Both the position numbers and the translations under genes were made by a program. Below, in pieces: positions 1 to 64,000 of a stretch of 64,000 nucleotides of DNA. The DNA is from Naegleria gruberi (Eukaryota), in the NCBI GenBank assembly GCA_000004985.1, contig GG738869.1; one strand, given 5' to 3'. The notes beneath the pieces are model-generated. The model was not told the DNA's origin. It searched no databases and saw only the letters and a list, made by a program, of their open reading frames with translations. Positions within the stretch are counted from its first letter, which is position 1. Every line of letters starts with the position of its first letter.

Positions 1-1
1 A

Positions 2-808
2 GAGCAACAAAAGGTATCAAAAAAGAATGCAAAGAAAGCTGTTGATGATGCTACTCAAATGACAGTGGAGAAGGCTTCATTTGTTAATTTGGTTATTTCA
101 AGAATTCCATTCACTCAATCTCATAATTATTACTATCAGAATGATTTAGTTTACTCTAGGAGACCTGCTAATGTTATTACTCTCGCCAATCAAATGGTAA
201 TGGTCAATTTGCACTTGAAAGCTTACAAAGAATGCCATCCTATCAGAAAGAAGCAATTGAAATGTATCTATTCACTATTTAGAATTCCAAGAGTTGATTT
301 CAAAATGCATGAAGAAAATAAGGAAAGTTCTCAAAGCTCAACAATTTTGGAGGACGAAAGCAGATTTACCTATCATTTTGGTATTGAGGAGTTAAATCCA
401 AAATCTTTGCTCTTTACTGAGAAGAAGGAATTTTCAGAAATTTATGAAAATGTAAAATATGTATTGATGTGTGGAGATTACAATCTTAATCATGATTTTG
501 AGGAACACATGATTTCTGATTATGATCTAGAGGATGTATATGCCAAACTATATCCAGAAAAGATTGGATCAGTCGAATCTCTTACTTTCGACCATCAAAA
601 CAATCCAATTGTGAACTTGTTTTCAGAAGACTCTCGAGGAAGATGCAGATATGACAGAATGATTGTTCACAGCCATAATATTGCCAACTCAAATCTAATT
701 CTTGAGCCAACCACATGCCAAGTTGTGGAAAACAAAGCGTTTGAGGATAATATCTTTGCAAGTGATCATTTTGGATTAGTAACAGAGTTTTCCATTTCGA
801 AACAATAA
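2..808 (+). CDS. Endonuclease/exonuclease/phosphatase (EEP) fold protein, TDP2-like; 5' end lies outside the window
   Basis: The frame is open from nt 2; the listed ORF 59..808 is only the Met-initiated part. Motifs CGDYNLNH and the C-terminal ASDHFGLVTEF match EEP-family catalytic signatures. Stop TAA at 806-808. Confidence 0.65.
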   Translation, partial: EQQKVSKKNAKKAVDDATQMTVEKASFVNLVISRIPFTQSHNYYYQNDLVYSRRPANVITLANQMVMVNLHLKAYKECHPIRKKQLKCIYSLFRIPRVDFKMHEENKESSQSSTILEDESRFTYHFGIEELNPKSLLFTEKKEFSEIYENVKYVLMCGDYNLNHDFEEHMISDYDLEDVYAKLYPEKIGSVESLTFDHQNNPIVNLFSEDSRGRCRYDRMIVHSHNIANSNLILEPTTCQVVENKAFEDNIFASDHFGLVTEFSISKQ

Positions 809-831
809 ATCAGCAAGGTATTTATTTACAA

Positions 832-2196
832 TTATTGGGTTGGTTCTCCAAAGAAAGTATCAGAAAGTTTGGTACGTTGGGCTTTTTCTTTCATATTCCA
901 AGTAAAGTCAGCAAATAAGGCATGTTGACCACCTCTCAAAATATTTCTAGAATCACCCTTGATTGTTTGATACATTTCATTTTCTTCAAAGCAATCAAAG
1001 TATCTATGGTCAATTTCACTCTCTAATTCTGGAACAAATGGAGGTTGAATATGTCTGATATTTTCCCAATTAATACCAGAAAAGAATGGATGGTTCTTAA
1101 TATCTTCTACACCATTAGTACCAATTCTATCTTCTGGATCACAGAGAAGTTTGAGAATGAGATCTTTTGCTTCATCTGACAAGACCACGTCGCTTGGGAA
1201 TTGAAGGTTTTCCTTCCACCTAATAATTCTGTGACATGTTTGAGCTGGAGGTTCATCATAAGAAAATGGTGGATAACCACACAACATTTCAAACATGATA
1301 ATACCAACAGACCACCAATCACATTCCAAACCATATCCCTTCTTTAACAAAACTTCTGGTGCAATATAACCAGTACTACCAACAGTAGAATATAACTTGA
1401 CACGACCTTTCTTTCTCCATTCATCTCTTTGTTTACCAGTTTCCACAATAGTAGAATTTAATTCACTGGCAGCTTCTTCTATTGATTTTCTTGCATCTTC
1501 AGATCCAGATTCCTCTTTATATGGTTTGGACAGGCCAAAATCACTCAATTTAATGTGACCCATTCCATCAAGTAAAATATTGTCCGGCTAATTTTTGAAT
1601 GAGAATCATTCCAAAATAATTCAACAACCTACCTTCAAGTCTCTATGTACATATCCTAAAGCATGAATTGATCCAACTGCCATCACTAATTCCGCAATAT
1701 AAAACCTTGTTTCTTCCTCAGTAAAATATTCCTTGTGAATTAACCAAGTCATCATATCACCACCTGGCAAAAATTCCATAACTAAATACAAGTATTCATC
1801 ATCTTGGAAAGAGCAATGCAATCCTACAATCCACTCGTTGAATTGACTGTTCTCGCCAGAATCGGCCATCAAATTTCTTTCAGTTCTTACGTGTTGGACC
1901 TGATTCTTTCTCATCATTTCAGTCTTTTTCAACATTTTCATAGCTGAAATTTTTCCTGTTTGTTTATCTTTAACAAGACGAACTTCACCAAAAGCACCTC
2001 TTCCGATAACAGCAATTTTATCAAAATCCTTTACAGATTTTGGTTTTGCCTTCTCGGACCAAGTTATTTTCTTTCTATTGGTGATCAATTTTTGTCCTTT
2101 ATACTTATCCTCAAGAAGTGACTTGGCAACAGCAACAGTATCTTGGGTTAATTGAGACAACTTTGGTTGTGTCGGATACGAAGTTGATGGATTCAT
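832..2196 (-). CDS. NDR/LATS-type AGC Ser/Thr protein kinase, 2 exons, 439 aa
   Basis: Exons 1633..2196 and 832..1587 are joined across a 45-nt intron (1588..1632, GTAGGT...TTAG). The junction restores HRDLK|[20 protein letters not shown]. Kinase motifs present: glycine loop GRGAFGEV and beta3 Lys in AMKMLKK. A long basic insert between DFG and YIAPE is typical of NDR/LATS kinases. Confidence 0.85.
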
Positions 2197-2827
2197 ATTT
2201 TCTCTCTATACAAATAAATATATATTCAAAATACAATTTCTTCTCTACAAGTCAATGAAATGATACTACTACAACTATAATATCCAATAATACTAATAAT
2301 ATAGCAATATAAAAATCTTCCTATACAACAATTACTACAATAATGATTCTCAAAAATGATGATCGCTCGCTCGGGTACAGCACGGTGATGGTTTTGGTAA
2401 TAAAAACTTGATGATGAGGAATTTACTCGCTTCGTGCGATTACAGCTTGAGCAATTTTTTTTTTTAGAAATTTTTTGTGTTCATTGGCCATGAGAGGTGT
2501 TTTCCGTTGGTAGCGGACATTTGGAACGGCTTTCTAGGAGAGGTTCAGAGTTTGTCAGAATTTTGTAAAGTATTAAGAGTTTCTGAAATGGATTGAAGGA
2601 TGAACAGAGCAATCTGTTTGTGGTTGATATTAATCATGTCTTGTTGGAATTTCAATTCGGTTGACTGAGAAGATTGATGGTGTTATTAAAAAGGAAGTCA
2701 AGTGGTCAACTGGTTTACTATTAGAAAATTGAGTAGATCTTTAAAAAATGGTTTATTGTTTGAAAATTGTGTTTTATTTGATACAATGAACCACCATTTC
2801 TGAAATAGTTCAAAACTTCCTTGGATC

Positions 2828-5092
2828 TTATTTTCTTTTCCAGCGGGATTCAGGTACTGGTTTTTTGGATGTTAATTCCTCTCTTACTGTCAATTTAAAC
2901 TTCTTGATAAATAATAAAATTGTTGGAATATTGTTGGATTGCAAAACTGAAAGTAAAATTTCGAATGGAGAATCTCCATTATCATTCTTCTTGTTGATCA
3001 CTTCAGGAATTCTAGAAAGAACAGAGAGAAATAATGGTACTGATTCTGAATTGCTACAAAACATGGCAATAATGTGGAAAATTGTGTTTCCTTCAAAGTG
3101 TTGAGTTTCAAATAATGAATAATCTTCCATTTCCATTTGCAATAAAAATACATTCAATAGAGAGGGTACCACTTTCAATACTTGTATAAACAGTGGTAGG
3201 GATGTTTCAAAAGTGCTGTTTGATCTTTGTATTGTAAAGGGATATTGCTGAGAAAGTATTTGATAAAGTTGTTTAGGATTTTCCACAAGCATTTCAATAA
3301 CCTTGCTCGTCATCAATTCATGAGAAGTGTTGTTTAACGATTCATTGAGTAAGAATGAATAAAAGTCATCATTTGATAGAGAATGAGAAATTCTTGTGAA
3401 TACTTCTACTGAAACATTGGAAAAGAATGGAATTTCTTTCAATTGATTAGTAAAATCCCAGCCATATGAAATTGCATCATCTACAAGAAATTTGCATGGA
3501 ACGGATATTCTGAATAATCTTCCTTTTTGATACTTGTTTGAAAGGTAAACTAAATATTGAAAGCTTGTTGAATCAAAATTTGGATATTCTAATATCTCAA
3601 TAGGAAAATTACATTTGACGAAGAGATAATCAAAGAAATCTTTTCTCCAACTCTTTTCAAAATTTGGTAAAGAAGCAACATTTGCAGTTTCCCATAACAA
3701 CATTCCAAAACATGTTAAATGCTCATCAATCATTTTGCGAGCTTGTGAGAAATCAGTGTAAATATTGAGCTCATAACTTGAATCAATAACTGGTTTTCTA
3801 TTTGGTGCATTATAAATATCAAACTTATTTACACTAAAAGATTCTAAGATTCTGTTAATGCTACTATCACCAAAAACAATCAAGTGTTCTATGCTCAATT
3901 TGGCTCTATTCTTTGCATTTGTAGATGAGGGATAGATGTTCTGCTGTTCACCATGGCATAAAATCACTGTTTTCAATTGCTTACAAACTTTGACTATTTG
4001 GTATATAATTTCAGGGCAAAACACAATCTTCTTGATAGTTGAATTTTCTCCCACAAAGGCTGACAAAAATTCATTACTAAATGTTGTACGTTCCATACTA
4101 AAACGTCTCATTGTTTTGGACTTACAAGCAGCCAACCAAATATTATTTGTGGAATAAGGTGTGCTAGAATTGCTACCAGAAAAGGTGGCATTCTCAATGG
4201 AAAAATCTTGCTCTTCTGTTGATGATGTTTGAGCTCCACTACCTGAACTTGTACCAAAACTAAAACCACCTGAAGAGGTAATACTACTCCCACCAAAACT
4301 AAAACCACCTGAGGAGGTATCGTCTCTACCAATACTACTCCTTCTAACTCTAACTGGTCTAGCCTGTGGCGAGGTTGCTCCACTAGTTTCATTAAGTGAA
4401 GGTTTCACATTCGAGGTATCTATCTTTGAAAAGTTATTTTCAAATGTAAATTCATCTGTGTTTGAAGATTCACTTGCAACATATTTCACATCTTGATATA
4501 AATATAATGAATCAGAACTTTTGCCAGATAAGGAATATTTGGTTTGCTCTCTTAGTAAGGTGTAGATATATTTGAGATCTGTTGTATCTGAAATCAATAG
4601 ACTTTCGATAGTCAAAAGTTTCTTCATCATTCTACCGTTGAAATGCTTTGAGATAATTCTCATCTTGTGGAAAGTAACAAAACTTGAATCTATTCTAAAT
4701 GAATTTGTTCTTTCGATAGGATGTGGAAATTTAATGGATGCTAAACGATCCTCATCTTTTCTGATCGATTTATATTTGGAAAAAGTTGGAATGAATTCAA
4801 TAATTTCATAACAAATATTCATATCTAATAGTTGTAATAATTTTACATCAATTTCTTCATTATGATCGATTTGTGGATTTTCTATGGCTTTCTCCTGATC
4901 AGTACGAATCCACTCTTTTACAGTAGAACAGCATGCTACATATTGATCATTGATCAATTGATCAACAAGACTTTTATCCGAAACAAACTTTGGGGTTAAA
5001 GAAAAATCGTCAGAAATCCTGTTCAACTTGGTGCTAACAACATCTGCAACACTTGCTCGAGTGTTTTGTACTGGATTGCGAATAATTCTCAT
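2828..5092 (-). CDS. Hypothetical protein with Gly/Ser-rich GGFSFG repeats and a C-terminal ankyrin-like repeat
   Basis: Long ORF. The track start at 5134 is a TTG; the first ATG is at 5092 (MRIIRNP...). Internal SSGGFSFGGSSITSSGGFSFGTSSGSG low-complexity tract. C-terminal GNTIFHIIAMF...NDNGDSPFEILL resembles an ankyrin repeat. Confidence 0.5.
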   Translation of the reverse strand: MRIIRNPVQNTRASVADVVSTKLNRISDDFSLTPKFVSDKSLVDQLINDQYVACCSTVKEWIRTDQEKAIENPQIDHNEEIDVKLLQLLDMNICYEIIEFIPTFSKYKSIRKDEDRLASIKFPHPIERTNSFRIDSSFVTFHKMRIISKHFNGRMMKKLLTIESLLISDTTDLKYIYTLLREQTKYSLSGKSSDSLYLYQDVKYVASESSNTDEFTFENNFSKIDTSNVKPSLNETSGATSPQARPVRVRRSSIGRDDTSSGGFSFGGSSITSSGGFSFGTSSGSGAQTSSTEEQDFSIENATFSGSNSSTPYSTNNIWLAACKSKTMRRFSMERTTFSNEFLSAFVGENSTIKKIVFCPEIIYQIVKVCKQLKTVILCHGEQQNIYPSSTNAKNRAKLSIEHLIVFGDSSINRILESFSVNKFDIYNAPNRKPVIDSSYELNIYTDFSQARKMIDEHLTCFGMLLWETANVASLPNFEKSWRKDFFDYLFVKCNFPIEILEYPNFDSTSFQYLVYLSNKYQKGRLFRISVPCKFLVDDAISYGWDFTNQLKEIPFFSNVSVEVFTRISHSLSNDDFYSFLLNESLNNTSHELMTSKVIEMLVENPKQLYQILSQQYPFTIQRSNSTFETSLPLFIQVLKVVPSLLNVFLLQMEMEDYSLFETQHFEGNTIFHIIAMFCSNSESVPLFLSVLSRIPEVINKKNDNGDSPFEILLSVLQSNNIPTILLFIKKFKLTVREELTSKKPVPESRWKRK

Positions 5093-5183
5093 TATGCTGC
5101 ACTTTTTTTGATGATTTTTTCTTGTTCGTACCAACTTCGTTTCAACAGTTTACAATGAAAAACCAATGTGTTTATTGAATGAA

Positions 5184-6410
5184 CTAGTCCACTTCTGGTA
5201 CTTCCTCTTTTTCTTCTTGTTTCTGTGTGTCTGATTCAGTATCTTCATATTGCTCTTCGTTATTTTCATCCTTGTTGGTTTCTTCCTTTTTACTTTCTGG
5301 CGTTTCATGCTTACTGATTTGGATACCAGCCATAAGCTTACTAATATCACTCATCATAGGCATTTGCATAGCTGTTTGAGGTGGGATGTTCATTTGTGGT
5401 GGAGGTGTACCACTAGGTATCGTTGGTTGTCTGAACATTGCAAATGGATTTCCTTGCATTCCTTGTAAGAATGGTGAAGCAAATCTTCCAACTTCTCCCA
5501 TCATTCTATTCATCATTCTTTCTTCCCAATGTTTCATTCTTTCATCAACACATTCATTAATATAATTCTTCAAATCTTCCTTGGATTTAAATTCATTCAA
5601 GAGTATTGGATTTTCTGGAATATCGTTCAATGTTTCCATTTTAGGAGGTAAAGTTGGTTTAGGCATTTCTTGTTCAACCTTCCTCTCGGAAGCCACATTA
5701 TCAATGGTTTTTGTGATTGGCATTATTTGACCTACTATCATACTCATTTGCTTAGCTGTTGGATTATTCATTCCATTCATTAAATTCATTAACATTCTAG
5801 GATCGCTCATTAGTGCACTCATAGCTCCAGAAAATTGTTTCGATTCAGTTTCTCCTCCCATTGCTATCGACTGATTTTGATTCAATAATTTTTCTCCCCT
5901 TCTTTTACCATGAAAAATTATAGCAGAGACACAAATTTTTGTCTGTTTAGCAATTCTATCAGGATAATCCAATGATAAGAATTTCAAAGTAAAATTTGAA
6001 TGTCTCTGAATCTTCCTCTCACTCTGATTACTATCCAAACATACACAATTATACTGATAGGCATTATCCTCTCCAATCTTTTCAGTAAATCTACAAGTTT
6101 GTCCATATTCCTTTTCCTTAGAAGTATACAATTCCACAGTCCTAGCAGTACTAAAAATATCAATACTCGTCCATTCAATCATATAATCAAATTCTATCGT
6201 CAATTCAAAATACTTTTCATCATCAACTTTTTCAAAAACAACAAAGCCTCTCTTTTCTTGATTTTTTTCATAATCTTCAATATCATCGGTATGAATTAAT
6301 TTTCCAAATAATTCTGTAGGCTCGGAAGAAAATTGCCAATTTGCCTTCACATTCGGAAGAGAAGGAGGAGGGCAGACTAACGGTTCACCATCATTTGCAT
6401 TTTCTGTCAT
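5184..6410 (-). CDS. Hypothetical protein, Met/Gln/Pro-rich C-terminal half, acidic tail
   Basis: 408-aa ORF whose ATG is preceded by an A-run (aaaaaaaaATG on the minus strand). No family recognised by eye. Confidence 0.55.
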   Translation of the reverse strand: MTENANDGEPLVCPPPSLPNVKANWQFSSEPTELFGKLIHTDDIEDYEKNQEKRGFVVFEKVDDEKYFELTIEFDYMIEWTSIDIFSTARTVELYTSKEKEYGQTCRFTEKIGEDNAYQYNCVCLDSNQSERKIQRHSNFTLKFLSLDYPDRIAKQTKICVSAIIFHGKRRGEKLLNQNQSIAMGGETESKQFSGAMSALMSDPRMLMNLMNGMNNPTAKQMSMIVGQIMPITKTIDNVASERKVEQEMPKPTLPPKMETLNDIPENPILLNEFKSKEDLKNYINECVDERMKHWEERMMNRMMGEVGRFASPFLQGMQGNPFAMFRQPTIPSGTPPPQMNIPPQTAMQMPMMSDISKLMAGIQISKHETPESKKEETNKDENNEEQYEDTESDTQKQEEKEEVPEVD

Positions 6411-6687
6411 TTTTTTTTAATAATAATAATATATTAATATTAATTCGATATATTTAATTAAGATTATTAATGGATACTGGGAGGTACATGTAAATTATAA
6501 TTATTATTACATCTTATTCTTTTTTAATTCAAATATAATGAGGTTACATCGACCAAAATCTCACAAATTCAATCAACGAATTTCCATAATGTTCCAGCGA
6601 CATTTGAAGTCTTGATTACAATTTCCATTCCGTTTATTGTCATCTTCCAAATTGAAACTCCAACGTTCTGCAGCATACTACAAAAAA

Positions 6688-8304
6688 ATGGGTCAAGGAC
6701 AAGGTCTATCCGCCTCTGATTCTGATGTTCTATTCGAAGAATCTGAATCACAAGAACAACAATATCAGAAAGTAATCTCTGCACAAGAGATGGCAAAATA
6801 TGTACGTACAATGTGTTATGTTCTATATCTCTCTAATTATAATTTATATTACGATATAGCAAAAAGTGATCAAGTCAAAATTGTCGGAATTAACTTGTTT
6901 CGGTAGCATTCCACCACTTGTTTTGAATGATTTGCTTTCGAATCTATTCCTGAAAGACTCTATAAAAAAGTATTACCTCTCATCTACACCTGAAGGTACC
7001 ATTGAATATGTAGGTTTTATTGTCATCATTTCCAAATATTTATTAATGTATATTACATGAAAATAACAAAATGATGATAATAATTGTGTGTTTTATTCCG
7101 ACTGATTATGATGATGCTCATTACGATGATTAAATGGAACTTGACTGGCGTACAATGATGTTCTTCAAAAATGACGTACGACACGCTATTTTGGATCATG
7201 ATTTGATGTGGAAATTTTTAATGCGGCTATTTGGAATCAAACTATTTGGCTATTATTCTAAACTACGTGAAATAATCAAATAGTTGGGAAGTTTGTTGAC
7301 AATTTACGAAACCAACGATAAAAATCAACACAATTTCTATCGTAATGTAAAATTGAATCAATATGTGACGGAAATGAATGAAAGGCAAAAGATTCCACAC
7401 GATAAAATTTTAAAAGTGAGATTAGTTTTGATTCAGACACCCAAAGACTATTCTACTTTGAATTTATTTGATTTACTTTCACCAGTTTTGGATAATTTTT
7501 CAGGGCTCTCTCCATCCCAAGCTTTTAATTTAGCCAATAATGAGGAAAATTTTGAAAATCAACCAATTACAGATGTTCAATTAACACCTGCAATTGCTAT
7601 TGGACCATTTTTGTTATATTATAATTCATTAGGTAAGTTTCAGTTGAATTCAAACTAATAGTTTGTTATTAATAGGTCTTGTAATTCCTAAAAGAGTTGT
7701 TGGCGAAGCATCATTTATTCTTTCAGAAATTGATCCATTTGCTTGTATATATTTAAATGATGAAACTCTCCATCGGTTGTCAACCATAGTTTTTGATTGG
7801 AATATCACTGCGAGATACTCTGTACAAACCAATAATTCACAACATTTTGTTGATTCACTGGCTACTCTATTCAAAATTTCATTGGTTGATAATCCAACAC
7901 TTGCTGAATATTTAAAATCTGTGAGATCGAACGGAATTGGTGATTGCACAATACCTTTCTCTGAAGCATTTAGGGAACAGTTCAAAGTTAAGAAAACTGA
8001 AAAAACATTCACAGATAGAAATGAGCTTTTGACTTTTACTTCCAAATTGGCTCAACGTAAATTTTCCAAAGAATCATTTCCAAACGAATGGAAATTATTC
8101 CACAATTTTGAAAGAATGTTTTGGAGTGAAATGATCCAGAGAGAGAAATACTATTTACTTGCTCATAAAGCAAAGGAAATCAAACGGAGCAGTGTGGACA
8201 ATCCAACAAGACACTCCATCTCAACCTCGACCATTGAAGAGAATATCTTTGGAGATGGAACCAAACTTTTTGCAAAATTACCAACTGTTCATGATTGGTT
8301 TTAA
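6688..8304 (+). CDS. Four-exon gene, 413 aa: MGQGQG N-terminus (possible N-myristoylation) and a C-terminal NlpC/P60-superfamily (LRAT/PLAAT- or PPPDE-like) signature with Ser replacing the nucleophile Cys
   Basis: Exons 6688..6801, 6860..7009, 7284..7632 and 7676..8304; total 1242 nt, in frame. Introns: 6802..6859 (GTACGT..ATAG), 7010..7283 (GTAGGT..ATAG, 274 nt, AG-free) and 7633..7675 (GTAAGT..ATAG). The motif RYSVQTNNSQHFVDSL at 7816-7851 resembles YSLLWNNCEHFV / NCNHF. The exon 2 to exon 3 junction is the least certain. Confidence 0.5.
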
Positions 8305-8478
8305 ATTATAATTTGCTTCATCATACATGTAATAAAAATTTAAGGATCTGTTTGTGATAATGAAATTCAATTCAATCGAGATCTTTAAAGATTCTCATAT
8401 TGAAAAACTTCAAGTTCATGACCTCTACCAAAATAAGAAAATTATTGTAAAATCAACAAGAAAACAAAATTAAAAAAA

Positions 8479-9072
8479 ATGTTCCTCTCTGATGATATTA
8501 TTATCAACATTTTTAAGCCACTCCTAGAATTCTGTCACTTTATTCAGCTCCGAGCTGTTAATTCTCATCTCTGTCGCTTAATTACCTCAAATTTAGAAGA
8601 AAATAATCAAATCATCAAGAAGGGAACACAACTGATCATTTTGAAAGGCAGTTTTAGAATTAGAGGTGATGTATTACTTCCCTTTACTGAAATTTTACGT
8701 AAACAGGAAATCAAATCTCAACACGTGATTGATGAATTCAACAGGAAGGATTATGGAAGATTATTTAAATTTTCTGATTTGGAATATGCTAGAACAAATA
8801 ATGCCTCTTTTAGAACTGAGTCTTTCCTACCACCAAACAATAGAAATTTAATTACTATCAAACATACTATCTCAGATCCTAATGATGATAGTGCTGTATG
8901 TTGTGCTAATTGTAAGATTGATTTGATTTTATCACCAACACAATCGAAAGCATGGAAAGAGGAAAATGGGTGTGTTGTTGGAATGGTTTCGAATGAATAT
9001 TTTGATTTGGTGTGGCATTATGATTTTCTTACTGGAATACGAGTTTATGTAAATATTTGTACAATCATGTAA
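8479..9072 (+). CDS. Hypothetical protein with F-box-like N-terminus
   Basis: 197-aa ORF with aaaaaaaATG context. The N-terminal LSDDIIINIFKPLLEF...LRAVNSHLCRLI resembles an F-box. Confidence 0.5.
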   Translation: MFLSDDIIINIFKPLLEFCHFIQLRAVNSHLCRLITSNLEENNQIIKKGTQLIILKGSFRIRGDVLLPFTEILRKQEIKSQHVIDEFNRKDYGRLFKFSDLEYARTNNASFRTESFLPPNNRNLITIKHTISDPNDDSAVCCANCKIDLILSPTQSKAWKEENGCVVGMVSNEYFDLVWHYDFLTGIRVYVNICTIM

Positions 9073-9348
9073 AATAGGATTGAGTTTTGTGATGAAATGA
9101 AGTTCAAGATGGATTTGATAATTCAGCCAAAATGAATTGAGTAACCGAATGAATAGAACTGTTTTTGTATGGCTTTCCTCAATTAACTTGTTTAATTAAT
9201 AGTTTTTCAAATAAATATGAACGTTTATGAAGAAAAGTCTTCTTTCGAATAAGAAACATACTGAAACAGAAAATGGTCGTGTAGTGTACAACATTGGCAA
9301 ATCGTTTGCAATAGCCAAAACAAGCAACATCCACTCATTCCCAGCCAA

Positions 9349-12300
9349 ATGCAAAACGTCAATATTTATTCATCACAAAGAAAATACATGAATCGGCAAC
9401 TTTCCAATAACCAGATCTCTTCAATGAGTCAAGACAAAACCAACAATACATCCACAACAACAGTAGGAGAACCAGCACTTCTGGATTCTTCTCCTCACCA
9501 TCAACAACAACAACTCGAAGAAGAATTAATTCCCTCTTCATCATCGTCAACAACAAGCACAACCCCTCCACTATTACTCTCCAATCATAATCATCAAAAC
9601 AACAAGAAAGAAGAACAATCACTTGTTGCTACCAACTATAACACTCCTATCAATTCATCAACTCCTCTCGAAAATTCTTCTCCTTCCTCCTCTCCAAGCA
9701 CGACAGACGCAACAAAATCTTCTTCATCACCAAGTAATTCTCCCGCCAAACCGAAATTCAATTCAAAGGAAAAAACACCACAAGAAATCTACAGTGAATT
9801 GGCACTTGGTATTGCAGGCTCGAATTTTGGTTATCATCAACAGCAGCAACAACAGCAGGTGGGAAATAATGTGAGGCACTCGATAAGTATTCAACAGACG
9901 ACGAATAGGAGAGGAATAGCCTTTGAGTTGGGACGTGATGATGATGATTGTTCGGAAGGATTTAATAAGAAGGATTTGATGGATAAGGCTGATAAGAGAA
10001 AGAGTATTTCGATTGTTAGTAGTTTGGATATTCAACAGGTAAATCCAATTAGTCTTCATAAGAAGAAGAAGAAAAATTCACCAAGTTCAAAACAACCATC
10101 ATCAAATCATCCTAAAGGAGGATTATTCATGTTTTTCAATAATCCAAGAAATTCAATTACTAAAAGATTCAGAGCAAGTGTATCGGGAAAGGAAATGGAT
10201 GATGATTTAACTAAAATTCAACAGGAAATTAATGATCATGAGAGAAGGAGAACTCTTGGTACTACTTCAGACGAGGAAGTTGACGAAGAAACCAAATCCT
10301 TCTATAACATTATTCGAAATGGTGTTAGAAGAGGTAGTTCGAAACAATTGGAAACTCCTGTGAATTCTGGAAGTTTTATGGTTTTGGATGCCTCTCCTAG
10401 GATTCAGTCCAGTGATGTAACAAGAACTGGACCAATTCAAAATGTGGCCATGTCTTTGTGGACTAAGGTTGACAGTACTATTGCATTTAGATTGATGGAT
10501 TACTGCTCCTTGTTTGAGGTGAGCTCCCTTTCTAGGTTGAATCAAGAATGGCTTTCTTTTGTGAAGGGCTATTTTAGTAACCATTGCGATCCAGAAAATT
10601 TGAGAACTTGCATGTTGCTACTCTACTTTAAGTTGCAAGGTATCTTCTCAAATTTGAGAGCAGAGGTTTCTGCTGAGGACAGACATTTGAAATCAGTGTA
10701 TAGCGTTCTATTAAGTCACAAACATCTTTTGGAGCAATCTTTGACTAATACTTCAAAGAATAGAATTAGTATTACAACATCACGAGAACTTGGACTGGGA
10801 GATTTATTTTTGAACACATACCTGAATAATCTATTCAATATTATTCCAAGAGTTGCATACTATACAGCTAGAAAGAATGAAAGGAAGGTCATTAATTTTA
10901 ACGAAATTCAATATTCCTTAACTGTAGAAATATTTTTAAGAGACGAAACAGTTGTAAATACTCTAGATACGTACGATATTGAAAGATATGTACAAAACTA
11001 TTCAGGATCATTCGCTACTCAGTTAATTGCCACCTCAATGGCCTATTTTTCTGTTTACTATCTTAAAATAGAAAACTATACTCCTGCCACAGAACCTTTT
11101 GAGCTTACTGAATATACTGAAGCAGGCACTCCAGAGGCAAGAAGAGTAACTATTTCTGGTAACACACCAACTCCAAATTCGAAAGCAGGATCGTTTTCCT
11201 CACTCAAAAATCTCAAACTTGAAAGTAATTTTGAAGACACTATTGAAATGTTCAGAAGTCCCCGTACTCCTGCTACACCATCATCCAAAAACAATAGCTT
11301 CATAATGGACAAGGGAGAGTTCTTAATTGCCAAAGGTTCAGGTACAACCAAAAAGAGAAGAGAAAGTTTGGCTAGTGAGACTGGATCGGTCTCCTCCTCA
11401 ATCTCTACTCCTAATATTAATTTTAATTTCATTGAAATTATTCCGAAAGATAGTTCAGAGTTGGGCTATTTATTCCTTCTAGAATTCTTCAAGATTCTTT
11501 CAAAGTATATTAGGAGATTAACATTCAGCCGCAAACCTCATGCATCTGAAAGATTTAGAATGGACTATTTCTCTACAATGTCTCTATCACCTAATTGTGA
11601 GACCTTCTCAGCATTTATGACTAATGAAGAGGATGAATTTAAGAAAAATTCTAAAAAATTCAAAAGTGTTTGCAATGCTATTGCAACCTCAGAGGCACTA
11701 ACATGCTTAGTTATGGGTGGAAAGGAATGGAATCAAGAGGATGTCAACATTCTCTTCAATTCCCTTAGTAGGGCCGGTGATGAAATTAAACGAGATAACT
11801 ACAAAATAGATTTGATTCTTCCATGTTTGCTGGAAATTAGTGAAAGATGCACCAAGCCAAAACTGAGACCATCCATCTTCCTTCCTCCACCAACCAGTGA
11901 GAGTCTTGTCAGCGAAATTAATATTGCAGAAATTCATGAAAGTGTCACATCTCCTAGAATTCAAACAGACAGCATACAACCTTCCTTTGTTGTTTCCTCA
12001 TCTGGAGACTCACAAATTTCAAATGATTTTGATGAAGGTATTGTAAGATGGCCAAAACATTTAAAGCGTGTGTATTTGACAGATATCAATGAAAACTTGA
12101 TATTCCATGAAAGATGGTTGAATGGAAGTCCAGAAATGACTTCACTACATTTTAATTTTTCACTTTCTTCTCCTATTAATTTTGATGCTATTTGCCTTTG
12201 CTCAAATCTCAGATATTTACACATTTCAGATTGTGTATTGGGAAATAATAAGAATACAGCTCTGAATTTAATTAATGCAATCAAGAAATTAGACAAACTA

Positions 12301-12654
12301 GAAAGCCTGTCTTTAGAAAGAGTGATTATGGAAAATAATGCTTGGATACAACTCTTTGATGATGTCTTGACAACTTCTCCTACTCTTAGCTCAATAAGAA
12401 TTGTTGATTCAATTAATCAAACAACAATAGTTTCTTCCTTTGTTCATGCCTCAAAAATTAGAATTGGTCAATTGGATAAAATTGAACTCAAATTGAAAGG
12501 CTTCGGTGAAAAAGACAAGCTACTGATCAACTCACTGATTGAACAATTAATGTTACACGGTAATGCCAAGACTGTTATTGCTGATTGTAAATTCCTAAAT
12601 CCAAATCAATCAGGTGAAAAAGACAAATCCAAGAAATCTTGCATAGTCATGTAA
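9349..12654 (+). CDS. Large F-box-like / leucine-rich-repeat protein with a Ser/Thr/Gln-rich N-terminus and C-terminal polybasic CaaX (KKSCIVM)
   Basis: 1101-aa ORF. F-box-like segment WTKVDSTIAFRLMDYCSLFEVSSLSRLNQEWLSFV. RNI-type LRRs near the C-terminus (LRYLHISDCVLGNN...LESLSLERV). Terminal Cys-Ile-Val-Met followed by stop at 12640-12654. Confidence 0.6.
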   Translation: MQNVNIYSSQRKYMNRQLSNNQISSMSQDKTNNTSTTTVGEPALLDSSPHHQQQQLEEELIPSSSSSTTSTTPPLLLSNHNHQNNKKEEQSLVATNYNTPINSSTPLENSSPSSSPSTTDATKSSSSPSNSPAKPKFNSKEKTPQEIYSELALGIAGSNFGYHQQQQQQQVGNNVRHSISIQQTTNRRGIAFELGRDDDDCSEGFNKKDLMDKADKRKSISIVSSLDIQQVNPISLHKKKKKNSPSSKQPSSNHPKGGLFMFFNNPRNSITKRFRASVSGKEMDDDLTKIQQEINDHERRRTLGTTSDEEVDEETKSFYNIIRNGVRRGSSKQLETPVNSGSFMVLDASPRIQSSDVTRTGPIQNVAMSLWTKVDSTIAFRLMDYCSLFEVSSLSRLNQEWLSFVKGYFSNHCDPENLRTCMLLLYFKLQGIFSNLRAEVSAEDRHLKSVYSVLLSHKHLLEQSLTNTSKNRISITTSRELGLGDLFLNTYLNNLFNIIPRVAYYTARKNERKVINFNEIQYSLTVEIFLRDETVVNTLDTYDIERYVQNYSGSFATQLIATSMAYFSVYYLKIENYTPATEPFELTEYTEAGTPEARRVTISGNTPTPNSKAGSFSSLKNLKLESNFEDTIEMFRSPRTPATPSSKNNSFIMDKGEFLIAKGSGTTKKRRESLASETGSVSSSISTPNINFNFIEIIPKDSSELGYLFLLEFFKILSKYIRRLTFSRKPHASERFRMDYFSTMSLSPNCETFSAFMTNEEDEFKKNSKKFKSVCNAIATSEALTCLVMGGKEWNQEDVNILFNSLSRAGDEIKRDNYKIDLILPCLLEISERCTKPKLRPSIFLPPPTSESLVSEINIAEIHESVTSPRIQTDSIQPSFVVSSSGDSQISNDFDEGIVRWPKHLKRVYLTDINENLIFHERWLNGSPEMTSLHFNFSLSSPINFDAICLCSNLRYLHISDCVLGNNKNTALNLINAIKKLDKLESLSLERVIMENNAWIQLFDDVLTTSPTLSSIRIVDSINQTTIVSSFVHASKIRIGQLDKIELKLKGFGEKDKLLINSLIEQLMLHGNAKTVIADCKFLNPNQSGEKDKSKKSCIVM

Positions 12655-12662
12655 AACATTAA

Positions 12663-13307
12663 TCATTTCATATCAATTCTATTACGCTCTTTTAAATAGT
12701 GATTTTCTGACTTAATTTCTCCACATACTGCAAAACAAGTTGCAAGAATAGCTGTTGAAATTGATCCAATTTCTAACATTGCCAACAAAACTTCATTAGG
12801 CAATTGCTCAGTCATCAAAGTATGAGGAAGTGTTTGAACAAATTCCAGTAAGCTTCTGGAATGATGAATTTGGATTTTAGTCTCATCAAAGAGTAATACA
12901 CCAGCGATTGCAATATTAACCACAACATCCAAACCATTTAAAACACTTGCAATGAAAAAAAGCTTACTTGCTTTTTTGGATTTTTCTGATTTGGATCTTT
13001 GATAATCAGCAAGACAACCTTGTAATGCTAAAATACCGCCAATCAAAGGCACTGATAGAATAATTCCTCGAGCAAATCTACTTGGAATTATCATACCCAT
13101 TCTCCACAATATTCTCAATCCAATAATTTCATACATTGATTCTTTCATTCGATGAAGAGGTTGCTTCTTATTATTTTGTTGATCATTTGTAAAATTAATA
13201 TTGGAAACTGAGAATTTTCTTTCTTTCGGAATCGTCCAGATAGTTAGTGCTGGATTTTTCTTTGAGATTAACCTATTAATAGGTATTAGGCATTTGAGTT
13301 TAATCAT
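12663..13307 (-). CDS. Hypothetical multi-pass membrane protein
   Basis: 214-aa ORF with an A-rich start context and several hydrophobic segments (IILSVPLIGGILALQG, LDVVVNIAIAGVLLF, ISTAILATCFAVCG). Confidence 0.5.
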   Translation of the reverse strand: MIKLKCLIPINRLISKKNPALTIWTIPKERKFSVSNINFTNDQQNNKKQPLHRMKESMYEIIGLRILWRMGMIIPSRFARGIILSVPLIGGILALQGCLADYQRSKSEKSKKASKLFFIASVLNGLDVVVNIAIAGVLLFDETKIQIHHSRSLLEFVQTLPHTLMTEQLPNEVLLAMLEIGSISTAILATCFAVCGEIKSENHYLKERNRIDMK

Positions 13308-13354
13308 TTTTTTAATCCAATTAATACACGTTATTACAAATTTACAATTTAAGT

Positions 13355-15019
13355 TTATTTCTTAGCAGGAGCACCAGCAGCTTTTGAAAGAGGAATATCT
13401 TGAGCTGCAGATCTCAATTTTTCTACAGTAAAATCAGTTGTCATTAACTTCCCTGTGTACTTATCTTGAATACCACTCTCTAACAACTCATGCAATTTCT
13501 TTTTTCTTATTAATTCGACTTTCTTTCTCTCGAGTTCCATCTTTCTCTTGAGTAATTCGCCTTCCTCAAGATATTCTCTTCTTTGTTTGTCTTTTTCTTC
13601 TTTAGTGTTATCCATTTGTTGCATCAGCTGTTGTTGAGTCTGAACTCGTCTCTTTTTCTCCTCTTCAGCCTTAAGCTTTTCCAATTCTTCGAGCTTCTTT
13701 TGGTGATCCACAATCCTCGAAAAATCTTCTCTGTCCTCTCTTGCAAGTTCAGCAATCTTATTTTCCTTTTCCATCTTTTGCTTTTGTCTTGTGCCATGAA
13801 GTTCTTGATTCATTTTAACTCTCTTTTCCTCTTCTTGCATTTTCTTTTTTCTGAATTCTCTTTCCAGAGCTTCTTGTGCTCGTTTAGCTCTCAGAGTATC
13901 CATTTCAGAAAGCTTGTCTTGTGCCTTTTCTTGGAGAGCTCTTAGACGAGCAACTTCTCTTTCCTTTTCTGCTCTTAATCGTTCTTGTTGATCCGTTATT
14001 TCTTGTTCTCTTCTTTCCTTTTCTGCAAGGTAGTCAGCAATTTGTCTATCTTCTTCAAGCTCAGCAAGTTTTAATCTTCTCTTCAGAGATATTTGTTCTG
14101 CATTCGCAAGAGCAATTTCTTCCATAAGTAACTTTTCTTGCTTCTTCTTTTCCTCTGCCTCCTTAATATCTTCGGATTTCATCTTTTGCATGTGATACAA
14201 CATTGCATCTTGTTCTTGTCTCTTTAACTCGAGTTCTCTCAGTCTTTCCTTTTCTCTTTCCTTCATTTGTTCTTTAATTACAAGTGATCCATTTCTTCTG
14301 TCTTCTTGTCTCTTTTTTTCTCTTTGTTCATACATTTTAATGGCCTTTAACCTTTCAAGTTCCATCAATTCATCAAGTCGTCTATCTTCCTCTTGTTTCT
14401 CATAGATAATTCTTTGTTTTTCCTCCAATTGCTTGTCTCTAATTGTGACACATTGAGAATACAAGGCCATACTATTCATCCTCTTGACTTCATCAATATT
14501 TTCATCCATTTGAGTGATAGCTTTTTCAAGGAGTTGTAATTGTTTTTCTTCATTTTCTACGTCAAGATCAGATTTTTTCATGTCTCCCTTAGATTTCTTT
14601 TCTCTATCAAGCTGTCTTATACGTTCCTTTCTTTCCATAGCTTCCAATGTTTCTTCCCTTTTTTTTCTTTCAGCTTCCCTTTGTTTTTCAAGAGGAGTTG
14701 CTTTTTCTTTCAGGGTCATAAATTCGGAAGCTGAAATAACGACAGCATCTGGCTGCTTTTTGACAGTTTGTAATGTCCTTTTATCCATTTTCATTGAGTT
14801 ATTTTGTTGTTGTTTTTGTTGTGGTTGGCCCCTTGCTGATGACTTGTTCGTACCAAACAAGTTTTCATCCACAGTAGCCGTATCAGCAACTTTTCTATAG
14901 GTTGATCTTGCGTGAGATCCTGCACTAGATATCGAAGCATTAGATGATGGCTAATATAATAATATCAATTAAAATCAAATATCAGGTTAGAATACTTTGA
15001 GGGTAAGGCAACGTACCAT
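13355..15019 (-). CDS. CFAP45: Cilia- and flagella-associated protein 45 (CCDC19-type, TPH-domain coiled coil), 532 aa
   Basis: Exon 1 is the ATG alone (15017..15019). Intron 14951..15016 (GTACGT...ATTAG). Exon 2 is 13355..14950. The spliced N-terminus MPSSNASISSAGSHARSTYRKVADTATVDENLFG and the internal VARLRALQEKAQD...LRAKRAQE match my recollection of animal CFAP45 (YRTKAVSSEVDESLFG; IARLRAMQEKAQD). Glu/Lys/Arg-rich throughout. Confidence 0.85.
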
Positions 15020-15063
15020 TTTTTTTGTTGGTTAAAAAACGACAAACTTAACTACGAAAAATA

Positions 15064-15074
15064 TTTGGCGGGAG
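15064..15074 (+). promoter_or_regulatory. E2F-consensus-like motif TTTGGCGGGAG about 45 nt upstream of the CFAP45 start codon
   Basis: Same exact 11-mer as at 37116-37126, located in the 195-bp spacer between the CFAP45 start and the GRWD1 stop. Confidence 0.2.
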
Positions 15075-15214
15075 AAATTGTTTGAATGCATCCACTGGCT
15101 TTTACAAGTATTGACAGCTGGAGCCAATCTTATCAAAGTTTATTATAAGAATAGATTATAACGAGAACATTAGAATAGGTGGATGAAATCAATAAAATTG
15201 CCTTATTAAATAAT

Positions 15215-16875
15215 TTATTGTTCCATTTCTTCATCCTCAGGATCTTCTGAAAGATTAGATGGTTTAAAGATTGAATAGCCGTCAAGACTTGTTGTAATAA
15301 GCACATTTTGGAATTTTGGATGCCAGTGCACTTCCTTAATGTCAACTTGACCCATGTGTTCGAATAACAATTGTGGTGGGATTTCATTTCCGATTTCTTT
15401 TTCAATTTCTTCTTGTTCGGCATCTCTTTCGAGTGAGAGATCCCAAATTGTCACCTTATCAGAATCAGAAGCAGCCAATAACGTTGATTCAATTGGATTC
15501 CATTCTATTGATGTAATAGAATTCTTGTGATAAATAAATTGGCCAACTGGTTTCATAGGACTGCTATCAGAACATTGTCTGACGTCCCAAATACGAATAA
15601 CACCATCATCGTCACCACTTGCAATAAAGTAACTTGTGAGAGGATTCCAAGAAATAACGTTAACATCTGCCTTTTCACTAGCTTCAAAACTGAGAGCATG
15701 CTTTCTATTCTTTTTTCTTGTATCCCAGAATTTAATAGTTCTATCGCATGAACATGATGCAAACACACTGTCTTCACTTGGTGAGAATTGAAGATCCTCA
15801 ACACTTCCTGTATGTCCAACAAATGGTTTATCATAAATTCTCTTCCAAGTATGAACTCCACTATTTGTTTGCATATCCATAACGTTAATTTCACCATTAC
15901 AATCACCAGTAGCAAGTCTACCTTCCACACACTTCGACCAGTCCATAGCAAAACCTTCAGTAGTATGGAAATCGAAAGTTTGAATTGCCTTCTTACTCTT
16001 TGTAATAGATTTTAAGGAACTGGCCATATTTTCTTGTCTTAAAACTTGTGACATTTGTGTCAAGTCATAAATGTGAACCTTAGAGTCCTCACACCAAAAA
16101 CCAACAATATTTCTATTTTGTGGCATTGCTCTTACTCTATTAACATTACCAGTGATTGGAATAGTTTGGTATTCAAGTGATGGTTCATCATCCAAATTTT
16201 CATTATCATCATCTTCATCTTCAACGTCACTTTCATCTGAATCGTAACGTGTTTTGTACATATCGTAAGCTTTAATCATGTAACAATTCTTTTGAGGAAC
16301 AGTTTCATCAGTTTGCACACCCACAACAAAATAACATGACAATGGATAATTCATAGTATCGAGTGGTTGTGAAACAATATCAAAACTCAAAGCAGGCCAT
16401 TCATTTCTGATTTTGTAATTAATTTCGTAGGCCTTATTTTGAAAAGTTAATTCGAATTCTCCATCATTGTAATTCTCTCCAGGACGATAAATATCGGCTT
16501 TGGAATTTATACCTTCTCTATACTTTTCGGCTTCTTCCTCCTCTTCAATATATTGTTTTTCACTGTTTTGTACTTTCAAATTTAATTCATCCATCTTTTG
16601 ACGAAGTTCGGTTTCATCTCCTTCAAATTCATATTCACCTTCATCTTCATCAACGTAGTCTTCCGAATTTTCATCGTATTCATCTTCATATGGATCGCCT
16701 CTACACAAAATTTAATCATCATCATCTATGAAACTAAAAAAACCTACGCTGCATATTCGGCTCTATCTTCATGGTCTGATTCTTCATCAGATGAGTCAAG
16801 ATGTCTGACCACTCTCGATTCATTCTTACTTCCAGAAAAAGTGGCTACTTTACTTCTCTTCTTTGCGCCTGGCAT
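15215..16875 (-). CDS. GRWD1: Glutamate-rich WD-repeat protein (GRWD1/Rrb1-type ribosome-biogenesis chaperone), 537 aa
   Basis: Exon 1 is 16748..16875 (MPGAKKRSKV...). A 47-nt intron at 16701..16747 (GTAGGT..TGTAG). Exon 2 is 15215..16700. Acidic N-terminus followed by WD40 repeats (FASCSCDRTIKFWD, IASGDDDGVIRIWD, LAASDSDKVTIWD). Confidence 0.85.
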
Positions 16876-17004
16876 TTTTTATTGTCTTGTTGACTTCAAC
16901 AATTTTTTTCAAACTTTCATCAACAAGGCTTGTTGGAAAAGTGAAGTAAAATGTTGAACAAGAATAAAAATTTAAAAAAATTGAAAACACTTTAAATTCA
17001 AAAA

Positions 17005-18012
17005 ATGGTGACTACCAATAACAACAAGGAAACATCGGTCGCTTCAACAGAGAAGAAGCCAGTTGCTGTGACTACCAACAAGATTAGACAAAAGTTAAAG
17101 CAAATGAACAAACAAACAAAATCAACGGTTACAAATAGTGATAGTACCAATTCTAAATTCCACAACAAACAAAGAACTTTGATTTTATCTTCACGAGGTA
17201 TTCATGCTAAACATAGACATTTATTGAAGGATCTTCGTACCTTGTTACCTCACACTAAAACCGAAAGTAAATTCTCTAAAGAAGGAATAGATGAAGGAGA
17301 TTTGGTTAAAAAACTTCACAGACTTCAAAAGATTGACCACATTGCTGCTGCTTTGAAATGTCCAAATATTTTGTACTTTGAAGTTGATAAGGAATCAGCA
17401 GATACAGAATTGTTTTTATGGATGTCAAAGACTTCAACTGGACCTTCTATGAGATTTAAAGTTGAAAATATCAGTACTATGAATGAATTGAATCTTATCG
17501 GAAATTGTTTGAAATATTCAAGACCATTATTACATTTCGACAAAACATTTGACAATATTGAAGGCGAAGATAAGCTTACTCATCTCCCATTGATTAAGGA
17601 ATTATTAACACAAACTTTCTCTACACCACTTAATCATCCAAAATCAAAACCATTCTTTGATCACATGTTTGCTTTCTATTATTTGGATGGAAGAGTTTGG
17701 TTCAGAAATTATCAAATTGTTACAAAACAATCAAGCCAAGGAGTTGCATTGACTGGTTCCCAAAAACATGAATATTCTCTTGTTGAAATTGGACCTAGAT
17801 TTGTTCTCAAGTTGACTAAGATTCTCAATGGTTCTTTCGATGGTAGAGTTATTTTCAATAGTGATTCACACTTTGTTTCAAAGGCTGAAGTTCAAAGATT
17901 GGAAAGCATTAAACTTGACCTCGACAAGCAAAAAAAGACTGAAAAACACAGAAAGTACTTAGAATTGAGAAAGCCAGCTGATGCTGATGAAGTGAGTTCT
18001 GTTTTCAATTAA
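17005..18012 (+). CDS. BRX1: Brix-domain ribosome biogenesis protein BRX1
   Basis: 335-aa ORF. RTLILSSRGIHAKHRHLLKDLRTLLPHTKTESKF, GPSMRFKVENISTMNELNLIGNCLKYSRPLLHFD and VWFRNYQI are Brix-domain (BRX1-type) signatures. Confidence 0.85.
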   Translation: MVTTNNNKETSVASTEKKPVAVTTNKIRQKLKQMNKQTKSTVTNSDSTNSKFHNKQRTLILSSRGIHAKHRHLLKDLRTLLPHTKTESKFSKEGIDEGDLVKKLHRLQKIDHIAAALKCPNILYFEVDKESADTELFLWMSKTSTGPSMRFKVENISTMNELNLIGNCLKYSRPLLHFDKTFDNIEGEDKLTHLPLIKELLTQTFSTPLNHPKSKPFFDHMFAFYYLDGRVWFRNYQIVTKQSSQGVALTGSQKHEYSLVEIGPRFVLKLTKILNGSFDGRVIFNSDSHFVSKAEVQRLESIKLDLDKQKKTEKHRKYLELRKPADADEVSSVFN

Positions 18013-18167
18013 AAGTTTTTTCAAAAAACTGCTGTACTGATTTTTTTCAATATTCCCTAAAGCTCCTCACCTAAAGCAATAATAAGGACTTTGTGAGCGG
18101 ATTTTGAATGATATTGGAGCAAAATTTGTCGTGCCCAACTCAATTTTCCATCACTACAAGATATTAA

Positions 18168-18182
18168 TCACCGCGTTTCATT
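18168..18182. repeat. Left copy of an inverted 15-mer (TCACCGCGTTTCATT) with patchy extension to about 18212
   Basis: It is the exact reverse complement of 27780-27794. Further blocks match inward (TTGCTT, TTGTAAA). Confidence 0.5.
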
Positions 18183-18828
18183 TTGCTTTTTGTAATAAAA
18201 GTTGTAAAGTTATGACGTTGGATAGCTTTATAGAAAAAAATACCATCACCAACTGACAAACCAAAAATTATTACCTCCCAACAATAATTAGTAACATCAC
18301 ATCCTACCTCGTCTCTTAGGTTGAGTTCTTTTATAAGAAAGTTCTTTTCATGTAGAGGTGTTTTATAATTATTCCAAAATTGAAGTAATTGTTTTACTAC
18401 GAGGTAAACTCACAACAAATTCTCAAGGAGATGATGTTGTGTTTTGGGATGTAATGTTTCTTATTATGTCAGAAAACATCTAGTAAGGAATGATTTATTT
18501 AGAAGAAGAACAACAACAATATTTAGAAGATATAAAACCATCACTGTGGGCTGATGATTTTCAGCAATAATTTAGAGAGACCAAACAAAAAATGATTTAA
18601 TATTGCAACATACAAACACACCACTTCAGCACCAACAGCAAGTAATCGTCTATGGAAAACTTCATCAAAGAGGGTCTCCTTTTTTTCATCACTAAATTCT
18701 ATTGATGAAGCATCATGACTATATCCGAGGATTGTGAAACAACAACCAACAGCAGGCTTTTACGATGATTCCGCACATTTGAATGAAGTATTAGTTTAGA
18801 TCAACTGGTACTGAAAAGGAGAAAAAGT

Positions 18829-21170
18829 ATGCTGCTTGTTTGGCTCCTACCTCATCACTTGCTGTTGCTTTTTGTTATTTACTCCTGAATGCGTTGCTAT
18901 CTTATATATGATTGTGATGTGTTTAATTAATAAGTTGGAGTGGGAGCAGCAACAGGGTAATAAATGTAAGTACCTACGATTTATTTGAAATTTTACCTTA
19001 ATTCCATTTCATAATTGACACCATGGAACATTTAAGGTGAAATCTTCACCAAAATAATAATTTGAAATAGTCAGTTTTGGAAAATGATGTCAGAGAATTT
19101 GATATTTATGAGTGTAATCTTTTCACATTTCAATTTGGTTGGTGCTATACATTCCATCATCAAGACTTAAGGTCCTGCCATTAATTAGAAACTGTGATGC
19201 AAGAAATAGTAACTGTTGTTGATGGAACTGTTTTAGAAGATTTAGCAAGTATTAATGTTGTCTACACAACAGCAACTGTTGCCATCTAAATCCTTACAAC
19301 TCTGAAGGTGAATTCATTTTGAAATATGATCCTCCAAGGGAAACTATGTTCATTCTCACTGATTAAAAGCTGATTTTACCGTTTGATTTGAGTGTAGACA
19401 TTTACAATAGATGATTCTCTTACACATACAGAGGTGAAAGAGATGCACTGATGATGTTCTTTCAACTCTTCAGTTTTGACTCAAGTCAAATTGTCTATTC
19501 AGTGGAAGGTATGGATGAGTTATCTATATAGTAGACACTTATAACTTTAGAATTAGAAAGCTATCAATTACCAATAAGACTATCATATTTATTACTTATC
19601 GGTGGACAAGAAGAAGGAAAACTTTGGAAATGAATATTACTGATACTCTTGCTCAACCAACAGGACTTGCTTTTTTCAGAATTCTGAACATGCTTCAATT
19701 AACACCATTCCATATACATTGCCTACAAGTTTTACATCAAGATTGTCAATGATCTTACAATAATTGCAAGATCTAGTGCTCCACCAACTCCAGGTCTGAG
19801 TTAGCAGCTCCTGTTCCTACTCTCAATACAACTATTGCCCCAACAAGTATTGCAGTTGGTGAGGATGGAAAAGTAACACACCCTCAAAATGTTAACACCT
19901 GCTCCAACCTGAACAATTTTTGTCGTGGCTAATACTGGATAATATCGGTCCTATTGAGGATGATGGCTTGGCTATTAGTTCTTCATTTATTACTGTTTCC
20001 TCTGAGGAGATTATTCTTGCTGATTGTATGAACAATAGAATTAGAAAGATTTGTGGAGAGGGAGTCATTACTACCAGTGGCTAATGCCTATGACTAAGAG
20101 AGATGTTTGAAAGTAATTGACCTAACCTTTCATTTTGCGTATTGTATGGAATGAAATGTCTCTAGTCAAAGAAGTGTTTTTGAGAATTGTGAATAGTGCT
20201 TCAGTGATCGTTTGGGCTCTTGTTGATGGTAAGGAAATGAGTAGAGATATCAAAAAGATTGCATATGATTTTGCCTTCTTTACTATTGATGTTTCACAAG
20301 TTTGCCAAGGAATTGTAGTCATTCAAGTTATGTTAATATTCGTAAAAAAATTGAGAAAATGACTCTTTGCCACCTTGCTGATTTTCGAAGTGGTTTCTCA
20401 GCACCAAACTTTCACATCATCATCTAAACATCAATTTAGTAGTAATATAGTAATTTTTATTGGAGTATTTTCTTCATTATTTTGGAATTTATCTTCATGA
20501 TGAAAAATCACAAGTTGATGAATCATCAGAACATTATTGTTGTTTTCCATCAATATAATAATTTTATTTGTGGAAATTAATATATAGTAATGAAATTACA
20601 CTAAAATCTTCATCACCGTTGGATTTAATGGAAAAGTTGGAAAACTATTAATGTGGCATTGTTGGAAATGGACAATAGTATGATATAAAACTTTGTTTGA
20701 TCACTTTTCATCAAGTATTGATAGAGATAGGTACATGTGAATTTTGAAAACTAACATGAACATTACTCCATGTGTACTTCAACCAACTTGAATACAATCT
20801 TATAGAACTACTAGTACTATTTAAATCACGAATAAACACCATATTCATCATCAAATATTCGTCATCTTGTCGATTACGGAATTTCATTCCACCAGTGTTG
20901 ATTCGGGCCCAACAACAAAATATTAACAATAAAACAATTACCAATACTATTGTTTACATGTTTTATGTTAAATGATCGTAACGATCATCAAGATCATCCT
21001 GTTTTTATTGCATTTCTCATGATAATCAGAAATGTCACAGAGAGTGCCACATATCCATTCTACTCTCAATAAATAATAGTTCCTTTTTACACATGTGCAA
21101 CTTTGCTTATAAACATGATGAATTCATATATTAAAGACTCCAAAGGCTAGTATAATCCTCAATGTGATGT
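18829..21170 (+). pseudogene. 5' arm of a decayed NHL-repeat receptor paralogue (related to the intact gene at 30615..34371)
   Basis: A signal-peptide-like MLLVWLLPHHLLLLFVIY starts at 18829 behind an A-rich context. Stop- and frameshift-interrupted NHL blades follow. 19519-19566 reads VIYIVDTYNFRIRKLS (intact gene: NIYFIDYYNYRLRKLS). A frame-shifted VDKKKENFGNE matches intact GDGKNENNGDG. 19971-20081 reads ADCMNNRIRKICGEGVITTSG followed by TAA. 20772-20975 contains IFIIKYSSSCRLRNF. The 3' limit is approximate. Confidence 0.65.
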
Positions 21171-21329
21171 CTAATAATACCATTACAACTTAAAGATAAT
21201 TATCTTATAATTTCATTGAATATGAATTGAATTTGTAAATTGACATAAAACAGTGGTTTATTGTAATTTGGTTTAAAAATAGCTTTCTAAAGCACCTTGT
21301 TGTATCTTGTTGTGACATTTACTAAAAAA

Positions 21330-22385
21330 ATGGCAAAAGCACCAGCACAAATTGTTATGGAGAACAAATTGCGGAAATCATTAACATTAAAACAATTCAT
21401 AGAATTATCCAAGTCTACAAGAAAAAGGAGATTAGATAATCTTCGTAAGAAATTCTTTAATTCAAATTTATTTAAATATTCTTGGAGTAAATGGCGAGAT
21501 GCTATTATCGGAACAAACAATTCAATCCAATATTTATTAAAACAAAGAAAAAACATAAAAAATAATTTATCAACATCTACAATTGATACAATAATTCAAC
21601 AATTAAAAGAGGAAAGGAACAAATCTACAAAAAAAGAATCCAAAAAAGATTTTGAAAAAAAAATTAATAATTTATTACAATCTAAAAATTTATTCAAAAT
21701 CAATGTTAATTTGATATTATGTAGTAATTTGGCTAATACTATTCAACTAATGTTTTTAAGAAATATACTTCCCGAAAATACCACTACTGAGGTAACCAAT
21801 ATATTGGATAAAATTAACCAAAGAAGATCAAAGGAAAATTATTATATAGGAAGTTGGGGAAAGAGTTCTTCTTTTCTATTTAAAACTAATGACACTATTT
21901 TTAATGAATTATCTTCTCAATTTATTAAAATTATTAATTTATTAAAAAATTATGTTTTGGAAATATTGAAATTTGGAAATAACAAGATGAGGAAATTCTT
22001 AGAAAAATACAATAGTAGTGATTTTTTATCAATTTATCCGACAGTGTGTTTTAATTTTTTGGATAAATCTGTAGATGAAAATAGAATTCTACATATTCAT
22101 CCGGATAAGGAAGACACTGGAACTAGTCTAATTTTTTACTTTGGAAAGTTTAAAGGTGGAGCAATCTCATTTCCTGAATTAAATTTTAAGCTTATGGTTC
22201 AATCAGCAGATGTTTTATTGTTTGATGGTAAGAATAATTTACATGCTGTTGAATCACTTCATGGTAAAGATGATGTTAGATATTCCGTTGTATTCTTTGC
22301 TCATAAAGCAGACTTGGGTAAAACTAGTTATCCCATGAATAGAGGAGAAGTTATGAAAGGTATTAAGAATAAAATCAATAATTAA
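21330..22385 (+). CDS. TET/JBP-family Fe(II)/2-oxoglutarate dioxygenase (NgTet-like 5-methylcytosine oxidase candidate), 351 aa
   Basis: The track start at 21297 is TTG; the true ATG is at 21330 (aaaaaaATG). The C-terminal core reads HIHPDKEDTGTSLIFYFGKFKGGAISFPELNFKLMVQSADVLLFDGKNNLHAVESLHGKDDVRYSVVFFAHK. It carries the HxD ... H ... R pattern of the double-stranded beta-helix. It parallels my recollection of Naegleria Tet1 (HKD...LFYFGNF...GDVLFF.G...H...R...VYFAHK). The N-terminal half is Lys/Asn-rich. Confidence 0.8.
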   Translation: MAKAPAQIVMENKLRKSLTLKQFIELSKSTRKRRLDNLRKKFFNSNLFKYSWSKWRDAIIGTNNSIQYLLKQRKNIKNNLSTSTIDTIIQQLKEERNKSTKKESKKDFEKKINNLLQSKNLFKINVNLILCSNLANTIQLMFLRNILPENTTTEVTNILDKINQRRSKENYYIGSWGKSSSFLFKTNDTIFNELSSQFIKIINLLKNYVLEILKFGNNKMRKFLEKYNSSDFLSIYPTVCFNFLDKSVDENRILHIHPDKEDTGTSLIFYFGKFKGGAISFPELNFKLMVQSADVLLFDGKNNLHAVESLHGKDDVRYSVVFFAHKADLGKTSYPMNRGEVMKGIKNKINN

Positions 22386-22439
22386 ATTTTAAATAATTAT
22401 TTAAATAATTTTTATAAATAATTTAATTGTATTAAAAAA

Positions 22440-23760
22440 ATGTCTCCACACTTTAACCTCGAATTTTATTCGAGAAGCACAACAGTAATAGATGAAAGCA
22501 CTCTCGGTGGGCTTGATTTGATAATAACACACTTATACATCCTCTTGTAGGAGTATAATTAGTGTTGTTGTTGTGAGTTGAGGACGTTATTTTAATTCCT
22601 TTTCCCTTCTTCCAAAGTTTCCTGTTCAAACTTTGTTGCTTCCGTAAATCATATTATCAACAGGAAAGATCATTTAACTGCGAGCATCGTTGTTGGATAC
22701 AAACTATGCATTGACAATTCTTTTAATTATCTTGAATGTTTGGTAATTGATGGCAATGTTCATATAATCAACTCTCACCAAAGAAGAATTCTAAAATATA
22801 TCTAATGATCAGGCTGTTGATTTTCAACAACATACAGGTATTCGGAGCTATTGTAAAATAATTGTTTTACTTTGATGATTCAAATGGTTTTCAACAACTA
22901 ACATAATTCTTATCCATCTTGCAAAAAAAGAGGATACCATGACAGCAATCAACTTATATCAATATTGAAAAATCATTAGGAAATTATTCAGAAGTAGCAT
23001 GCATTGTAATTGTTGCGTTCAAAACATTTCTCAACATTAAATTCTTTCTCCACAATCAAACCCTGCTCAGCAACAATCAGAAGAGGAGCCATCTTTTAAT
23101 CTAACTTGCCATCTATGTTGAAGGAATGTACATTTAGAAATCAGTGATGTTCACCCTGAATGTGATGGATCTTTTTCTGGCTACTTGTATTGGTTGCTCC
23201 AGTAATTGCACATATGGAGGCTCTTTTAATGTTTCCAATAACCAAACTATGCTGGTGATTCCACTCCCAACCAAAACCCTATCAAAAAGAATTCTTCTAT
23301 ACAACTAGTATGAGTCATAGAGCTGTTGTCTTTCGTCCACTTTTAATAATAATATATGGTATGCTTTTGTTCAGGCTGTAATGTTTCGAGTGCAATTCAA
23401 CACCAGTGTTTTCATTCCAACCATGATTGGATCATATCTCCAAAGAGGACACTGGGTATTATTACTATTTAAAGTTGGCTACTAATAGTGAAATCTACTT
23501 GTTCGATCCAATGTTGGATGCCAAGTTCACTAGTGCTGAGCTGGCTATTGATATTTCAGATATCCTTTTTGTTTGTTGTCACTACCACCCTATTATTCAA
23601 CTTCTAGGTTTACGTTTCAAGAATCATGGGTTTATTTGGTTTAAGATGTTATGTTTCAGTATTCACGTAAATATGATGCAAGGAGGACACTTATTGCTGC
23701 TGTGGTGGTAATAGTAGCATTACCTTAGGTGTTGTAGTGTATACTACTTCATCATCTATT
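22440..23760 (+). pseudogene. 3' arm of the same decayed NHL/EGF receptor paralogue
   Basis: 22506-22547 reads GGLDLIITHLYILL followed by TAG (intact gene: NLALIDHNLYILCD). 22740-22802 reads LVIDGNVHIINSHQRRILKYI followed by TAA (intact: GDFLITETNSHLVRRVSKG). 23158-23184 reads ECDGSFSGY, an EGF-like Cys repeat remnant. About 23690-23750 encodes a hydrophobic IAAVVVIVALPLGVVV-like transmembrane remnant. There are many in-frame stops. The order of remnants matches the intact gene. Confidence 0.6.
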
Positions 23761-24134
23761 AATACTTATTCTCCAATTACTCAAACAAAGACAATTTCAA
23801 TCAACATTCACTATGTCAGTGCTTAATTATTCCAAGTTGTACTAAAACAACATCACTAACAAGGTGCTAAACAACTATGCTTTCCATTTCAACGCAGAGG
23901 CATATGTCTTGCGTTTGGGGCAGAGATTTAGTGCTTGAATAGTGGTTAAACAACAATGGATGGGCATTTTGGCAACTGGTTTTCAGTAGCTTCACATTCA
24001 TGTTGTTTGACTTAACAAACACTTTGGCTGCAATCTATTCACTCTTTATCCATCATTTATTCATCATTTACACCAATACTGTATTGTTTACATTTTGTAT
24101 GCTAGCTGGTTATTATTATTAATCATTAAAAAAA

Positions 24135-26864
24135 ATGGGAGTAGCGACACTTTTTACCAAAGCTGACGTTTTAAATTCCCACAACATCAAAAAGCAAAAA
24201 GAAACCAAACGTCCTGCCTTTGAAGGTGATAATGATAGATCGATTGTGGCGGCAATTAAAAAAACAAAACAACAAGCATCCAACGACTTTGAGTATTACA
24301 AGACATACAAAGAAACAGATTTCACTAATGAACAGAATTTTAGTTCAATAATTTATCAGATAATGCTAGTTCTATTGCCCTATTTTGTTTTTAAAATAAC
24401 CTCAGGATTATTAGATTTTGAATCAATATTATTATACTTTCTAGTCTCCACAAAAAAAGGCAAAGATTTATTAGCACAAGCCAATCTATATAGTACTGAG
24501 GGTGTTTCTTGGTGTGAAGCAATAGTATTTAAAGCAATTTGTAATGCAGATATAAGTATAGGGAGTTATGGTAGATTTATTGGTTGTTTAGAAGAATCTA
24601 GTAAATCAGACACATCCAGAAATAAGAAAAAGGCAAGACATTTTTTACCATCACTCTCTACAATAACAAAATATTCAAGTAGTTTACATCAAGTATTAGA
24701 TATCAATCATGCTGCAGATAGCGAAGGACTTTATTGGAGAATATTTTGTTCATCCATAGAACTTAATGACAGGACATTCAGATATGCAACGCTTCAAAAT
24801 GCAGAATTGTTTTTATTCTCATTTATTCGCTACCATGAAATGATCATAGGAGAATATATCTTCTTTGTAAAGATAAGATGTACTGTTGATGGTTCACCTT
24901 TAGAGGGAGCCTGTACTGCGTATGATATTGTATTAATTCATCCCAAGATAGATCCATTTTGTGCTCGTAATTATATTTCTGTTATTATTGCCGAGCCTAA
25001 AGAGGAAATAGCGTTCAAATTAAACATCTGGGATTTCTCTCGCCAGTTAATGCGTATCACACAGTTGAAATACTCTGTACCTAATGAAGAAACAAGAATT
25101 ATTCCTGTAAAATTTATTACCAACCCTGATAAGGGCGCCTTTAACAAAATTATAGATGTGGAAAAGGTAACGCCAATTTGTGATCCTATTTTTAATTTGG
25201 TAAATCTTTATTGCCTATTATCAATGATTTTCAATACAGATAATTCCTTAATACTACCTCTAATTCCAACAATAAGAGGAGATTGTAATAATGATAGCAA
25301 CAAAGCAAAAGGACAAGCAAATCTAGCAAAGGTTATGGAAATTAAAAAGATTATGCCTGAAACGTTACCTTATTACCACAACATTCCAACAAAATCCCAA
25401 ATATTTACTGATTTTCAATTAGATGAAGATTCTATTTTTTTAATTGAAAAATTTATCATTAAGAAACCTCAAACAGATTATTTATGTTGTATGTTTTGTT
25501 ATTTAACTAAACAAACAAAAAGAATAGCATTGAAGTATCCTGATTTGTGTACATGGAAATGGTACAGATCAAACGAAAGCTCAAGTAATGCTTTAGGCTG
25601 GCCTTTTAAAAGTTTTTCATGGTGTCTTTCGCATGATATAAGAGCCTGTGGTCAGAATCTTATTGAAGAAGAGGTGGGACAAATTGAAGAAGATAGACAA
25701 TATTTTGCCAAATTATTCAGTTCTGAATCTCCAATTGCCTCTTTGAAATGTGGTTCTAAAAAGCTAATTAATGAACAACTAGATGCCAACCTTGTTTCTG
25801 AATTTGAGTTTTGTCAATGGAGTGTATTTGAATTAAAGGTGAAAGAAGAAAAAAAGAAAAACAAAACAGGAACAGAGCTACGAACTAGTTCAGTTAAACT
25901 AATCTATGATCAGATTTTGTTTAAACAAATAGACAAAATTATAATGACAATAGATGTTTGGTATCCTCATTGGCTCACATATCGAGAAAACAAACAATTA
26001 CAGGTTTGTCAATCCCTTAACAATAATCAATCATTTGAAGATTGTACAAATGAAGAACACTCCAAGCGAGGAACATACAAACCAAAAAACTATGAACATA
26101 TATGGAAAGCTCTTCAAAAAACATACATTACTCTTCGCCAACCAAAATCTAAATGGTTAGAATGGAAGAAAACTGGATATCAAGAGCCATTGCTAATATT
26201 TAAGAATTTAAATAAGGTTTGGATAAAAGATATTTTAGGAAGAATATCAGAATATTTACACATTCATCAACATGCAGATATTGTGTTCGATGAAGTAGAA
26301 GAATCATTCGTAACAACATCAAACATTGGATCTGAATCTAAAAATTCTTTAAGAAGGAAGCGTCATGTTTCATTTGGAGTTAATGGTGGTTTAAGACATC
26401 CTTGTGATGATTCTTTATATTATGACAGCAAAAGAATTCTTAATGAATTGAAGATCCTTGCTGAGACTCCTAATATTATTGCAAGACAAGATGAGATCAA
26501 AAGAAAACAAGTTTCCGAAAAAGAAAAACTCACACAACCAAAAAAGAAAAGAAAATCTGAAACTACTACACAACCCAATCCAATAAGCTCAACCAATTCC
26601 TCAATTAATTATATCAATCCTTCCCTATTACAACCTCTACTTCCAGATAATTTTAATTCAATTACATTACACAATCAACACTCCTTCTCACCTCCTATAT
26701 ATATTCATCCTCTTCAACTCCAACCTCCACTAACTAACAATTTAACATTTTCTCAATTCAATCCTTCTCAAAATTCCAATAACCAACCAACATCTCCTTA
26801 CCAACCATCATCTCCATTTTCATTCTTTTCATCCTCCAATCCATCACCAAACTCCTTTTTATAA
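24135..26864 (+). CDS. 909-aa protein with DDE-transposase-like motifs and a Cys cluster (candidate CACTA/Plavaka/KDZ-like transposase or domesticated derivative)
   Basis: Intact ORF with aaaaaaaATG context. IRCTVDGSPLEG (D252, nt 24888-24890) is followed by a hydrophobic strand and ..IIAEPKEE... This parallels the DG(F/V)xPF ... WPV ... IPGPK block of EnSpm/CACTA-type transposases as I recall it. Second acidic candidate: FITNPDKGAF (D332). Cys/His cluster: CCMFC...C...C..H....C at aa 451-505, followed by SHDIRACGQNLIEEE. The tail is low-complexity and Pro/Ser/Asn-rich. The family assignment is tentative. Confidence 0.4.
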   Translation: MGVATLFTKADVLNSHNIKKQKETKRPAFEGDNDRSIVAAIKKTKQQASNDFEYYKTYKETDFTNEQNFSSIIYQIMLVLLPYFVFKITSGLLDFESILLYFLVSTKKGKDLLAQANLYSTEGVSWCEAIVFKAICNADISIGSYGRFIGCLEESSKSDTSRNKKKARHFLPSLSTITKYSSSLHQVLDINHAADSEGLYWRIFCSSIELNDRTFRYATLQNAELFLFSFIRYHEMIIGEYIFFVKIRCTVDGSPLEGACTAYDIVLIHPKIDPFCARNYISVIIAEPKEEIAFKLNIWDFSRQLMRITQLKYSVPNEETRIIPVKFITNPDKGAFNKIIDVEKVTPICDPIFNLVNLYCLLSMIFNTDNSLILPLIPTIRGDCNNDSNKAKGQANLAKVMEIKKIMPETLPYYHNIPTKSQIFTDFQLDEDSIFLIEKFIIKKPQTDYLCCMFCYLTKQTKRIALKYPDLCTWKWYRSNESSSNALGWPFKSFSWCLSHDIRACGQNLIEEEVGQIEEDRQYFAKLFSSESPIASLKCGSKKLINEQLDANLVSEFEFCQWSVFELKVKEEKKKNKTGTELRTSSVKLIYDQILFKQIDKIIMTIDVWYPHWLTYRENKQLQVCQSLNNNQSFEDCTNEEHSKRGTYKPKNYEHIWKALQKTYITLRQPKSKWLEWKKTGYQEPLLIFKNLNKVWIKDILGRISEYLHIHQHADIVFDEVEESFVTTSNIGSESKNSLRRKRHVSFGVNGGLRHPCDDSLYYDSKRILNELKILAETPNIIARQDEIKRKQVSEKEKLTQPKKKRKSETTTQPNPISSTNSSINYINPSLLQPLLPDNFNSITLHNQHSFSPPIYIHPLQLQPPLTNNLTFSQFNPSQNSNNQPTSPYQPSSPFSFFSSSNPSPNSFL

Positions 26865-26897
26865 AATAAAAGGAATAATTTAAATTATAATAATTGT

Positions 26898-27659
26898 TTA
26901 ATATTTATTCCATTTAACAGATTCATCAAGCATAGAGCAGAAATAATCAAATTCAATTCTAATCATCTTCTCTTCAGGTTTGTAAATTAATTTAAATTGA
27001 TTAATTCCAAATTTCCATAAAATACCATCATGCTCCCATTTAAATGCATACCACTTATCACTAAACAAAGGAGGAAGGCTATAATTTCCAGCAAACAACC
27101 AATGATATGTTATCTTTGGAACTATTCTTCCTTCCCTTGCAATGCCACCCTCAATCAACATCTCTTCTTTTAAAATGCTATATGGTTTTGCCTTTTGTAT
27201 TTGATAATCAAAGAATAGCTTTGCTTCGTGATCATCTGTTACAGAAACATAATGTTGATGATGCCACTTGACATTATGGGTTGTATCTGGCTGAGCATTT
27301 CTAATAACTACCTCCTCAATAGTTCTCGGAAGTACCTTTAGGTATCTTGTTGCATAATATTCATCAGAATATTTTTCATCCATTATCTCACGCAGTGTTA
27401 TTGTTGGTAGGGAAGTATCAAAAAAGTATTCAAGTTGTTGTCTTTTCTCTAATGGTATGTTCACTTTCTTACTCTCTTCACTGCCTTCAAGAATGTTTGT
27501 TACTTGGCGTTTAGCTGTTTTCAAATCATCAACCTTCTCTACAACAAAACGTATTTTGTTTGTATTGTTATTCTTCTCCAACGATTTATTCATAGCTACC
27601 CTCTTACTTTTGCTCAACCTGTATACTTCAAACGTTACTTCTGTTTTGTTGGTGACCAT
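26898..27659 (-). CDS. Hypothetical protein (orphan), 253 aa
   Basis: Uninterrupted ORF with an ATG start; no recognisable motif. The Trp/aromatic-rich C-terminal half (WYAFKWEHDGILWKFGINQF) suggests a folded domain. Confidence 0.45.
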   Translation of the reverse strand: MVTNKTEVTFEVYRLSKSKRVAMNKSLEKNNNTNKIRFVVEKVDDLKTAKRQVTNILEGSEESKKVNIPLEKRQQLEYFFDTSLPTITLREIMDEKYSDEYYATRYLKVLPRTIEEVVIRNAQPDTTHNVKWHHQHYVSVTDDHEAKLFFDYQIQKAKPYSILKEEMLIEGGIAREGRIVPKITYHWLFAGNYSLPPLFSDKWYAFKWEHDGILWKFGINQFKLIYKPEEKMIRIEFDYFCSMLDESVKWNKY

Positions 27660-27779
27660 AGAAAATACTTGTTTGTTTTGTTTTGATTTTGTTGTTGCTC
27701 ATGTTGTTGTTGATATGTGGTGTTGTTGATGTTATTGTATTTTTTTTTACGTGAGTTTACAAATTGAAAAACAAGCAAG

Positions 27780-27794
27780 AATGAAACGCGGTGA
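27780..27794. repeat. Right copy of the inverted 15-mer (AATGAAACGCGGTGA) with patchy extension from about 27748
   Basis: It is the exact reverse complement of 18168-18182. It lies about 120-135 nt upstream of the minus-strand gene starting at 27659. Confidence 0.5.
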
Positions 27795-28045
27795 AATTAC
27801 GATCAGGATTTGAAAAAATATCAAAAAAGACGTTACATAACAAACAAACCTCGTAACCGATCATCAACACTTGTACAACTTGACTCTTAACAAGTATTGT
27901 TGTTGTGGGAAGATTTTAATCTTCGTAACAAACTTCATCATCATCCGACTTTTTTAAAAACTCTCTTATCATCATCAACAAGAAGTGATTTTGTACTAGT
28001 ATTGTATTTTGGTAGTTTAATTATAATACAAGAAGATTAACCATC

Positions 28046-30412
28046 ATGGGAGGAGAAACTGAACCATCTAACGAAGCTCTAATATCACCAATTACACCTT
28101 TTTCAACCATTATTCCAAATACCTATTCTCAACAACAAGCTAATTTTGATTCAAGTACAATATCCGAAGAGAGGAATGATGGTGATAGTATCAATAGAGT
28201 TACCTCTCTTCCACCATTACCATCATTAGACTCTCCCAAGAAAAAACCTCTTCCATCCATTAACACTCTTTCTCCACCAAGAAAGACTTCAAAACCACTC
28301 CCACCAAGACCAACACAAACCTCTACGGAAATTAATAATTTAGTATTTTCTCATCCCTCTGCTATGAATACAACTTATTCTTCCGATAATTTTACCACCA
28401 ACAATCCATCCTATCCATCCACACCTCCAAAAGTTTTGTTCCGAGATTATACTGAGAATAATTTAGAGCCAGCTTCCAGTATTAATACATATAATTACGA
28501 GTTTGCAAATATAAACCCTGAACCAATATCACATATATTTACAAATGTAGATGGTAGTATGCACCGTAGTTCCTCCTTTGCGGGTACTTTGGTCAACAGA
28601 CGTTCAATTCCTTCGAATGTTGGTTTAAACTCTATACAGGAGGAAGCTATGATTCGTACTCAAAGTTATGACAAATTTAAATTGGACGAATTAAAGAAAC
28701 AAGGATCGACTGCTGCTGGCAATAATAACGGAAATAATAATAATAAGAGACATAAGAAAATATTTTATAATACTGAATTTTTGGAGAAATGCGGATTTAG
28801 TAATAATTCTATTGAACAGCAACAAATCAAACAACTGAAACAGGATGAACTTCAAGAGGAACAGATTCGTAGAATGCATTCTGAACAAGAACAAAAAATG
28901 AAGCAAATGGAATTAGAAGAGTTGGCTCTCGTCAACCGAACTTTACAACAAGAGTTCAGTTTTTCAGAATTTTTAACTTCTCAACCAAAATACTCATGGA
29001 GTGACTTTTTTGCCCATAACAAGAATGCATTTAGTTTAATCAGAGCTATGGCATCTCAATGGTCATGGGGAGAAATGACCTTGGGACTCGAATATTTTGC
29101 AAGAAGTAAGGGCAAGATGAAACGTGATTTTACTCAATTCAAATTAGAGTCAGATTTAGAGAGACTGCCAGCTTCAAACGTTGAGGTTTGGAGACATTAT
29201 GCACGTTTAACCTATCAAGTTTTTAGAGACTCGATAGAGGACATACCAAGGAACACCCGTTTGGAACTTCACAAAATTATTGCCTACGATAGAACTCAAC
29301 AAGCCATGAGACCTGGATATTTTCTGTGTGTGGACGACTATACAAAATCGGTTCTGGTTATTTTTAGAGGAACAAAATCATTTAGTGATATTCTGACTGA
29401 TTTGCACTGCTCCTCTATTCGTTACAAACATGGATATTGTCACAAAGGAATTTTGACAGCTGCTCAATATTTTGATTCGAACAAATTCATCAAGGAAGTG
29501 GTTAAAAGAACTCTTGAGCATCATCCAGGATACAAATTAAGGTTGCTGGGTCATAGCTTGGGTGGTGGTACTGCAGCTATATTGTCCACTATGTGGAAGA
29601 AAGACTTTCCTGATATTCACTGTTATGCATTTGCATGTCCACCAGTTTTATCACAAATTTTAGCTGACGAATGTGCTGACTATGTTACAAGTTTTGTAAA
29701 TGGTGATGATTTTGTAACAAGATTATCAATGACAGCTGTTCACGAATTGAGAAAGGAAGTACAGAACTATCCTTGGAAGGAGGAAATGATGAAAGATATT
29801 CAAAACTCAACACTTGGAAAGTTTGCAGCTGGAGTTAAAAATTATGCATCTGGTTTATTTAGTGGATTATTTGGAGGTAGTAAGAAGGCAGATGTAGTAG
29901 AGCCAATCATAGAAGTTAAAAAGGATGTAATCAAGACAGAACCTATCACCACAAACATTACAACAATAAGTACAGGAGAAGATGCCAAAAGAATTGAGTA
30001 CGATCAATCTAATTCATCGATGGAGGATCAAGATATTTCCAGTTCAAGTAATGCTGATGATGTGCAGAGTACAGATGAGCCTCTTTCCTCAATCTCACAA
30101 AGCACTAATGATGATGTTTTCCCTTCTTCAGGCTCAACTGTTAAAAGAAAAGTTTCCAAAAAACCAAAGAGGAACCCAGATTCTCCACTGATTATTAATG
30201 ATTATGAAAATCTTGTTGTGACTCTCTTCCCAGCTGGTTGTGTCTATCAAATTAGAAATATTGATGACACTGTGTACATAAAAAAGGCCAATAAGGAAGA
30301 CATTACTTCCATAATTTTGAGTGACAGCTACAAGGAAGATCACAGAATGATCAACTATTTATGTAATCTTGATGCTTACAATCCAATAACAACCGAGAGT
30401 AGTGTAATATAA
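28046..30412 (+). CDS. Class 3 (fungal-type / DAG-lipase-like) lipase with a long disordered N-terminus
   Basis: 788-aa ORF. FRGTKSFSDILTDL ... LLGHSLGGGTAAIL (GxSxG nucleophile elbow) ... FVNGDDFVTRLS are lipase_3 signatures. Confidence 0.8.
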   Translation: MGGETEPSNEALISPITPFSTIIPNTYSQQQANFDSSTISEERNDGDSINRVTSLPPLPSLDSPKKKPLPSINTLSPPRKTSKPLPPRPTQTSTEINNLVFSHPSAMNTTYSSDNFTTNNPSYPSTPPKVLFRDYTENNLEPASSINTYNYEFANINPEPISHIFTNVDGSMHRSSSFAGTLVNRRSIPSNVGLNSIQEEAMIRTQSYDKFKLDELKKQGSTAAGNNNGNNNNKRHKKIFYNTEFLEKCGFSNNSIEQQQIKQLKQDELQEEQIRRMHSEQEQKMKQMELEELALVNRTLQQEFSFSEFLTSQPKYSWSDFFAHNKNAFSLIRAMASQWSWGEMTLGLEYFARSKGKMKRDFTQFKLESDLERLPASNVEVWRHYARLTYQVFRDSIEDIPRNTRLELHKIIAYDRTQQAMRPGYFLCVDDYTKSVLVIFRGTKSFSDILTDLHCSSIRYKHGYCHKGILTAAQYFDSNKFIKEVVKRTLEHHPGYKLRLLGHSLGGGTAAILSTMWKKDFPDIHCYAFACPPVLSQILADECADYVTSFVNGDDFVTRLSMTAVHELRKEVQNYPWKEEMMKDIQNSTLGKFAAGVKNYASGLFSGLFGGSKKADVVEPIIEVKKDVIKTEPITTNITTISTGEDAKRIEYDQSNSSMEDQDISSSSNADDVQSTDEPLSSISQSTNDDVFPSSGSTVKRKVSKKPKRNPDSPLIINDYENLVVTLFPAGCVYQIRNIDDTVYIKKANKEDITSIILSDSYKEDHRMINYLCNLDAYNPITTESSVI

Positions 30413-30614
30413 TGTAAATAAAATCTCGATTTTTGACCATTAAGGAATTTAATCATTTCACAACAAACAATTAGAAAGCACAATTTTCTTTTTTTGTATT
30501 GGAAAGGGAGCAAGCAATTAATTGAACTCAATTCGGAAATATTGAGCTATAATTTTAGAATGGATGTTGTATTGGTTGTGGTTGTATGGTTGCTAAAATA
30601 ATCAATCCTACAAA

Positions 30615-33600
30615 ATGTCACAACATCAAACAACACTACAACTACTCATTTCCCTGTTTTTATTTTTGATTGTTGTTCAATGCACAGCATCAACAATGGA
30701 ATACAATACTAGTCTATCATTTGGTATTGATACACTGGTTGGCTATGATCCGAATAATGGAAATAATCTTCCTTCAATATATGCCAATTTGAATCCCAAT
30801 AATTTGACATTTGGCACGAATACAAAGATAATGTTCATGTATGATGGTGTTAGGAATGCCATCATGAAACTTGATCTGAAAACAAATCTGATTTCGAAAT
30901 TAATTGATTTAGAATATAGAGCGCTCTCAATATTAGAAACTAGAAATGGAATTTTATTTACAGATGCTCAAGGAAGGAATATTAAAATGTTGGCCAATGA
31001 TTCAATTTCTATTGTGGCAGGAACATTAACAACAGGATATTCAGGTTTGTTGATCTTGGGATGATTTTATTTTAAACTAATATTTGATATTAAAAGGGGA
31101 TGGAATTGCAAACGAAACGAAACTAAACTCTCCAAAGGGATTAATTGAGGATGGTAATGGAAATATTTATTTCATCGATTACTATAATTATAGATTGAGG
31201 AAATTATCAGGTAATATGATTTCAACAATAGCTGGTGATGGAAAGAATGAAAATAATGGAGATGGAGGATCAGCTCTAAAGGCCAACTTGAAAAATCCTT
31301 CCAATCTGGCACTAATTGACCACAACTTATACATTTTATGTGATACAGCAATAAGGAGAATTGATTTAATCACAAGTAAGATTTACAGTTTCTCAGTTGA
31401 AAGTCCATTCAAATTTACTGGAATTTTCCAAGCCAATGGAACAATTTTTGTTCACTCTGCTACTGCAATTGGTAAAATTCAATCCAATCAGAAGATTTCT
31501 ATCATTTCCGGATCAGCATCTGTATCGGGTCCTTCTGTAAATAATATTCCAGCAATTGATGCCTTATTCAAACAAATAAGTTCAATTGGGGTACTTTCGT
31601 CTGAGTTAGGGGATGTTATTTATGTTTATGATTCTTCAAATAATGATATTAGGGTTATTAATGAGACTCGTTTTATTAATCTGTTGGCTGGTGTTAAATC
31701 TTTGAAAGCAAATGTGGATTTATCGGCTCCTTATTTTATTTCTAATGATCCAATTGGACTTGCTGAGCTGATTAATGGTGATTTAGCCTTTTCGCATTCA
31801 GGTGGAATTGCCAAATATTCCAATGGATTGATAACAAACATAGTCGAATCTTCTAGCCCAATATTAGGAATTGCTTTCTATGAGAAAGAGGATGAGCTCT
31901 ATTATGTGGATTCGAACTCAAAAATTAAAAAGCTCAAAGATGGAGAAACGATACACGTAGCAGGAGCATCGAATGGACAAAATGCAGACAACATTCCAGC
32001 ATCAAAAGCATTACTTTCCTCTCCGTATGGAATTTCAATAGATCAAAGCAATGGAGACATTTATTTCACTGAACAATCAGGAAATAGAATACGAAAGATT
32101 TCTCAAGGAATTTTAACAACAGTTTGTGGAAATGGTCAAGCAGGAGATTCTGGAGATAAAGGGGAGTCCATTAAGGCACTAGTGAATAATCCAAGTGGAA
32201 TTCAGTTTACACAAAATGGAGAGATTTATTTCGCTGATTCAGGTAATAATCGTATTCGAAAGATTGTGAACGGTACCATTAACACAGTTGCTGGGGCAAA
32301 TGTTTGTAATGCTAAGGAAGGATCAAAAATGGCCACTGAAACGGTGTTGAGAAATCCAACTTTCGTTTATGTCTATCCGAATGGTGATTTTCTCATAACA
32401 GAAACAAACTCTCATTTGGTGAGAAGAGTTTCAAAAGGATTTATTTACACTATTGCAGGTACTGGACTATCTGGAGAGGGACCTGATTCAGTTCTGGCTC
32501 TTCAATCAGCTTTAACAAGTCCCAAGTCAATCATTCATTCATTTTCAATGAAACGAGTTGTACTAGTTGATAAGACCAATAGAGTGAGAATCTTAACTCC
32601 TTATTGTGAAGAGGGATATGTATTAGATGTTTATGGAGCATTCTGCATTCCTTTCTGTTTTGGAATTCTTGCAAATGATACAAATACTTGCTCTGGAAAG
32701 GGAGAATGTTCTTCATTCAACAGATGTAATTGTGCAGCATCCTATGGAGGAGAACAGTGTAATATTTCTAAATGTTTTGGAGTATTGGCAACTGACTCAA
32801 AGACATGCAGTGGAAGAGGAAAATGTTTGGATGGAATTTGTGATTGTGGAGGTAAATTCATTGGAACTAATTGTGAAATTCCCATTTGCTATGGAAAAGC
32901 TTCAAACGAGAGTGAAGTTTGTGGCGCTCATGGAAAATGTTCTAATTGGAATACGTGCGAATGTTTGGATAAGTATTCAGGCAGTTCGTGTCAATATCCT
33001 ATTTGTTTCGGCATTGCTTCAACCAGCCCTACTGTTTGCAGTGGAAGAGGAGTATGTACAGGACCAGATTCTTGTAATTGTCAATCTGGATCTTCTGGTA
33101 CTATTTGTGAAGTATCGAGAGAAGAAATTGACAAACAGAATCGAGAGAGAATAATCATAATAATTAGCTCAGTTTCAGGCTCCTTATTCTTATTATTCTG
33201 CTGTATTATTTGGACAATATCGGTATTCATATTCACCAATAGAAAGCTCAACCAACGACACAATGCAGAGCTAGATATGGAAAAGAAACTTCTTGAATTT
33301 GAGTTCAATGATTCACAATCTTCAGTCAGGGAATCAGTCTACCTCTTTTCACAACACCAGAAACCATACTTGATACCAATAGAAGATATTACATTTGTTA
33401 AAAAGATTGGAATTGGAGGATTTTCAAATGTTTATTTGGGAAAGTGGAACCAGTCGTTTGTGGCTGTCAAATCTGTTGAAAATCAAGACGATAGAGCTGA
33501 TGATGTATTTGAAAAAGAAGCACAAACTTTGTGTGCCCTCAAACATCCAAATATTATCACTTTTTATGGAATTTCATTTTCAGAGAGCAGAAAATTGCTG

Positions 33601-34371
33601 ATTGTGGAATATTTTGAAAAGGGAAGTTTAGATAAGTACATTGAAGCACTCACTACAAGGAAGATTAATTGCTCTCTAGAGAAAAAGATCAATTACTTGT
33701 TGCATATTGCTAATGGAATGGCCTATCTTCACTCGTACAAACCTAATCCTATTGTTCACAGAGATTTGAAACCAGCCAATGTTTTAATGTCAGAGAATGG
33801 AATTCTCAAGATATGTGATTTTGGATTGAGTAGAAGTTTGAATTACGAAACCAAGTCAGCCATGACATCCAATATTGGAAGTTTCTATTATTTGTCTCCA
33901 GGTAAGTTGTTTTTGGGTAGTTTATAATAATTTGATCTAAATCTGAAAGAAATGTTAAATGGAAGCAATCAAAAGAAATATGCAACTGCTTTGGATGTGT
34001 TCAGTTTTTCAATCATTGCTTGGGAATTACTTTTTGAAGAGGGAAATCCATACGATTATTCCAACAGAACAAAAGTATTTTATACAATGAATGAGGAAAA
34101 ACAGCTTCGATATGAAAAACTCAGTCCATTTAATGTTCCAACTCTTGTTTCTCAAGGCCTGAGACCACCAATTCCATTCGATTCGTCCGAAAGTTGTAAA
34201 GATTGGTGTAGCTTATTCGCAACCTCTGAAAAAGAACATTATCTCATTATTTTACAATTAACTGATTTGATTAAGCGTTGTTGGGATGAAAGACCCGAAC
34301 AGAGACCTTCATTTATAGAGATTGTGAACATATTATCTCAATTCGAAACTTATTTCTCACATGATTTGTAA
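30615..34371 (+). CDS. Receptor-type protein kinase, 3 exons, 1218 aa: signal peptide, NHL repeats, four tandem EGF-like Cys repeats, TM helix, TKL-like kinase domain
   Basis: Exons 30615..31044, 31097..33901 and 33950..34371. Introns 31045..31096 (GTTTGT..AAAG) and 33902..33949 (GTAAGT..GAAAG). The junctions restore TTGYSG|DGIANETKLNSPKG and YYLSP|EMLNG. NHL blades read NxIRKI...G.I.T.AG. Transmembrane helix IIIIISSVSGSLFLLFCCIIWTISVFIF. Kinase motifs GIGGFSNVY, VAVKSV, HRDLKPANVL and DFGLS. Confidence 0.85.
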
Positions 34372-34670
34372 GATAATGGAAGAGTTTCGTTGGAAATAGA
34401 GTCAGGACTTGTATGTTGTGCTGGCCCTTTCACTGGAGTAATATCTCTAGTAGAAAGTTCCTAATAAAAATTGGTCTATTTAGTCTTTCTGTTGACAGTT
34501 GTGTTTTCTTCCCATCTCAAAAATTCTAAAAGAGGGCAGTTATCTTCTGTAAAAATTCAAGAATCATTAAGCTAGCGGATGTGGTTCGTTTGACATTTGG
34601 AATATTTAACCTAAATTTGACAGAATATTAAAAACAAGAAAATTCAATAAATAAATTCTAAAAAAGTTAT

Positions 34671-36719
34671 TTAATCAGATAAATCTTCAAAGCATCTGCC
34701 TTCCTTTCTCATCAAATCAATGTGTGAATCAGCAACTCTGTCATCAACACCCTCAATATTCTTAATGATATCCTTGATGACATTGTAAGCTCTTGTTCCA
34801 AAACCTGAAACACCTCCACACAAATATAAATTTCCTTTTGATCTACTGAGCATTTGATAAACCTTTTCCTTGTTTTCATAAATGGCATCAGCAATCATCT
34901 TTCTGTCAGTTCCAGAGTAAGCAAAATGAGATTCAGAAATGAGACCATCCTTAACAGCTTGTTCAATTTCCTTCTTGTAAATAACTTCTTCAGGTCCTCT
35001 AACACCATAGAACAAAATTGAAGGACCGAATTTGATGTTTGGATTTCTCATTTGTTGAACTCTTCTTTCATCAATAAATCCTCTGAATGGAGCAATACCT
35101 GTACCACCAGCAATACAAACGATTGGTGTTTCAGGATTTTCTGGAAGTCTGAATGAAGAAGTTCTGATAACAACAGGACATGCAATAGATGGTTTGCACT
35201 CTGACAAGTAGTTGGAACACAATCCAAAGAATGTCTTGGTATTATCAATTGGCTGTACAAGTGGACCGTAGGTAATTCTCAAAATTTTTCCTTCTCCTCT
35301 CTTCTTTCTTTCTTCATTTTCTAATCTAGATGAAGAAATTGAATAGTATCTTGGTTGATTCTTTGGTAAGATACCAATGAGATCTTGCCATGTCACCTTA
35401 ATGGATGGGAATTTCTCTAACATATCTACAATATTTAACATTTTGTTCTTGACTTCAGTCAAGTATTTTTCACTCTTCCAAGATTCCAATGTAGCTTTTT
35501 CTTCGGCATTGGTTGCCTTGTCTGCCAAGAAACCTAATAAAGAAGGAGAAACGACACCATTCAAATCAAAGAATTGAGACATGGCCTGATATAAAGTAAT
35601 TGGGCTATCTCTAGTGGCAATAAATGGTGGCAATTCAATACTACATGTTGGTGTTTCAAGAGTAAAGATAATTTCCTCCATAGGCAAATCCAATTTCAAG
35701 AAACTTTCCAATCTTTTAACAAGAGATGATGGATTGGTTGGGAAAATGCAAATATGGTCACCAGTCTCATAATCTATTGGAGTTCCTTCAATATCAAACT
35801 CAATCTCAAGACGTAATCTATTGGATTCTGGACATAAATTCTTTACGGATTGAATCTTCAATGGGAATGGGTTCTTTGGTGAAACTGGTGAGCTGGCATC
35901 ATAGGAACGAACAAATTGTCTTAACTTGTCTCTATATTTGGCTTTATCTAGAAGACGAAAAAAATGCTTGCCATTTGTTGTCACACCTTCTCCCATTTGA
36001 CTTGTTTCACTTTGAGATGGTACTTGGCATGAAGATGCAGTAGATGAATTGGATGTTTCATTTTCCTTTTGTTTCAAGAATTCAATAAATTCATTCTTCC
36101 AATTTTCAAAATCAGTTTCAATACCTTCTTCACCACCATCGTCTCCTTCACCTCTCTTGAATTGTAAATCACTTCCCAAATCCTTTAAACGTTGTTCCAT
36201 TCTTTTACCAACAGCTTGATATCTTTCAGGGAAGTTGGCAGAATTTCCCAAACCAAAAATTGCATAATTTGGTGCATTGTTTTTGAAATCCAAACTCTTA
36301 GTATTGTCACTCATAAAAAATTCATAAAATGGTTTAGCATTGTCAGTTGGTTGACCTTCACCGTAGTTTGACATGATAAATAATACAATATTATACAAAT
36401 CATTTTTTTGTAAGCCAAATGACAAGGCCCTTTCTGGTTCAATATCACTCAAATCAACAACTTTAACACTTGACAAGAATGATGGATTTTTCTCCATCAA
36501 TTCGCTCTTCAAACCTTCAGCAAACATTTGTGCAGTTCCCGTTTGTGACCCATAACAAATTAACAAGTTTGTCTTGGACATGTCGACAAGACTTGCATGG
36601 AACTGTCTCATACATGCTGCTTTAAAAACACTTGTATTGGTATTCATTCTATGTTGACCAGAGCATGCATTGCGAAGTAATACACTGCAAGCATTCATTT
36701 TCAGTTTATTCATCATCAT
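34671..36719 (-). CDS. Diflavin NADPH-dependent reductase (cytochrome P450 reductase-like: flavodoxin + FAD + NADPH domains) with a basic N-terminal extension and no membrane anchor
   Basis: The track start at 36725 is GTG; the first ATG is at 36719. LLICYGSQTGTAQ is the FMN site. RYYSISSS is the FAD site (RxYS motif). CIAGGTGIAPFRGF is the NADPH site. About 50 N-terminal residues before the flavodoxin domain contain almost no acidic residues. Confidence 0.8.
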   Translation of the reverse strand: MMMNKLKMNACSVLLRNACSGQHRMNTNTSVFKAACMRQFHASLVDMSKTNLLICYGSQTGTAQMFAEGLKSELMEKNPSFLSSVKVVDLSDIEPERALSFGLQKNDLYNIVLFIMSNYGEGQPTDNAKPFYEFFMSDNTKSLDFKNNAPNYAIFGLGNSANFPERYQAVGKRMEQRLKDLGSDLQFKRGEGDDGGEEGIETDFENWKNEFIEFLKQKENETSNSSTASSCQVPSQSETSQMGEGVTTNGKHFFRLLDKAKYRDKLRQFVRSYDASSPVSPKNPFPLKIQSVKNLCPESNRLRLEIEFDIEGTPIDYETGDHICIFPTNPSSLVKRLESFLKLDLPMEEIIFTLETPTCSIELPPFIATRDSPITLYQAMSQFFDLNGVVSPSLLGFLADKATNAEEKATLESWKSEKYLTEVKNKMLNIVDMLEKFPSIKVTWQDLIGILPKNQPRYYSISSSRLENEERKKRGEGKILRITYGPLVQPIDNTKTFFGLCSNYLSECKPSIACPVVIRTSSFRLPENPETPIVCIAGGTGIAPFRGFIDERRVQQMRNPNIKFGPSILFYGVRGPEEVIYKKEIEQAVKDGLISESHFAYSGTDRKMIADAIYENKEKVYQMLSRSKGNLYLCGGVSGFGTRAYNVIKDIIKNIEGVDDRVADSHIDLMRKEGRCFEDLSD

Positions 36720-37115
36720 CTTCACTTAGTGGATGTAGTAACAGATGTGTGTGTGGATGTATTTTTTTTGAATCTTTAATTGTTCCTTCATCAATTATTG
36801 ATTCTTTTCATATAATATTATCATCGGGATGATGATTCATTCCTTTTGAGCAATTATGAGAATATTCAAATGCATGTATGTGTTTTATCTGAACGCACTA
36901 ATGGATTCTGAACTCTATTAATTTCTTTAATTGGCACTCGTAAAATCTTTAAATCTGTAGAGGGAGATGAAGAAAAAACAAGTCCCGTTACCCCTCATCT
37001 TCAATTTATTACCATCTCTTGTGTGAGTCATAGGCTGTCATCCGTTCAAGCAATTCTAATGAACAATGTTGTAGAAACAAGCAAAAATGAAGACCATTAA
37101 AGGAAACTAGTAATT

Positions 37116-37126
37116 TTTGGCGGGAG
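37116..37126 (+). promoter_or_regulatory. E2F-consensus-like motif TTTGGCGGGAG in the reductase/HCP divergent intergenic region
   Basis: Exact 11-mer, also present at 15064-15074. It matches the textbook E2F site TTTGGCGGGA. It is GC-rich within AT-rich intergenic DNA. Function is not demonstrated. Confidence 0.2.
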
Positions 37127-37359
37127 GTGTATGAAAGCTCTATTGGTACGCACAAATGGGTTTACCACCAATTCTGAACAAAAAAACATTGAAAAATAAT
37201 AAAACTCACAAATGGTGAATCTATTTCAATTAGACAATAAAGTAGCTGTCGTTAGCTGGATGTGTCGTAAGAGAATCTTTTGTTGGCTTTAAATATTCAC
37301 ATTTCTTCTTGTCACTTTGATCAACTAATAACAAAAAAACAACAACACACAACAACAAG

Positions 37360-39297
37360 ATGATCAGACAATCTGCTTCTAAGCTTTTCTCTAGAGTTGC
37401 TTCCAAATCCATGCAAGTTAATGCTGGAAAGAATTTGGCTGCCTGTTCCATGATCAAGATGAATCATCAAACAACCACTCAAGCTAGAATGAATTTCTCA
37501 CAACAATACAATATGAATAGATCTGATAAGATGTTCTGTTTCCAATGTGAACAAACACAAAATGGTACTGGTTGCACAACTGTTGGTGTTTGCGGTAAGA
37601 CACCATCAGTTGCTGCATTGCAAGATTTAACCATTTATCAAACTCGTCAATTGTGTGCTTTGGCTACTTTGGCCAAGAGACAAGGATCTGTTGTTCCTTC
37701 ATTGATGGAAAAGGTTGATGACTTTGTTTTGAGAGCCATGTATAGTACTTTGACTAATGTCAATTTTGATGAACTCAGATTTGTCGAATTTTTGAAGGAA
37801 GGTTCTGAATTGACTCAACAAGTCAAGAAGGAAATGTTAGGTGGAAAGATTCCACAAGAATTCTCTGAATTGCTCACTGTCACTGAAACTGATGCTCAAT
37901 TCGATGCCATCTTGAGTCAAGCTACTTCTGCCACAGATGAAGCTACTGGAAAATTGATTGATATGGGTAAATCTGTTGGTGTTCAACCACATCACAAACA
38001 TTATGGAGCTGATACTAATGCTCTCCGTGAATTGCTCCAATATGGTCTCAAGGGTTTGTGTGCTTATACTAAGGAAGCTTCTCTCTTGGGTAAGAATGAT
38101 GCTGCTGTTGTCAATGAATTCATTAGAACTGCCATGTGTACTTTGGCTGGTGTTTCACCTGATGGTAAGGTTGACCCATACAATGCTAATGATATCATTG
38201 GTATGGCATTGAAGTGTGGTGAAGTCAACGTTAGAACTATGCAATTGATGGACGAAGGTGCTTTTGAACGTTTTGGTCAAATGGCTCCAAACAATGTTAG
38301 AACTACTCCACTCCCAGGTAAATCAATCTTGGTTTCTGGTCACGATATGGGTGATTTGTTGGCCATTTTGAAGCAAACTGAAGGAAAGGGTATCAATGTT
38401 TACACTCACGGTGAATTGTTGCCAGCTCATGGTTATCCTGAGCTCAGAAAGTTCAAACACTTAGTTGGTAACTATGGTGGTGCTTGGCAACAACAAAAGA
38501 TTGAATTCTCCAACTTTAAGGGTGCTATTGTCATGACTACTAACTGTATCATTGAACCAAGAAAGCAATATAAGGATAGAATCTTCACTACCTCAGTTGT
38601 TGGTTGGCCAGGTGTCACTCACATTAAGAATAGAGATTTCTCTGCTGTTATTGAAAAGGCTTTGGCTACAGAAGGTTTCCCAGAATCATTTGCCAATGAA
38701 AAGGTTGAACATGTCACAACTGGTTTCGGTCATCGTACAGTTTTGAGTCTTGCTGATGTTATTGTTAATGCTGTTAAGAGAGGTGATATTAAGAGATTCC
38801 ATCTTATTGGTGGTTGTGATGGTACTGAAGGTGAAAGATCATACTATAAGAATATTGCTACATCCCTTCCAAAGGATAACGTTATCCTCACTTTAGGTTG
38901 TGCCAAGTACAGATTCAACAAGATTGACTTTGGTACTATTACTACTCAAGATCCAAAGACTAATTCTGATGTTGCCTTGCCAAGATTGTTGGATGTTGGT
39001 CAATGTAACGATGCTTATGGAGCTGTAGTTATTGCTAGTGCTTTGGCTGAAGCTTTCGGTACTAAGGATCTCAACCAATTGCCACTCAACTTTGTTATTT
39101 CTTGGTTCGAACAAAAGGCTGTTGTTATTTTCTTGACAATGCTCCACCTTGGTTTGAAGAATGTCAGAATTGGTCCAAACTTGCCTGCCTTTATTCCTCC
39201 ATCCACTCTCCAATTCCTCGTTGAAACCTTCAAGTTACATCCAATCAATGCTAAGGATCCTGTTGCTGATATGGAAATGATGCAAAAGGGACTTTAA
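37360..39297 (+). CDS. hcp: Hybrid-cluster protein (prismane protein / hydroxylamine reductase family) with a 57-aa N-terminal extension
   Basis: 645-aa ORF. The N-terminal Cys motif CFQCEQTQNGTGCTTVGVCGKTP (Cx2Cx8Cx5C, 37531-37600) has the same spacing I recall for Desulfovibrio-type class 1 HCP. Conserved GHDMGDL, TNCI and IGGCDG blocks. Strongly biased codon use (GGT/GCT/ACT/AAG/TTC), similar to the ribosomal protein gene in this window. Confidence 0.9.
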   Translation: MIRQSASKLFSRVASKSMQVNAGKNLAACSMIKMNHQTTTQARMNFSQQYNMNRSDKMFCFQCEQTQNGTGCTTVGVCGKTPSVAALQDLTIYQTRQLCALATLAKRQGSVVPSLMEKVDDFVLRAMYSTLTNVNFDELRFVEFLKEGSELTQQVKKEMLGGKIPQEFSELLTVTETDAQFDAILSQATSATDEATGKLIDMGKSVGVQPHHKHYGADTNALRELLQYGLKGLCAYTKEASLLGKNDAAVVNEFIRTAMCTLAGVSPDGKVDPYNANDIIGMALKCGEVNVRTMQLMDEGAFERFGQMAPNNVRTTPLPGKSILVSGHDMGDLLAILKQTEGKGINVYTHGELLPAHGYPELRKFKHLVGNYGGAWQQQKIEFSNFKGAIVMTTNCIIEPRKQYKDRIFTTSVVGWPGVTHIKNRDFSAVIEKALATEGFPESFANEKVEHVTTGFGHRTVLSLADVIVNAVKRGDIKRFHLIGGCDGTEGERSYYKNIATSLPKDNVILTLGCAKYRFNKIDFGTITTQDPKTNSDVALPRLLDVGQCNDAYGAVVIASALAEAFGTKDLNQLPLNFVISWFEQKAVVIFLTMLHLGLKNVRIGPNLPAFIPPSTLQFLVETFKLHPINAKDPVADMEMMQKGL

Positions 39298-39468
39298 ATT
39301 GCGCCTATTTCTCTATTTCTGTAAAATATAAAAATAAAACATTAAAAAAAATTAAAAATCACCAAGTTTATTCTTTTGCTCTTTAACTCATTTCTAAACT
39401 AAATCAGAGAATTATGTAGCAAAAACAATGAGGAATATTTGAATTTTTTTTTGCAAAGGTTAAAAGGT

Positions 39469-39542
39469 TACAGCGAGCGGGGCTTGAACCCGCGACCTTA
39501 AGCGTGTTAGGCTTACGATCTAACCAACTGATCTATCGCTGC
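39469..39542 (-). tRNA. tRNA-Val (anticodon AAC)
   Basis: The reverse complement reads GCAGCGA TA GATC AGTTGGTTA GATC G TAAGC CTAACAC GCTTA AGGTC GCGGG TTCAAGC CCCGC TCGCTGT A. This folds as a full cloverleaf with the GTTCAAGC T-loop and anticodon loop CT-AAC-AC. A TTTT run lies shortly downstream on the minus strand. Confidence 0.9.
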
Positions 39543-39712
39543 TTACATTCATTATGAAATGTTTCTTAATATCGATTTACTAAAATACTCAACAGGTCTA
39601 TGGAGGTGCTTTATTTCTAAATTGAAATTTAGTTGCTCAAACGCTGAACCTAAACTAAATGGTTGTTTGATTTTTGTAAGAGACATTAATATTGATATTG
39701 AAACTCTAAAAA

Positions 39713-42700
39713 ATGGCGAAACGATCGTTCACTGATTTGCTAATTGTTACCTTGACTTCCGATGATCATTTCGAAGATATCACCATACCAGAGCACGATT
39801 GTGATTTATTGGCATTAAAACATTTTCAAAAAGTTGCAGCAGAACGTATCGAAAGAAATGAACAAATTTATTCTCATGTTTCCCATCTAAAATCAAGAAA
39901 TCACTCAAATAATTATGAAAAAATTACTAAAAATCCATTTCCGGACAATGATTGTAAATTAGCTTTTTTCAAGGTTTTAAAGTATGATGGCTTGTTGTTG
40001 CAGTTTGCATCGAATGAATTGAGAAATGATCGTGATGTTGTTTTGAGAGCTGTTAAAGAAAATGCAGGTTCTATCGAGGTGGTGAGTGAGGAATTGAGAA
40101 GTGATAGGGAATTTGTGGAGAAGGTTGTTATGATTGCTAAAGATAGAACGAGTTTGTCCACAAAAAGTTTTTTCAAATTTCTTGACAAGTTTCATGATGA
40201 TGAGTTGATTGTTAGAAAGGTGGTGGAGAAACATGTAAATTCTCTCGAGTTTGTATCACCAAGATTGAGAAATGATAGGTAGGTTGTTTAAATATCATTA
40301 CCAAAAGCAAATTCATACACAGAGAGATTGTTTGGAATGCTGTTAAAAGAAATGGATCATCTCTTCAATTCGTTCCAGAACATTTGAAAGATAGAGAATT
40401 GGTTATGCTTGCTGTGAAAACTGATTCCCAGGCACTTCTATTTGCACCAATAGAGTTTTTGAAAGATAAAGAAATTATTTCAAGAGCTGCTAAATTATCA
40501 GGACTTGCTATTAAATATGCCCACACAGAACTTAAAAACGACAGAGAGTTTGCTTTAGAGATGGTAAAGTTGAGAGCACTTGGTTATAATTATCTTTCGG
40601 AAGATCTAAGAGGAGATCGGTAAGTTGTTTGTGAAACTGTTGCAACAGTAATGAACGGAAAATTAGGGAAATTGCATTGGCAGCTATGAAGTCAATGCCA
40701 ACTTGTCTAAGAATGGCACCTAATCACATCAAAGATGATTTTGAAATTGTTTCCATTGCGGTTACGAAAAATTTATCAGCTCTTGTGTTTTCCTCACAGA
40801 GATTCAAAGATGATACAGACTTTATCTATAACTGTGCTTCAACTGCAAGTCAAATTATTTATTTTCTGAATAATCATGAATCTCTATTAGTAACTAATCG
40901 AGATTTCTGTTTACGGCTCATAGAAAAGAGTTGTGGATATGATTGTTTTAGAAATGCTCGAGATTTTGTGAAATTGGATAAGGAACTATGTCTGAAATTC
41001 ATACAAATACATCCAGATTGTTTGGAAGATGTTAAATGTGAAGATATTCTAAATGACAAACAACTCTTAATGGATTTATTGCCACACAGTGAAAAAATTC
41101 TTCTTCAAATTCCAAATGAGCTTTGTAATGATAGAGAACTCATGATGTGGGCATCGAAAATTCATGACAATGCTCTAAAATTTGCCTCTGAAGAGCTTTG
41201 TGCTGATAGAGAGTTTGTAAATGAGGCATTGCTTTGTGATTTTGGTAATTTTGAGTATTTATCAGAGGAGTTGAGAAGTGATAGAGAGTTAGTGGAAAAT
41301 ATTGTAAAAATTGATGGTTTCAATGTTCAATTTGTACCAGAATTATTTAGAAACAATAGAGAACTAATCATTACTTCAATCAGAAATGCATTCTCAGATA
41401 TTTCTCCATACTTAGGATATCAGTTGAAGGAAGATAGAGATATTATTTTGGAATCTGTGAAAAGATCTGGCATTATAGAAAATCTTCTACACGAGTTTAG
41501 AGATGATAGAGAAATTGTAATGATGGGAATTCAACAATTTGGACCAGAATTTCGATATGCTTCCAAGTTTTTACGTAGCGATAGAGAATTGGCATTAATT
41601 GCCATTAGAAACTTGTGCACTTTAGAGCATATTCCCAAGGAAATATTAGATAGAAAACTTGCCTATGAAGCTTGTAAACGTTCGGCCTTTAATTTAAAAT
41701 TTGCCTCTGAGTATAGAGAGGATGAACTAATTGTTCTTTCTGCATTAAGCAATGAAAATGGGGGTTTATATACCAAATATGTCGGTGAGCGGTTGAAGAA
41801 TGACAGAGATTTTATATTGAAAGCTTCCAAACTTCAACCTAGTATTATTGCTCATATTTCGACTGAGCTTCTCCAAGATAGAGAAATAATCATAAATGCA
41901 CTTTCGCATGATGGAAATGTACTTGCTCATCTACCAGAGGAATTCAAGAGTTGTAGAGAATATGTGGAAATAGCTGCTAACTCAAACCCACATTCACTTA
42001 AATACGCATCAGAAGATTTGAAGCAGGATCCAGAGTTGTTATATAAGGCAATTGCAACAGGGATTGCCAACTCTTTAGTTTCTGAACAATTTTTGGAGGA
42101 TGCTGATGAGTCAACTATACAAAAATGTATTGAAAATGGAGTTTCACTTCGTAGTTTTCCTAAGTCTTTAACCAGTAATAGAAACTTAGTTATTAAGGCT
42201 GTAAATATTAATATGGAGAATCTTAGATATGCATCCAAGGATCTAATTAACAAGGAACTGATTATGGAAATTTCACCAAAAAATTTTGATATATTACTAC
42301 TTCCAATCAAATGGAGAAGTGACAAAGATATTGCTTTAAAGGCTTTGGAAATGAATGGAAAATCAATAATATATATTTCTGATGAGTTGAAAAATGAATT
42401 TAAGCACAACAAGGAAATCCTATTGAAAGCAATGAAAACAGATAGCATTCCATTCCTTTATGCGAGCGATGATTTACAAAACGATCGTGATTTTATTTTG
42501 GAATCTGTTTCAACAAATGGCTTGGTATTGAGATATGTTGCATCCCATTACAAAGAAGATAGGGAAGTAGTTTTAAAGGCAGTTAAAAATCATGGAAATT
42601 CAATTCGTTACGGAGCCAGACATTTCATGAATGATAGAGAAATCATGTGGAATGCAGTTCAAAACTTGGGAGCCAAAATTCTTCCGTGCAATCCATTAAT

Positions 42701-43019
42701 TTATGGCTCCTTTGAAATACGAAGTGACCGTGAGCTAGTTCTAGAAGCCGTTCGCCATGATTATCACTCCCTTGAATATGTTGTCATTGAATTATTAAGC
42801 GACGAAGAATTCATGACGAAATGCGTGGAAATTAATATTAATTCTCTAATTTATGCTCACTACCAATTAAGATACAATGTAGATTTTCTGAAACGATTGA
42901 ACAAGACAGATATGATCAGAGAAGACACTGATTTACACAACAAAATAGATATTGAAGGACTATTAGGATACAATCCAAAACTTAAAGATTTGAATATTAT
43001 TGATAGAGCTGAAATTTAA
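39713..43019 (+). CDS. DUF4116-repeat protein, 3 exons, 1071 aa
   Basis: Exons 39713..40278, 40323..40619 and 40667..43019. Introns 40279..40322 (GTAGGT..ACAG) and 40620..40666 (GTAAGT..TTAG). The junctions restore LRNDR|EIVWNAVKRNG and LRGDR|EIALAAMKS. Dozens of copies of L(R/K)xD(R/K)E(I/V/L)xLxA(V/I)xxNGxxLxYAS, which I recognise as the DUF4116 repeat. Confidence 0.8.
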
Positions 43020-43134
43020 CACAAACTATCACGTGATACCAGCTGGTAATGAGTTTACTAACAATGTTCCCATTTTCCAAGTTGAGTTTGGAATGTTGTC
43101 TTAACAATGAAACAGAAAAATATGTAAAAATTAT

Positions 43135-45111
43135 TTACTCTCTACTCTGTATCATGTTATTTACAATACGTTTGTAATTTGCTCTTGATAGAGAGACCAA
43201 ATCATCCAAACCAAATGAATAACTTGAATTATTATCGAGACAATATTCCATCATGCTAATGAGTTCCAAAATCTGTTCTCTAAACATTGGTATACTCACA
43301 ACAGTATCCTTCTTTGTTGTTGCATGTAAGGAGAATCTGGAAACGAGTGTAGAACGACATATTATAGTAATAGGAATTGTGGTTGACTTGATGAGTTTGT
43401 TTAGCTCTTTTAACACTCTCTTACAATCCATTGATGTTGGAAATAAGAACATGGCCCAATATAACTGAAAGTGTATACTCTCCTTTAACAATCTAGATTT
43501 GGATGTCAGATCTTGAATTGCTTGTTTTGTAACTTGGTGATAATCTAATGTATTGTCTTTCAGTACATTCATCCATCCAATTAACAACTTAGTGGCAAAC
43601 AGAATTGGAGAATTCCCAAAATTGAGCATTAAGAAATTCAAATCATTTCGAGCCAAATGAAATTCTGCTTGTTGGGCTAGAAAGATTGATCTGTTTAGAT
43701 AGGCATTGAATCTATCTCTAGCATGAGTTGCATTTGTACATGCCATATCAAAATATTGTCTAGCCCTTACATAATTTCCATTCAGTTCCATAACAAAAGC
43801 AACATTGACCATTGCACTAATGTACCTAGAATCTATTCGAATGGCATTTAGAGAATTATCCTTAGACTGTTTCCTCAGATTTAGAATTTCAGTTGCTTGC
43901 TCCAAATTAGACCTTGCCTCAAGTTGACGAGAAAGAGCCAACTGTACAAGTGCCTTATTATTGAGAGCTCGTGTATCATTGGGATTTAAACTATCTAATA
44001 CATACTGAAATTTAGAAGCAGCCTCATGAAAGTTTTCTGAAAACAGTAAATAATAGCCATGAAATTTGTATGAAAAGCTGCGAACATCATCCCAAATTCC
44101 TTTGACGATTGATTGACACATACGAACCAAGGAGAATTCAACTTGGTTATATCGAATTTGACCAACCTTTGTAACTTGAGAAAATTTGTTTTCACTCTTT
44201 GCTAATTGTCCAACAAAGTCAACAAGGTCTGGATTCGGATTGTTGGTGGGGTTTGTTTCAGCTCGATCTTGGAACATGTAGAGCCGAATAATAATTTCTT
44301 CCATAGTTTCGTATTGAGGAATTCTAGTTTCTTGACTTTGAAAACAACTCCATAACAATGGTACAAGATTACTCTCCTCCAATCTGTGTCTAGCTTCTTC
44401 AGAATCATTTTCGTATAGAATTGCCGCAATTTCATCATTCTCCAAGGTTGAAAATGTTTGATTTAGATTTCCTGTAATTAATTGAAATAAAATTGACCCC
44501 AAGGCAAAGACATCATAGGTTTCACTACTTCCTTCACTTGGATAGTTGTTTCCACAACTGTTTGAAAACTCATCATCATCATCAAGAACATCTCCAACAT
44601 GTTGCATCTTTTCAAAATCTGCAAGGACTATTCTAATCACATCGTTTTCATAGCTTTCAACAAGAATATTCTTCAATGTTATATCTCTGTGCACAATGTT
44701 GTTATGATTCCTCAATTCGACAAGAGCACTCGCTAGTTGATAACCTATTTGATATATGATTGGAAATGGAAGTAATCTCATTTGTTTAGTTGTCTCATCA
44801 AACAACATTGAATACAGATCACACTTATAGAATGGCATTTCAATTACCAGTGCATTGTTTTCAAAGTAAGATCGGTAAATTTTCACAATGTTTGGATGGT
44901 CCACCTTTTCTATCATTTCTGCAATTTCCTTTTGTTTTTGTAAATGTTCATCAAGTTTCTCACATTTCATATTATTTTCTTCCCTCTCAATTCTATAAAC
45001 CTTATTTGTGGATATTTCACGAATGACGTGGATTAGAATAGGGGAACGACGACTAGTGTGCAGTAATTGATAGTTGACTTTGTCTTTTTTCCATTTTTCA
45101 GTAATAGACAT
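43135..45111 (-). CDS. Kinase-like (probable pseudokinase) domain fused to a TPR-like helical repeat region
   Basis: 658-aa ORF. HRDITLKNILV and LADFEKM (DFE instead of DFG). No GxGxxG loop. VYRIE sits where VAIK is expected. The C-terminal half has TPR-like repeats (YYLLFSENFHEAASKFQYVL, NGNYVRARQYFDMA). Confidence 0.65.
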   Translation of the reverse strand: MSITEKWKKDKVNYQLLHTSRRSPILIHVIREISTNKVYRIEREENNMKCEKLDEHLQKQKEIAEMIEKVDHPNIVKIYRSYFENNALVIEMPFYKCDLYSMLFDETTKQMRLLPFPIIYQIGYQLASALVELRNHNNIVHRDITLKNILVESYENDVIRIVLADFEKMQHVGDVLDDDDEFSNSCGNNYPSEGSSETYDVFALGSILFQLITGNLNQTFSTLENDEIAAILYENDSEEARHRLEESNLVPLLWSCFQSQETRIPQYETMEEIIIRLYMFQDRAETNPTNNPNPDLVDFVGQLAKSENKFSQVTKVGQIRYNQVEFSLVRMCQSIVKGIWDDVRSFSYKFHGYYLLFSENFHEAASKFQYVLDSLNPNDTRALNNKALVQLALSRQLEARSNLEQATEILNLRKQSKDNSLNAIRIDSRYISAMVNVAFVMELNGNYVRARQYFDMACTNATHARDRFNAYLNRSIFLAQQAEFHLARNDLNFLMLNFGNSPILFATKLLIGWMNVLKDNTLDYHQVTKQAIQDLTSKSRLLKESIHFQLYWAMFLFPTSMDCKRVLKELNKLIKSTTIPITIICRSTLVSRFSLHATTKKDTVVSIPMFREQILELISMMEYCLDNNSSYSFGLDDLVSLSRANYKRIVNNMIQSRE

Positions 45112-45236
45112 GATGATTTTTGTTTAGTGTGTAAGTTTTGCATGATGGTTGTTTACAAGGAAAAGACCAGATCAAAATCCAAAATGGAATTATTCCAAAA
45201 TAATAATTTTAAAATTTCATATCCAAGTTAACTCGT

Positions 45237-46739
45237 TTATAATACAATTTGTACAAATTCATTGATCAAGTGACTGTCATGCATTTTGTATCTTGTCATG
45301 GTATCATTTCCAATTCTTTCCAATTCAACTAAGCAATCATCTAAATCCTTCTTTGTGTGAGCACTAGAAATGCAGAATCTTACTCTGGCCAAAGCAGTTG
45401 GACAAGCAGGAGCACCAACAATAACAATGGCAATTCCTCTCTCGAGGCAAATTCTAGAAAATGCAATCAATTTTGTCAAGTGATAAATCATCATGACGAT
45501 AACAGGTGAATCTCTATCTGAAATAATTTCAAATCCAAGTTTTTTCAAAGAATCCCCAAAGTAATTGGTATTGAAACTCAATTGGTCTAATTTTTCCTTT
45601 CCAATACTTGTGTTATCTTCACCCATAATGCAAGTGAGAGCTGACAATGCCTGTTGGGCACAAGGAATTGATATTGAAGTACCATAAATCAATCCAAAGC
45701 AAGATTTTTTCAAATAATCAATGACCTCAGCATCTCCAGAAATGTATCCTCCCACAGAATTAAAACTCTTTGTAAAGGTTCCCATCAAGATGTCAATATC
45801 CTTTGGGTCAACATTTTGCTGTTCACAAACACCTCTTCCAGTTTTACCCAAAGCTCCACACGAATGAGCCTCATCCACATAGAGATGGAACTTGTATTGC
45901 TTCTTCAATTCAACTACTCTTTTCAAATTGACAATTTCACCTTCCATACTGTAAATTCCCTCAACAATGACAATAATCTTCTTCCATGGTTTTCTATTTC
46001 CTGGTCCTGGTTGACCATCAATAATGTTCTTTCTCAATAATTTCTCCAAATGATCCATATCATTGTGTCTGAAACGAAGAACTGTTGGAGTACCTTCTGA
46101 AGCTCTAGTTCCATTCACAATACTTGAATGGTTCAAAGAATCGGACAAGATGAGACAATCTCTAGTTGGAGCCAATAATGGAATAACTGTAGAATTGGTT
46201 GCAAATCCCATGGACACAACCATTGCACTTTCCTTTCCAATAAATCTAGCAACTCTCTTTTCCAATTCTCTATGAATTGGAGTATAACCATATTCAGAAT
46301 ATGCAGAACCAGAAGCAACACCATATTTATCAAAACTCTCCAAAACCTGATCAACTACATGTGAAGGACTTTCAGAAAATCCTAGATAATTATAACTAGC
46401 CATATTTAAACAACTTTTCAATTTACCATTCGTGTCAATATTTGCAACTCTTTCAGTGTTTGGATTTCTCATCATGACTTGAATATGTGAAGATGGTCTG
46501 CTTGCAATCGGTCTGTGGAAACAATCAGAACATTTCCCATAGATTCTTCTCACAAAGAAATCATCATCTACGAGGGGTTTCTTACTAGCTTCATCAGGAA
46601 ACCTTTCATAATTTGTTTTATCGATCGGACCAATGAAGAGAATATGAAACAAATCGCTGATCTTTCCCAATATAAATACAATTAGTAGATTTGTATGGGT
46701 TAGAAATAAAGTCAACGGGGAAGGATCACAATGCGTCAT
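45237..46739 (-). CDS. LCB2: Serine palmitoyltransferase subunit 2 (alpha-oxoamine synthase family, PLP-dependent)
   Basis: 500-aa ORF. NMASYNYLGFS, HSSIV, DEAHS and the PLP-lysine block GTFTKSFNSVGGY are present. The N-terminal hydrophobic PLTLFLTHTNLLIVFILGKISDLF resembles the SPT2 TM region. A possible extra 56-nt upstream exon (46887..46942) would join via a TACTAAC-containing 140-nt intron (46747..46886). That model keeps the frame but is unproven. Confidence 0.8.
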   Translation of the reverse strand: MTHCDPSPLTLFLTHTNLLIVFILGKISDLFHILFIGPIDKTNYERFPDEASKKPLVDDDFFVRRIYGKCSDCFHRPIASRPSSHIQVMMRNPNTERVANIDTNGKLKSCLNMASYNYLGFSESPSHVVDQVLESFDKYGVASGSAYSEYGYTPIHRELEKRVARFIGKESAMVVSMGFATNSTVIPLLAPTRDCLILSDSLNHSSIVNGTRASEGTPTVLRFRHNDMDHLEKLLRKNIIDGQPGPGNRKPWKKIIVIVEGIYSMEGEIVNLKRVVELKKQYKFHLYVDEAHSCGALGKTGRGVCEQQNVDPKDIDILMGTFTKSFNSVGGYISGDAEVIDYLKKSCFGLIYGTSISIPCAQQALSALTCIMGEDNTSIGKEKLDQLSFNTNYFGDSLKKLGFEIISDRDSPVIVMMIYHLTKLIAFSRICLERGIAIVIVGAPACPTALARVRFCISSAHTKKDLDDCLVELERIGNDTMTRYKMHDSHLINEFVQIVL

Positions 46740-47170
46740 TGAAAAACTGTACTGTTAGTAATATATATTTGTTATTATTGTTAAAAACTGTTGAAGAATA
46801 TTTTGAGTGGTTGTTTTTGTGGCTGTTTTGTGTGTGGCTATGAGGAAATGCACGGTGAGTGTGTTGACCTTTTTTTTGAGTAATACTTGAATAAGATTCG
46901 ATGAGCGAATTGAAATATTTTTGAGAATCGAATCTTTCTCATTATCCTTCAAGAAGAAGAGGAGTTGCTGCTTGTCGCCGTTTGTTCGTTTATTGCTGTT
47001 GGTGTTTGGGCAATTGGAAGATAGAACGAACTTCGGGTGTACACCATGTCGTTGAATGGTTGTGTTTTCCTTTTAGATGGAATTTGATCATGCAATTTCC
47101 TGAACACTCCCTGACCAAAGGTAAGTTTTAGAAGAGTTGTTACGTTTGATTTTTTTGAAATGGATGTGAA

Positions 47171-47251
47171 GCAGGGGTTCCCGAGTGGTCAAAGGGGGTA
47201 GACTCAAGTTCTACTGCGCAAGCTTCGTGGGTTCAAATCCCACCTTCTGCA
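47171..47251 (+). tRNA. tRNA-Leu (anticodon CAA), class II with long variable arm, no intron
   Basis: Acceptor stem GCAGGGG pairs with CTTCTGC (two G-U pairs). Anticodon stem-loop GTAGA CTCAAGT TCTAC. T arm GTGGG TTCAAAT CCCAC. Discriminator A. Followed by a T6 run. Confidence 0.9.
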
Positions 47252-47253
47252 GC

Positions 47254-47259
47254 TTTTTT
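47254..47259 (+). terminator. Pol III T-run terminator after tRNA-Leu
   Basis: TTTTTT begins 3 nt after the tRNA 3' end. Confidence 0.6.
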
Positions 47260-47438
47260 ACAAAATCAACTTATAAGATGTATAAACTTTTTTTATATCT
47301 GCATGTTGTATTTGATGTCTACCATCATATCTGAAAGAATCTATTTTTTATTTACTATTTTAGTTCGAAGAATAGCCTCAGATCAAAAACGTTGATATTT
47401 CACTTGAAAAAATCTCATCACTTTACAATTTTAAAAAA

Positions 47439-49445
47439 ATGTCTCAACAACCTTCAAGCTGCCTTTTATTGTCTCTACCCGACGAATGTCTATCACTGGT
47501 TTTTTCCAACCTCTCCATACAAGAACTATTCTTCCGAGCCAGATCTACCTGTAGAAATTTTCATGAAATTATTGTGGGTATCGCTTCACCATTTCAACAA
47601 AAGGAAAACAAGAATTGCTTGATAAGAAATCAAAAGTTGAAAATTTTGTGTTTAAATAATAATCCAATCAGATTAAAATCACTGTGGGAGTGTATTAGAA
47701 AGGGTTATTTTGAAGAATCAGTAACTAAATTCAGTATTACTGCTAGAAGAACTGAATTGTTGGAAACTTTGCTTGACAAGAATGATTTCTTTGTAAAATA
47801 CTTTTCAAATTTGGAATGTTTAAAATTTGGATCAAAGAATTTGTGCAGTGAACATATTTCTGAATTGTTTAATCCTGATAATTCCAAACATTTAAGAAAG
47901 TTAACAATATTGAAGTTGGCAAATAATAATTTGGATATCAAAACAGCAAGGAGCATAGCCAAGTGTGAAAACTTAACTAATTTGACATCACTAGATTTGA
48001 GCACTAATGTTATGGAAGGTGACTGTATAGAATTACTAACGAGTCCATATTTAGAAAAGTTAACAAATCTCAATTTGAGTGGTAATTATATTACAACAAT
48101 ATTATGGAAAGAAAAATTCAAATTCAAAAACTTGGAAAAGATATCAATTGAAAATCCATTTGAGTTCGTTTTCAATAATCAATCTGAAACATATTTATTT
48201 AGCAAGCTCACATATCTAGATGCTTCTGACTCAATTGAGGAGGAAAAAAGATTCTCTGCTATGAAAAAGTTTGATTCCATACCAACAATCACATATTTGA
48301 ATTTAAATTATGTAGAATTAACACAAGAATCCATACTATCCCTTATTGCAGATAGTAGATGCCTTTCCAAGTTGGAAAATTTAGAATTAATCGGTTGCTC
48401 ACTTACTGGAACTGGATTTGCAATCTTGACTAGAAGCAGATATTTATCAAATTTGAAAAATCTGGTTGCTGAAAGTAATGACATTGATTTTGAAGGTTTT
48501 GTACACTTTGGAACAGATTCGTTTACTTTGAAGAATCTAATTACTCTAGATTTAATTTCAAATGACTTTAGCGTGAAATCTTATGAATATTTATTAAGAG
48601 AACCCTCTTTAACAAAATTGGAGAAACTTTATTGTGATAATGTTGATGAGGTTGAGGCAAAATACATTGCAGAACACCAAGAAAATATTACAGGAATAAC
48701 TGATTTGGTATTTACTGGCTATTCTGAAATGGAAGATGACAGTATGAAATATTTGGCCATGTTAAAATTACTCAAACTCAAGAAATTGAAATGCACTGGC
48801 ACAGGAGGCACCTTTTCAGGATTGATTTACTTTTTAGAAAATTGCACTTGTGAAAATTTGGAAACATTAGAATTTGGTAGGGTAAAATTTACAAATATTG
48901 ACGAGCAAATGAAGGCCATCTCATCACTACTCTCCAATAAGCACTTCTCCAAGTTGGAAACCCTAACTTTGGATGGACTTGCTGATGAACCTTTGAGAAT
49001 GTTATTGGATAATATGGACGACGATAAGTTATTGAGCAAACTTTCAACTTTATCAATTTCAGAAATTAATGACGATGCATTCAGAGTTCTAACAAGTCAT
49101 CCAAATAGTTCCAAATTGAAAATGCTTGCTCTTATGGAAGGAGAGCTTTCAGATGAGTCAATTGAACATTTTGTTAATAGTCCACACTTTCATGAGCTTA
49201 ATTATTTGGATTTGATTGGAACTGAAATATCACGTGAATCGAGTAAGCGTATTGCTCACAGTACCAACATTCCAAATCTCGAATATTTATTTGGTTCTTT
49301 TATTTTGGCTGATTTCGAACAGGAAACTAATTTACCGAAACTTTCTCATCTCTATTTAACAGAAAATGGTTTGGAAACCCCAAAAGATGATGATGATGAT
49401 GGATTGTATGAAGCAACAGAAGTGGAAGATCAACTTTCAAATTAA
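47439..49445 (+). CDS. F-box / RNI-type leucine-rich-repeat protein
   Basis: 668-aa ORF with aaaaaaATG context. The N-terminal LLSLPDECLSLVFSNLSIQELFFRARSTCRNFHEII is F-box-like. About 15 LRRs follow (LTNLTSLDLSTNVMEG..., LTNLNLSGNYI...). Confidence 0.7.
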   Translation: MSQQPSSCLLLSLPDECLSLVFSNLSIQELFFRARSTCRNFHEIIVGIASPFQQKENKNCLIRNQKLKILCLNNNPIRLKSLWECIRKGYFEESVTKFSITARRTELLETLLDKNDFFVKYFSNLECLKFGSKNLCSEHISELFNPDNSKHLRKLTILKLANNNLDIKTARSIAKCENLTNLTSLDLSTNVMEGDCIELLTSPYLEKLTNLNLSGNYITTILWKEKFKFKNLEKISIENPFEFVFNNQSETYLFSKLTYLDASDSIEEEKRFSAMKKFDSIPTITYLNLNYVELTQESILSLIADSRCLSKLENLELIGCSLTGTGFAILTRSRYLSNLKNLVAESNDIDFEGFVHFGTDSFTLKNLITLDLISNDFSVKSYEYLLREPSLTKLEKLYCDNVDEVEAKYIAEHQENITGITDLVFTGYSEMEDDSMKYLAMLKLLKLKKLKCTGTGGTFSGLIYFLENCTCENLETLEFGRVKFTNIDEQMKAISSLLSNKHFSKLETLTLDGLADEPLRMLLDNMDDDKLLSKLSTLSISEINDDAFRVLTSHPNSSKLKMLALMEGELSDESIEHFVNSPHFHELNYLDLIGTEISRESSKRIAHSTNIPNLEYLFGSFILADFEQETNLPKLSHLYLTENGLETPKDDDDDGLYEATEVEDQLSN

Positions 49446-49516
49446 ATAAATTTCTGTTCGAATCAAAACTAATTCTAATTTGGTAATTCTCATAGTTTTA
49501 CAAAGTCGAAAAAAAA

Positions 49517-52035
49517 ATGTCCTACTTACTATCAGTGCTTCTGCCAGATGTCATCCTTTCAATCGTGCTCATTCTTTTCTTTATTGTCGTTTCTAGACAA
49601 TTGACACTCTTTAATAATTACAAACAAAGAATATTGAGAGAGAAGGTTAAAACTTCAAGAGAATACAATCGGAAGAAAATTATGGCAGATACAGAAGAGG
49701 GAAATGGTCAGGAGGAACGTAATTCGAATACAGACGAAACTCAGACAAATCAAGAAGAAGTCGGGACGAATTGCTTGTGGATCCACAAATTGTTTCTACC
49801 ATGTCTTATTGGGAGAAATCAATGAGAGAGGGTGTTGCGTCATCATTTGTGTTTTTCATGGAATTAATTAGAAATTTATATGTTTCAATAATTAGTTTAG
49901 TTTCGTATGGATATAGAAGAAGGAATTTATACAAAATTTATAGAAAGTTCGGAAGAGAAAAGGCTATTTACTTGAGTTTCCAGCTTCATTTATTGTGGAT
50001 TAGTCTATTATGCTCAATTATTGTCTGTGCTGTCTTGTTACCTTTACATTTGACAGGTAGAGAAATTGACAACTCGGAATATGCATATAATATCGTTGCT
50101 CTTACCTCTGCTCTCAGAGCAGCAACTTCACCAGTCAAGATGTTTGCTCACGTAGCCATTCTAATTGTGTTTATAATTATTACATTAGTTTTCATGGTTT
50201 CTTTCAATAGAAATAGGTTTAGTTCTTCACTTCTTTTGGTAGGTGAAGATTCTAATAGCACAGAACAGGATTCTACCCTTTCCAATGACGAAACTGTTAT
50301 CATTTCTCCATTTACAATAGTTTTAGATGGAATTCCAAAAGAATCATCTCAGAAAAGTGTCGAACAATTCATTGAAGAAAATTTTAATGGTGGATTGAGT
50401 GCGAATGATGAAAATAGTAAGATTGTAAAGATATTTCATGTGCCAAATCTTGTGGATCGGTTAAATCTCAAAGAATTGGAAGAACATTTGGAAAGAGAAT
50501 TGGAACATTTCATGCATTTAAAAGGAAAATCAAATTATGATGTTGCCAAACGTCACATAGTTCATGAAATGAGACCATTGTACTCGGATGATTTGAGATT
50601 CAAATTGTGTGGATGTACTACATATAGTACCAATTTGAAAACTATGACTACTGATGAGGCAGTAGAATATTTAAGATTGGAATATTCAGATTGTAAAAGA
50701 ATGGTGGAACAATGGGATGGAGAATATACTTCAATGTTTCTTACAGATGAAAGACAATCACAAGATGAGGAATATTTATCTCAAATCAAACAAGTGAAAT
50801 CATCTGGAAAGTGCTTTATAGTTTTTAAAAAGGTTGAACATGTTGATGAAGCAATTGAAAAGAATCGAATAATGTTCAATGATTCTTCAGTTTCCTTGAT
50901 GAAACTATTAATTGAACCGCAAGATATCAATTGGCACTTTATTGGCGGTACCTCCAAATACTTTTCCTTGAGAAACTTTTGCATGATTAGTTTAATATTC
51001 TTTGTATTGTTGGTATTTTCTGGACCACCATCCATTTTACAATCACTTCAAGCATTGGGATCTCCTATTCTTAAAGCTGTCAAACTTGGTGACTTGTCTG
51101 ATTTACTATTTCACTACTGTCCTTCTCTGTTGATTTTCATTTTCAGCAAATTGTTTCCAATATTTTTCAAAAAGATTACTCAAACAGAGAAGCACCTTTC
51201 CAAATCATTTTACAGTAGGATATTATTAGTGAGATTGTTTACATTTTCCATTTTGAATATTCTCATTTTACCAGGATTGTGGATTATCTCAGCTTTCCTC
51301 TTTTTAGTTTTCGCAAATGATGGCAAACATTTGGATATCATGTTCTTGCCAAAAACAATTGAAACAATGATTTCTACATTGCTACAATTCATGGTTATGG
51401 AGAATGTTTACGAATTGGTCAGATTTGGCAAAACACTTTATTATATTTGGAAGACAACATTTAATTGTTACAGAAAAGCAAGAACTCCCACTCAAATTTT
51501 AAAACTAATTAAGGAAACTAAGGAATTCGATATGGAAGAGAATGTTTCAAACATGTTGGGTATATTATGTATGTCGATGGTCTATTCATTCTGTTGTCCA
51601 CTTGTAATGCCATTGGCATTCCTTTGCATCTTTATCAAGCACTGGTTTGATAGATGTGTTATTGAAGAGGAATTCACTCATCACTCCAATATCAATGAGA
51701 AGGATGACAAACTCGATTTTACCAGTAGTTTGAGATTATCCAAGCTATTGATCGTTCTTGTTCTTACAACATTGAGCATTGTTGGAATGATTGTAATTTT
51801 AGGATTTTCTTACTTGTTTTTTACTAGTCTAATGTATATTATACATTTGGGAGTTTGTGGAGCTTGCTTAGCTATTCTTCTATTAATTACCTTGGCGTTG
51901 ATTTTCAAACAAAACTCAAGTGTCAGATCAAATAAGAAAGATATTGCAGAACAGCAAGAACGAATGCTTGATCCAAATTCATTCTCACAACAAGTTCAAG
52001 ATATTCTCAATGTGGAAAATATTCTCAAGTTTTGA
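49517..52035 (+). CDS. OSCA/TMEM63/CSC1-type stress-gated cation channel; the two halves lie in different frames and the junction is unresolved
   Basis: ORF 49517..49825 encodes TM0 (MSYLLSVLLPDVILSIVLILFFIVVS) plus a hydrophilic linker. ORF 49771..52035 (frame open from 49723) encodes the rest. That part comprises an RSN1_TM-like region, a cytosolic RRM-like domain (FTIVLDGIPKE...CFIVFKKVEHVDEAI) and a 7TM region. They join via a short intron or a 1-nt frameshift. Candidate introns are 49760..49815 or 49646..49815, with a TTCTACC branch-like site 18 nt before the AG. Confidence 0.6.
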
Positions 52036-52082
52036 TTTTTGTTTGACAATCAACACTCAATTCTGTAACTCTTAAGGCAATC

Positions 52083-53189
52083 TCAATAAAAAATGGAAAT
52101 ATCAGAAAATGTTAAATTATTCAATTGACCTTTCAGATGTGTAAAGAATATTATTTCTTCTGAAGATTTAGTTTCAAAAAATGTTCTTTGATAAATAAAT
52201 CCATGAAAACGTCCAAAAACAATTGTTTCCTTTTCATTCTCAATTGCTATTTGAAGGGGTTCCTCTTTAAGCAGATGAAAATGTGTGGCAGATCTTACGG
52301 CAGTTGACATACTGGAGCAGCAGACATCACTGAATGATCCCTCAATTTTAATAGGTTGAAATTCTTTGACTATTCTTGGCGAAACTAATCCAGTACATTG
52401 CTTTGAATTGTTTAGTCCTGCACAATAAATTTTACCATCCTCTAATAGTAAAGCTAGATGAGAAAATCCACCAACCATCTTTTTAATTCCACAATTGATT
52501 GATAATTTCAATTCATTCAACTCTCCACTAACATTGCCAAATCCAATTCCATTCTTTCTAATAAATAGACGATTGTTTTCCAATAAGATGAATTGTGCAT
52601 TATTGGTGGAACAACATGCAAATTGTTTCACTCTATATTCCGGAAATGGAAAATGAATATTTTCAACCATTTCCTCTTTTTCATAAATAGTTCCATCAAT
52701 TGTCTGAACTAACCAACAAGTTGACATGATTCCACTTCCAACACAATTAAGTAATGAAGTGTGTGAGATGAAGAATTTGTGCATTTTCAATGTTTGAGTA
52801 TCAAATTCAAACAAAGATCCATCCATCATTTCGAATAAAATAAATCTTGAATTATTCGAAACAACTCTCTTCATAGATTGCCCTCTTTTTGAATTGCTCA
52901 ACTCAGACAGCAATGAACTAAACTTTTTTTTCTCTCCTTGAAATACGAAATATTCACTCTCACTCCCTTCGAACAGAAACATTGAATAGGAACCATCACT
53001 ATTCCCACCACAACAAATATACGAAACATGTATTGTTGCATTTTCTTGAATCTCGGAGGGTGAAAAATTATTTTCTTCAGCTTTAGGAAAATTTGAAGGT
53101 TTAATTTCCATCTTGTGCCAACGAGCAGGAAAATCCAAACCTAAATTCTTAAATTTGGTGTGAAAGATTTCACCATAAACTTTGAGCAT
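52083..53189 (-). CDS. RCC1-like beta-propeller repeat protein
   Basis: The track start at 53252 is GTG; the first ATG at 53189 has acaaaaaaaATG context. Repeats such as GFSHLALLLEDGKIYCAGLNNSKQCTG resemble RCC1 blades. Confidence 0.5.
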   Translation of the reverse strand: MLKVYGEIFHTKFKNLGLDFPARWHKMEIKPSNFPKAEENNFSPSEIQENATIHVSYICCGGNSDGSYSMFLFEGSESEYFVFQGEKKKFSSLLSELSNSKRGQSMKRVVSNNSRFILFEMMDGSLFEFDTQTLKMHKFFISHTSLLNCVGSGIMSTCWLVQTIDGTIYEKEEMVENIHFPFPEYRVKQFACCSTNNAQFILLENNRLFIRKNGIGFGNVSGELNELKLSINCGIKKMVGGFSHLALLLEDGKIYCAGLNNSKQCTGLVSPRIVKEFQPIKIEGSFSDVCCSSMSTAVRSATHFHLLKEEPLQIAIENEKETIVFGRFHGFIYQRTFFETKSSEEIIFFTHLKGQLNNLTFSDISIFY

Positions 53190-53495
53190 TTTTTTTGTAA
53201 ACTTTTTCTGAGAGAAACGATAGACTTTGAGAATGTGGAAAATTTTCTCCACTTTTATTGGATACTATTGCAAACTCTCAAATTACAGTAACTCCTCCAA
53301 ATGAATAATTTACTTTCCAATAATTATAGATTATTAGAATTGATAACAAGATGGAATTATAGAACTATAGCAGGTGAAACAAATTTCAAATCAACACATC
53401 CTTTGCCTCCCAACTACTGATTTTCAATATTGTAAATAAACTTTTAGAAACTTTTCTCAAATTAAATAATTTTAGTTTTTAGTAAACAAAAAAAA

Positions 53496-54431
53496 ATGTC
53501 TCGAGTTGTTGTGGAACTTGTTGATTTAAATGTCGTTGAAAATTCATCATCAGATCATATTATTTATTTAATTAATTTATTGAAGAGATCATTTACAAAA
53601 AAACAACATCAATTTTCGTTGAATTTTAACATGATTGGTCAATTTGATCAACTTTCTCCACAAGATCCTGTCTTTGATATTGCCATTTCCAAAAAGTATG
53701 ACACTATACTCATTCCACAGAAGGTTGGTATATCAATTTATAATAGACCAAGTAGTAGGGAAACTTTCCATCTCGAGCAATTATTCAAAGTAGAGAAACC
53801 CAATACTGAGCTTCGTTGTATGAAATTGGTTGATGAGCAAGGAGAGGAATTTATCTATGCAACAGATTACTCAAACGCTGTTGTTAAATTTAGTGTTTCG
53901 GATATTATGATACGAAAAGTTTTTTCAATTATTTGGCAATCTGAACCATTTTCTAATTTGTGGGGATTGGATGTTTTGAATGGAAAAGTTTATGCAGTTG
54001 ACAATATGACATCAGTTAAAATTTTGGATTGCAAAAGTGGTGCAACTATTTCAGAAAATGCTCCAAACGTAGCAGAAGGATACGGTATTCATTTCTTGTC
54101 AGAGAAACAAGCAGTTATAAGCAACTCAAAGAAAGTGGAAATATTCGAAAGGGACAAATTTGGTAATTGGAATTCCATCAAACAAACTCAATTTCCAATG
54201 GAAGCTGCCTATGCAATTTTCTGTGAAGAATCATCCGGATTAATCTATGTTTGTGAGGATTCTCAATTACATGGATTGAATATTCATGTGGTAAGACAGA
54301 ATGATTTGACATTGGTGAAATCATTTCCAATTCCTTCCTTGCATTTTGGTGTTATGGTGGACGATAAAAGTGGATTGCTATATGTGTGCCATTATGAAAG
54401 TTCGAAAATGAAGGTTAATGTTTATGAATAA
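53496..54431 (+). CDS. Hypothetical beta-propeller-like protein
   Basis: 311-aa ORF with aaaaaaaaATG context. Repeating strand patterns (FIYATDYSNAVVKF, KVYAVDNMTSVKILD, LIYVCEDSQLHGLN, LLYVCHYESSKMKV). Confidence 0.5.
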   Translation: MSRVVVELVDLNVVENSSSDHIIYLINLLKRSFTKKQHQFSLNFNMIGQFDQLSPQDPVFDIAISKKYDTILIPQKVGISIYNRPSSRETFHLEQLFKVEKPNTELRCMKLVDEQGEEFIYATDYSNAVVKFSVSDIMIRKVFSIIWQSEPFSNLWGLDVLNGKVYAVDNMTSVKILDCKSGATISENAPNVAEGYGIHFLSEKQAVISNSKKVEIFERDKFGNWNSIKQTQFPMEAAYAIFCEESSGLIYVCEDSQLHGLNIHVVRQNDLTLVKSFPIPSLHFGVMVDDKSGLLYVCHYESSKMKVNVYE

Positions 54432-55046
54432 TTATTGAAATAAGTGGATTTTAATTGACATTCAAATATTTGAAATATGAATAATCACGTTTTAGATAAA
54501 AAAACAGTCAAGAGCTAGTTCTTCACTTTCTGATAAGCAAAAATCGTGACTAGTTACATTTCCGTAATGGTAGGTCCATATTTCACTGGAATACTTGTGA
54601 ATTTTATTCTTAACTTTACGAATACCGGTCAAATTGCTGAGTGGAACAGAAAATCCTTGATTGGTCTTAATGATCTAAGGAATAACGCATTGTCCAACTT
54701 TGCACTTCCTTTATCCCTCACCAGTTGAGACTCTGTATGCATTTGATATATCTAAATTCAATCATGAATGAAGAGAGGAAGAAATATCAATGATGGTTAA
54801 ATCAAGGTTGCCATCAGCACTAGGAAATTTACCAACTTGTGAAATTTCACATTTCTCTTAATGTAGGGATCTCGGCACTCCTCTAACTTTGCGCTTTTTT
54901 AAATTGTTGTCGCGATATTTCCATATAAGAAAAGAATGATAATTTCAGCCTTATTACAATTTGAATCTAGTACACGTTGCAGTACAACACTTCATTAAAT
55001 TAGAATCAATACCATTCACATTTAATTTAATAATTAAAATAAATAA

Positions 55047-56533
55047 TTATTGAGATTGTTTTACAGCTCTTACAGTTTGAGCTAATCTTTTCATCTCACT
55101 TAATTGATTAGAACATGATTTGATAATACTATTCTGTCTATCAAAAATTCCTCTCAAAGTCATATCACGAGCTGGTGGCAATGGTTGTGAATATTCGGTA
55201 ACAATTGTTGGTTGAGGCTCAAATGTATTGAAATGTTGAGAAAAGTAGGATGGTTCAGTGGTGATGGTTGGTTTATCATCCAATTCAATATCATTTGATT
55301 GTGGAATTGATTGTGACTCAAATGAAATTAAATCAACATTTGATTGGGCTTCACTTGGAGCTTGTGAAATGGCATCATCATTATCAATGACATCAAATTC
55401 TTCATCTTCAAAATTTACATCACCTTCCAATTTTCTCTTACTCAACATTAATTCATATTCACCCAAAAGTTTACTGTAAATTCCACCAATAACCATGGAA
55501 GGCAAAGCAACAATCACAATACCAGACAAGATGGTCATGATAGCAATAATTCTTCCCAAAACTAAGAGTTTGGTTCTTAATAAATGTTAAATTAATGAAT
55601 TAACATACCTGTAACTGGAGCCATGTCACCATAACCAACTGTAGCAATGGTAACAACGCTGTACCACATACAAATTAAAATATTTGAAAATGGTGAAGGT
55701 GTACCATCTGGTCTTAACCATTGTCCAGATTTGAGATCATATTTTCCACGTTCAGCATAATAAACAAGAGTACTACAAATAAGAGCACCCATAAATATTA
55801 AAACAGAGATTGATAAGAGCATATCCATAGATCTTCTCAATGAAACAATAAGCAATTGAAATTTAGCAGAATATCTTGTCAATTTGATAAGTTTTAAAAG
55901 TTTTAAAACTCTGAAAATTGTCAAAACTTGAAGATTGACATTTAACCAAGTACTGGCATCTGCCATATAAATTATTAAATCAAAGTAAAATGGAACGAAA
56001 CTAGCAATATCAATTAAATTGGCAGGAGCTTTAACAAAATGTCTAAAATCACCCCAAGTATTTACATAAGCAGCCATTCTTGCAAAATATTCAAGCATGA
56101 AACAAACTGATAAAAATCCAGTAATAAGCAGCCACATGATTTCGAATGGGAAAAAGAATGGAAAAGATCTCAAAATTAAACATAGGGTTTGAATAACAGT
56201 CATGAGTGACGTTATCACTGTAATGATCATGGCTACATATGATGATCTAGGATGTTCCAATAATAAATATAATTTTTGTTTCCATGTTCTTTCCTTATTA
56301 CTTTGTGGAATACTCTTGATAATATTAATAGTTCTTCTACTTCGGAATAGTCTTGAATTTTCAATTACTTCCAATGTTTTCTTTTTTTCCTTTTCCTCTA
56401 ACTTGAGTTTTGCTTTGATTTCTTTTAAAGTGGTTGGTGGTTGTTGTTCGATAGCTTCCTTTTCATGCTGTGATGATGAGGAAGGCGATGCGGGTGTTGC
56501 TGTTGTTGTAGGTGTTGGCGTTGTTGTACTCAT
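55047..56533 (-). CDS. Voltage-gated K+ channel-like protein (6TM, TVGYGD filter), 2 exons, 479 aa
   Basis: Exons 55609..56533 and 55047..55561. A 47-nt intron at 55562..55608 (GTATGT..CTTAG). The junction restores TVGYGDMAPVT|VLGRIIAIMTILSGI. S4-like segment FRVLKLLKLIKLTRYSAKF. Confidence 0.85.
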
Positions 56534-56783
56534 TTTTTTAATATTTTAATCATTTGTAAAAATTATTAGATAATAAATATTAATTTGTTTTCATAAACAT
56601 TTCTGTTACTGCTTCCAAATCGAGATTATCCATGGAAATAGATGGAAGAAAGTCTTTGAGTGACCAATTCTTGCAGATCCAATAAACATGTCCTTCTTCA
56701 AACGATGGTGAAATCTTTAGGTTAAAAAAGATGACAATAATTTATGAATTAATTTTTTTTTATATTTTAAAAAGGAGAATAGC

Positions 56784-57487
56784 TTATTTCTTGGACTTCT
56801 TTTGTTGGATTCTCTTCAAGTAGAAAGCCAATTCAGCACCTTCCAAGACAATACCGTCAGCACGACCAACTTGACCTGGTCTAGATCTAATTCTAGCCAA
56901 CAATCTACCAGTGGACAATTGTTCCTTGAGGAGAGGATCAACTTCTGGAGCCTTCTTTCTATTTTCCAAAACCTTAGCCTTGGTCTTTTCGTCCATCTTT
57001 TCCAAGAGGTCTTCCTTCTTCTTACCCAAGGAGATACCGTAGGTCTTTTCGTAGAATTGCTTGAATGGAGAAGCATCAACCAAAACAACAGCACCCTTGA
57101 CGATAGCCTTAGTTCTGACCAATTCGTTGTTAGTGGCGTTGTAAACAACGTCCATGATTCTGGTTGGAGTAGACATAGCTTCAGAACCCCAAGCGAAGTT
57201 ACCGCTGTTCAATCTGAGGGCTCTAACCTTGTAGTTACCACCTCTAACTCTGACCATGGAGATCTTAGTCTTACCCATCTTGGTGTTAGCAGCAGCTCTA
57301 CCCAATTCGAACTTTCTCTTCTTTCTGTGGATCTTTCTCTTACCACCGGTAACACGCTTCTTATGGAGATCGCTCTTGGTAATACCTGGTTATTGATAAA
57401 TAGTAATGCGATGTTAAAATTGTTTATATGTTGTTGCCAGCAACAGTTGTTATTAATATTAGTAGCGAACCTCATCTACGTACCCAT
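56784..57487 (-). CDS. RPS8: 40S ribosomal protein S8 (eS8), 201 aa
   Basis: Exon 1 is only ATGG (57484..57487). A 98-nt intron at 57386..57483 (GTACGT..ACCAG). Exon 2 is 56784..57385. The spliced N-terminus MGITKSDLHKKRVTGGKRKIHRKKRKFELGRAAANTK is canonical eS8. Strong codon bias. Confidence 0.9.
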
Positions 57488-57764
57488 TTTGACTTTGATG
57501 TATTTTTTTTCAACAAATTTTTGGTTAACTAGCAAAGAAGTTTTTTACAACCAAAACCTTCAATAAAAATTTCTCAGCTGTTCGAAAAAAGACAAGTCTG
57601 CTTCAACAAAACACTTCCCAACACCATCAGTGCATGTCTTTGAGCAAACTATCAACAGATCACATGCATCAATATTGTACTACTGGATTGACATAGTATT
57701 CACCTTCGTCTATGCAATGAAAGTATCTTCTCTTTAAAAAAGTCTTTAAATTACAACAAAAAAT

Positions 57765-58458
57765 ATGAGCAGCACCATCTTCTCCGAATCATCACCATAT
57801 TTTAAATCACTCTTCCATTCATTTAAATTCCCATTTGCACCAATTAATGGTGTTTTTATCGGAAAGAGAAAGGATGATAAAACTGTGGAAATTACCGATT
57901 GTGTTCCTCTCTGTCACTCTACTTCATCAATATGTACCACTCCTTTGGTGGAAATGGCTCTTATTCAAATTGATAGAATTATTGGAGATGATTTAACAAT
58001 TGTTGGATATTATTTTGGTACTGATTATGCTGAATTGTCATCAGATTTTACCGTACCATCAATTCATACTTCAATCTTTACTAAAATTTCTGAAAATTTC
58101 CCTGGAGCTTTACTTTGGATGGTATGTGTGTTTTATAATTTTCAAAATTCAAATTATTGGATTTAATATTATTATGTCTTTTGGATTTGACAATTTACAT
58201 CAATGACATTATAATGATGACAAATAGCTTGAAGATAAGAAACTCAATCAACTTTCTAAATCTATGGTATTCAAGACTTATCAATTAAAATCAAGCAAAT
58301 TAGTACCATGTGATTGTGATATTAAGGGTTTACAAGAATCAGATTTCCAAACACTTGCTGATCACTTAGAAAAGTCAACCTTTGATTCTCTTGTCGATTT
58401 TGAAATACACACAGACAATCCTTCACTTGACTATTTCAATAAATCCTTAAAATTGTAA
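57765..58458 (+). CDS. EMC8: ER membrane protein complex subunit 8/9 (UPF0172 family), 2 exons, 195 aa
   Basis: Exons 57765..58121 and 58228..58458. A 106-nt intron at 58122..58227 (GTATGT..AATAG). FPFAPINGVFIGK, DCVPLCHS, PLVEMALIQID and the C-terminal SLVDFEIHTDNP match the EMC8/9 pattern (LVDFDNHLDD in the animal protein as I recall). Confidence 0.75.
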
Positions 58459-58587
58459 ATTTATATTAAAATAATACCAATTTAATACTTTTTATTGACA
58501 AAGACCAAATAATGTGGTGAGAGAAAATGTGATGTGATAAAATTCGCAAAGTTGTGTTGATAAATATTACTAAATCAATTAAAGAAA

Positions 58588-58992
58588 TTAATGTTTTCTA
58601 ATATATCTAACTCCGCAATATTTGCAACGTTCAGGGGTAGTGTGGTTAATTCTAATGTATTCTGTTGGGTGACCCATTCCGTTTGAGTGGAATCCATTAC
58701 AAACAGCTGTTTCACCATCAATTTCGATTGGTGGAAGAGAGTCCAAATCCAAACCTTCAATAGATTCAGCAAAGTGTTCATCAATCATTTTCCAATGTTG
58801 TTCAGAAGCAGCATCTAATTTATAAGATTCTTCTTCAGCAGTATTGTGAATATATGCAGAGTTACCATGACCACCACTTCTGCTCACGGAAGATGAAGAA
58901 AATGAGCGAATCAATGGTACAGAAGGAAATAAGTTATTGTTGTTTTTGACGATGGAAGATACAATACGGGAGGTTCTTTGAAGAGAAAACAT
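58588..58992 (-). CDS. zf-CHCC domain protein, NDUFS6-like (complex I 13-kDa subunit family), with a presequence-like N-terminus
   Basis: The track start at 59046 is TTG; the ATG at 58992 has aaaaaaATG context. The C-terminus reads PPIEIDGETAVCNGFHSNGMGHPTEYIRINHTTPERCKYCGVRYI. This has the C...H...C..C zinc-knuckle pattern of NDUFS6-type proteins. N-terminus: MFSLQRTSRIVSS. Confidence 0.6.
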   Translation of the reverse strand: MFSLQRTSRIVSSIVKNNNNLFPSVPLIRSFSSSSVSRSGGHGNSAYIHNTAEEESYKLDAASEQHWKMIDEHFAESIEGLDLDSLPPIEIDGETAVCNGFHSNGMGHPTEYIRINHTTPERCKYCGVRYIRKH

Positions 58993-59446
58993 TTTTTTGT
59001 TTTTTAATATTTTTAAAAAATTTAAAATGATGGTTTTCTTGGCCAAAGCTTGCTTTCGATAAATATTGAAAACTCAGCAAAGATTGAATGATGACAATAA
59101 GCAAAGATATTATTCAAACTTAACGAATAGAATGAAGTTTTATTTAAGAAGTAGTATTATTTTTGAAATGGCGAAAATCCAATCCGCTTCGGATGAGTTC
59201 TATGTCATTTCGTGCCATTTCGTTCCATTAATATGATGAAATCTTAATACACAAAAACTGTAAAGAGAATAGTGGATAACTATCCAATAAACAAATCGCT
59301 ACTTTTTAAAACCCAATCACTATAATTGTAAATGACAAGGATCCCTCCAACGTTCTATTAGCTTGGAATAAATTTTGCATACGTCCTCTTCTTTCTATCA
59401 ATTTGCTTTGTAGAAACAAAATTCTAAATTTATAACAGTCAAAAAA

Positions 59447-60152
59447 ATGCAATCATCTCTCCGTGCCTTTAAGTCCCTCTCGAGAAGCAGAAGCTCCTCC
59501 ACCCTCTCATCATCCAGTAAGTTTAAAGTTTTATGGAGCGGATTTTAATCCTTGTATATTGTTTTGTTTTGTATAATTTTCTCTCCACTCTAAAATTTAA
59601 TCATGAATTTTCTCTTTAGTAAAACACAATAGAAATGCCAGTATTTTGGACCAGTCCATTAACCAAGTACGAAATAGACAAAAACTTCTCATCATTGAAC
59701 ATCCGAACCAAGAAAGAGTATTTTTCATTCCTACTTGCAGTAACGGAAATACAATTTCAATGAATTTGCTCATGTCTGATATCCAAGAGTCATTGCTGGA
59801 TCATGATCTTTTCAGACATCCTCATACCACTAGTGGTGGATTTTCAGAAAAGGTTCACCTCATGTATCCAAAAGAACATCACAAACGTGTTGTTAATATC
59901 CTTTCTCAAAGATCATTCAAAGATGAATCTAAGGACCCACTTGACGCCTTGTATCATCAAGCAGACTCCAATGTTAACCCAGTAACAAAAAACAAACAAC
60001 TCATCAAGATGGAATACATAATACCACGTAAAGAAGTGTCTCCAAAGAAATCAACTCAATCAAAATCATCCTCCCTCAAGTCAAGCTCTCCATCTAAAGT
60101 TTCATTGAATAGACAAACTACAAGTGAACCTTCAGGTGAAGAAAATCAATAA
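59447..60152 (+). CDS. Hypothetical protein, 2 exons, 200 aa
   Basis: Exons 59447..59516 (MQSSLRAFKSLSRSRSSSTLSSS) and 59620..60152. A 103-nt intron at 59517..59619 (GTAAGT..TTTAG) keeps the frame. Ser/Lys-rich C-terminus. Confidence 0.55.
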
Positions 60153-60345
60153 TTTCTAACTTTTGACACATTGTGTCTGTATCTTGTAAATTTTCAATTA
60201 TGTGTGGGTTTGTACAGTTTGCTCACATGAACAATCCGCGGTATCTTGTACAAAAATTGAACGTTAAGTTAAATAAAGTTTTTATTCTCTTCCAATATTA
60301 CAAATGTTACAACCCTAAATAATATTATTCAAAGGGCAATTCTAT

Positions 60346-60915
60346 TTACTTTTTGAAAACAACCTTTCCATCGACAATCTTCCATTCCATTTCCTTCAAA
60401 TAGTCTACTTCAGTAACTTGATCGAAACTCAACTTCTTTCTAAGAGGAGTATCCAACCAGAATGGCGACAAGGTTTCTCTAACAGAATTCCATTGAGAGA
60501 AAACTGCCTTCATATCAACTGGAGTAGCACTAGTATCAGCCAACAATGGTGAAGCAGATGTATCTTTAGCGTGATTGAACTATAAAAATCCAAACAATAA
60601 TAATAACAACAATAAATTCAACAATGTTCCAATTCATCCATAATAAATAAACAAGAATAAATTATATCAATATCATATTATCACAAAGTTCCGCAAACAA
60701 GTTTTAATTATCATCACACCATCATAAATCCATCATCAAAAAATTTTAATCATCACACAATTTCCAAATATTTAAATATTTTACTACTTATCCAATATAC
60801 GTACCAAGTAAGCAATACCAAAAACTGGAACGAAAATCAACACTAACTTGTTTACCTTGGCAAGGATTTGATTGGCAGTAAAAGGACCGAGAGAGGCAGA
60901 AGGGCGGATTGGCAT
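60346..60915 (-). CDS. Small single-pass membrane protein, 2 exons, 114 aa
   Basis: Exons 60805..60915 (MPIRPSASLGPFTANQILAKVNKLVLIFVPVFGIAYL) and 60346..60579. A 225-nt intron at 60580..60804 (GTACGT..TATAG), whose last ~190 nt are AG-free. Confidence 0.55.
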
Positions 60916-61037
60916 TTTTTTTAAACTTGAAGTTTTATTTTTTTAAATGCATTCGGCTTATTCAAAATCTGAGAGAATTGAGGCGAATCGATTGTTATTG
61001 GAATTGAAACAGTTTGATTGGGAAATTGTTTGGAAAT

Positions 61038-62156
61038 TTATTTAAAAACAAGAACAGTTTCATAGGAAATATCTGGAATTCTATTGGTAAGAAGTAATTG
61101 TCCAGTAGTTGAGTTGATTGTGAGGTCCATGTATGTTCCTTGGAATTTGTGTTGATTTTTGGCCTTTCCAAGATTTGGAATAGTGTTACCATTAAACATT
61201 GTTTCTGATCCATCTGGATGTACAATAACAATTGCATTACTTTCACAAGTGTTCATATTTCTATAACCTGCATAGATACAATTACTATTCTTGTCAAACT
61301 TCAATGATTCAATAGCACCAAGCTTTGGCAATTGTTGAGTACCAACAACTTTTCCATTTGGCTTCAAGATGGTCAACTCACTTGTGTATGAATTGGAAAG
61401 GCAAATATTACCATCCTTATTCAAACAGATGCAACTAACTTTCTGAGCTACACAATAGCCACTCATATCTTGACCAACATTGGCAAGAACTTTACCATTT
61501 GAACTATCAACTACACATACAGAAGGTTGTTGAATTCCAGAATAGAGAGAATCTCTTGCACAGTAAATTTTACCATTCTCATCAATGGTGCAATCTTTCA
61601 TATCTGAATCCAATGTTACTGCCCATTTTCTTTGTCTTCCATCGATGGATATCTTGTGAAGCTTGGTTTTCTGAAGAACAATAATACCATCACCTTTTGG
61701 ATCGACTTCCAAAGCATCGATTGCAAAGTCCAATTCTTTCAATTCGAAATTGTAAAGGAAATCCAAGGTTGTGGCATTGAACACAAAAATTCTAATAATG
61801 TGTCTATTCTCAGCTACAAAGATGAGGTTATTTTGTCTGTCGTAGGCAATTTTCTGTGGTTGTTGCATGGTAAGATTGAAATCTTCACGATCACCCAAAC
61901 ATTCAACAAAATCAAAATCTCCAGAGAAGTCAATTGGGTCTTTTGAGAGATGTTCAGTAGTTTTAACAAACTTTCTCTTGGTCATGGTTGAAGAGCTACT
62001 TGAGGTTGAAGTGCTTGATTGACTGGTCTCGTAGTCATCTTTATAAGATGGTTTTTCATCTCTTCCACGATTGTTACTTCTGACATTTGGAAGCAAATTC
62101 TTGATACGGCTTGCAGAACGAAGAATATTCTCAACATTGTTTAGAATTGAAGACAT
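61038..62156 (-). CDS. NHL/six-bladed beta-propeller-like protein
   Basis: The ORF extends to an ATG at 62228, but the ATG at 62156 has the typical acaaaATG A-rich context. Repeats such as NNLIFVAENRHIIRIF, GKIYCARDSLYSG and GNICLSNSYTSELTIL look like NHL-like blades. Confidence 0.5.
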   Translation of the reverse strand: MSSILNNVENILRSASRIKNLLPNVRSNNRGRDEKPSYKDDYETSQSSTSTSSSSSTMTKRKFVKTTEHLSKDPIDFSGDFDFVECLGDREDFNLTMQQPQKIAYDRQNNLIFVAENRHIIRIFVFNATTLDFLYNFELKELDFAIDALEVDPKGDGIIVLQKTKLHKISIDGRQRKWAVTLDSDMKDCTIDENGKIYCARDSLYSGIQQPSVCVVDSSNGKVLANVGQDMSGYCVAQKVSCICLNKDGNICLSNSYTSELTILKPNGKVVGTQQLPKLGAIESLKFDKNSNCIYAGYRNMNTCESNAIVIVHPDGSETMFNGNTIPNLGKAKNQHKFQGTYMDLTINSTTGQLLLTNRIPDISYETVLVFK

Positions 62157-62419
62157 TTTGTTTTTTAGTGTTTTGATTATCATAGTTTGACCATTTTCTC
62201 TTTTTAAAATGTTTGATCTTAATGTCATCCATCAAGATAATTAAGAAATTCAAGGAACAGTTAGGAACTGAGTCATACATTAATAAATCTATTAGATCTG
62301 TATCAACCCCCTGGTCAAGAAACAATAGATCAACATGAAACGTTCAAAAGGAGTTAATCAAAGTTCTTTTGCTTTCATTCATTTGTCATTATTTGGATTT
62401 TCTTTATCAAGTTGTTTAT

Positions 62420-63835
62420 TTACACAAATGAAATATCAGAAAACTTGTTGTTCAAGCTGGAATACAACTTGTTGATGAATTTTTCATCTTTTCTCTTCAA
62501 ATTATTAGAAATGAAAGGTTGGGAGTTATTGGAAACAATTCTTTGCATGCACGATTGTACTTCTTCTTCATTGGTCGTATTACACACGTGATAATCAAAC
62601 TTGGAGTCTTTACAATATTGTTGGAATAGGTTTTCATACTCGTTAATGGTTGAATTGAGTACACTTCTTTCCAAATTAAGATTGGACATGGATTTCAATT
62701 CTTCTTTCATAGAATCACAAACTTGTCTTTGATAACGAGCTTCTACTGAGAGTTTTTCTTGGAGAATATCTGGTTTTGAAAAGATTACAACCTTTCTGCT
62801 ATTCTTCAATTGTTTCTTGGTCAATAATTCTTTAAAGGTCTTTAAGCTTTCGTCCATTCTATTGGTTTTGGAATCTTCTATGGATTGCTGATTGAATTCA
62901 GAGAGGGAAACAAAGAGTAACAAGACATTGGTTCCTTCCAAATCGAGTGAATTCCATCTTCTTCTTTCCATCTTCTTTCCTCCAGCTGTAACCAAATTCA
63001 ATTCATGACTAGTGGAAAATCTTCTAATGGTTTCTCTTTGTGTCGAATTCGTGCTATTATATAATTGATATTTACATTTTTGAAGGCAGAGTTTACCATT
63101 CTTGAATACTTGATTCATATTTTCTGTGAAATGCTTTGCATCCTTATTCTTTTCATAGTAAGATTTCAGGCAAGTTGACCAAATTCTTTCAAAATCTGTG
63201 ATAATTATTTGAATTTCATCATCTTTCGGGGAGCTAACATCTTCTGTTGATTCCTCCCCACCAAAGAGAATCTTATTTGTCATCTCTGAACATTCTGGCC
63301 ATCTCTCATGTCCATCTTGTCTGTAACTCTTTGCTATCTGACTCATATGTCTACACAAACACTCAAAGTGTTCAGAAGTCGACACAGCCTTTGAATTGCT
63401 CTGATATTGCTCTGTCAATGTATTTACAAACGTACTCTTTCCACTATCTGAACCCCCCAAACACAACACATTCATTCTCTTGTTATTCATCTGCTGTTCA
63501 GTAATAGCACTGGCAGCAGCAGTAGTAGCATCAACACTCTCAATATTTACACAGTTCAAATTATCTTCATCATAACCATCACGTTCCTTTTTCTTGTTAA
63601 CATCGGATTCAACATTCACTTCATTAAGAATGCAACAATCACAATCAGAATCCTTATCTTCTTTAGCGGTGATTGCTGTTGAGAGGGACTGAGAAACACA
63701 CTCTATTAAACTCATTTGTTTTGTTTTATATATTGAATTGTATCTCGAGTTCCTAAAGTATTTAAATGAATTGCAGAATTGGTCTCTTGCTTTTTTGTTG
63801 TCCACCTTATTTGGAATTTTTAAAAAGATGCGCAT
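62420..63835 (-). CDS. Divergent heterotrimeric G-protein alpha-subunit-like protein
   Basis: P-loop VLCLGGSDSGKSTFV (canonical GxGESGKST). The switch II equivalent VTAGGKKMERRRW replaces canonical DVGGQRSERKKW. VLLLFVSLSEFNQ. IFSKPDIL replaces FLNKxD. An alternative, better-context start is at 63715 (acaaaacaaATG, MSLIECV). Confidence 0.6.
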   Translation of the reverse strand: MRIFLKIPNKVDNKKARDQFCNSFKYFRNSRYNSIYKTKQMSLIECVSQSLSTAITAKEDKDSDCDCCILNEVNVESDVNKKKERDGYDEDNLNCVNIESVDATTAAASAITEQQMNNKRMNVLCLGGSDSGKSTFVNTLTEQYQSNSKAVSTSEHFECLCRHMSQIAKSYRQDGHERWPECSEMTNKILFGGEESTEDVSSPKDDEIQIIITDFERIWSTCLKSYYEKNKDAKHFTENMNQVFKNGKLCLQKCKYQLYNSTNSTQRETIRRFSTSHELNLVTAGGKKMERRRWNSLDLEGTNVLLLFVSLSEFNQQSIEDSKTNRMDESLKTFKELLTKKQLKNSRKVVIFSKPDILQEKLSVEARYQRQVCDSMKEELKSMSNLNLERSVLNSTINEYENLFQQYCKDSKFDYHVCNTTNEEEVQSCMQRIVSNNSQPFISNNLKRKDEKFINKLYSSLNNKFSDISFV

Positions 63836-64000
63836 TGAATAAGTTGATTAGAGAGGAGATGATTGAATATATTCTCGTAGAGGAATGGAGAATGACCTAT
63901 TGTGTAAAAAACTATTCATGAAAGTCAATATCTCTTGGCATAAAAATTAGTTCAATAGTTGAGATTGAAGCATGTTTTGAAGATCGAACAAAAATGGAGC

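Follow-up and report, generated by a model that had tools for sequence, protein, structure and literature searches.

A block in the Naegleria gruberi genome is probably a cut-and-paste DNA transposon of a kind found only in Heterolobosea (Naegleria and Willaertia); this copy may be rearranged and may have lost its mobility. The block spans positions 18168–27794 of the window, which is the whole 64,000-nucleotide stretch of DNA that was analysed, and it holds a candidate DDE transposase (T909), a smaller gene (o253) and a TET/JBP dioxygenase gene, the last of which lies between two inverted 15-mers. The first-pass annotation had proposed that a heterolobosean TET/JBP gene travels with a DDE transposase; this is supported by a unit in Willaertia magna bounded by terminal inverted repeats (TIRs), and by the presence of the three gene families together in two genera. 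The block and its flanking genes are laid out as follows.

17005–18012, plus strand: Brix-domain host gene flanking the element and outside it (Pfam Brix, E 1.4e-41).
18168–18182, plus strand: left TIR candidate, reading T and then CACCGCGTTTCATT, 156 bp past the stop of the Brix gene; exact inverted 15-mer.
18183–21329, no strand: ORF-free interior of 3.1 kb, a candidate for decayed or non-coding cargo.
21330–22385, plus strand: intact TET/JBP dioxygenase gene, 351 aa from its ATG (ORF found at 21297/21330–22385); a paralogue of NgTet1.
22386–24134, no strand: ORF-free interior of 1.75 kb, of which 23862–24030 has a conserved counterpart in a related environmental contig.
24135–26864, plus strand: T909, 909 aa, a candidate DDE transposase of Transib/RAG1 fold, judged by motif and predicted fold.
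26898–27659, minus strand: o253, 253 aa, a putative accessory gene that runs convergently to T909, with 34 bp between the two.
27780–27794, minus strand: right TIR candidate, reading AATGAAACGCGGTG and then A, 251 bp 5' of the lipase ATG.
28046–30412, plus strand: class 3 lipase, a host gene flanking the element and outside it (Pfam Lipase_3, E 1.1e-21).

The TET gene sits between the largest and the third-largest ORF-free gaps of the window, 18013–21329 (3.3 kb) and 22386–24134, where ORF-free means lacking ATG-ORFs of at least 100 aa. This had been described as the only ORF-poor stretch; the ORF-poverty stands, the uniqueness does not, since 6411–8478 is also ORF-free by this measure. The decayed receptor gene in which TET was said to be embedded was not recovered: stop-masked translations of 18.4–21.3 and 22.4–24.1 kb gave no Pfam match, and the supposed gene has no paralogue within the window. 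NHL-repeat-like remnants were noticed in the ORF-free interior by eye only. Searches of 18183–21329 returned no tRNA or Rfam match, and positions 1–182 of the environmental contig (L006) match 23862–24030 of the window. Remnants of T909, o253 or TET were found nowhere else in the 64 kb, and exact-protein look-ups of the window ORFs returned no record.

The 909-aa ORF had been noted for DDE-transposase-like motifs and a Cys cluster, and D, D, CxxC, HH and E indeed prove to be conserved across its family. The key residues of T909 are D252, D332, C452-x2-C455, C497/H500, H709/H713, E734 and NGG750, and an NLS-like stretch, KKKRK, is also present. In the family alignment all members that cover D252, D332 and E734 retain these residues, and the long insertion separating the second Asp from the Glu bears the C-x2-C and H-x3/4-H pairs (C452-x2-C455 and H709-x3-H713 in T909, H-x4-H in the W. 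magna and N. fowleri homologues); the His pair is lost only in a decayed W. magna copy, L005. The order within the family is D...D...C-x2-C...H-x3/4-H...E. T909 is placed with the CMCT clade (EnSpm/CACTA, Mirage, Chapaev, Transib, Plavaka, ESTA, Lanisha and RAG1) because these motifs equal its published signature, D...D...C-x2-C...H-x3/4-H...E, which is accompanied by 5'-CA..TG-3' termini and target-site duplications (TSDs) of 2–5 bp (PMC12730594).

Sequence searches with T909 gave no match in Pfam, in the PDB (phmmer), in a word-indexed protein search or in a profile search. Members of its family have no Pfam match at E ≤ 10 except Zn_clus and no PDB sequence or profile match to RAG1 or Transib, and across Pfam, PDB and hhalign no known CMCT member could be recognised as similar in sequence or profile. 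When the family was aligned with verified mouse RAG1 by hhalign, the sole alignment placed HxxxxH...E962 on the same motif of T909, at a non-significant probability of 0.3%. Two AF2 models were obtained, both of low confidence (pLDDT 47.8 and 52.2); Foldseek against the PDB returned nothing significant, several of the weak matches being RNase-H-type folds on our reading. In structural comparison of the predicted models the best and reproducible matches were to Transib, RAG1 and RAG1L (PDB 6PQN, 4WWX, 6B40), and the predicted fold of T909 matches that of the solved CMCT members, Transib and RAG1. T909 is a candidate DDE enzyme built on an RNase-H-like core; in architecture and predicted fold it comes nearest to CMCT members. 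The models suggest that Discoba, too, have the RAG1/Transib-type fold, here in proteins that Pfam does not detect. A KDZ-type transposase, as originally suggested, was not borne out: no Pfam KDZ or CxC match was found, and the motif layout and predicted fold are instead those of CMCT/Transib, or Transib/CACTA-like, enzymes.

The T909 family is mobile in W. magna, where a dispersed 5.2-kb repeat contains homologues of o253 and T909. Copies of the repeat are 98.5–99% identical, and those at L003 (9004–14248) and L004 (7789–13190) have unrelated flanks; substitutions between these two are spread evenly across coding and non-coding DNA, and L004 carries a frameshift. The left end of the L003 copy, fixed independently by the repeat boundary, begins CACGGGGTGGT, and an inverted copy of CACGGGGTGGT lies at 17026–17037, directly after a TET gene at 15884–16957. 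The unit is 8,034 bp long, with TIRs at 9004 and 17037 and termini CACGGGGTGGT...ACCACCCCGTG. Its terminal inverted match was reproduced by 1 of 5000 shuffles and its subterminal similarity by 3 of 5000. Homologues of o253, T909 and TET all lie within L003, together with unrelated passenger ORFs, and the TET gene is inside the TIR-bounded copy. The proposed partnership had been expected to fail if TET paralogues never sat beside T909 homologues elsewhere; one does so here. The flanks of the unit, ctatt before CAC and tttca after GTG, give at best a 2-bp TSD (TT) in this single complete copy.

Could TET and T909 be side by side by coincidence in N. gruberi and W. magna? L004, the second W. magna copy, ends before the TET region, no TET gene was found near the T909 homologue at L004 or L005 or at the N. 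fowleri and N. lovaniensis loci, and the window and L003 TET proteins share just 29% identity, all of which would suit chance adjacency. Such a coincidence is nonetheless very improbable, as the same three gene families occur within 8–10 kb in two genera, and the W. magna TET lies within statistically supported termini. Gene order differs between N. gruberi and W. magna, a point against the transposon reading, being TET-T909-o253 in N. gruberi (with o253 reversed) and o253-T909-...-TET in W. magna.

Relatives of T909 came only from an exhaustive HMMER scan covering 1.84 billion proteins; there were just seven, and those with a named source are all from N. fowleri, N. lovaniensis or W. magna. 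Metagenome and viral-contig scans yielded no relatives of T909 or of the W. magna protein P0010, and none of T909 in IMG/VR. In the three named species the homologues occupy unrelated, non-syntenic loci; together with the dispersed W. magna copies, this sets T909 apart from a single-copy syntenic host gene, the finding that had been named as fatal to a transposon. TIR scans round the N. fowleri, N. lovaniensis, L004 and L005 copies gave nothing above chance. Nor is o253 the orphan that it was taken to be, since homologues exist beside or within T909 homologues: they lie directly upstream in W. magna L003 and L004 (two of the three W. magna loci), and in N. lovaniensis the o253 homologue is fused inside the N-terminus of the T909 homologue. 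Pfam and PDB searches with o253 gave no match. A chromodomain-like identity for o253, proposed by eye, was rejected (hhalign probability 0.2%, no PDB match).

This distribution also bears on domestication, in which T909 and o253, and perhaps TET, would be transposase-derived host genes at a fixed, immobile locus and the 15-mer would be coincidental. We regard this as quite unlikely. At 50% clustering each Naegleria species yielded a single T909 relative, as domestication would predict, but the N. fowleri and N. lovaniensis homologues are less than 50% identical and non-syntenic, and the public N. gruberi proteome, which lacks T909, gives no copy number. The three ORFs of the window are intact with their catalytic motifs preserved, whereas the W. 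magna copies are young dispersed repeats, one of them frameshifted and one decayed, and the related environmental contig has lost most of T909 and contains a stop codon. The Zn2Cys6 DNA-binding clusters acquired by the N. lovaniensis homologue, the lack of a visible TSD and a window TIR of no more than 15 bp are further points in favour of domestication.

An inverted 15-mer had been reported to bracket the block, and TCACCGCGTTTCATT and AATGAAACGCGGTGA were verified as an exact match at 18168–18182 and 27780–27794. The termini read CACCGCG...CGCGGTG, fitting 5'-CA...TG-3'. When CAC/GTG-anchored pairs were ranked by matches in 20 nt, the 18168/27794 pair, with a 14-base exact run, came first of the 10,502 that bracket the T909 ORF; across the six sequences scanned, no other top-listed CAC/GTG pair had an exact run longer than 10. 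The block is probably bounded exactly by the 15-mers. No TSD is visible at these ends (ttaat before CAC, aaatt after GTG; a single complete copy) unless they are shifted by one base, and a search for subterminal repeat motifs found none.

A real transposon with other limits is unlikely, though it deserves consideration: the unit would be smaller (TET-T909-o253 or T909-o253), 18.2–21.3 kb would be decayed host DNA and the 15-mer would be due to chance. About 12 distinct pairs of exact inverted 15-mers occur per 64 kb, equal to the chance expectation, and the inward similarity of the window TIR is not significant (910 of 5000 shuffles reach it); against this, the pair has the CAC...GTG anchor expected from the family and ranks first of its kind. 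The 15-mers lie in both flanking intergenic spacers, so that deleting the block leaves 156+251 bp, a Brix–lipase spacer of about 400 bp and of normal size. The 18.2–21.3 kb region has no homology to any related locus compared, and the W. magna unit is shorter (8.0 kb versus 9.6 kb), but the W. magna element too has unrelated passenger ORFs. At 21.2 kb, inverted repeat I9 was considered as a degenerate third terminus and rejected, its alignment score of 28 being within background.

The ORF at 21330–22385, earlier called a TET/JBP dioxygenase, is intact and NgTet1-like. It aligns with the NgTet1 structures 4LT5 and 5CG8 at E~3e-21, including the HxD (H-P-D), H and R residues, with 31% identity over about 205 residues. 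Its match to Pfam Tet_JBP (PF12851; E 3.3e-5, 23.6 bits) lies below the gathering cut-off of 34.9, while a truncated public model, NAEGRDRAFT_79850, is 100% identical to the first 60% of the ORF and is annotated with PF12851. NgTet1 is of the same species and family and shares the aligned Fe(II)/2OG-binding residues; the window TET differs in being, by its sequence, another paralogue, with a basic N-terminal extension of about 110 residues, inside a candidate element. It is slightly closer to NgTet1 than to the L003 TET.

Relatives of the window TET were not found in metagenome and viral-contig scans including IMG/VR. This and the same result for T909 tell against an endogenised fragment of giant-virus type, as do a GC content equal to the host's, the lack of viral hallmark genes in the block, and a predicted transposase fold and TIRs that point elsewhere. 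Methylated viral insertions are known in N. gruberi (PMC12344493) and the genes of the block have no wider homologues, yet a viral origin is extremely improbable.

As a cut-and-paste transposon, the element might work as follows. T909 would recognise the CAC...GTG inverted termini, excise the element and reinsert it, like Transib, RAG1 and CACTA enzymes. o253, which stands alone in N. gruberi and W. magna but is fused to the transposase homologue in N. lovaniensis, may assist the transposase or serve as its DNA-binding module, and the TET/JBP dioxygenase would be cargo. By analogy with fungal TET+ transposons, TET may oxidise 5-methylcytosine (or thymine), and through this activity it could counter the DNMT1-dependent 5mC that marks N. 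gruberi repeats. N. gruberi does methylate repeats and TEs, but 5hmC was not detected in this species, which counts against the anti-silencing reading (PMC12344493).

Going by a 2025 survey (PMC12730594), the TET-carrying transposons described so far are confined to fungi, where they fall into 11 transposon lineages. The fungal TET+ CMCT elements (Plavaka, ESTA and fungal EnSpm; Iyer et al. 2014; Kojima 2025, PMC12730594) likewise have CAC...GTG termini, TET/JBP cargo and an extra protein of unassigned role, and ESTA, as T909 here, is tied to RAG1 only via remote-homology methods. They differ in their hosts, fungi as against a discoban amoeba; moreover T909 has no Pfam-level similarity to their transposases and the TET here is NgTet-type. 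TSDs are TA in ESTA and 3 bp in EnSpm, whereas the Naegleria and Willaertia elements show at best the 2-bp TT of W. magna, and one TET-bearing copy was seen per species. KDZ (Kyakuja-Dileera-Zisupton) elements are also DNA transposons carrying TET/JBP genes; the Zisupton TSD is 8 bp (PMC12730594).

A bolder and more tentative possibility is that heteroloboseans harbour an unrecognised, deeply divergent Transib/RAG1-fold transposon lineage with its own accessory subunit, o253, carrying TET. If so, the TET–transposon alliance would be no fungal peculiarity, having arisen independently or anciently in Discoba, and would show repeated recruitment of 5mC oxidases by mobile elements wherever 5mC silences repeats. 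Naegleria Tet-like paralogues, including the NgTet1 family, may then have spread as anti-DNMT1-silencing transposon cargo; a transposon-borne TET is a testable hypothesis for the in vivo role of at least one N. gruberi Tet-like paralogue. Annotation-based surveys would miss the association, since T909 is missing from the public proteome.

The fold of T909 would also have a bearing on how old and how widespread the transposase lineage behind V(D)J recombination is. Transib elements were reportedly characterised by Kapitonov and Jurka in 2005 by a 5-bp TSD and a CACGGTG-like terminal heptamer, and the RAG1/Transib heptamer is CACGGTG or CACAGTG. The termini here likewise begin CAC; the heptamers are CACCGCG or CACGGGG, and neither the window nor the W. 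magna element has a 5-bp TSD or a CACGGTG-like heptamer. The tail-to-tail arrangement of o253 and T909 in N. gruberi recalls RAG1–RAG2, o253 having no similarity to RAG2. The C-x2-C and H-x3/4-H residues bind zinc in RAG1 and Transib, and T909 shares with Transib, RAG1 and RAG1L the order D, D, CxxC, HxxxxH, E, with the His pair 21–25 residues before the Glu. The distance from the second Asp to CxxC is 19 residues in RAG1 versus about 120 in T909.

The window is AT-rich (GC content 31–36%), and the three ORFs on which a first-pass annotation had built a candidate mobile element (TET, 909-aa and 253-aa) were all recovered in the block between an inverted 15-mer:

17005-18012, flanking Brix-domain gene
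18168-18182 and 27780-27794, arms of the inverted 15-mer
21330-22385, + strand, TET/JBP gene (window TET)
24135-26864, + strand, 909-aa ORF (T909)
26898-27659, - strand, 253-aa gene (o253)
28046-30412, flanking class-3 lipase gene

The window TET ORF encodes 351 aa and aligns to structures of NgTet1, the characterised Naegleria Tet-like dioxygenase (5CG8/4LT5, E ~3e-21), with 31% identity across ~205 residues. Its Pfam Tet_JBP score lies under the gathering cut-off; the HxD, distal His and Arg of NgTet1 are aligned, and the gene is an intact NgTet1 paralogue. The public N. gruberi model NAEGRDRAFT_79850 (211 aa) is truncated, being 100% identical to the first 60% of the ORF (21297-22385) and spanning just that part of the 351 residues; this identity bears out the first-pass guess that the DNA is heterolobosean. 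With a gap defined as a stretch lacking any ATG-ORF of at least 100 aa, the gene is flanked by the largest (18013-21329, 3.3 kb) and third-largest (22386-24134, 1.75 kb) ORF-free gaps in the window. To call this the only ORF-poor stretch was an overstatement, since 6411-8478 is likewise ORF-poor. Nor was the decayed receptor gene said to surround the TET gene confirmed: stop-masked translations of both ORF-free stretches gave no Pfam match, no paralogue was found in the window, and there were no tRNA or Rfam matches. NHL-repeat-like remnants within the gaps, for example IVDTYNFRIRKL and ILADCMNNRIRKI, were recognised solely by eye. Directly after the TET stop codon (22387-22424) comes an AT-rich array of 12-bp units, tandem or palindromic.

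T909 found no match, its own sequence included, in Pfam, a PDB sequence search or a word-indexed protein search, so the public N. gruberi proteome lacks the gene. The ORF has no counterpart in public protein collections, and a look-up of the exact 909-aa product also returned no record. When 1.84 billion representative proteins were scanned exhaustively with HMMER, seven relatives emerged, the named ones from N. fowleri, N. lovaniensis and Willaertia magna and the remainder short metagenome fragments. Family alignments revealed a conserved series in T909: DG.P (D252), NPD.G (D332), C452-x2-C455 followed by YP.L..WKW.R, C.AH, DY.HI..H (H709...H713), SES (E734) and NGG. T909 thereby carries the motifs of the CMCT (CACTA/Mirage/Chapaev/Transib) transposase clade, members of which have 5'-CA..TG-3' termini and target-site duplications (TSDs) of 2-5 bp (PMC12730594).

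Two AlphaFold2 models of T909, made from different constructs and alignments, were both of low confidence (pLDDT 47.8 and 52.2), and Foldseek gave no significant match. When the mouse RAG1 core (PDB 4WWX chain sequence) was compared with the T909-family profile by hhalign, the sole alignment placed RAG1 H937/H942/E962 onto the HxH...E segment of T909 at a probability of 0.3%, a pointer rather than evidence. A Transib/RAG1-type DDE transposase fold is nevertheless the best reading of the modelled protein, because the top structural match is reproducible and family-specific and the motif layout agrees. Assignment to Transib proper finds no support: sequence similarity and a 5-bp TSD are both absent, and the spacing between the second Asp (D2) and CxxC is longer (~120 residues in T909 versus 19 in RAG1). 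The lineage of T909 is placeable solely by fold-level and motif-level comparison. A viral origin of the block as a whole is unlikely. The public 468-aa model of the N. fowleri homologue (FDP41_009065, L002 11380-11800) ends ahead of the catalytic Glu, and the conserved 'VDTECIH...SMNGG' segment resumes just downstream in a different frame; the model probably misses an intron or frameshift.

The 253-aa gene had been described as an orphan, a view overturned by tblastn homologues in W. magna and N. lovaniensis. In W. magna they lie directly upstream of the T909 homologues at two loci, L003 and L004 (tblastn), and a shorter one (L005 8284-8682) lies upstream of a decayed T909 copy at a third (ORF translations and alignment). 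The N. lovaniensis T909 homologue (L001 10001-13765, C9374_012882) is a 1159-aa fusion that may have been domesticated or retargeted. Its N-terminal part contains an o253-like region, after which come two Zn2Cys6 binuclear clusters of the fungal type, then proline-rich repeats and the transposase core. Gene fusion and repeated adjacency mark o253 as a putative functional partner of the transposase. A chromodomain identity for o253 was tested and rejected.

The T909 family has been mobile. Its N. fowleri and N. lovaniensis members fall in separate 50% identity clusters and have unrelated neighbourhoods, while in W. magna, L003 9004-14248 and L004 7789-13190 are 98.5-99% identical between unrelated flanks, their 72 substitutions spread evenly across coding and non-coding parts. 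The L004 transposase gene has a 1-bp frameshift, and the L005 copy has lost the His pair and the N-terminal half. An environmental contig of 957 bp (L006; ENA ERZ929261, PRJEB11402, k127_390420) is 86-96% identical to four separate window pieces (23862-24030, 25942-26020, 26149-26485 and 26621-26924). It lacks 24031-25941, the bulk of T909, in place of which stands ~100 bp of filler with no origin assigned, and it has a stop codon. Unless it is an assembly artefact, the contig represents a derivative or allele of this locus that has undergone internal deletion in a related Naegleria, and a close relative can then dispense with T909.

The W. magna repeat has a left boundary starting CACGGGGTGGTC, an inverted copy of which (11/11, then one mismatch) occurs at L003 17026-17037, immediately after a 357-aa TET homologue (15884-16957). 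A comparable terminal match in the downstream 10 kb arose in 1/5000 shuffles, and the similarity of the subterminal 50 bp of the two ends is likewise significant (3/5000 shuffles). On these matching inverted termini, L003 9004-17037 is therefore identified from sequence as an 8,034-bp unit bounded by terminal inverted repeats (TIRs), carrying o253, T909, passenger ORFs and the TET gene. The L004 copy is right-truncated, its right terminus absent. Three passenger ORFs (150, 286 and 86 aa; L003 12602-14148), none with a Pfam match, lie between transposase and TET and are common to the L004 copy. CACTA-type elements commonly carry unrelated passenger ORFs, as the W. magna element does. The pairing of TET with T909 does recur at another locus, within a TIR-bounded unit, and chance adjacency of the two genes is unlikely. 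The W. magna TET scores 75 bits against the window TET and 43 bits against NgTet1; the window TET is marginally nearer NgTet1 (86 bits) than the W. magna TET (75 bits), so co-inheritance of the cargo TET is not established.

Some 1.5 kb to the right of the W. magna element (L003 18543-21763) are two adjoining SprT-like-domain genes, one of which additionally encodes Chromo and HMG-box domains. At L005 (JBEGDK010000169.1), a 690-aa protein (13006-15078) exceeds the gathering threshold of the Pfam TAGT model (TET-associated glycosyltransferase; 32.5 vs 27.5 bits); it lies ~2 kb downstream of the decayed T909-family copy, with a mitochondrial-carrier gene in between. The match is a possible sign that bases are modified further in Willaertia, through glycosylation of hydroxymethyl bases.

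The ends of the N. gruberi block are less clear. The inverted 15-mer is exact, as reported; by itself it is unremarkable, because the window holds about a dozen such pairs, roughly as chance predicts, and an element with other boundaries, the 15-mer being a coincidence, is possible. Yet when the family's CAC...GTG rule was applied and all 10,502 such pairs that bracket T909 within 10 kb were scored, it came out best, with a 14-base exact run that by our rough reckoning would be expected by chance ~0.007 times; the other top-listed pairs, across six sequences scanned, had runs of at most 10. Its arms lie in the spacers beside the Brix-domain and class-3 lipase genes (Pfam), and removal of 18168-27794 would leave 156 + 251 bp between these two genes, an ordinary spacing for N. 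gruberi. The block ends show no TSD (ttaat/CAC...GTG/aaatt), no inward extension of the terminal similarity was found, the gene order differs from that of the W. magna unit, with o253 inverted, and decayed sequence without an explanation makes up ~5 kb of the interior; these features weigh against a clean element. The block may instead be a domesticated gene cluster, consistent with its intact ORFs, the absent TSD and the fact that clustering at 50% identity gave one T909 relative for each Naegleria species. This reading is weakened by the non-syntenic positions of the homologues, by W. magna copies that are young and broken, and by the apparent deletion derivative L006.

Gene content, motif set, fold match, family mobility and a TET gene in a TIR-bounded copy are observed; for the block as a mobile element, the CMCT/Transib/RAG1 family suggests how it might work. 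T909 would bind the CAC termini and then carry out DDE-catalysed excision and integration, its CxxC/HxxxH residues probably holding zinc in an insertion domain, while o253, judging from fusion and adjacency, may be a DNA-binding or regulatory partner. In N. gruberi, DNMT1-dependent 5mC lies preferentially on repeats and transposable elements (PMC12344493). By analogy with fungal TET-bearing transposons (PMC12730594), the cargo TET would act on 5mC, or on thymine, and its oxidation could relieve silencing of the element; a caveat on the in vivo substrate is that 5hmC was not detected in N. gruberi (PMC12344493).

In the literature searched, with key Aravind-lab papers outside it, TET-bearing transposons are reported from fungi alone (PMC12730594) and Naegleria Tet-like genes are nowhere tied to transposons. 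New here would be a TET-bearing DNA transposon in a eukaryotic supergroup other than that of the fungal examples. In N. lovaniensis, however, 38 repeats carry the RepeatModeler label 'CMC-EnSpm' (PMC6125883), and related elements may therefore already stand in Repbase.

Between the start of o253 and the right-hand terminal repeat sits a 28-bp tandem repeat (2.3 copies, 27678-27738). A further inverted match, exact over 18 bases (5844-5861 vs 28046-28063), spans the lipase start codon and first codons (ATGGGAGGAGAAACTGAA, MGGETE) and a minus-strand site near 5.85 kb; two genes may begin with the same hexapeptide.

Follow-up and report, generated by a model that had tools for sequence, protein, structure and literature searches.

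A 64-kb stretch of Naegleria gruberi DNA, referred to here as the window, contains the exact 15-mer TCACCGCGTTTCATT on the plus strand at 18168-18182 and its exact reverse complement at 27780-27794, raising the question of whether the two copies delimit a mobile element. A preliminary description had read them either as the eroded termini of a large element or as a shared CGCG-box-like promoter element, and had listed a pseudogene, a TET gene and ORFs of 909 and 253 aa between them. The pair and the enclosed genes are present as described (Table 1), and we conclude that 18168-27794 is probably one copy of a cut-and-paste (class II) DNA transposon, with the 15-mers as its terminal inverted repeats (TIRs). 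This conclusion builds on what could be established by direct observation, namely, the termini, a junction, several copies whose flanks differ, an internally deleted derivative and, in Willaertia magna, the architecture and gene trio of a related element. The N. gruberi element spans 9.6 kb. Its neighbors are a Brix-domain gene and a class-3 lipase gene, whose intergenic gap of 408 nt it occupies.

Table 1. Features of the N. gruberi element (positions are those of the window)
Feature	Position	Strand	Remark
Left terminal inverted repeat, exact 15-mer TCACCGCGTTTCATT	18168-18182	+	imperfect similarity to the right end continues to ~18209
Left heptamer CACCGCG	18169-18175		within the left 15-mer
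Inner A-rich block AAAAAAATA, left end	18234-18242	+	ends 74 nt from the tip
Degenerate, stop-riddled interior	18243-21226	.	long ORF absent
24-nt promoter-like motif TTGAATTTGTAAATTGACATAAAA	21227-21250	+	80-103 nt upstream of the TET ATG
TET/JBP 2OG-Fe(II) dioxygenase gene, 351 aa, cargo	21330-22385	+	
Stretch kept in the deleted metagenome copy	23862-24030	+	upstream of the 909-aa gene
909-aa ORF, putative transposase	24135-26864	+	
253-aa ORF, putative accessory protein	26898-27659	-	
Inner A-rich block AAAAAAAAATA, right end	27738-27748	-	ends 56 nt from the tip
Partner of the 24-nt promoter-like motif	27745-27768	-	86-109 nt upstream of the 253-aa ATG
Right terminal inverted repeat, exact 15-mer	27780-27794	-	outer edge is the junction, with three flanks
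Right heptamer	27787-27793		within the right 15-mer

The inverted 15-mers and the right-hand junction

The caution over chance that accompanied the first report of the pair was justified. The window harbors 9 distinct inverted exact pairs of at least 15 nt, compared with 9.9 on average in simulations under an order-2 Markov model, and the bare 15-mer pair, taken alone, is at chance level. By composition, however, TCACCGCGTTTCATT is rare: it includes two CpGs, while the CpG observed/expected ratio of the genome is 0.45, CGCG occurs only five times in the 64 kb, and exact copies are expected at about 1e-5 per strand per 64 kb. Since the right terminus is fixed independently as a breakpoint (see below), the expectation of about 1e-5 is the one that applies to an exact inverted copy 9.6 kb away. 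The patchy similarity of about 40 nt reported inward of both copies is also real, as a gapped alignment of ~42 nt (TCACCGCGTTTCATT[C]TTGCTT..TTGTAAA) could be made, and the extension beyond the 15-mer was matched by only 55 of 4,000 random pairs (p ~0.014).

Other copies of the right-hand part were found in three short metagenome contigs from one sample (run ERR1078381). L001 is 99.2 to 99.3% identical to 25074-27793 of the window and L002 likewise to 26809-27796. Their match to the window, and to one another, ends precisely where the right 15-mer has its tip, so that this end is seen with three different flanks. The flank in L001 is only 20 nt long, while that in L002 consists of 622 nt of unrelated, coherent coding sequence with a DUF2505-like gene. 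The third contig, L011, is an internally deleted copy: its positions 1 to 182 match 23862-24030 at 87% and then jump to 25942, joining the first stretch to 25942-26924 (85 to 96% identity overall). Retention of 23862-24030 in a deleted copy indicates that this stretch belongs to the repeated unit. A TIR at the end of a repeated unit (its right tip) and copies at different sites, including a deleted derivative, are features of class II elements, and the intact TET/JBP gene inside the TIR-bounded unit is that of a TET-carrying transposon. Exact-protein look-ups with the flanking Brix gene and the internal ORFs gave no match and recovered no empty site.

The same junction bears on the alternative that the 15-mer is a CGCG-box-like cis-regulatory element, placed in the same orientation upstream of two genes. 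The right copy does lie close upstream of the 253-aa gene, 121 nt before the ATG (about 125 nt in the preliminary description), and a separate 24-nt motif precedes both the TET and the 253-aa genes. But the 15-mer and its heptamer class are found nowhere else in the 64 kb, which hold about 30 genes; allowing up to two mismatches still leaves only the two copies, both at the tips of the element. Moreover, the left copy faces ~3 kb without an intact ORF, and a promoter element does not explain why the other copies cease to be identical precisely where the motif ends on its outer side. The CGCG-box promoter motif was rejected because it did not recur upstream of unrelated genes in the 64 kb and because the breakpoint falls at its edge, and we regard a promoter origin of the 15-mer as extremely unlikely. 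The two 24-nt motifs are 83% identical to each other, and a related pattern has 4 matches against 0.93 expected, although the motif was defined post hoc and this is weak evidence. Their sharing upstream of the TET and 253-aa genes suggests that the terminal regions of the transposon probably contain promoters.

A related element in Willaertia magna and the architecture of the ends

A two-copy unit was found in W. magna, in which 9004-14248 of contig L004 and 7789-13190 of contig L005 are 98.5 to 99% identical and have unrelated flanks. The unit begins with CACGGGGTGGT, ~160 nt upstream of a 253-like gene, and L004 carries an exact inverted 11-mer at 17027-17037, 8 kb from the left terminus. 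The left boundary of the Willaertia unit, which was mapped independently, coincides with an exact 11-bp TIR. The L004 TIRs enclose 253-like, 909-like and TET genes (tblastn E values of 9e-15, 6e-21 and 9e-18, respectively), the TET gene lying 80 nt inside the right TIR, so that a second locus with related cargo is bracketed by analogous inverted ends. Neither of the two refuting conditions set out in the preliminary description was borne out, since the motif is uncommon in the 64 kb and this locus provides such a pairing. The Willaertia genes are arranged differently from those of Naegleria, in both order and orientation. The L005 copy is without the TET half and the right end. TET-containing copies were read once per species; L005 and the metagenome contigs lack the TET part or stop short of it. 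Homologues in N. fowleri, in N. lovaniensis and in a further Willaertia contig (L010) had neither TIRs nor a TET gene.

These data also allow us to weigh whether the right 15-mer ends a smaller mobile unit, comprising the 253-aa and 909-aa genes and perhaps TET, the left 15-mer being a solo or foreign terminus left by an older copy or a rearrangement. The 9.6 kb, with their 3 kb of degenerate DNA, would then be a composite. Such a composite would fit the independent breakpoint evidence, which concerns only the right end, the leftward reach of L011, which extends only to 23862, and the end of L005 2.8 kb before the TET gene; the left 3 kb are noncoding and have no counterpart in Willaertia, and no clean target-site duplication (TSD) is visible. 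On the other hand, the inverted terminus of L004 lies beyond the TET gene, which places TET inside the TIRs in Willaertia, and the left end of the window element has the heptamer and 15-mer together with AAAAAAATA in the correct inward orientation, as expected of a functional partner end. We consider a composite unlikely, and even then the 15-mer would remain a transposon terminus.

We then compared the ends of the two elements. Apart from the termini, the heptamer pattern CAC[CG]G[CG]G is absent from both the 64-kb window and the 22 kb of L004. The elements read CACCGCG..CGCGGTG in the window and CACGGGG..CCCCGTG in Willaertia, and both have the 5'-CA(C)..(G)TG-3' termini of the CMC/CMCT group (PMC12730594). 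A second, inward-facing block, AAAAAAATA, is common to all four Naegleria and Willaertia termini and lies no more than 80 nt from the tip. Among 40,000 random quadruples, not one shared any 9-mer, and this 9-mer occurs only 6 times in the 64 kb, counting both strands. In both species, the inner block lies 18 nt further from the tip at one end than at the other, and the spacers from heptamer to block measure 27 to 58 nt. Judged from sequence, each end of the window element is bipartite, with a terminal CACCGCG heptamer and an inward AAAAAAATA block 56 or 74 nt from the tip.

With CAC taken as the tip, the flanks of the window element read AAT/AAA, and they become a 2-bp AA/AA match only if a T is counted in the element; no clean TSD was seen in these flanks. 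The Willaertia L004 element is flanked by TT/TT. In AT-rich DNA, either of these two-base matches could be due to chance. No subterminal repeat arrays were found.

The shared inner block and the Willaertia TIRs bear on a further reading, in which the 15-mer pair is fortuitous and the breaks in the contigs stem from misassembly or mark where a segmental duplication ends. The number of inverted pairs in random sequence, the shortness of the metagenome contigs and the 20-nt flank of L001 are all in line with it. It is contradicted by the composition-specific expectation, by the coherent coding sequence flanking L002, by an independent analogous TIR with the same cargo in Willaertia and by the second block common to four ends, and it appears highly improbable. 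Of the earlier proposal, the termini are supported by the right-edge junction with its three flanks, by the related Willaertia element and by the second conserved block at both ends, whereas erosion is not needed, since elements of this kind ordinarily have a short perfect TIR with patchy similarity in the subterminal region.

Genes of the element

The 909-aa protein belongs to a family with seven relatives, all of them heterolobosean or metagenomic. Conserved residues are D252, D332, C452-x2-C455, C497-x2-H500, H709/H713 and E734, and their order, D, D, C(2)C, C(2)H, H(3-4)H, E, is that of the CMCT group (PMC12730594) and resembles that in transposases of the CACTA/Transib type. C452-x2-C455 and H709-x3-H713 fall between D332 and E734 in 5 to 6 members, as recognized by inspection and without a statistical test. 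For a candidate RNase H-like DDE/D core built on D252, D332 and E734, DSSP assignment of both weak AF2 models gave a beta-beta-beta-alpha-beta arrangement around D252 and D332, at low confidence (pLDDT 42 to 46), and Foldseek matches of these models were meaningless. The family had no Pfam match at an E value of 1 or below, including the Transposase_21/24, KDZ and CxC models, and a profile search of the PDB gave no match, neither to RAG1 nor to Transib. With hhalign, the score against the mouse RAG1 core was 19.1, which was equalled by 21 of 150 shuffles, and nothing was obtained against the core of the fungal ESTA-10_MLP transposase. The dN/dS ratio of the 909-aa gene relative to L001 is only ~0.5, from 10 differences. 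We regard the 909-aa protein as the putative transposase, with a presumed catalytic role and a tentative superfamily assignment.

An identical 253-aa protein was found in the metagenome, and the 253-like protein always adjoins the 909-like protein or is fused with it. In N. lovaniensis, a single protein (P0005, E value of 5e-11) combines a 253-like domain, two Zn2Cys6 clusters and a 909-like domain. The 253-aa protein is a putative accessory partner of the putative transposase.

A conserved host cluster of 253-like, 909-like and TET genes, acting in DNA modification, sometimes duplicated but immobile, with the 909-aa protein as a Zn-binding chromatin or DNA-binding factor, would also explain this association. 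It would agree with the lack of significant similarity to any transposase, with the transcription-factor-type Zn2Cys6 domains of the N. lovaniensis fusion, which has no TIRs, and with the lone copy in N. fowleri. However, exact short inverted termini with unrelated flanks in two genera, the existence of a deletion derivative and the absence of the element from the annotated gene set are hallmarks of transposons and speak against immobility, and domesticated relatives elsewhere are compatible with a transposon origin. An immobile host cluster is very unlikely.

The TET ORF between the TIRs has an intact HxD motif (H257, D259), distal H and R. It matches the NgTet1 structures 4LT5/5CG8 with an E value of 3e-21 and Pfam Tet_JBP with an E value of 3e-5, below the Pfam cut-off, and is 100% identical to NAEGRDRAFT_79850 over the 211 aa annotated. 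The Naegleria Tet family gave the first TET-DNA crystal structure. Upstream of this gene, the degenerate interior contains faint NHL-repeat-like fragments at about 19520-20080 on the plus strand (tblastn with the NHL-EGF-kinase gene at 31084-33927, E value of 0.02) and gave no match in a Pfam search. It could represent a fragment of a host gene, decayed or captured, or else old sequence of the element itself.

If 18168-27794 is a cut-and-paste transposon, the putative 909-aa transposase would bind both ends, with the 253-aa protein acting as its accessory partner, and the element would be cut at its CAC tips and reinserted in AT-rich intergenic DNA. The TET/JBP cargo would oxidize 5-methylcytosine and would probably counter methylation-based silencing of the element, a role suggested by analogy with the same proposal for fungal TET-carrying transposons.

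TET-carrying DNA transposons have until now been documented only in fungi (PMC12730594 and earlier work cited there). The present element, if confirmed, would imply either that transposons in a very distant eukaryotic lineage captured 5-methylcytosine-oxidizing enzymes independently or that the association is ancient, and at least some Naegleria Tet paralogues would be transposon cargo rather than host epigenetic regulators, which would change their interpretation. The analysis also defines a candidate transposase family that is Pfam-less, restricted to Heterolobosea and accompanied by a partner protein, and flags two intact ORFs, of 909 and 253 aa, that are absent among the N. gruberi proteins of the databases searched. 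The heptamer/nonamer-like bipartite ends are directly testable.

Comparison with known systems

TET/JBP-carrying DNA transposons of fungi were reportedly described by Iyer et al. in 2014. The classic TET/JBP-associated group is KDZ (Kyakuja-Dileera-Zisupton), which shares with the Naegleria element the association of a transposase with TET/JBP. Kyakuja has CA..TG termini, as here, but lacks TIRs, and the TSDs of KDZ measure 7 to 8 bp. Membership in KDZ is not supported, as no member of the 909-aa family has a KDZ or CxC Pfam match.

The En/Spm (CACTA) elements of plants have 13-bp TIRs starting with CAC and encode two proteins, TnpA and TnpD, by alternative splicing. The Naegleria element (TIR of 15 bp) resembles them in being large, in its short CAC TIRs and in combining a putative transposase with a second protein. 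In contrast to En/Spm, it showed no subterminal repeat arrays, its proteins come from separate genes rather than from alternative splicing, Transposase_21/24 Pfam matches are missing, and a 3-bp TSD was not seen. For the CMC/CMCT group as a whole, which comprises EnSpm/CACTA, Mirage, Chapaev, Transib, Plavaka and ESTA and in which TSDs measure 2 to 5 bp, no sequence or profile homology to a member transposase was detected.

Transib ends follow the consensus CACAATG-23-AAAAAAATC (Kapitonov and Jurka 2005, PMC1131882). Transib ends and recombination signal sequences (RSSs) are built of a CAC heptamer, a spacer and an A-rich nonamer, to which CACSGSG ... AAAAAAATA would be the analogue in the present elements, and in both systems the spacers of the two ends are unequal. 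In addition, hhalign pairs H709/H713 and E734 with H937/H942 and the catalytic E962 of mouse RAG1, with an H-to-E spacing of 21 versus 20, although this alignment is not significant (P ~0.14 to 0.2). One could go further and propose an unrecognized, heterolobosean-specific superfamily, deeply related to Transib/RAG1, with RSS-like ends (CAC heptamer, spacers unequal by 18 nt, A7TA nonamer) and a RAG1-type Zn site and catalytic E, in which TET would keep the CpG heptamers CACCGCG free of 5-methylcytosine and so license the element's own transposition; this we regard as conceivable but doubtful. Unlike those of 12/23 RSSs, the spacers of the present elements, of 27 to 58 nt, differ by 18 nt, no 5-bp TSD is visible, the target sites are AT-rich and not GC-rich, a RAG2-like gene is absent, and the present elements are 8 to 10 kb long and carry cargo.

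The TET-carrying DNA transposons of fungi include CMCT-group EnSpm, ESTA and Plavaka (Kojima 2025, PMC12730594). Like the Naegleria element, they are TIR-bounded and hold an intact TET/JBP gene beside the transposase gene. Fungal ESTA-10_PCor begins with CACCGCGG, and the Naegleria ends likewise read 5'-CAC..GTG-3', as in EnSpm; short TSDs of 2 to 5 bp are expected in the fungal elements. The 909-aa family has no detectable ESTA, RAG1 or Pfam match, and its C(2)C motif is separated from the second D, which precedes it, by ~120 residues, compared with ~20 in ESTA and RAG1, an atypical spacing. Compared with the fungal elements, the Naegleria element is hosted by a heterolobosean amoeba (Discoba), has an extra conserved 253-aa partner gene and bipartite ends with an A-rich inner block, and carries a TET of the NgTet type.

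The inverted termini and the right-end junction

The exact pairing reported for the 15-mer TCACCGCGTTTCATT at 18168-18182 (+) with its reverse complement at 27780-27794 was reproduced, and no third copy was present in the window, even when up to two mismatches were allowed. The patchy similarity said to continue inward was also recovered, the two ends aligning with gaps over ~42 nt past the 15-mer; an extension of equal quality was obtained in 55 of 4,000 random sequence pairs. For the bare pair, the caution in the preliminary description that such a match is not far beyond chance was fair, since the window holds 9 distinct inverted exact matches of at least 15 nt, against a mean of 9.9 under an order-2 Markov model. 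The longest of these, of 18 nt, lies at 5844-5861 and 28046-28063, the latter copy being at the start of the lipase ORF (ATGGGAGGAGAAACTGAA, MGGETE); it may represent an N-terminal coding motif (myristoylation-type MGG...) shared with another gene on the opposite strand. The composition of the 15-mer is nevertheless unusual: it contains two CpGs, the window having a CpG o/e of 0.45 and only five occurrences of CGCG in 64 kb, and about 1e-5 exact copies of it are expected per strand. Scanning JGI metagenomes with CACCGCGTTTCATT[N]TTGCTT returned three matches of 36-50% GC that were otherwise unlike the window and were rejected as chance hits.

A single database protein, from the metagenome run ERR1078381, was identical to the 253-aa protein encoded next to the right end. 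Two contigs of this run correspond to the window, L001 to 27793-25074 at 99.3% identity and L002 to 27796-26809 at 99.2%, and the tip of the right 15-mer is the point where both leave the window and each other (see table). Beyond the tip, L002 has 622 nt of an unrelated DUF2505-like gene. Such a junction of one end with three different sequences is characteristic of a repeated, mobile unit, and it puts the right end of the element at 27793/27794. With this end fixed independently, the inverted copy at 18168 can be treated as a specific prediction (expectation ~1e-5) and no longer as one of many post-hoc pairs.

A third contig of the run, L011 (k127_390420), joins window positions 23862-24030 to 25942-26924 at 85-96% identity. 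Lacking most of the 909-aa ORF, it is an internally deleted, older copy, and such copies are typical leftovers of DNA transposon families. As it occurs beside 99% copies in one metagenome, the family has both older and younger members within a single N. gruberi-like population. In a comparison of the window with L001, the 253-aa gene differs by 0 nonsynonymous and 2 synonymous changes and the 909-aa gene by 6 nonsynonymous and 4 synonymous changes.

A related element in Willaertia and the bipartite ends

Positions 9004-14248 of the Willaertia magna contig L004 and 7789-13190 of a second contig, L005, are 98.5 to 99% identical and have unrelated flanks. The common unit starts with CACGGGGTGGTCTTCGC, ~160 nt upstream of the homologue of the 253-aa gene, and an exact inverted 11-mer is found at L004 17027-17037. 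The resulting L004 element of 8,034 bp holds 253-like (tblastn E 9e-15), 909-like (E 6e-21) and TET/JBP (E 9e-18) genes, the last also giving a Pfam Tet_JBP match of 8e-5, below the cut-off; the L005 copy lacks the TET half. The preliminary description named, as a refutation of its observation, the lack of any other locus with inverted pairing around related cargo; the L004 termini, analogous to those of the window, do bracket such cargo in inverted orientation. Conservation between the Naegleria and Willaertia elements is limited to the three genes, whose order and orientation are not the same in the two. Directly outside the right end of the L004 element, at 18543-21763 (-), lie two adjacent genes with SprT-like protease domains, one of them also with chromo and HMG-box domains.

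The heptamer CAC[CG]G[CG]G occurs in the 64-kb window at the two tips only, and likewise at the two tips only in the 22-kb L004. At all four tips, an inward-facing A-rich 9-mer, AAAAAAATA, is found no more than 80 nt from the tip (A7TA block; see table). This 9-mer has six occurrences in the window, counting both strands, and no common 9-mer of any kind was shared in 40,000 random quadruples of 80-nt segments drawn from the same two sequences. The tip-to-block distances of the two ends differ by exactly 18 nt in both elements, the longer arm being on opposite sides relative to the 253-like gene in Naegleria and Willaertia. No arrays of subterminal repeats like the TnpA sites of En/Spm were found in the element. 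With CAC tips, the window element is flanked by AAT and AAA, giving AA/AA of 2 bp only if a T is counted in the element, and no clean target-site duplication was found at its ends; the L004 flanks are TT/TT.

An independent breakpoint is available for the right end of the window element and not for the left. The main rival to reading 18168-27794 as one element makes the 9.6 kb a composite, with the left 15-mer a terminus that is solo or of foreign origin. We consider this unlikely, and under it the 15-mer would still be a transposon end.

Coordinates of features of the element and its relatives
Feature	Position	Strand	Details
TET ORF	21330-22385		100% identical to annotated part of N. gruberi NAEGRDRAFT_79850
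909-aa ORF	24135-26864	+	
253-aa ORF	26898-27659	-	convergent with 909-aa ORF
24-nt motif, first copy	21227-21250	+	
24-nt motif, second copy	27745-27768	-	
Tip to A7TA block end, Naegleria	27738-27794 and 18168-18242		56 and 74 nt
Tip to A7TA block end, Willaertia	L004 9004-9064 and 16995-17037		61 and 43 nt
Right junction (slash), window			...CGTAATT / TCACCGCG
Right junction (slash), L002			...GGTATTTTTT / TCACCGCG
Right junction (slash), L001			...TTAGAGGAA / CACCGCG
Conserved 909-family residues, in order	D252, D332, C452-x2-C455		VDGSP (D252), NPDKG (D332); family alignment
Conserved 909-family residues, continued	C497-x2-H500, H709-x3-H713, E734		GSESK (E734); family alignment

Gene content and the 909-aa protein

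The window has a GC content of ~33% and few introns. The interval is flanked by a Brix-domain gene (end at 18012) and a class-3 lipase gene (start at 28046), and subtracting it from the gap between these genes leaves 408 nt. CpG depletion within the element (0.38, versus 0.46 in the flanks) was inside the spread of other 9.6-kb windows. The TET ORF matched the solved Naegleria Tet-like dioxygenase structure (E 3e-21), with all catalytic residues present; the NAEGRDRAFT_79850 gene model has 211 aa, versus 351 aa for the open frame from the ATG. Both the 909-aa and the 253-aa ORFs are long and intact, have no counterpart among N. gruberi proteins of the databases searched and gave no Pfam or PDB match. 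The published annotation of the TET/909-aa/253-aa locus looks incomplete. Exact look-ups gave no match for the TET, 909-aa and internal 66-aa ORFs, the Brix gene or the N. gruberi protein P0002, and neither paralogous NEG-M loci nor an empty site were recovered.

About 3 kb of the interval is devoid of any long ORF and contains faint NHL-repeat-like fragments, with frameshifted pieces in several frames at 19520-20080 (+), e.g., ILADCMNNRIRKI and VIYIVDTYNFRIRKL. These fragments gave a weak tblastn match (E 0.02) to the NHL-EGF-kinase gene at 31084-33927. The pseudogene of the preliminary description stays only weakly NHL-like, since the Pfam search with the degenerate left 3 kb was empty. The fragments may be a piece of a host gene captured by the element or decayed within it. 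A 24-nt motif, TT[G/C]AATTTGTAAA..[G/C]AC[A/G]TAAAA, lies ~80 to 110 nt upstream of both the TET ATG and the 253-aa ATG, at nearly equal distances, and could, on weak evidence, be a promoter element common to the transposon's genes. Elsewhere in the window, neighboring ORFs at 39710-43016 (+) have common internal protein repeats (tblastn E as low as 1e-9), which suggests a tandem-repeat protein or a gene pair; tRNA-Val (39469-39542) adjoins them, and tRNA-Leu(CAA) is at 47171-47251.

A word-indexed homology search with the 909-aa ORF gave no match; exhaustive HMMER searching identified relatives, only seven in number, in N. fowleri, N. lovaniensis, Willaertia magna and metagenomes. Pfam and PDB profile searches with the family were empty, the PDB hmmsearch returning no transposase. 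The sole hhalign alignment with the mouse RAG1 core (sequence 100% identical to PDB 4WWX) paired H709/H713 and E734 with H937/H942 and E962, at a score that was matched by 21 of 150 shuffles and hence is not significant. Against the fungal ESTA-10_MLP transposase core, rebuilt from Data S1 of PMC12730594, hhalign found nothing. Two AlphaFold2 runs (full protein and core, with alignments of 8 to 9 sequences) reached a pLDDT of 42 to 46, and Foldseek comparison of both models with the PDB gave only noise; in both of these poor models, D252 and D332 follow strands of a beta-beta-beta-alpha-beta unit. On balance, we lean toward the 909-aa protein being a DDE transposase, while a CMCT-like nature (the group including EnSpm, Transib, Plavaka and ESTA) is a tentative reading toward which we are slightly skeptical.

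253-like and 909-like genes are adjacent in four loci. In the N. lovaniensis fusion protein P0005 (1159 aa; L003 10001-13765, from PYSW02000061.1), a 253-like N-terminal part, two Zn2Cys6 clusters and a 909-like C-terminal part are combined, and this protein may be a domesticated transposase working as a DNA-binding factor. No convincing terminal inverted repeats were found around the homologues of N. lovaniensis, N. fowleri and the Willaertia contig L010, which also lack TET and may be decayed or domesticated copies.

Proposed transposition and relation to known systems

The window element is most likely a transposon of the cut-and-paste kind. At each end, the 909-aa protein, perhaps together with its 253-aa partner, would bind the heptamer/15-mer and the A-rich block, and would then cleave at the CAC tips and reinsert the element into AT-rich intergenic DNA; at the known insertion sites, neighboring genes are 125 to 250 nt away. 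The terminal 120 to 160 nt beside the 253-like gene would double as the promoter of that gene. Following what is proposed for fungal TET+ transposons (PMC12730594), we suggest that TET oxidizes 5mC on or around the element, which would thereby escape silencing. Since the tips contain CpGs in a CpG-poor genome, one may speculate that TET acts on the transposase binding sites themselves.

In the paper library searched, TET-carrying DNA transposons were reported for fungi only, and none for Naegleria. The window element would work like the fungal TET+ CMCT transposons; no transposase homology, which defines CMCT, was detected, and the element is therefore not placed in this group. In the fungal ESTA family, the terminus of ESTA-10_PCor begins CACCGCGG. 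With Transib, the likeness is in the design of the ends. The Transib end consensus is CACAATG-23-AAAAAAATC (PMC1131882), and the Naegleria and Willaertia ends are like those of Transib and the RSS in having a CAC heptamer, unequal spacers and an A-rich nonamer, a similarity that we take as resemblance only.

Follow-up and report, generated by a model that had tools for sequence, protein, structure and literature searches.

The Tet-like locus and its public gene model

The window analysed in this study, meaning the whole 64,000-nucleotide stretch of Naegleria gruberi DNA, carries at 21330-22385 on the plus strand a single unbroken open reading frame (ORF) of 351 codons, which encodes a Tet-like protein of 351 aa and ends with a TAA stop codon at 22383-22385 (Table 1). 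The frame as listed spans 21297..22385 (+), and its first ATG, at position 21330, is located 14 codons past an in-frame TAA at 21288-21290. An intact gene had been proposed here in a preliminary description made from the sequence, and the 351-codon frame was indeed open from ATG to TAA. Residues 141-351 of the ORF (211 aa, 60% of the query) were found to share 100% identity with XP_002676954.1. The same locus is recorded as XP_002676954.1/EFC44210.1, NAEGRDRAFT_79850 and UniRef D2VG54 of Naegleria gruberi, sits on a 747-kb N. gruberi contig, and is named either "hypothetical protein" or "Fe2OG dioxygenase domain-containing protein". Because of this identity of the 211 C-terminal residues, neither the gene nor its family is new, and the finding of a Tet-like gene is correct but ordinary. 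A text search of the available literature for the accessions of this gene found no paper naming XP_002676954.1 or EFC44210.1. The Tet expansion in Naegleria consists of eight genes, and XP_002676954.1 is presumably the eighth paralogue (mYOX8) in the NgTet1-8 list of Hashimoto et al. 2014 and the related NEB patent. Three further accessions attributed to this list proved to be N. gruberi members of the Tet family.

Table 1 Features of the Tet-like dioxygenase gene, with positions in the 64,000-nucleotide window
Feature	Position	Strand	Basis
Full Tet-like dioxygenase ORF, 351 aa and TAA	21330..22385	+	ORF listing; match to NgTet1 in sequence and fold
Residues 1-84, Lys/Arg-rich lineage-specific tail	21330..21581	+	Composition, low pLDDT, no homologue
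Residues 85-140, helix and two beta-strands (E126-131, E138-143)	21582..21749	+	Model, NgTet1 alignment; absent from the public model
Span of public model XP_002676954.1/NAEGRDRAFT_79850, 211 aa from Met141	21750..22385	+	100% identity, query 141-351
K178, replacing NgTet1 N147	21861..21863	+	Alignment; PMC4678852
Double-stranded beta-helix core, residues 238-323 (E238-245 to E316-323)	22041..22298	+	Model, pLDDT above 90
C240, replacing NgTet1 A212	22047..22049	+	Alignment; mutagenesis in PMC4678852
R252 = NgTet1 R224, 2OG contact and flipped-base stacking	22083..22085	+	Alignment; PMC4678852, PMC8256090
HxD metal motif, H257 (22098-22100) and D259 (22104-22106) = NgTet1 H229, D231	22098..22106	+	Alignment
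D262 = NgTet1 D234, cytosine N4 reader	22113..22115	+	Alignment; PMC4678852
H305 = NgTet1 H279, distal metal-binding His	22242..22244	+	Alignment
R317 = NgTet1 R289	22278..22280	+	Alignment; role from PMC8256090
V321, F323, H325 = NgTet1 V293, F295, H297; pocket, stacking, N3 contact	22290..22304	+	Alignment

The public 211-aa model is probably truncated at its N-terminus, and the genuine product is likely to have a length of about 351 aa, with the ATG at 21330 as its presumed start. The longer product is favoured because Met141 (nt 21750), where the public model begins, falls within a conserved beta-strand (residues 138-143) of the AlphaFold2 model, because residues 114-140, upstream of Met141, were aligned by phmmer to residues 84-110 of NgTet1, and because all 140 codons upstream of Met141 are open. 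At the composition of this upstream segment 9.7% of random codons are expected to be stops, giving a chance probability of ~6e-7 for an open frame; none of 200000 shuffled versions stayed open, and the remaining five frames of the segment contained 2-18 stops each. Furthermore, the alignments of relatives retrieved by HMMER began at query residues 89-101. Neither a 351-aa nor a 342-aa product was found in a collection of 15 billion proteins. Expression of the public model would start within a core beta-strand and would lack about 56 residues of the fold, which makes the 351-aa ORF the preferable construct.

The N-terminal region was divided into two parts. Residues 1-84 are rich in Lys and Arg (K+R 24%, net charge +16), were modelled with low pLDDT, and contain an RKRR...RKK stretch that resembles a nuclear localization signal (NLS) and may act as one; no homologue of this segment emerged when 1.8 billion representatives were searched exhaustively with HMMER. 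Residues 85-140 form part of the conserved fold. The earlier reading of a long poly-basic N-terminal half outside the catalytic core thus holds for the basic tail of residues 1-84, which makes up about a quarter of the protein and not half of it, and does not hold for residues 85-140. NgTet1 carries an analogous N-terminal tail of 56 residues, disordered and unmodelled, as compared with 84 residues here, and a basic N-terminal tail is a trait common to NgTet1-like proteins.

Family placement, predicted fold and active site

A phmmer search of all PDB sequences with the 351-aa protein returned NgTet1 (5cg8_A and 4lt5_A) at E=3e-21, a similarity far beyond chance, with query residues 114-335 aligned to NgTet1 residues 84-307, and the NgTet1 chains were the sole real matches among PDB sequences. 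Conversely, tblastn with the NgTet1 sequence gave 31% identity over 204 aa at E=1e-21. NgTet1 (XP_002667965.1/D2W6T1; PDB 4LT5, 5CG8 and 5CG9) is from the same organism as the query, and the two share about 26-31% identity, the same fold, and a compact single-domain architecture without a Cys-rich or CXXC region. In the exhaustive HMMER search, only 32 proteins among the 1.8 billion representatives were retrieved at E<=1e-3. At least two of these do not belong to the family: P0006 is a cadherin-repeat protein according to Pfam, and P0021 was kept out of the family alignment as likely spurious. Besides the gene itself, the best match showed 33% identity; the nearest relative (P0002, 32% identity) is found on an unrelated 7.5-kb ENA contig of normal GC content that has nothing else in common with the window. 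The named family members were proteins of N. gruberi and Willaertia magna. A word-indexed protein search returned the gene alone, and one more protein when the family profile was used, so that the family became visible only through the exhaustive HMMER search. A scan of the JGI metagenomes for an orthologue gave nothing close. One family member from a JGI metagenome (P0016, 726 aa, on a 6.7-kb contig) was observed to contain two tandem Tet-like HxD...H...R modules, preceded by an N-terminal stretch that appears SAP-like by eye.

The N. gruberi proteins XP_002676528.1 (583 aa), XP_002668594.1 (207 aa) and XP_002674105.1 (174 aa) belong to the same family and recovered one another in HMMER searches. 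None of these paralogues is a recent duplicate of the gene, since their identity to the query is only 27-29%. Two of the deposited models seem short: XP_002668594.1 (P0012/P0040) has 207 aa, whereas its 90% cluster also contains a protein of 309 aa, and XP_002674105.1 (P0038, 174 aa) begins within the catalytic domain.

The Pfam Tet_JBP profile (PF12851) scored the query at 23.6 bits, below the gathering cut-off of 34.9, and the other Tet paralogues at 13-32 bits. This sub-threshold score is uninformative because NgTet1 itself, used as a control, gave no match at E<=1; the profile is insensitive to the NgTet clade. A precomputed database table does assign PF12851 to the 211-aa model, and NCBIfam yielded no meaningful match.

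To obtain a predicted fold, an AlphaFold2 model was built on the 30-sequence family alignment; it reached pLDDT >90 over residues 141-350. A Foldseek comparison of the model with the PDB placed NgTET1 structures at ranks 1-4 (E ~2e-21, 29% identity), with rmsd 1.7-1.9 Å over ~219 columns and a target TM of 0.74-0.75. These were followed by Coprinopsis cinerea CcTet and CMD1, and FTO, AlkB and prolyl hydroxylases appeared at E 1e-7 or weaker. The double-stranded beta-helix suggested by the preliminary description was thus reproduced in a predicted fold closest to NgTet1 and ahead of other 2OG oxygenases, and comparison with the NgTet1-DNA structures gave a superposition at 1.7 Å rmsd. With NgTet1 ranked first in the PDB both by sequence (E=3e-21) and by structure, the earlier TET/JBP (NgTet-like) assignment is upheld, and the protein belongs almost certainly to the NgTet branch of TET/JBP dioxygenases.

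More distant systems were also compared. CcTet (PDB 7VPN, 8JKK and 7W5P), the second-best structural neighbour, has a TET/JBP fold without the metazoan Cys-rich domain and shows 14-16% identity to the query with rmsd ~8-13 Å in the Foldseek alignment. Mammalian TET1-3 (human TET2, PDB 4NM6) employ the same catalytic chemistry and active-site logic, and human TET2 R1261, T1372, V1900 and Y1902 correspond to NgTet1 R224, A212, V293 and F295 (PMC8256090). The query lacks the features of metazoan TETs, having no Cys-rich domain, no CXXC domain by Pfam, no large low-complexity insert, and 2 Cys among 351 aa. The kinetoplastid proteins JBP1 and JBP2 have the superfamily HxD...H...R core in common with the query, but they are thymine hydroxylases with a J-DNA-binding or SNF2 domain, neither of which was found in the query by Pfam.

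For the residue map of the active site, the NgTet1 sequence was verified against the PDB residues in the phmmer alignment. The motif HIHPD contains H257 and D259, LLFDGKNNLHAVESL contains H305, RYSVVFFAHK contains R317 and H325, and SLIFYFGKFKGG aligns with LFYFGNF of NgTet1. All four motifs quoted in the preliminary description are present, and they match NgTet1 H229/D231, H279, R289/H297 and LFYFGNF column for column. The presumed ligands of the metal and 2OG coincide exactly with the catalytic residues, so that the refuting condition named in the preliminary description did not arise. Across the 30-member family alignment, H257, D259 and H305 were the only invariant columns, and N242 (NgTet1 N214), G272 and R317 were near-invariant. 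All five ligands of the metal and 2OG were kept, as were four of the six residues of the base pocket. In NgTet1, R289 forms a pair with 2OG's C5 carboxylate (PMC8256090), and R224, ion-paired to 2OG, lies stacked against the flipped base across from F295 (PMC4678852); the equivalent of R224 (human TET2 R1261) has been reported as strictly conserved among 5mC dioxygenases (PMC8256090). From the conservation of H257/D259/H305, R252, R317 and D262 it follows that the ligands for Fe(II)/2OG chemistry and the cytosine-specifying Asp are all present, and the protein is likely, as judged from sequence and model, to be catalytically competent.

Composition and genomic neighbourhood

The ORF has a GC content of 25.2%, as compared with 34.2 +/- 2.2% for the 27 other ORFs of at least 200 aa in the window (z = -4.2), and is the lowest in GC of these 28 large ORFs. 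Its GC3 was 19.0%, against 27.8% in the other ORFs of the window, and its flanks had a normal GC content of 32-33%. Lys and Asn account for 12.8% and 10.8% of the residues, respectively, which bears out the earlier description of the gene as AT-, Lys- and Asn-rich. The query is also much more AT-rich and K/N-rich than NgTet1, with FYMINK residues at 43.6% compared with ~34%. A separate outlier of the opposite kind was observed at 56802-57566 (+), where an ORF with no Pfam match at E<=1e-5 has 40.5% GC and a GC3 of 42.7%, compared with ~34% and 28% for the window.

Such a composition could indicate a decaying or silent paralogue that drifts towards AT under relaxed constraint and is no longer important. 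A strong AT/K/N outlier without an orthologue above 33% identity among the 1.8 billion representatives could mirror relaxed constraint, and the gene is flanked by two stretches devoid of ORFs, 3.3 kb and 1.75 kb long, the upstream of which resembles a decayed NHL gene. Nevertheless, 351 codons have stayed open at a composition where ~9.7% of random codons are stops, none of the five metal and 2OG ligands and only two of the six base-pocket residues have changed, and the core was modelled with pLDDT above 90, so that decay appears quite improbable. The AT-richness would instead reflect fast lineage-specific divergence within the gene expansion rather than a foreign origin, a reading that is favoured here short of proof.

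The upstream stretch (18013-21329, 3.3 kb) contains no ORF above 81 codons. NHL-repeat-like motifs were seen in it at 19519-19749 and ~20022 (+), namely VIYIVDTYNFRIRKL and IILADCMNNRIRKI, in different plus-strand frames and 488 nt apart; the Pfam NHL match of the stretch reached E=0.17 only, and no similarity to the intact NHL kinase of the window was detected. It may represent a decayed or intron-split NHL-repeat gene.

The neighbours of the Tet-like gene are ordinary chromosomal genes, including those for TPH-domain, WD40, Brix and lipase proteins and an NHL/EGF kinase, together with a diflavin-type reductase (flavodoxin, FAD-binding and NAD-binding), a prismane-family protein, an aminotransferase and a G-alpha protein. 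No DNA methyltransferase, glycosyltransferase or transposase was found near the gene, and Rfam and tRNA scans of its flanks returned nothing. Elsewhere in the window, a tRNA-Val(AAC) at 39469-39542 (-) and a tRNA-Leu(CAA) at 47171-47251 (+) were the sole Rfam matches.

The possibility that a giant virus or a phage was the recent donor of the gene, or that it travelled on a DNA transposon, was weighed against this setting. Fungal TET/JBP genes are often linked to transposons (PMC12730594), for example of the KDZ or Plavaka type, a foreign source would account for the AT-richness of a compositional outlier inside flanks of normal GC, and the same strand carries an orphan ORF of 909 aa at a distance of 1.75 kb downstream. 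However, a repeat search around 17.5-27.5 kb yielded short chance-level matches and neither terminal inverted repeats nor long direct ones (no TIR or LTR), and self-BLAST of the gene and its flanks against the window revealed no second copy, leaving the gene as a single copy there. Scans of IMG/VR with the Tet protein and with its 909-aa neighbour found no relatives, and the JGI metagenomes contained no close relative of the Tet-like gene. Structural matches in BFVD were remote, the viral structures reaching 14-17% identity at E ~1e-13 in comparison to 29% and E ~1e-21 for NgTet1, and the 909-aa ORF matched neither Pfam nor the PDB nor any viral contig. Nothing in these searches pointed to a virus or a transposon as the source, and a foreign origin is extremely improbable. 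Taken together, the locus is probably a chromosomal N. gruberi gene for an NgTet1 paralogue, a predicted Fe(II)/2OG-dependent 5-methylpyrimidine dioxygenase.

The 909-aa ORF (24135-26864, +), the next one downstream, is identical to XP_002676955.1 (NAEGRDRAFT_67858, "predicted protein"), which together with the identity of the Tet-like gene marks the window as reference chromosome sequence of N. gruberi. This protein ends in a low-complexity P/S/N/Q-rich C-terminal tail, and it matched no Pfam family at E<=1, transposases included, and nothing in NCBIfam, the PDB or viral contigs; its single-sequence AlphaFold2 model had a pLDDT of 34 and was unusable. A tyrosine recombinase was considered, as the protein had clustered with a 54-aa bacterial "phage integrase SAM-like" fragment, and was rejected when BLASTP showed no similarity between the two. 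The empty homology search for this ORF was due to the same clustering artefact, under the 54-aa fragment. Two further ORFs were noted in the window: a 253-aa ORF at 26898-27659 (-), whose exact product is recorded solely in assemblies from Logan and ENA, lacks a name at NCBI and matches no Pfam family, and a large orphan ORF of 1101 aa at 9349-12654 (+) with no Pfam family at meaningful significance.

Proposed function and its place in the Naegleria Tet family

By analogy with NgTet1, the protein most likely functions to oxidize 5-methylcytosine in DNA in an Fe(II)/2OG-dependent manner, and 5mC is favoured, with moderate confidence, as its main substrate. In an NgTet1-like reaction the enzyme would flip 5-methylcytosine out of duplex DNA and hold the flipped cytosine through D262 (N4), H325 (N3) and stacking by F323 with R252. 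The C5 methyl group of the flipped base would then be hydroxylated to give 5hmC, and onward oxidation to 5fC and 5caC may be possible. The basic 84-residue tail would probably serve nuclear import and/or non-specific DNA binding.

The base-reading residues bear on the choice between cytosine and thymine. In NgTet1, N147, H297 and D234 read O2, N3 and N4, respectively, and D234 directs the choice towards 5mC rather than T (PMC4678852). Minor activity on T is known for NgTet1 and mammalian TETs, and the D234N substitution alone shifts the balance between the two bases; TETs carry an Asn at the position of the query Asp262 (PMC4678852). Phage members of the family act comparably on 5mC and T, and the replacement of the O2-contacting Asn147 by Lys178 sets the pocket apart from the one in NgTet1. 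A thymine dioxygenase of the same fold and chemistry that prefers T, either JBP-like or forming 5hmU, was therefore considered. However, D262, the counterpart of the cytosine-N4 determinant of NgTet1, is kept as Asp, H325 and R252 are kept too, and Pfam detected no J-binding or SNF2 domain of the JBP type. The N147K replacement cannot separate C from T because O2 is common to both bases. On this evidence a thymine preference is unlikely.

A different substrate or co-substrate would be a further departure from NgTet1, for example 6mA as for CcTet, 5mC in RNA, or the vitamin C-dependent glyceryl transfer of CMD1. CcTet and CMD1 are the next structural neighbours of the protein, and chemistry has diversified among family members; CcTet is reported to be bifunctional on 5mC and 6mA (PMC11040006). 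The likeness to CcTet and CMD1 is nevertheless far weaker than that to NgTet1 (11-16% identity, rmsd ~5 Å or more), and both 2OG-binding arginines are kept, which fits ordinary 2OG chemistry. Such a change of substrate or co-substrate is highly improbable, and oxidation of 5mC in DNA continues to be the preferred function.

The extent of this oxidation may be influenced by Cys240. In NgTet1, A212, V293 and F295 form a pocket that allows 5hmC to rebind for further oxidation; A212G resembles the wild type, the reaction of A212V and A212N comes to a halt at 5hmC, and almost no activity is left in A212L, A212I and A212F (PMC4678852). The side chain of Cys is of intermediate size, and with this residue at the Ala212 position a slowing of the steps past 5hmC is conceivable. 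XP_002676528.1 shares with the query the Lys and Cys at the positions of N147 and A212. Because the same pair occurs in this paralogue, the K178 and C240 positions vary within the family and are not defining.

The existing record gains no more than a gene model that probably needs correcting and two active-site variants that occur naturally, besides the outlying composition of the gene. The importance of the gene is small, given that it is part of the reference N. gruberi annotation and that its paralogue NgTet1 is among the best-studied TET enzymes. The natural A212C and N147K variants nevertheless lend themselves, as they stand, to testing the pocket-size model that has been published for the extent of 5mC oxidation by TET enzymes. 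It is conceivable, but on balance doubtful, that this gene and XP_002676528.1, with Lys at N147 and Cys at A212, constitute a functionally distinct NgTet subgroup. If so, its members might halt oxidation at 5hmC or favour a different 5-methylpyrimidine context, and the extreme AT-richness of the gene would mirror fast lineage-specific evolution. The eight-gene Tet set of Naegleria would then represent divided product spectra and not redundant copies.

Follow-up and report, generated by a model that had tools for sequence, protein, structure and literature searches.

A 64,000-nucleotide stretch of contig GG738869.1 from Naegleria gruberi NEG-M (the window) carries a hybrid-cluster protein (HCP) gene and a diflavin reductase gene that lie head-to-head and are transcribed divergently. 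This arrangement raises the question of whether the reductase is the electron donor of HCP, and of where in the cell the two proteins reside.

The two genes and their products

The limits originally predicted for both open reading frames (ORFs) were exact to the base when compared to the ORF list, and those of the spacer between them were also confirmed (Table 1).

Table 1. Features of the divergent HCP/diflavin reductase locus (positions in the window).
Feature	Position	Strand	Basis or remarks
HCP CDS	37360..39297	+	645 aa + stop; ORF, Pfam Prismane; RefSeq start = Met52
Presequence-like extension of HCP, residues 1-57	37360..37530	+	Composition
Cx2Cx8Cx5C for N-terminal [4Fe-4S] cluster, class-I spacing	37537..37593	+	Direct reading + regex
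Hybrid-cluster ligand motif region of HCP	38335..39117	+	SGHD, THGE, TTNC, GGCDG, GCAKYRF, GQCND, WFEQK
Shared divergent spacer	36720..37359	.	640 bp; putative bidirectional promoter region
Diflavin reductase CDS	34671..36719	-	682 aa + stop, from first ATG; ORF, Pfam
Presequence-like extension of reductase, residues 1-46	36582..36719	-	Absent from RefSeq model; ends R-Q-F/H-A, R-3-type motif
FMN (flavodoxin-like) domain of reductase	36093..36554	-	Pfam, alignment
FAD-binding domain of reductase, incl. RYYSISSS	35310..35882	-	Pfam; alignment to rat + plant CPR
NAD(P)H-binding domain of reductase	34803..35108	-	Subfamily motifs AGGTGIAPF, LCGGVSGFG
Reductase C-terminal tail RCFEDLSD	34674..34697	-	Replaces CPR DVWS with FAD-stacking Trp; alignment

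The cofactor motifs of both products are intact. HCP matched the Pfam Prismane family at residues 58-628 (E 2e-144), and its best PDB matches were the HCPs of E. coli, Methanothermococcus, and Desulfovibrio. The predicted class-1-type cluster motif was present at residues 60-78 (CFQCEQTQNGTGCTTVGVC), and seven of the seven hybrid-cluster ligand motifs were found in alignment with E. coli Hcp (7DE4). The effective number of codons (ENC), a lower value of which means a stronger bias, was 31.2 for HCP, the lowest among the 19 ORFs tested, compared to 26.6 for the ribosomal protein S8e and 37-46 in most other ORFs. A codon bias like that of a ribosomal protein gene was roughly found, and the codon preferences of HCP and S8e agreed well (r = 0.87).

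The reductase has Flavodoxin_1 (residues 56-209), FAD_binding_1 (280-470), and NAD_binding_1 (538-639) domains, and it shares with microsomal cytochrome P450 reductase (CPR/POR) the domain order, the fold family, and the FMN, FAD, and NAD(P)H motifs (best PDB E ~5e-64, ~30% identity). It differs from CPR in several respects. As predicted, it lacks the membrane anchor, with 19-residue Kyte-Doolittle means that peak at 0.61 over the first 90 residues, and it has a presequence-like N-terminus instead. The FMN loop (FGLGNSANFPERYQ) contains a two-residue insertion relative to canonical CPR, and AYSGTDRKMIAD stands in place of the AFSR..KVYVQ 2'-phosphate site of CPR, the 2'-phosphate Arg being replaced by Gly. 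The CPR motifs CGDAxxMA and GPGTG correspond to CGGxxGF and AGGTG, and the FAD-stacking Trp of the CPR tail is gone.

N-terminal extensions and mitochondrial localisation

Basic, nearly acid-free extensions of about 50 residues had been predicted for both proteins, and their composition bears this out. Residues 1-57 of HCP contain four Arg, five Lys, one Asp, and no Glu, and residues 1-53 of the reductase contain three Arg, four Lys, one Asp, and no Glu; the remainder of each protein is net acidic. Only 3 of the 34 ORFs in the window are free of acidic residues over the first 40 positions and have a net charge of +5 or more there, namely HCP, the reductase, and a zf-CHCC protein. This last protein also looks mitochondrial.

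The RefSeq models drop both extensions. Their molecular weights (65.211 kDa for HCP and 71.859 kDa for the reductase) match exactly a start at Met52 and Met47, respectively, and our reductase corresponds to XP_002677035.1 with 46 extra N-terminal codons (identical to the RefSeq sequence in PMC8134430 Suppl. Data 2). At local composition, 46-51 codons without a stop ahead of the annotated Met have a chance probability of ~2-3% per gene. In every Naegleria and Willaertia orthologue with a full-length model, the upstream frame was open and of similar composition. HCP extensions of 48-70 residues with matching composition were found in N. lovaniensis, a third Naegleria (L002), Willaertia, and two more distant loci (L005 and L092), in both of which the reductase also bears a basic, acid-poor extension; no presequence was seen in the L009 HCP model. 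The RxF just ahead of the mature reductase domain recurs in the N. lovaniensis model (RLF), P0122 (RLF), and P0121 (RGF). We also observed that the HCP start, MIRQSASKLFS, resembles that of an N. gruberi mitochondrial MGM101 paralogue scored positive by TargetP (MIRQAASSLLS).

The suggestion that both proteins are possibly mitochondrion-targeted is supported by the published LOPIT mitochondrial proteome of N. gruberi, which includes HCP with 59 unique peptides and the reductase with 41 (PMC8134430 Suppl. Data 2). They are adjacent in that list, under one functional category, and the log2 intensities of HCP (29.7/31.6/33.7) and the reductase (25.2/27.3/29.3) follow the same enrichment profile (PMC8134430 Suppl. 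Data 2). TargetP scored both truncated RefSeq models as non-mitochondrial (PMC8134430 Suppl. Data 2), because the presequence-like extensions are missing from them.

These data also bear on the view that the reductase is an orthologue of a known diflavin enzyme of the cytosol or ER (microsomal CPR, NDOR1/Tah18, or MTRR) and that its extension is not translated. CPRs are indeed its best PDB matches at ~30% identity, and the RefSeq start at Met47 leaves no extension. However, 41 peptides were recovered from the mitochondrial fraction, the orthologues keep the extension open with the same composition, the protein lacks the anchor as well as the canonical Trp and Arg, and anchor-bearing canonical CPRs fall in separate groups in a neighbour-joining (NJ) tree. 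This view is largely refuted, and we regard it as very improbable. Orthology to NDOR1 or MTRR was rejected, since the reductase is organellar and scored 220 bits against CPR structures, far above the 99 bits against MTRR.

Gene linkage within and beyond Naegleria

The head-to-head pair was found in N. gruberi, N. lovaniensis, and L002, inside a syntenic block of WD40, Brix, Lipase_3, reductase, HCP, Ion_trans, S8e, and zf-CHCC genes. Since the pair lies inside this larger block, the three Naegleria genomes count as one observation. In Willaertia magna, which belongs to the sister genus and closest other genus, HCP and the reductase are on different contigs, and the reductase retains the ancestral neighbours Brix, Lipase_3, and WD40. 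Conservation of the pairing in relatives was thus observed in Naegleria as plain synteny, but the unlinked genes of Willaertia, if relatives are taken in the narrow sense, count against the original prediction.

The pair recurs in four deeply diverged eukaryotic lineages. In addition to Naegleria, HCP and reductase genes are head-to-head on three unrelated eukaryotic contigs: L005, in which HCP carries introns, L009/L010, and the diatom-like L092. The spacers measure 494-640 bp (640 bp in N. gruberi and 494-615 bp at the other paired loci), apart from L009/L010, for which 1442 bp is an upper bound only. Pairing was not scored where the upstream DNA was too short, i.e., in two subfamily members (L011 and L093), a Phe-tailed relative (L007), and a transcript (L004). 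Among the paired lineages, the HCPs are 43-51% and the reductases 26-33% identical, a divergence far greater than eukaryotic gene order normally withstands. The flanking genes are entirely different, HCP being the sole recurrent neighbour of the reductase. The idea of a module thus gains support from the diatom-like contig and the two other distant contigs.

It could be argued that the adjacency is neutral, reflecting inherited synteny or coincidence between functionally unlinked genes, as the entire block is syntenic within Naegleria, the linkage is lost in Willaertia, and no conserved motif was detected across the three Naegleria spacers compared. However, the chance of two specified genes being immediate divergent neighbours is ~1 in 10,000 per genome, and here the pair occurs in four lineages with orthologues 26-51% identical and completely different flanks, and its two products are in one organelle. 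A neutral adjacency is already unlikely, and to our mind clearly so.

Derived characters that canonical CPR does not have are shared by the reductases at every paired locus, namely CGG[AV][SA]GF, AGGxG, and ED[LV][AS]D at the C-terminus, and the RCFEDLSD type of tail is common to all subfamily members. The lack of an anchor, the presequence-like N-terminus, and the loss of the 2'-phosphate-binding Arg also belong to this signature. In the NJ tree, the Naegleria reductases grouped with P0241 at 96% support and the remaining 17 sequences formed a second group at 68%; the node uniting both was unsupported, and a single clade of all ED[LV][AS]D reductases was not recovered. No relative matching the subfamily signature peptide motif was detected in 185,579 prokaryotic species genomes, and the 80 prokaryotic loci with the closest HCPs showed no diflavin-like gene within 8 kb, which makes the pair unlike an inherited bacterial operon. 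Judged from these sequence comparisons, the reductase is a member of a eukaryote-only subfamily.

A candidate electron donor for mitochondrial HCP

The recurrent pairing in distant eukaryotes makes the reductase a likely electron donor of HCP. In our opinion, the two genes probably constitute a mitochondrial redox module of HCP and a dedicated diflavin donor, analogous but not homologous to Hcp-Hcr. HCP, with its N-terminal [4Fe-4S] and [4Fe-2S-2O] hybrid clusters, would be the catalytic and very abundant component, and the divergently transcribed, presumably co-regulated, reductase its dedicated donor. Both proteins, which the published LOPIT proteomics places in the mitochondrion, would be imported there by means of cleavable presequences that are read from the sequence. 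We infer that electrons would pass directly between the two proteins, from NAD(P)H via FAD and FMN in the reductase to the [4Fe-4S] and then the hybrid cluster of HCP, where the substrate may be NO, yielding N2O, and/or hydroxylamine, yielding ammonium. The loss of the 2'-phosphate Arg, the FAD-stacking Trp, and the anchor of CPR suggests, more weakly, that the reductase may accept NADH.

The logic would be that of E. coli Hcp-Hcr, in which HCP is also encoded beside a dedicated pyridine-nucleotide-dependent reductase; the presumed reactions (NO to N2O or NH2OH to NH4+) are the same, and the hybrid-cluster ligand motifs are all conserved. However, Hcr (FAD + [2Fe-2S]) would have been swapped for a non-homologous, CPR-derived, three-domain FMN/FAD flavoprotein. 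E. coli Hcp has, by alignment, the longer class-II Cys spacing, unlike the class-I Cx2Cx8Cx5C of Naegleria HCP, and the bacterial genes form an operon whereas those of Naegleria are divergent monocistrons with mitochondrial products.

Alternatively, the enzyme may be a general-purpose NAD(P)H diflavin reductase of the mitochondrion, serving acceptors such as P450s, a cytochrome b5, or haem oxygenase-type proteins, its adjacency to HCP reflecting shared regulation (e.g., a hypoxia or nitrosative-stress regulon) rather than direct transfer. CPR-family enzymes are promiscuous donors, Willaertia retains a reductase unlinked to HCP, and several P450s, CYP12-like and CYP24-like, are in the N. gruberi mitoproteome (PMC8134430). 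Giardia GiOR-1 offers a precedent, being a soluble diflavin reductase of a mitochondrion-derived organelle, the mitosome, with no physiological acceptor assigned; it is described as Tah18-like, with a ~30-fold preference for NADPH and no reported HCP gene linkage. However, adrenodoxin reductase was found in the same mitoproteome, so the mitochondrial P450s already have their usual, canonical donor. Moreover, HCP is the sole neighbour recurring in the four deeply diverged lineages, and the subfamily is without the anchor and Trp, features tuned to membrane P450 reduction. A general reductase is therefore possible but rather doubtful.

If a dedicated donor is the right reading, the reductase would be the so far unnamed electron donor of eukaryotic mitochondrial HCP. 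In the literature, no reductase is named for a eukaryotic HCP, and no paper describing an HCP-diflavin reductase link was found. The most similar known eukaryotic systems, the HCPs of Acanthamoeba castellanii (Cell 2026, PMC13632651) and Chlamydomonas (HCP2), likewise have a presequence, are experimentally mitochondrial, and are tied to anaerobic or nitrogen-oxide metabolism. The Acanthamoeba protein is induced by anoxia, its partner not being given (PMC13632651), and for Chlamydomonas HCP ferredoxin is proposed only; unlike in those studies, the N. gruberi candidate is both gene-linked to and co-localised with HCP.

The hybrid cluster protein and its divergently transcribed partner

The original prediction of a class-1 hybrid cluster protein (HCP) and a three-domain reductase diverging from a 640-bp spacer was borne out, as the ORFs, the Pfam matches and the cluster motif all agreed. 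Prismane (PF03063) matched the HCP over its full length (482 bits, residues 58-628), and the solved HCP structures of E. coli, Methanothermococcus and Desulfovibrio aligned with it at 435-469 bits (469 bits for E. coli Hcp 7DE4, 442 bits for D. vulgaris HCP). The Cx2Cx8Cx5C motif (CFQCEQTQNGTGCTTVGVC) at residues 60-78 has the class-I cubane-cluster spacing without the class-II insertion, whereas E. coli Hcp, a class-II protein, carries extra residues at this motif in the alignment. The hybrid-cluster ligand motifs SGHD, THGE, TTNC, GGCDG, GCAKYRF, GQCND and WFEQK were all found and aligned (7/7), and the individual ligands of the [4Fe-2S-2O] cluster (His, two Glu and four Cys, including the persulfide Cys) presumably lie on these motifs, as placed via the D. 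vulgaris structure. Judged from its sequence, the putative activity of the protein is the reduction of NO or hydroxylamine. Its codon bias, expected to equal that of the ribosomal protein gene, was the strongest among the 19 ORFs tested, with an effective number of codons of 31.2 (lower values mean stronger bias), against 26.6 for S8e, and the expectation roughly holds. Neither gene of the pair contains introns in N. gruberi.

Coordinates of the gene pair, neighbouring features and paired loci in other eukaryotes (positions refer to the window unless a contig is named)
Feature	Position	Strand	Remarks
HCP ORF	37360-39297	+	645 aa; Pfam Prismane PF03063
Reductase ORF	34671-36719	-	682 aa from first ATG; Flavodoxin_1, FAD_binding_1, NAD_binding_1
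Spacer	36720-37359		640 bp
HCP stretch left out of RefSeq model	37360-37512		presequence-bearing
Reductase stretch left out of RefSeq model	36582-36719		presequence-bearing
First insertion	~18000-28000		low GC (0.275)
Tet/JBP-like oxygenase ORF	21297-22385		in first insertion
909-aa ORF	24135-26864		in first insertion; without Pfam match
Second insertion	31084-34371		NHL/EGF/kinase gene
NHL/teneurin-EGF receptor-like kinase	31084-33927 and 33952-34371	+	split ORF
Third insertion	~39713-55000		DUF4116-repeat, kinase, aminotransferase and F-box/LRR gene cluster
zf-CHCC gene	58588-59046	-	syntenic with N. lovaniensis L001 15755-16174
Pair on contig L005			head-to-head; 494-bp spacer; GC 0.57; HCP gene interrupted by several introns
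Pair on contigs L009/L010			head-to-head; GC ~0.69
HCP on contig L009	2086-3798	-	
FMN-domain-like fragment on contig L009	~4906-5000		
Pair on contig L092			head-to-head; 586-bp spacer

The reductase carries in a single chain an FMN (PF00258), then an FAD (PF00667) and then an NAD(P)H domain (PF00175), the layout of the diflavin reductase superfamily, which includes NADPH-cytochrome P450 reductase (CPR), NOS reductase, CysJ, MTRR and NDOR1. Its nearest solved relatives are cytochrome P450 reductases (E ~5e-64, roughly 30% identity), and NOS reductase, CysJ and MTRR gave much lower scores. The microsomal CPR anchor, already thought to be missing, is indeed lacking: the highest hydropathy over 19 residues is only 0.61 in the first 90 residues, whereas the canonical homologues in the reductase alignment have clear N-terminal anchors. 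Where microsomal CPR has its FAD-stacking Trp in a C-terminal ..DVWS, the reductase ends in RCFEDLSD with Ser in the Trp column, and in place of the 2'-phosphate site AFSR..KVYVQ (Ser-Arg...Lys-x-Tyr) it has AYSGTDRKMIAD, in which the Arg is replaced by Gly and the Tyr is lost. The roles of the residues of this site are those that we take from established structural work on CPR. The effect on coenzyme use of losing such a Trp or Arg is known from CPR mutants, and the loss of both here suggests that the coenzyme use of the reductase is altered and that it may possibly accept NADH.

The features of the subfamily to which the reductase is assigned were read from alignments of 20 and then 48 homologues and from further members. 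The N-termini are presequence-like and without anchor, the FMN loop (GLGNSxxFPERY) is two residues longer than in CPR, AGGxG replaces the GPGTG of CPR, CGG[AV][SA]GF stands at the position of CGDAxxMA, the AFSR..KVYVQ site is lost throughout, and the C-terminus reads R-x-x-E-D-[LV]-[AS]-D where CPR has ..DVW(S). Lapot gusevi (Rhizaria) and many diatoms are among the members, and a related group has a C-terminal Phe and likewise presequence-like N-termini. In a neighbor-joining (NJ) tree of the reductase, built like that of the HCP with 100 bootstraps, the Naegleria sequences grouped with the homologue P0241 (96%) and the other 17 members formed a clade (68%), and no supported node united the Naegleria clade with the other ED[LV][AS]D sequences. 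Membership of one subfamily thus rests on the shared motifs and on the HMMER ranking.

N-terminal extensions and mitochondrial localisation

About 50 codons precede the conserved domain in each ORF. They encode extensions that are basic, hydroxylated and nearly free of acidic residues, and the mature parts, which would begin at about residue 58 in the HCP and about residue 47 in the reductase, are net acidic. Computation of their composition confirmed the basic, acid-poor character first ascribed to them, and showed that it is rare, as only the HCP, the reductase and the zf-CHCC protein have this profile among 34 ORFs of the window. The frame remains open over an extension of like length and composition in N. 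lovaniensis, the related metagenomic Naegleria L002 and P0122, as well as in Willaertia for the HCP, and an R-x-F directly before the mature domain is kept in all Naegleria reductase orthologues. In the N. gruberi reductase, cleavage is predicted near RQF|HA. The zf-CHCC protein, the product of the third mitochondrial-looking gene of the window, is probably NDUFS6-like; it has a textbook presequence (MFSLQRTSRIVSSIVKNN...) and its first 40 residues contain no acidic residue.

Both proteins are letter-for-letter those of RefSeq in Supplementary Data 2 of a published N. gruberi mitochondrial proteome obtained by LOPIT (Horvathova et al. 2021, PMC8134430), where they are consecutive entries of Sheet 1, with 59 unique peptides and 79% coverage for the HCP and 41 peptides and 55% coverage for the reductase. 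Their enrichment across fractions matches that of bona fide mitochondrial proteins (PMC8134430), and this list supports the mitochondrial targeting that had been proposed for both. According to the LOPIT intensities, the HCP is very abundant, about 20-fold over the reductase. Starts at Met52 of the HCP and Met47 of the reductase reproduce exactly the molecular weights given in the publication (65.211 and 71.859 kDa), and both RefSeq models are therefore N-terminally truncated. The published TargetP scores were those of the truncated models (PMC8134430), so that two LOPIT-mitochondrial proteins were called 'other' or cytosolic because the scored models lack the presequences. Two N. gruberi gene models are thus corrected here, whose truncation had hidden the targeting signals.

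Orthology of the reductase to NDOR1/Tah18 or MTRR, which would have implied another partner, was rejected, since the protein is mitochondrial by LOPIT and scored 99 bits against MTRR and 220 bits against CPR, the direct comparison of scores being with MTRR only. In the main rival explanation, the acceptors of the reductase are other mitochondrial proteins, such as the several P450s that are found in the same mitoproteome (PMC8134430, Supplementary Data 2); however, this proteome also contains an adrenodoxin reductase. Best supported is the view that the mitochondrial HCP has a diflavin reductase dedicated to it. The [FeFe]-hydrogenase (TargetP 71) is listed in the same supplementary data, although the hydrogenase of N. 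gruberi has been reported to be cytosolic.

Conservation and origin of the gene pair

N. gruberi and N. lovaniensis have in common a syntenic block of WD40, Brix, Lipase_3, reductase, HCP, Ion_trans, S8e and zf-CHCC genes, and the pairing within Naegleria is therefore uninformative by itself. In N. gruberi (window GC ~33%), the block is broken by the three lineage-specific insertions listed in the table. In the second of these, the NHL/EGF kinase is split, and its kinase domain resumes in the following ORF beyond a gap of 24 bp, suggestive of a frameshift or a short intron. Conservation of the pairing in related genomes thus held in part, namely as synteny in N. lovaniensis, but not in Willaertia magna (L003 and L008), where Brix, Lipase_3 and WD40 are still beside the reductase and the HCP is on another contig. 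As the order and orientation of these three genes differ from those in Naegleria, the Willaertia region has been rearranged, with a move of the HCP to or from another contig. P0123, the reductase model of Willaertia, begins inside the flavodoxin domain and its 5' end is probably mis-annotated. No conserved cis-element was found in the three Naegleria spacers, which were not alignable and shared no more 8- to 10-mers than shuffled sequences.

An exhaustive HMMER search was performed with the reductase and the contigs of distant relatives were examined. Contigs on which the reductase gene is preceded by under 450 bp of DNA (L004, L007, L011 and L093) were left out of the pairing count, and in 3/3 non-Naegleria contigs with scorable upstream DNA, an HCP lay head-to-head on the opposite strand. 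The flanking genes are wholly different among the paired loci, and identity across the four lineages is 43-51% for the HCPs and 26-33% for the reductases. The L092 reductase groups with proteins of the diatoms Mayamaea, Stephanodiscus, Cyclostephanos, Thalassiosira, Cylindrotheca, Seminavis, Cyclotella and Skeletonema, and in both L005 and L092 the two partners carry basic, acid-poor N-terminal extensions. This conservation across lineages (L005, L009/L010 and L092) strengthens the idea of an HCP/reductase module. The L009 HCP has a 10-residue insertion in its N-terminal cluster motif (Cx2Cx18Cx5C) and its called model is without presequence; the model of the reductase on this contig (P0267) is without its first exon(s), and an FMN-domain-like fragment is present nearby.

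Among 185,579 prokaryotic species (one genome each), no relative of the reductase with the YxCGG[AV][SAH]GF[GA] motif was found, and no diflavin-like gene lay within 8 kb of the HCP in the 80 closest prokaryotic loci. The pairing thus looks like a eukaryotic invention, and the origin of the pair from a bacterial operon is unsupported by these sampled genomes. In JGI metagenome contigs, alignment of the C-terminal region of the subfamily returned only bacterial CysJ-type (..RYQRDVY) and BM3-type (..DVWAG) loci, uninformative for the subfamily, none with an HCP within 10 kb. The deep nodes of the HCP tree were not resolved, and eukaryotic HCPs are therefore not separated from bacterial ones.

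A candidate electron donor for eukaryotic HCPs

In bacteria, Hcr is an NADH-dependent protein with FAD and a C-terminal [2Fe-2S] cluster, co-transcribed with hcp. The reductase gene likewise adjoins the HCP gene in N. gruberi, L005, L009 and L092, but the N. gruberi partner is a diflavin protein without Fe-S domain and is encoded on the opposite strand. In the best-supported reading, the pair would be functionally analogous to E. coli Hcp-Hcr, with a non-homologous donor. The presumed electron path leads from NAD(P)H through the FAD and then the FMN of the reductase to the [4Fe-4S] cluster of the HCP and ends at the hybrid cluster, where NO and/or hydroxylamine would be reduced. An HCP with a dedicated reductase is already known; here it would have a new type of reductase and act in the mitochondrion.

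A broader proposal, which we hold tentatively and consider slightly more likely to be wrong than right, is that the anchor-less, presequence-bearing diflavins with ED[LV][AS]D tails form a eukaryote-specific 'HCP reductase' family. They would be the missing donor of mitochondrial HCPs, travelling with the HCP as a bidirectionally transcribed two-gene cassette, through very early eukaryotic inheritance or transfer between eukaryotes, and perhaps working on NADH after loss of the Trp and Arg. If true, the CPR family would gain a new functional branch, one whose nucleotide site is unusual, and the pair would be a rare example of two genes kept together across eukaryotic supergroups.

HCP belongs to the anaerobic enzymes for which an ancient presence in mitochondria is now argued, and a linked, co-localised and conserved diflavin reductase is a concrete candidate for the electron donor of eukaryotic HCPs. 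These are documented or predicted as mitochondrial in Acanthamoeba, Chlamydomonas, Nyctotherus and others, and the Acanthamoeba HCP was recently shown to be mitochondrial and induced by anoxia (PMC13632651). For Acanthamoeba, an IP-MS data set with HA-tagged HCP is available. N-terminal extensions are also present on the HCPs of Echinamoeba, Salpingoeca, Pigoraptor, Gefionella and streptophyte algae. The literature on these eukaryotic HCPs does not name a reductase for a single one, and no published link of an HCP with a diflavin protein, a P450 reductase or another reductase partner was found; for the chloroplast HCP of Chlamydomonas, ferredoxin was proposed as donor. For Cyanophora paradoxa, a fusion of the HCP gene with a 'sulfite reductase' gene has been reported (PMC8003979, table footnote d). 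Since JGI names the subfamily 'sulfite reductase alpha subunit-like flavoprotein', this fusion may be another case of linkage between an HCP and a diflavin of this subfamily.
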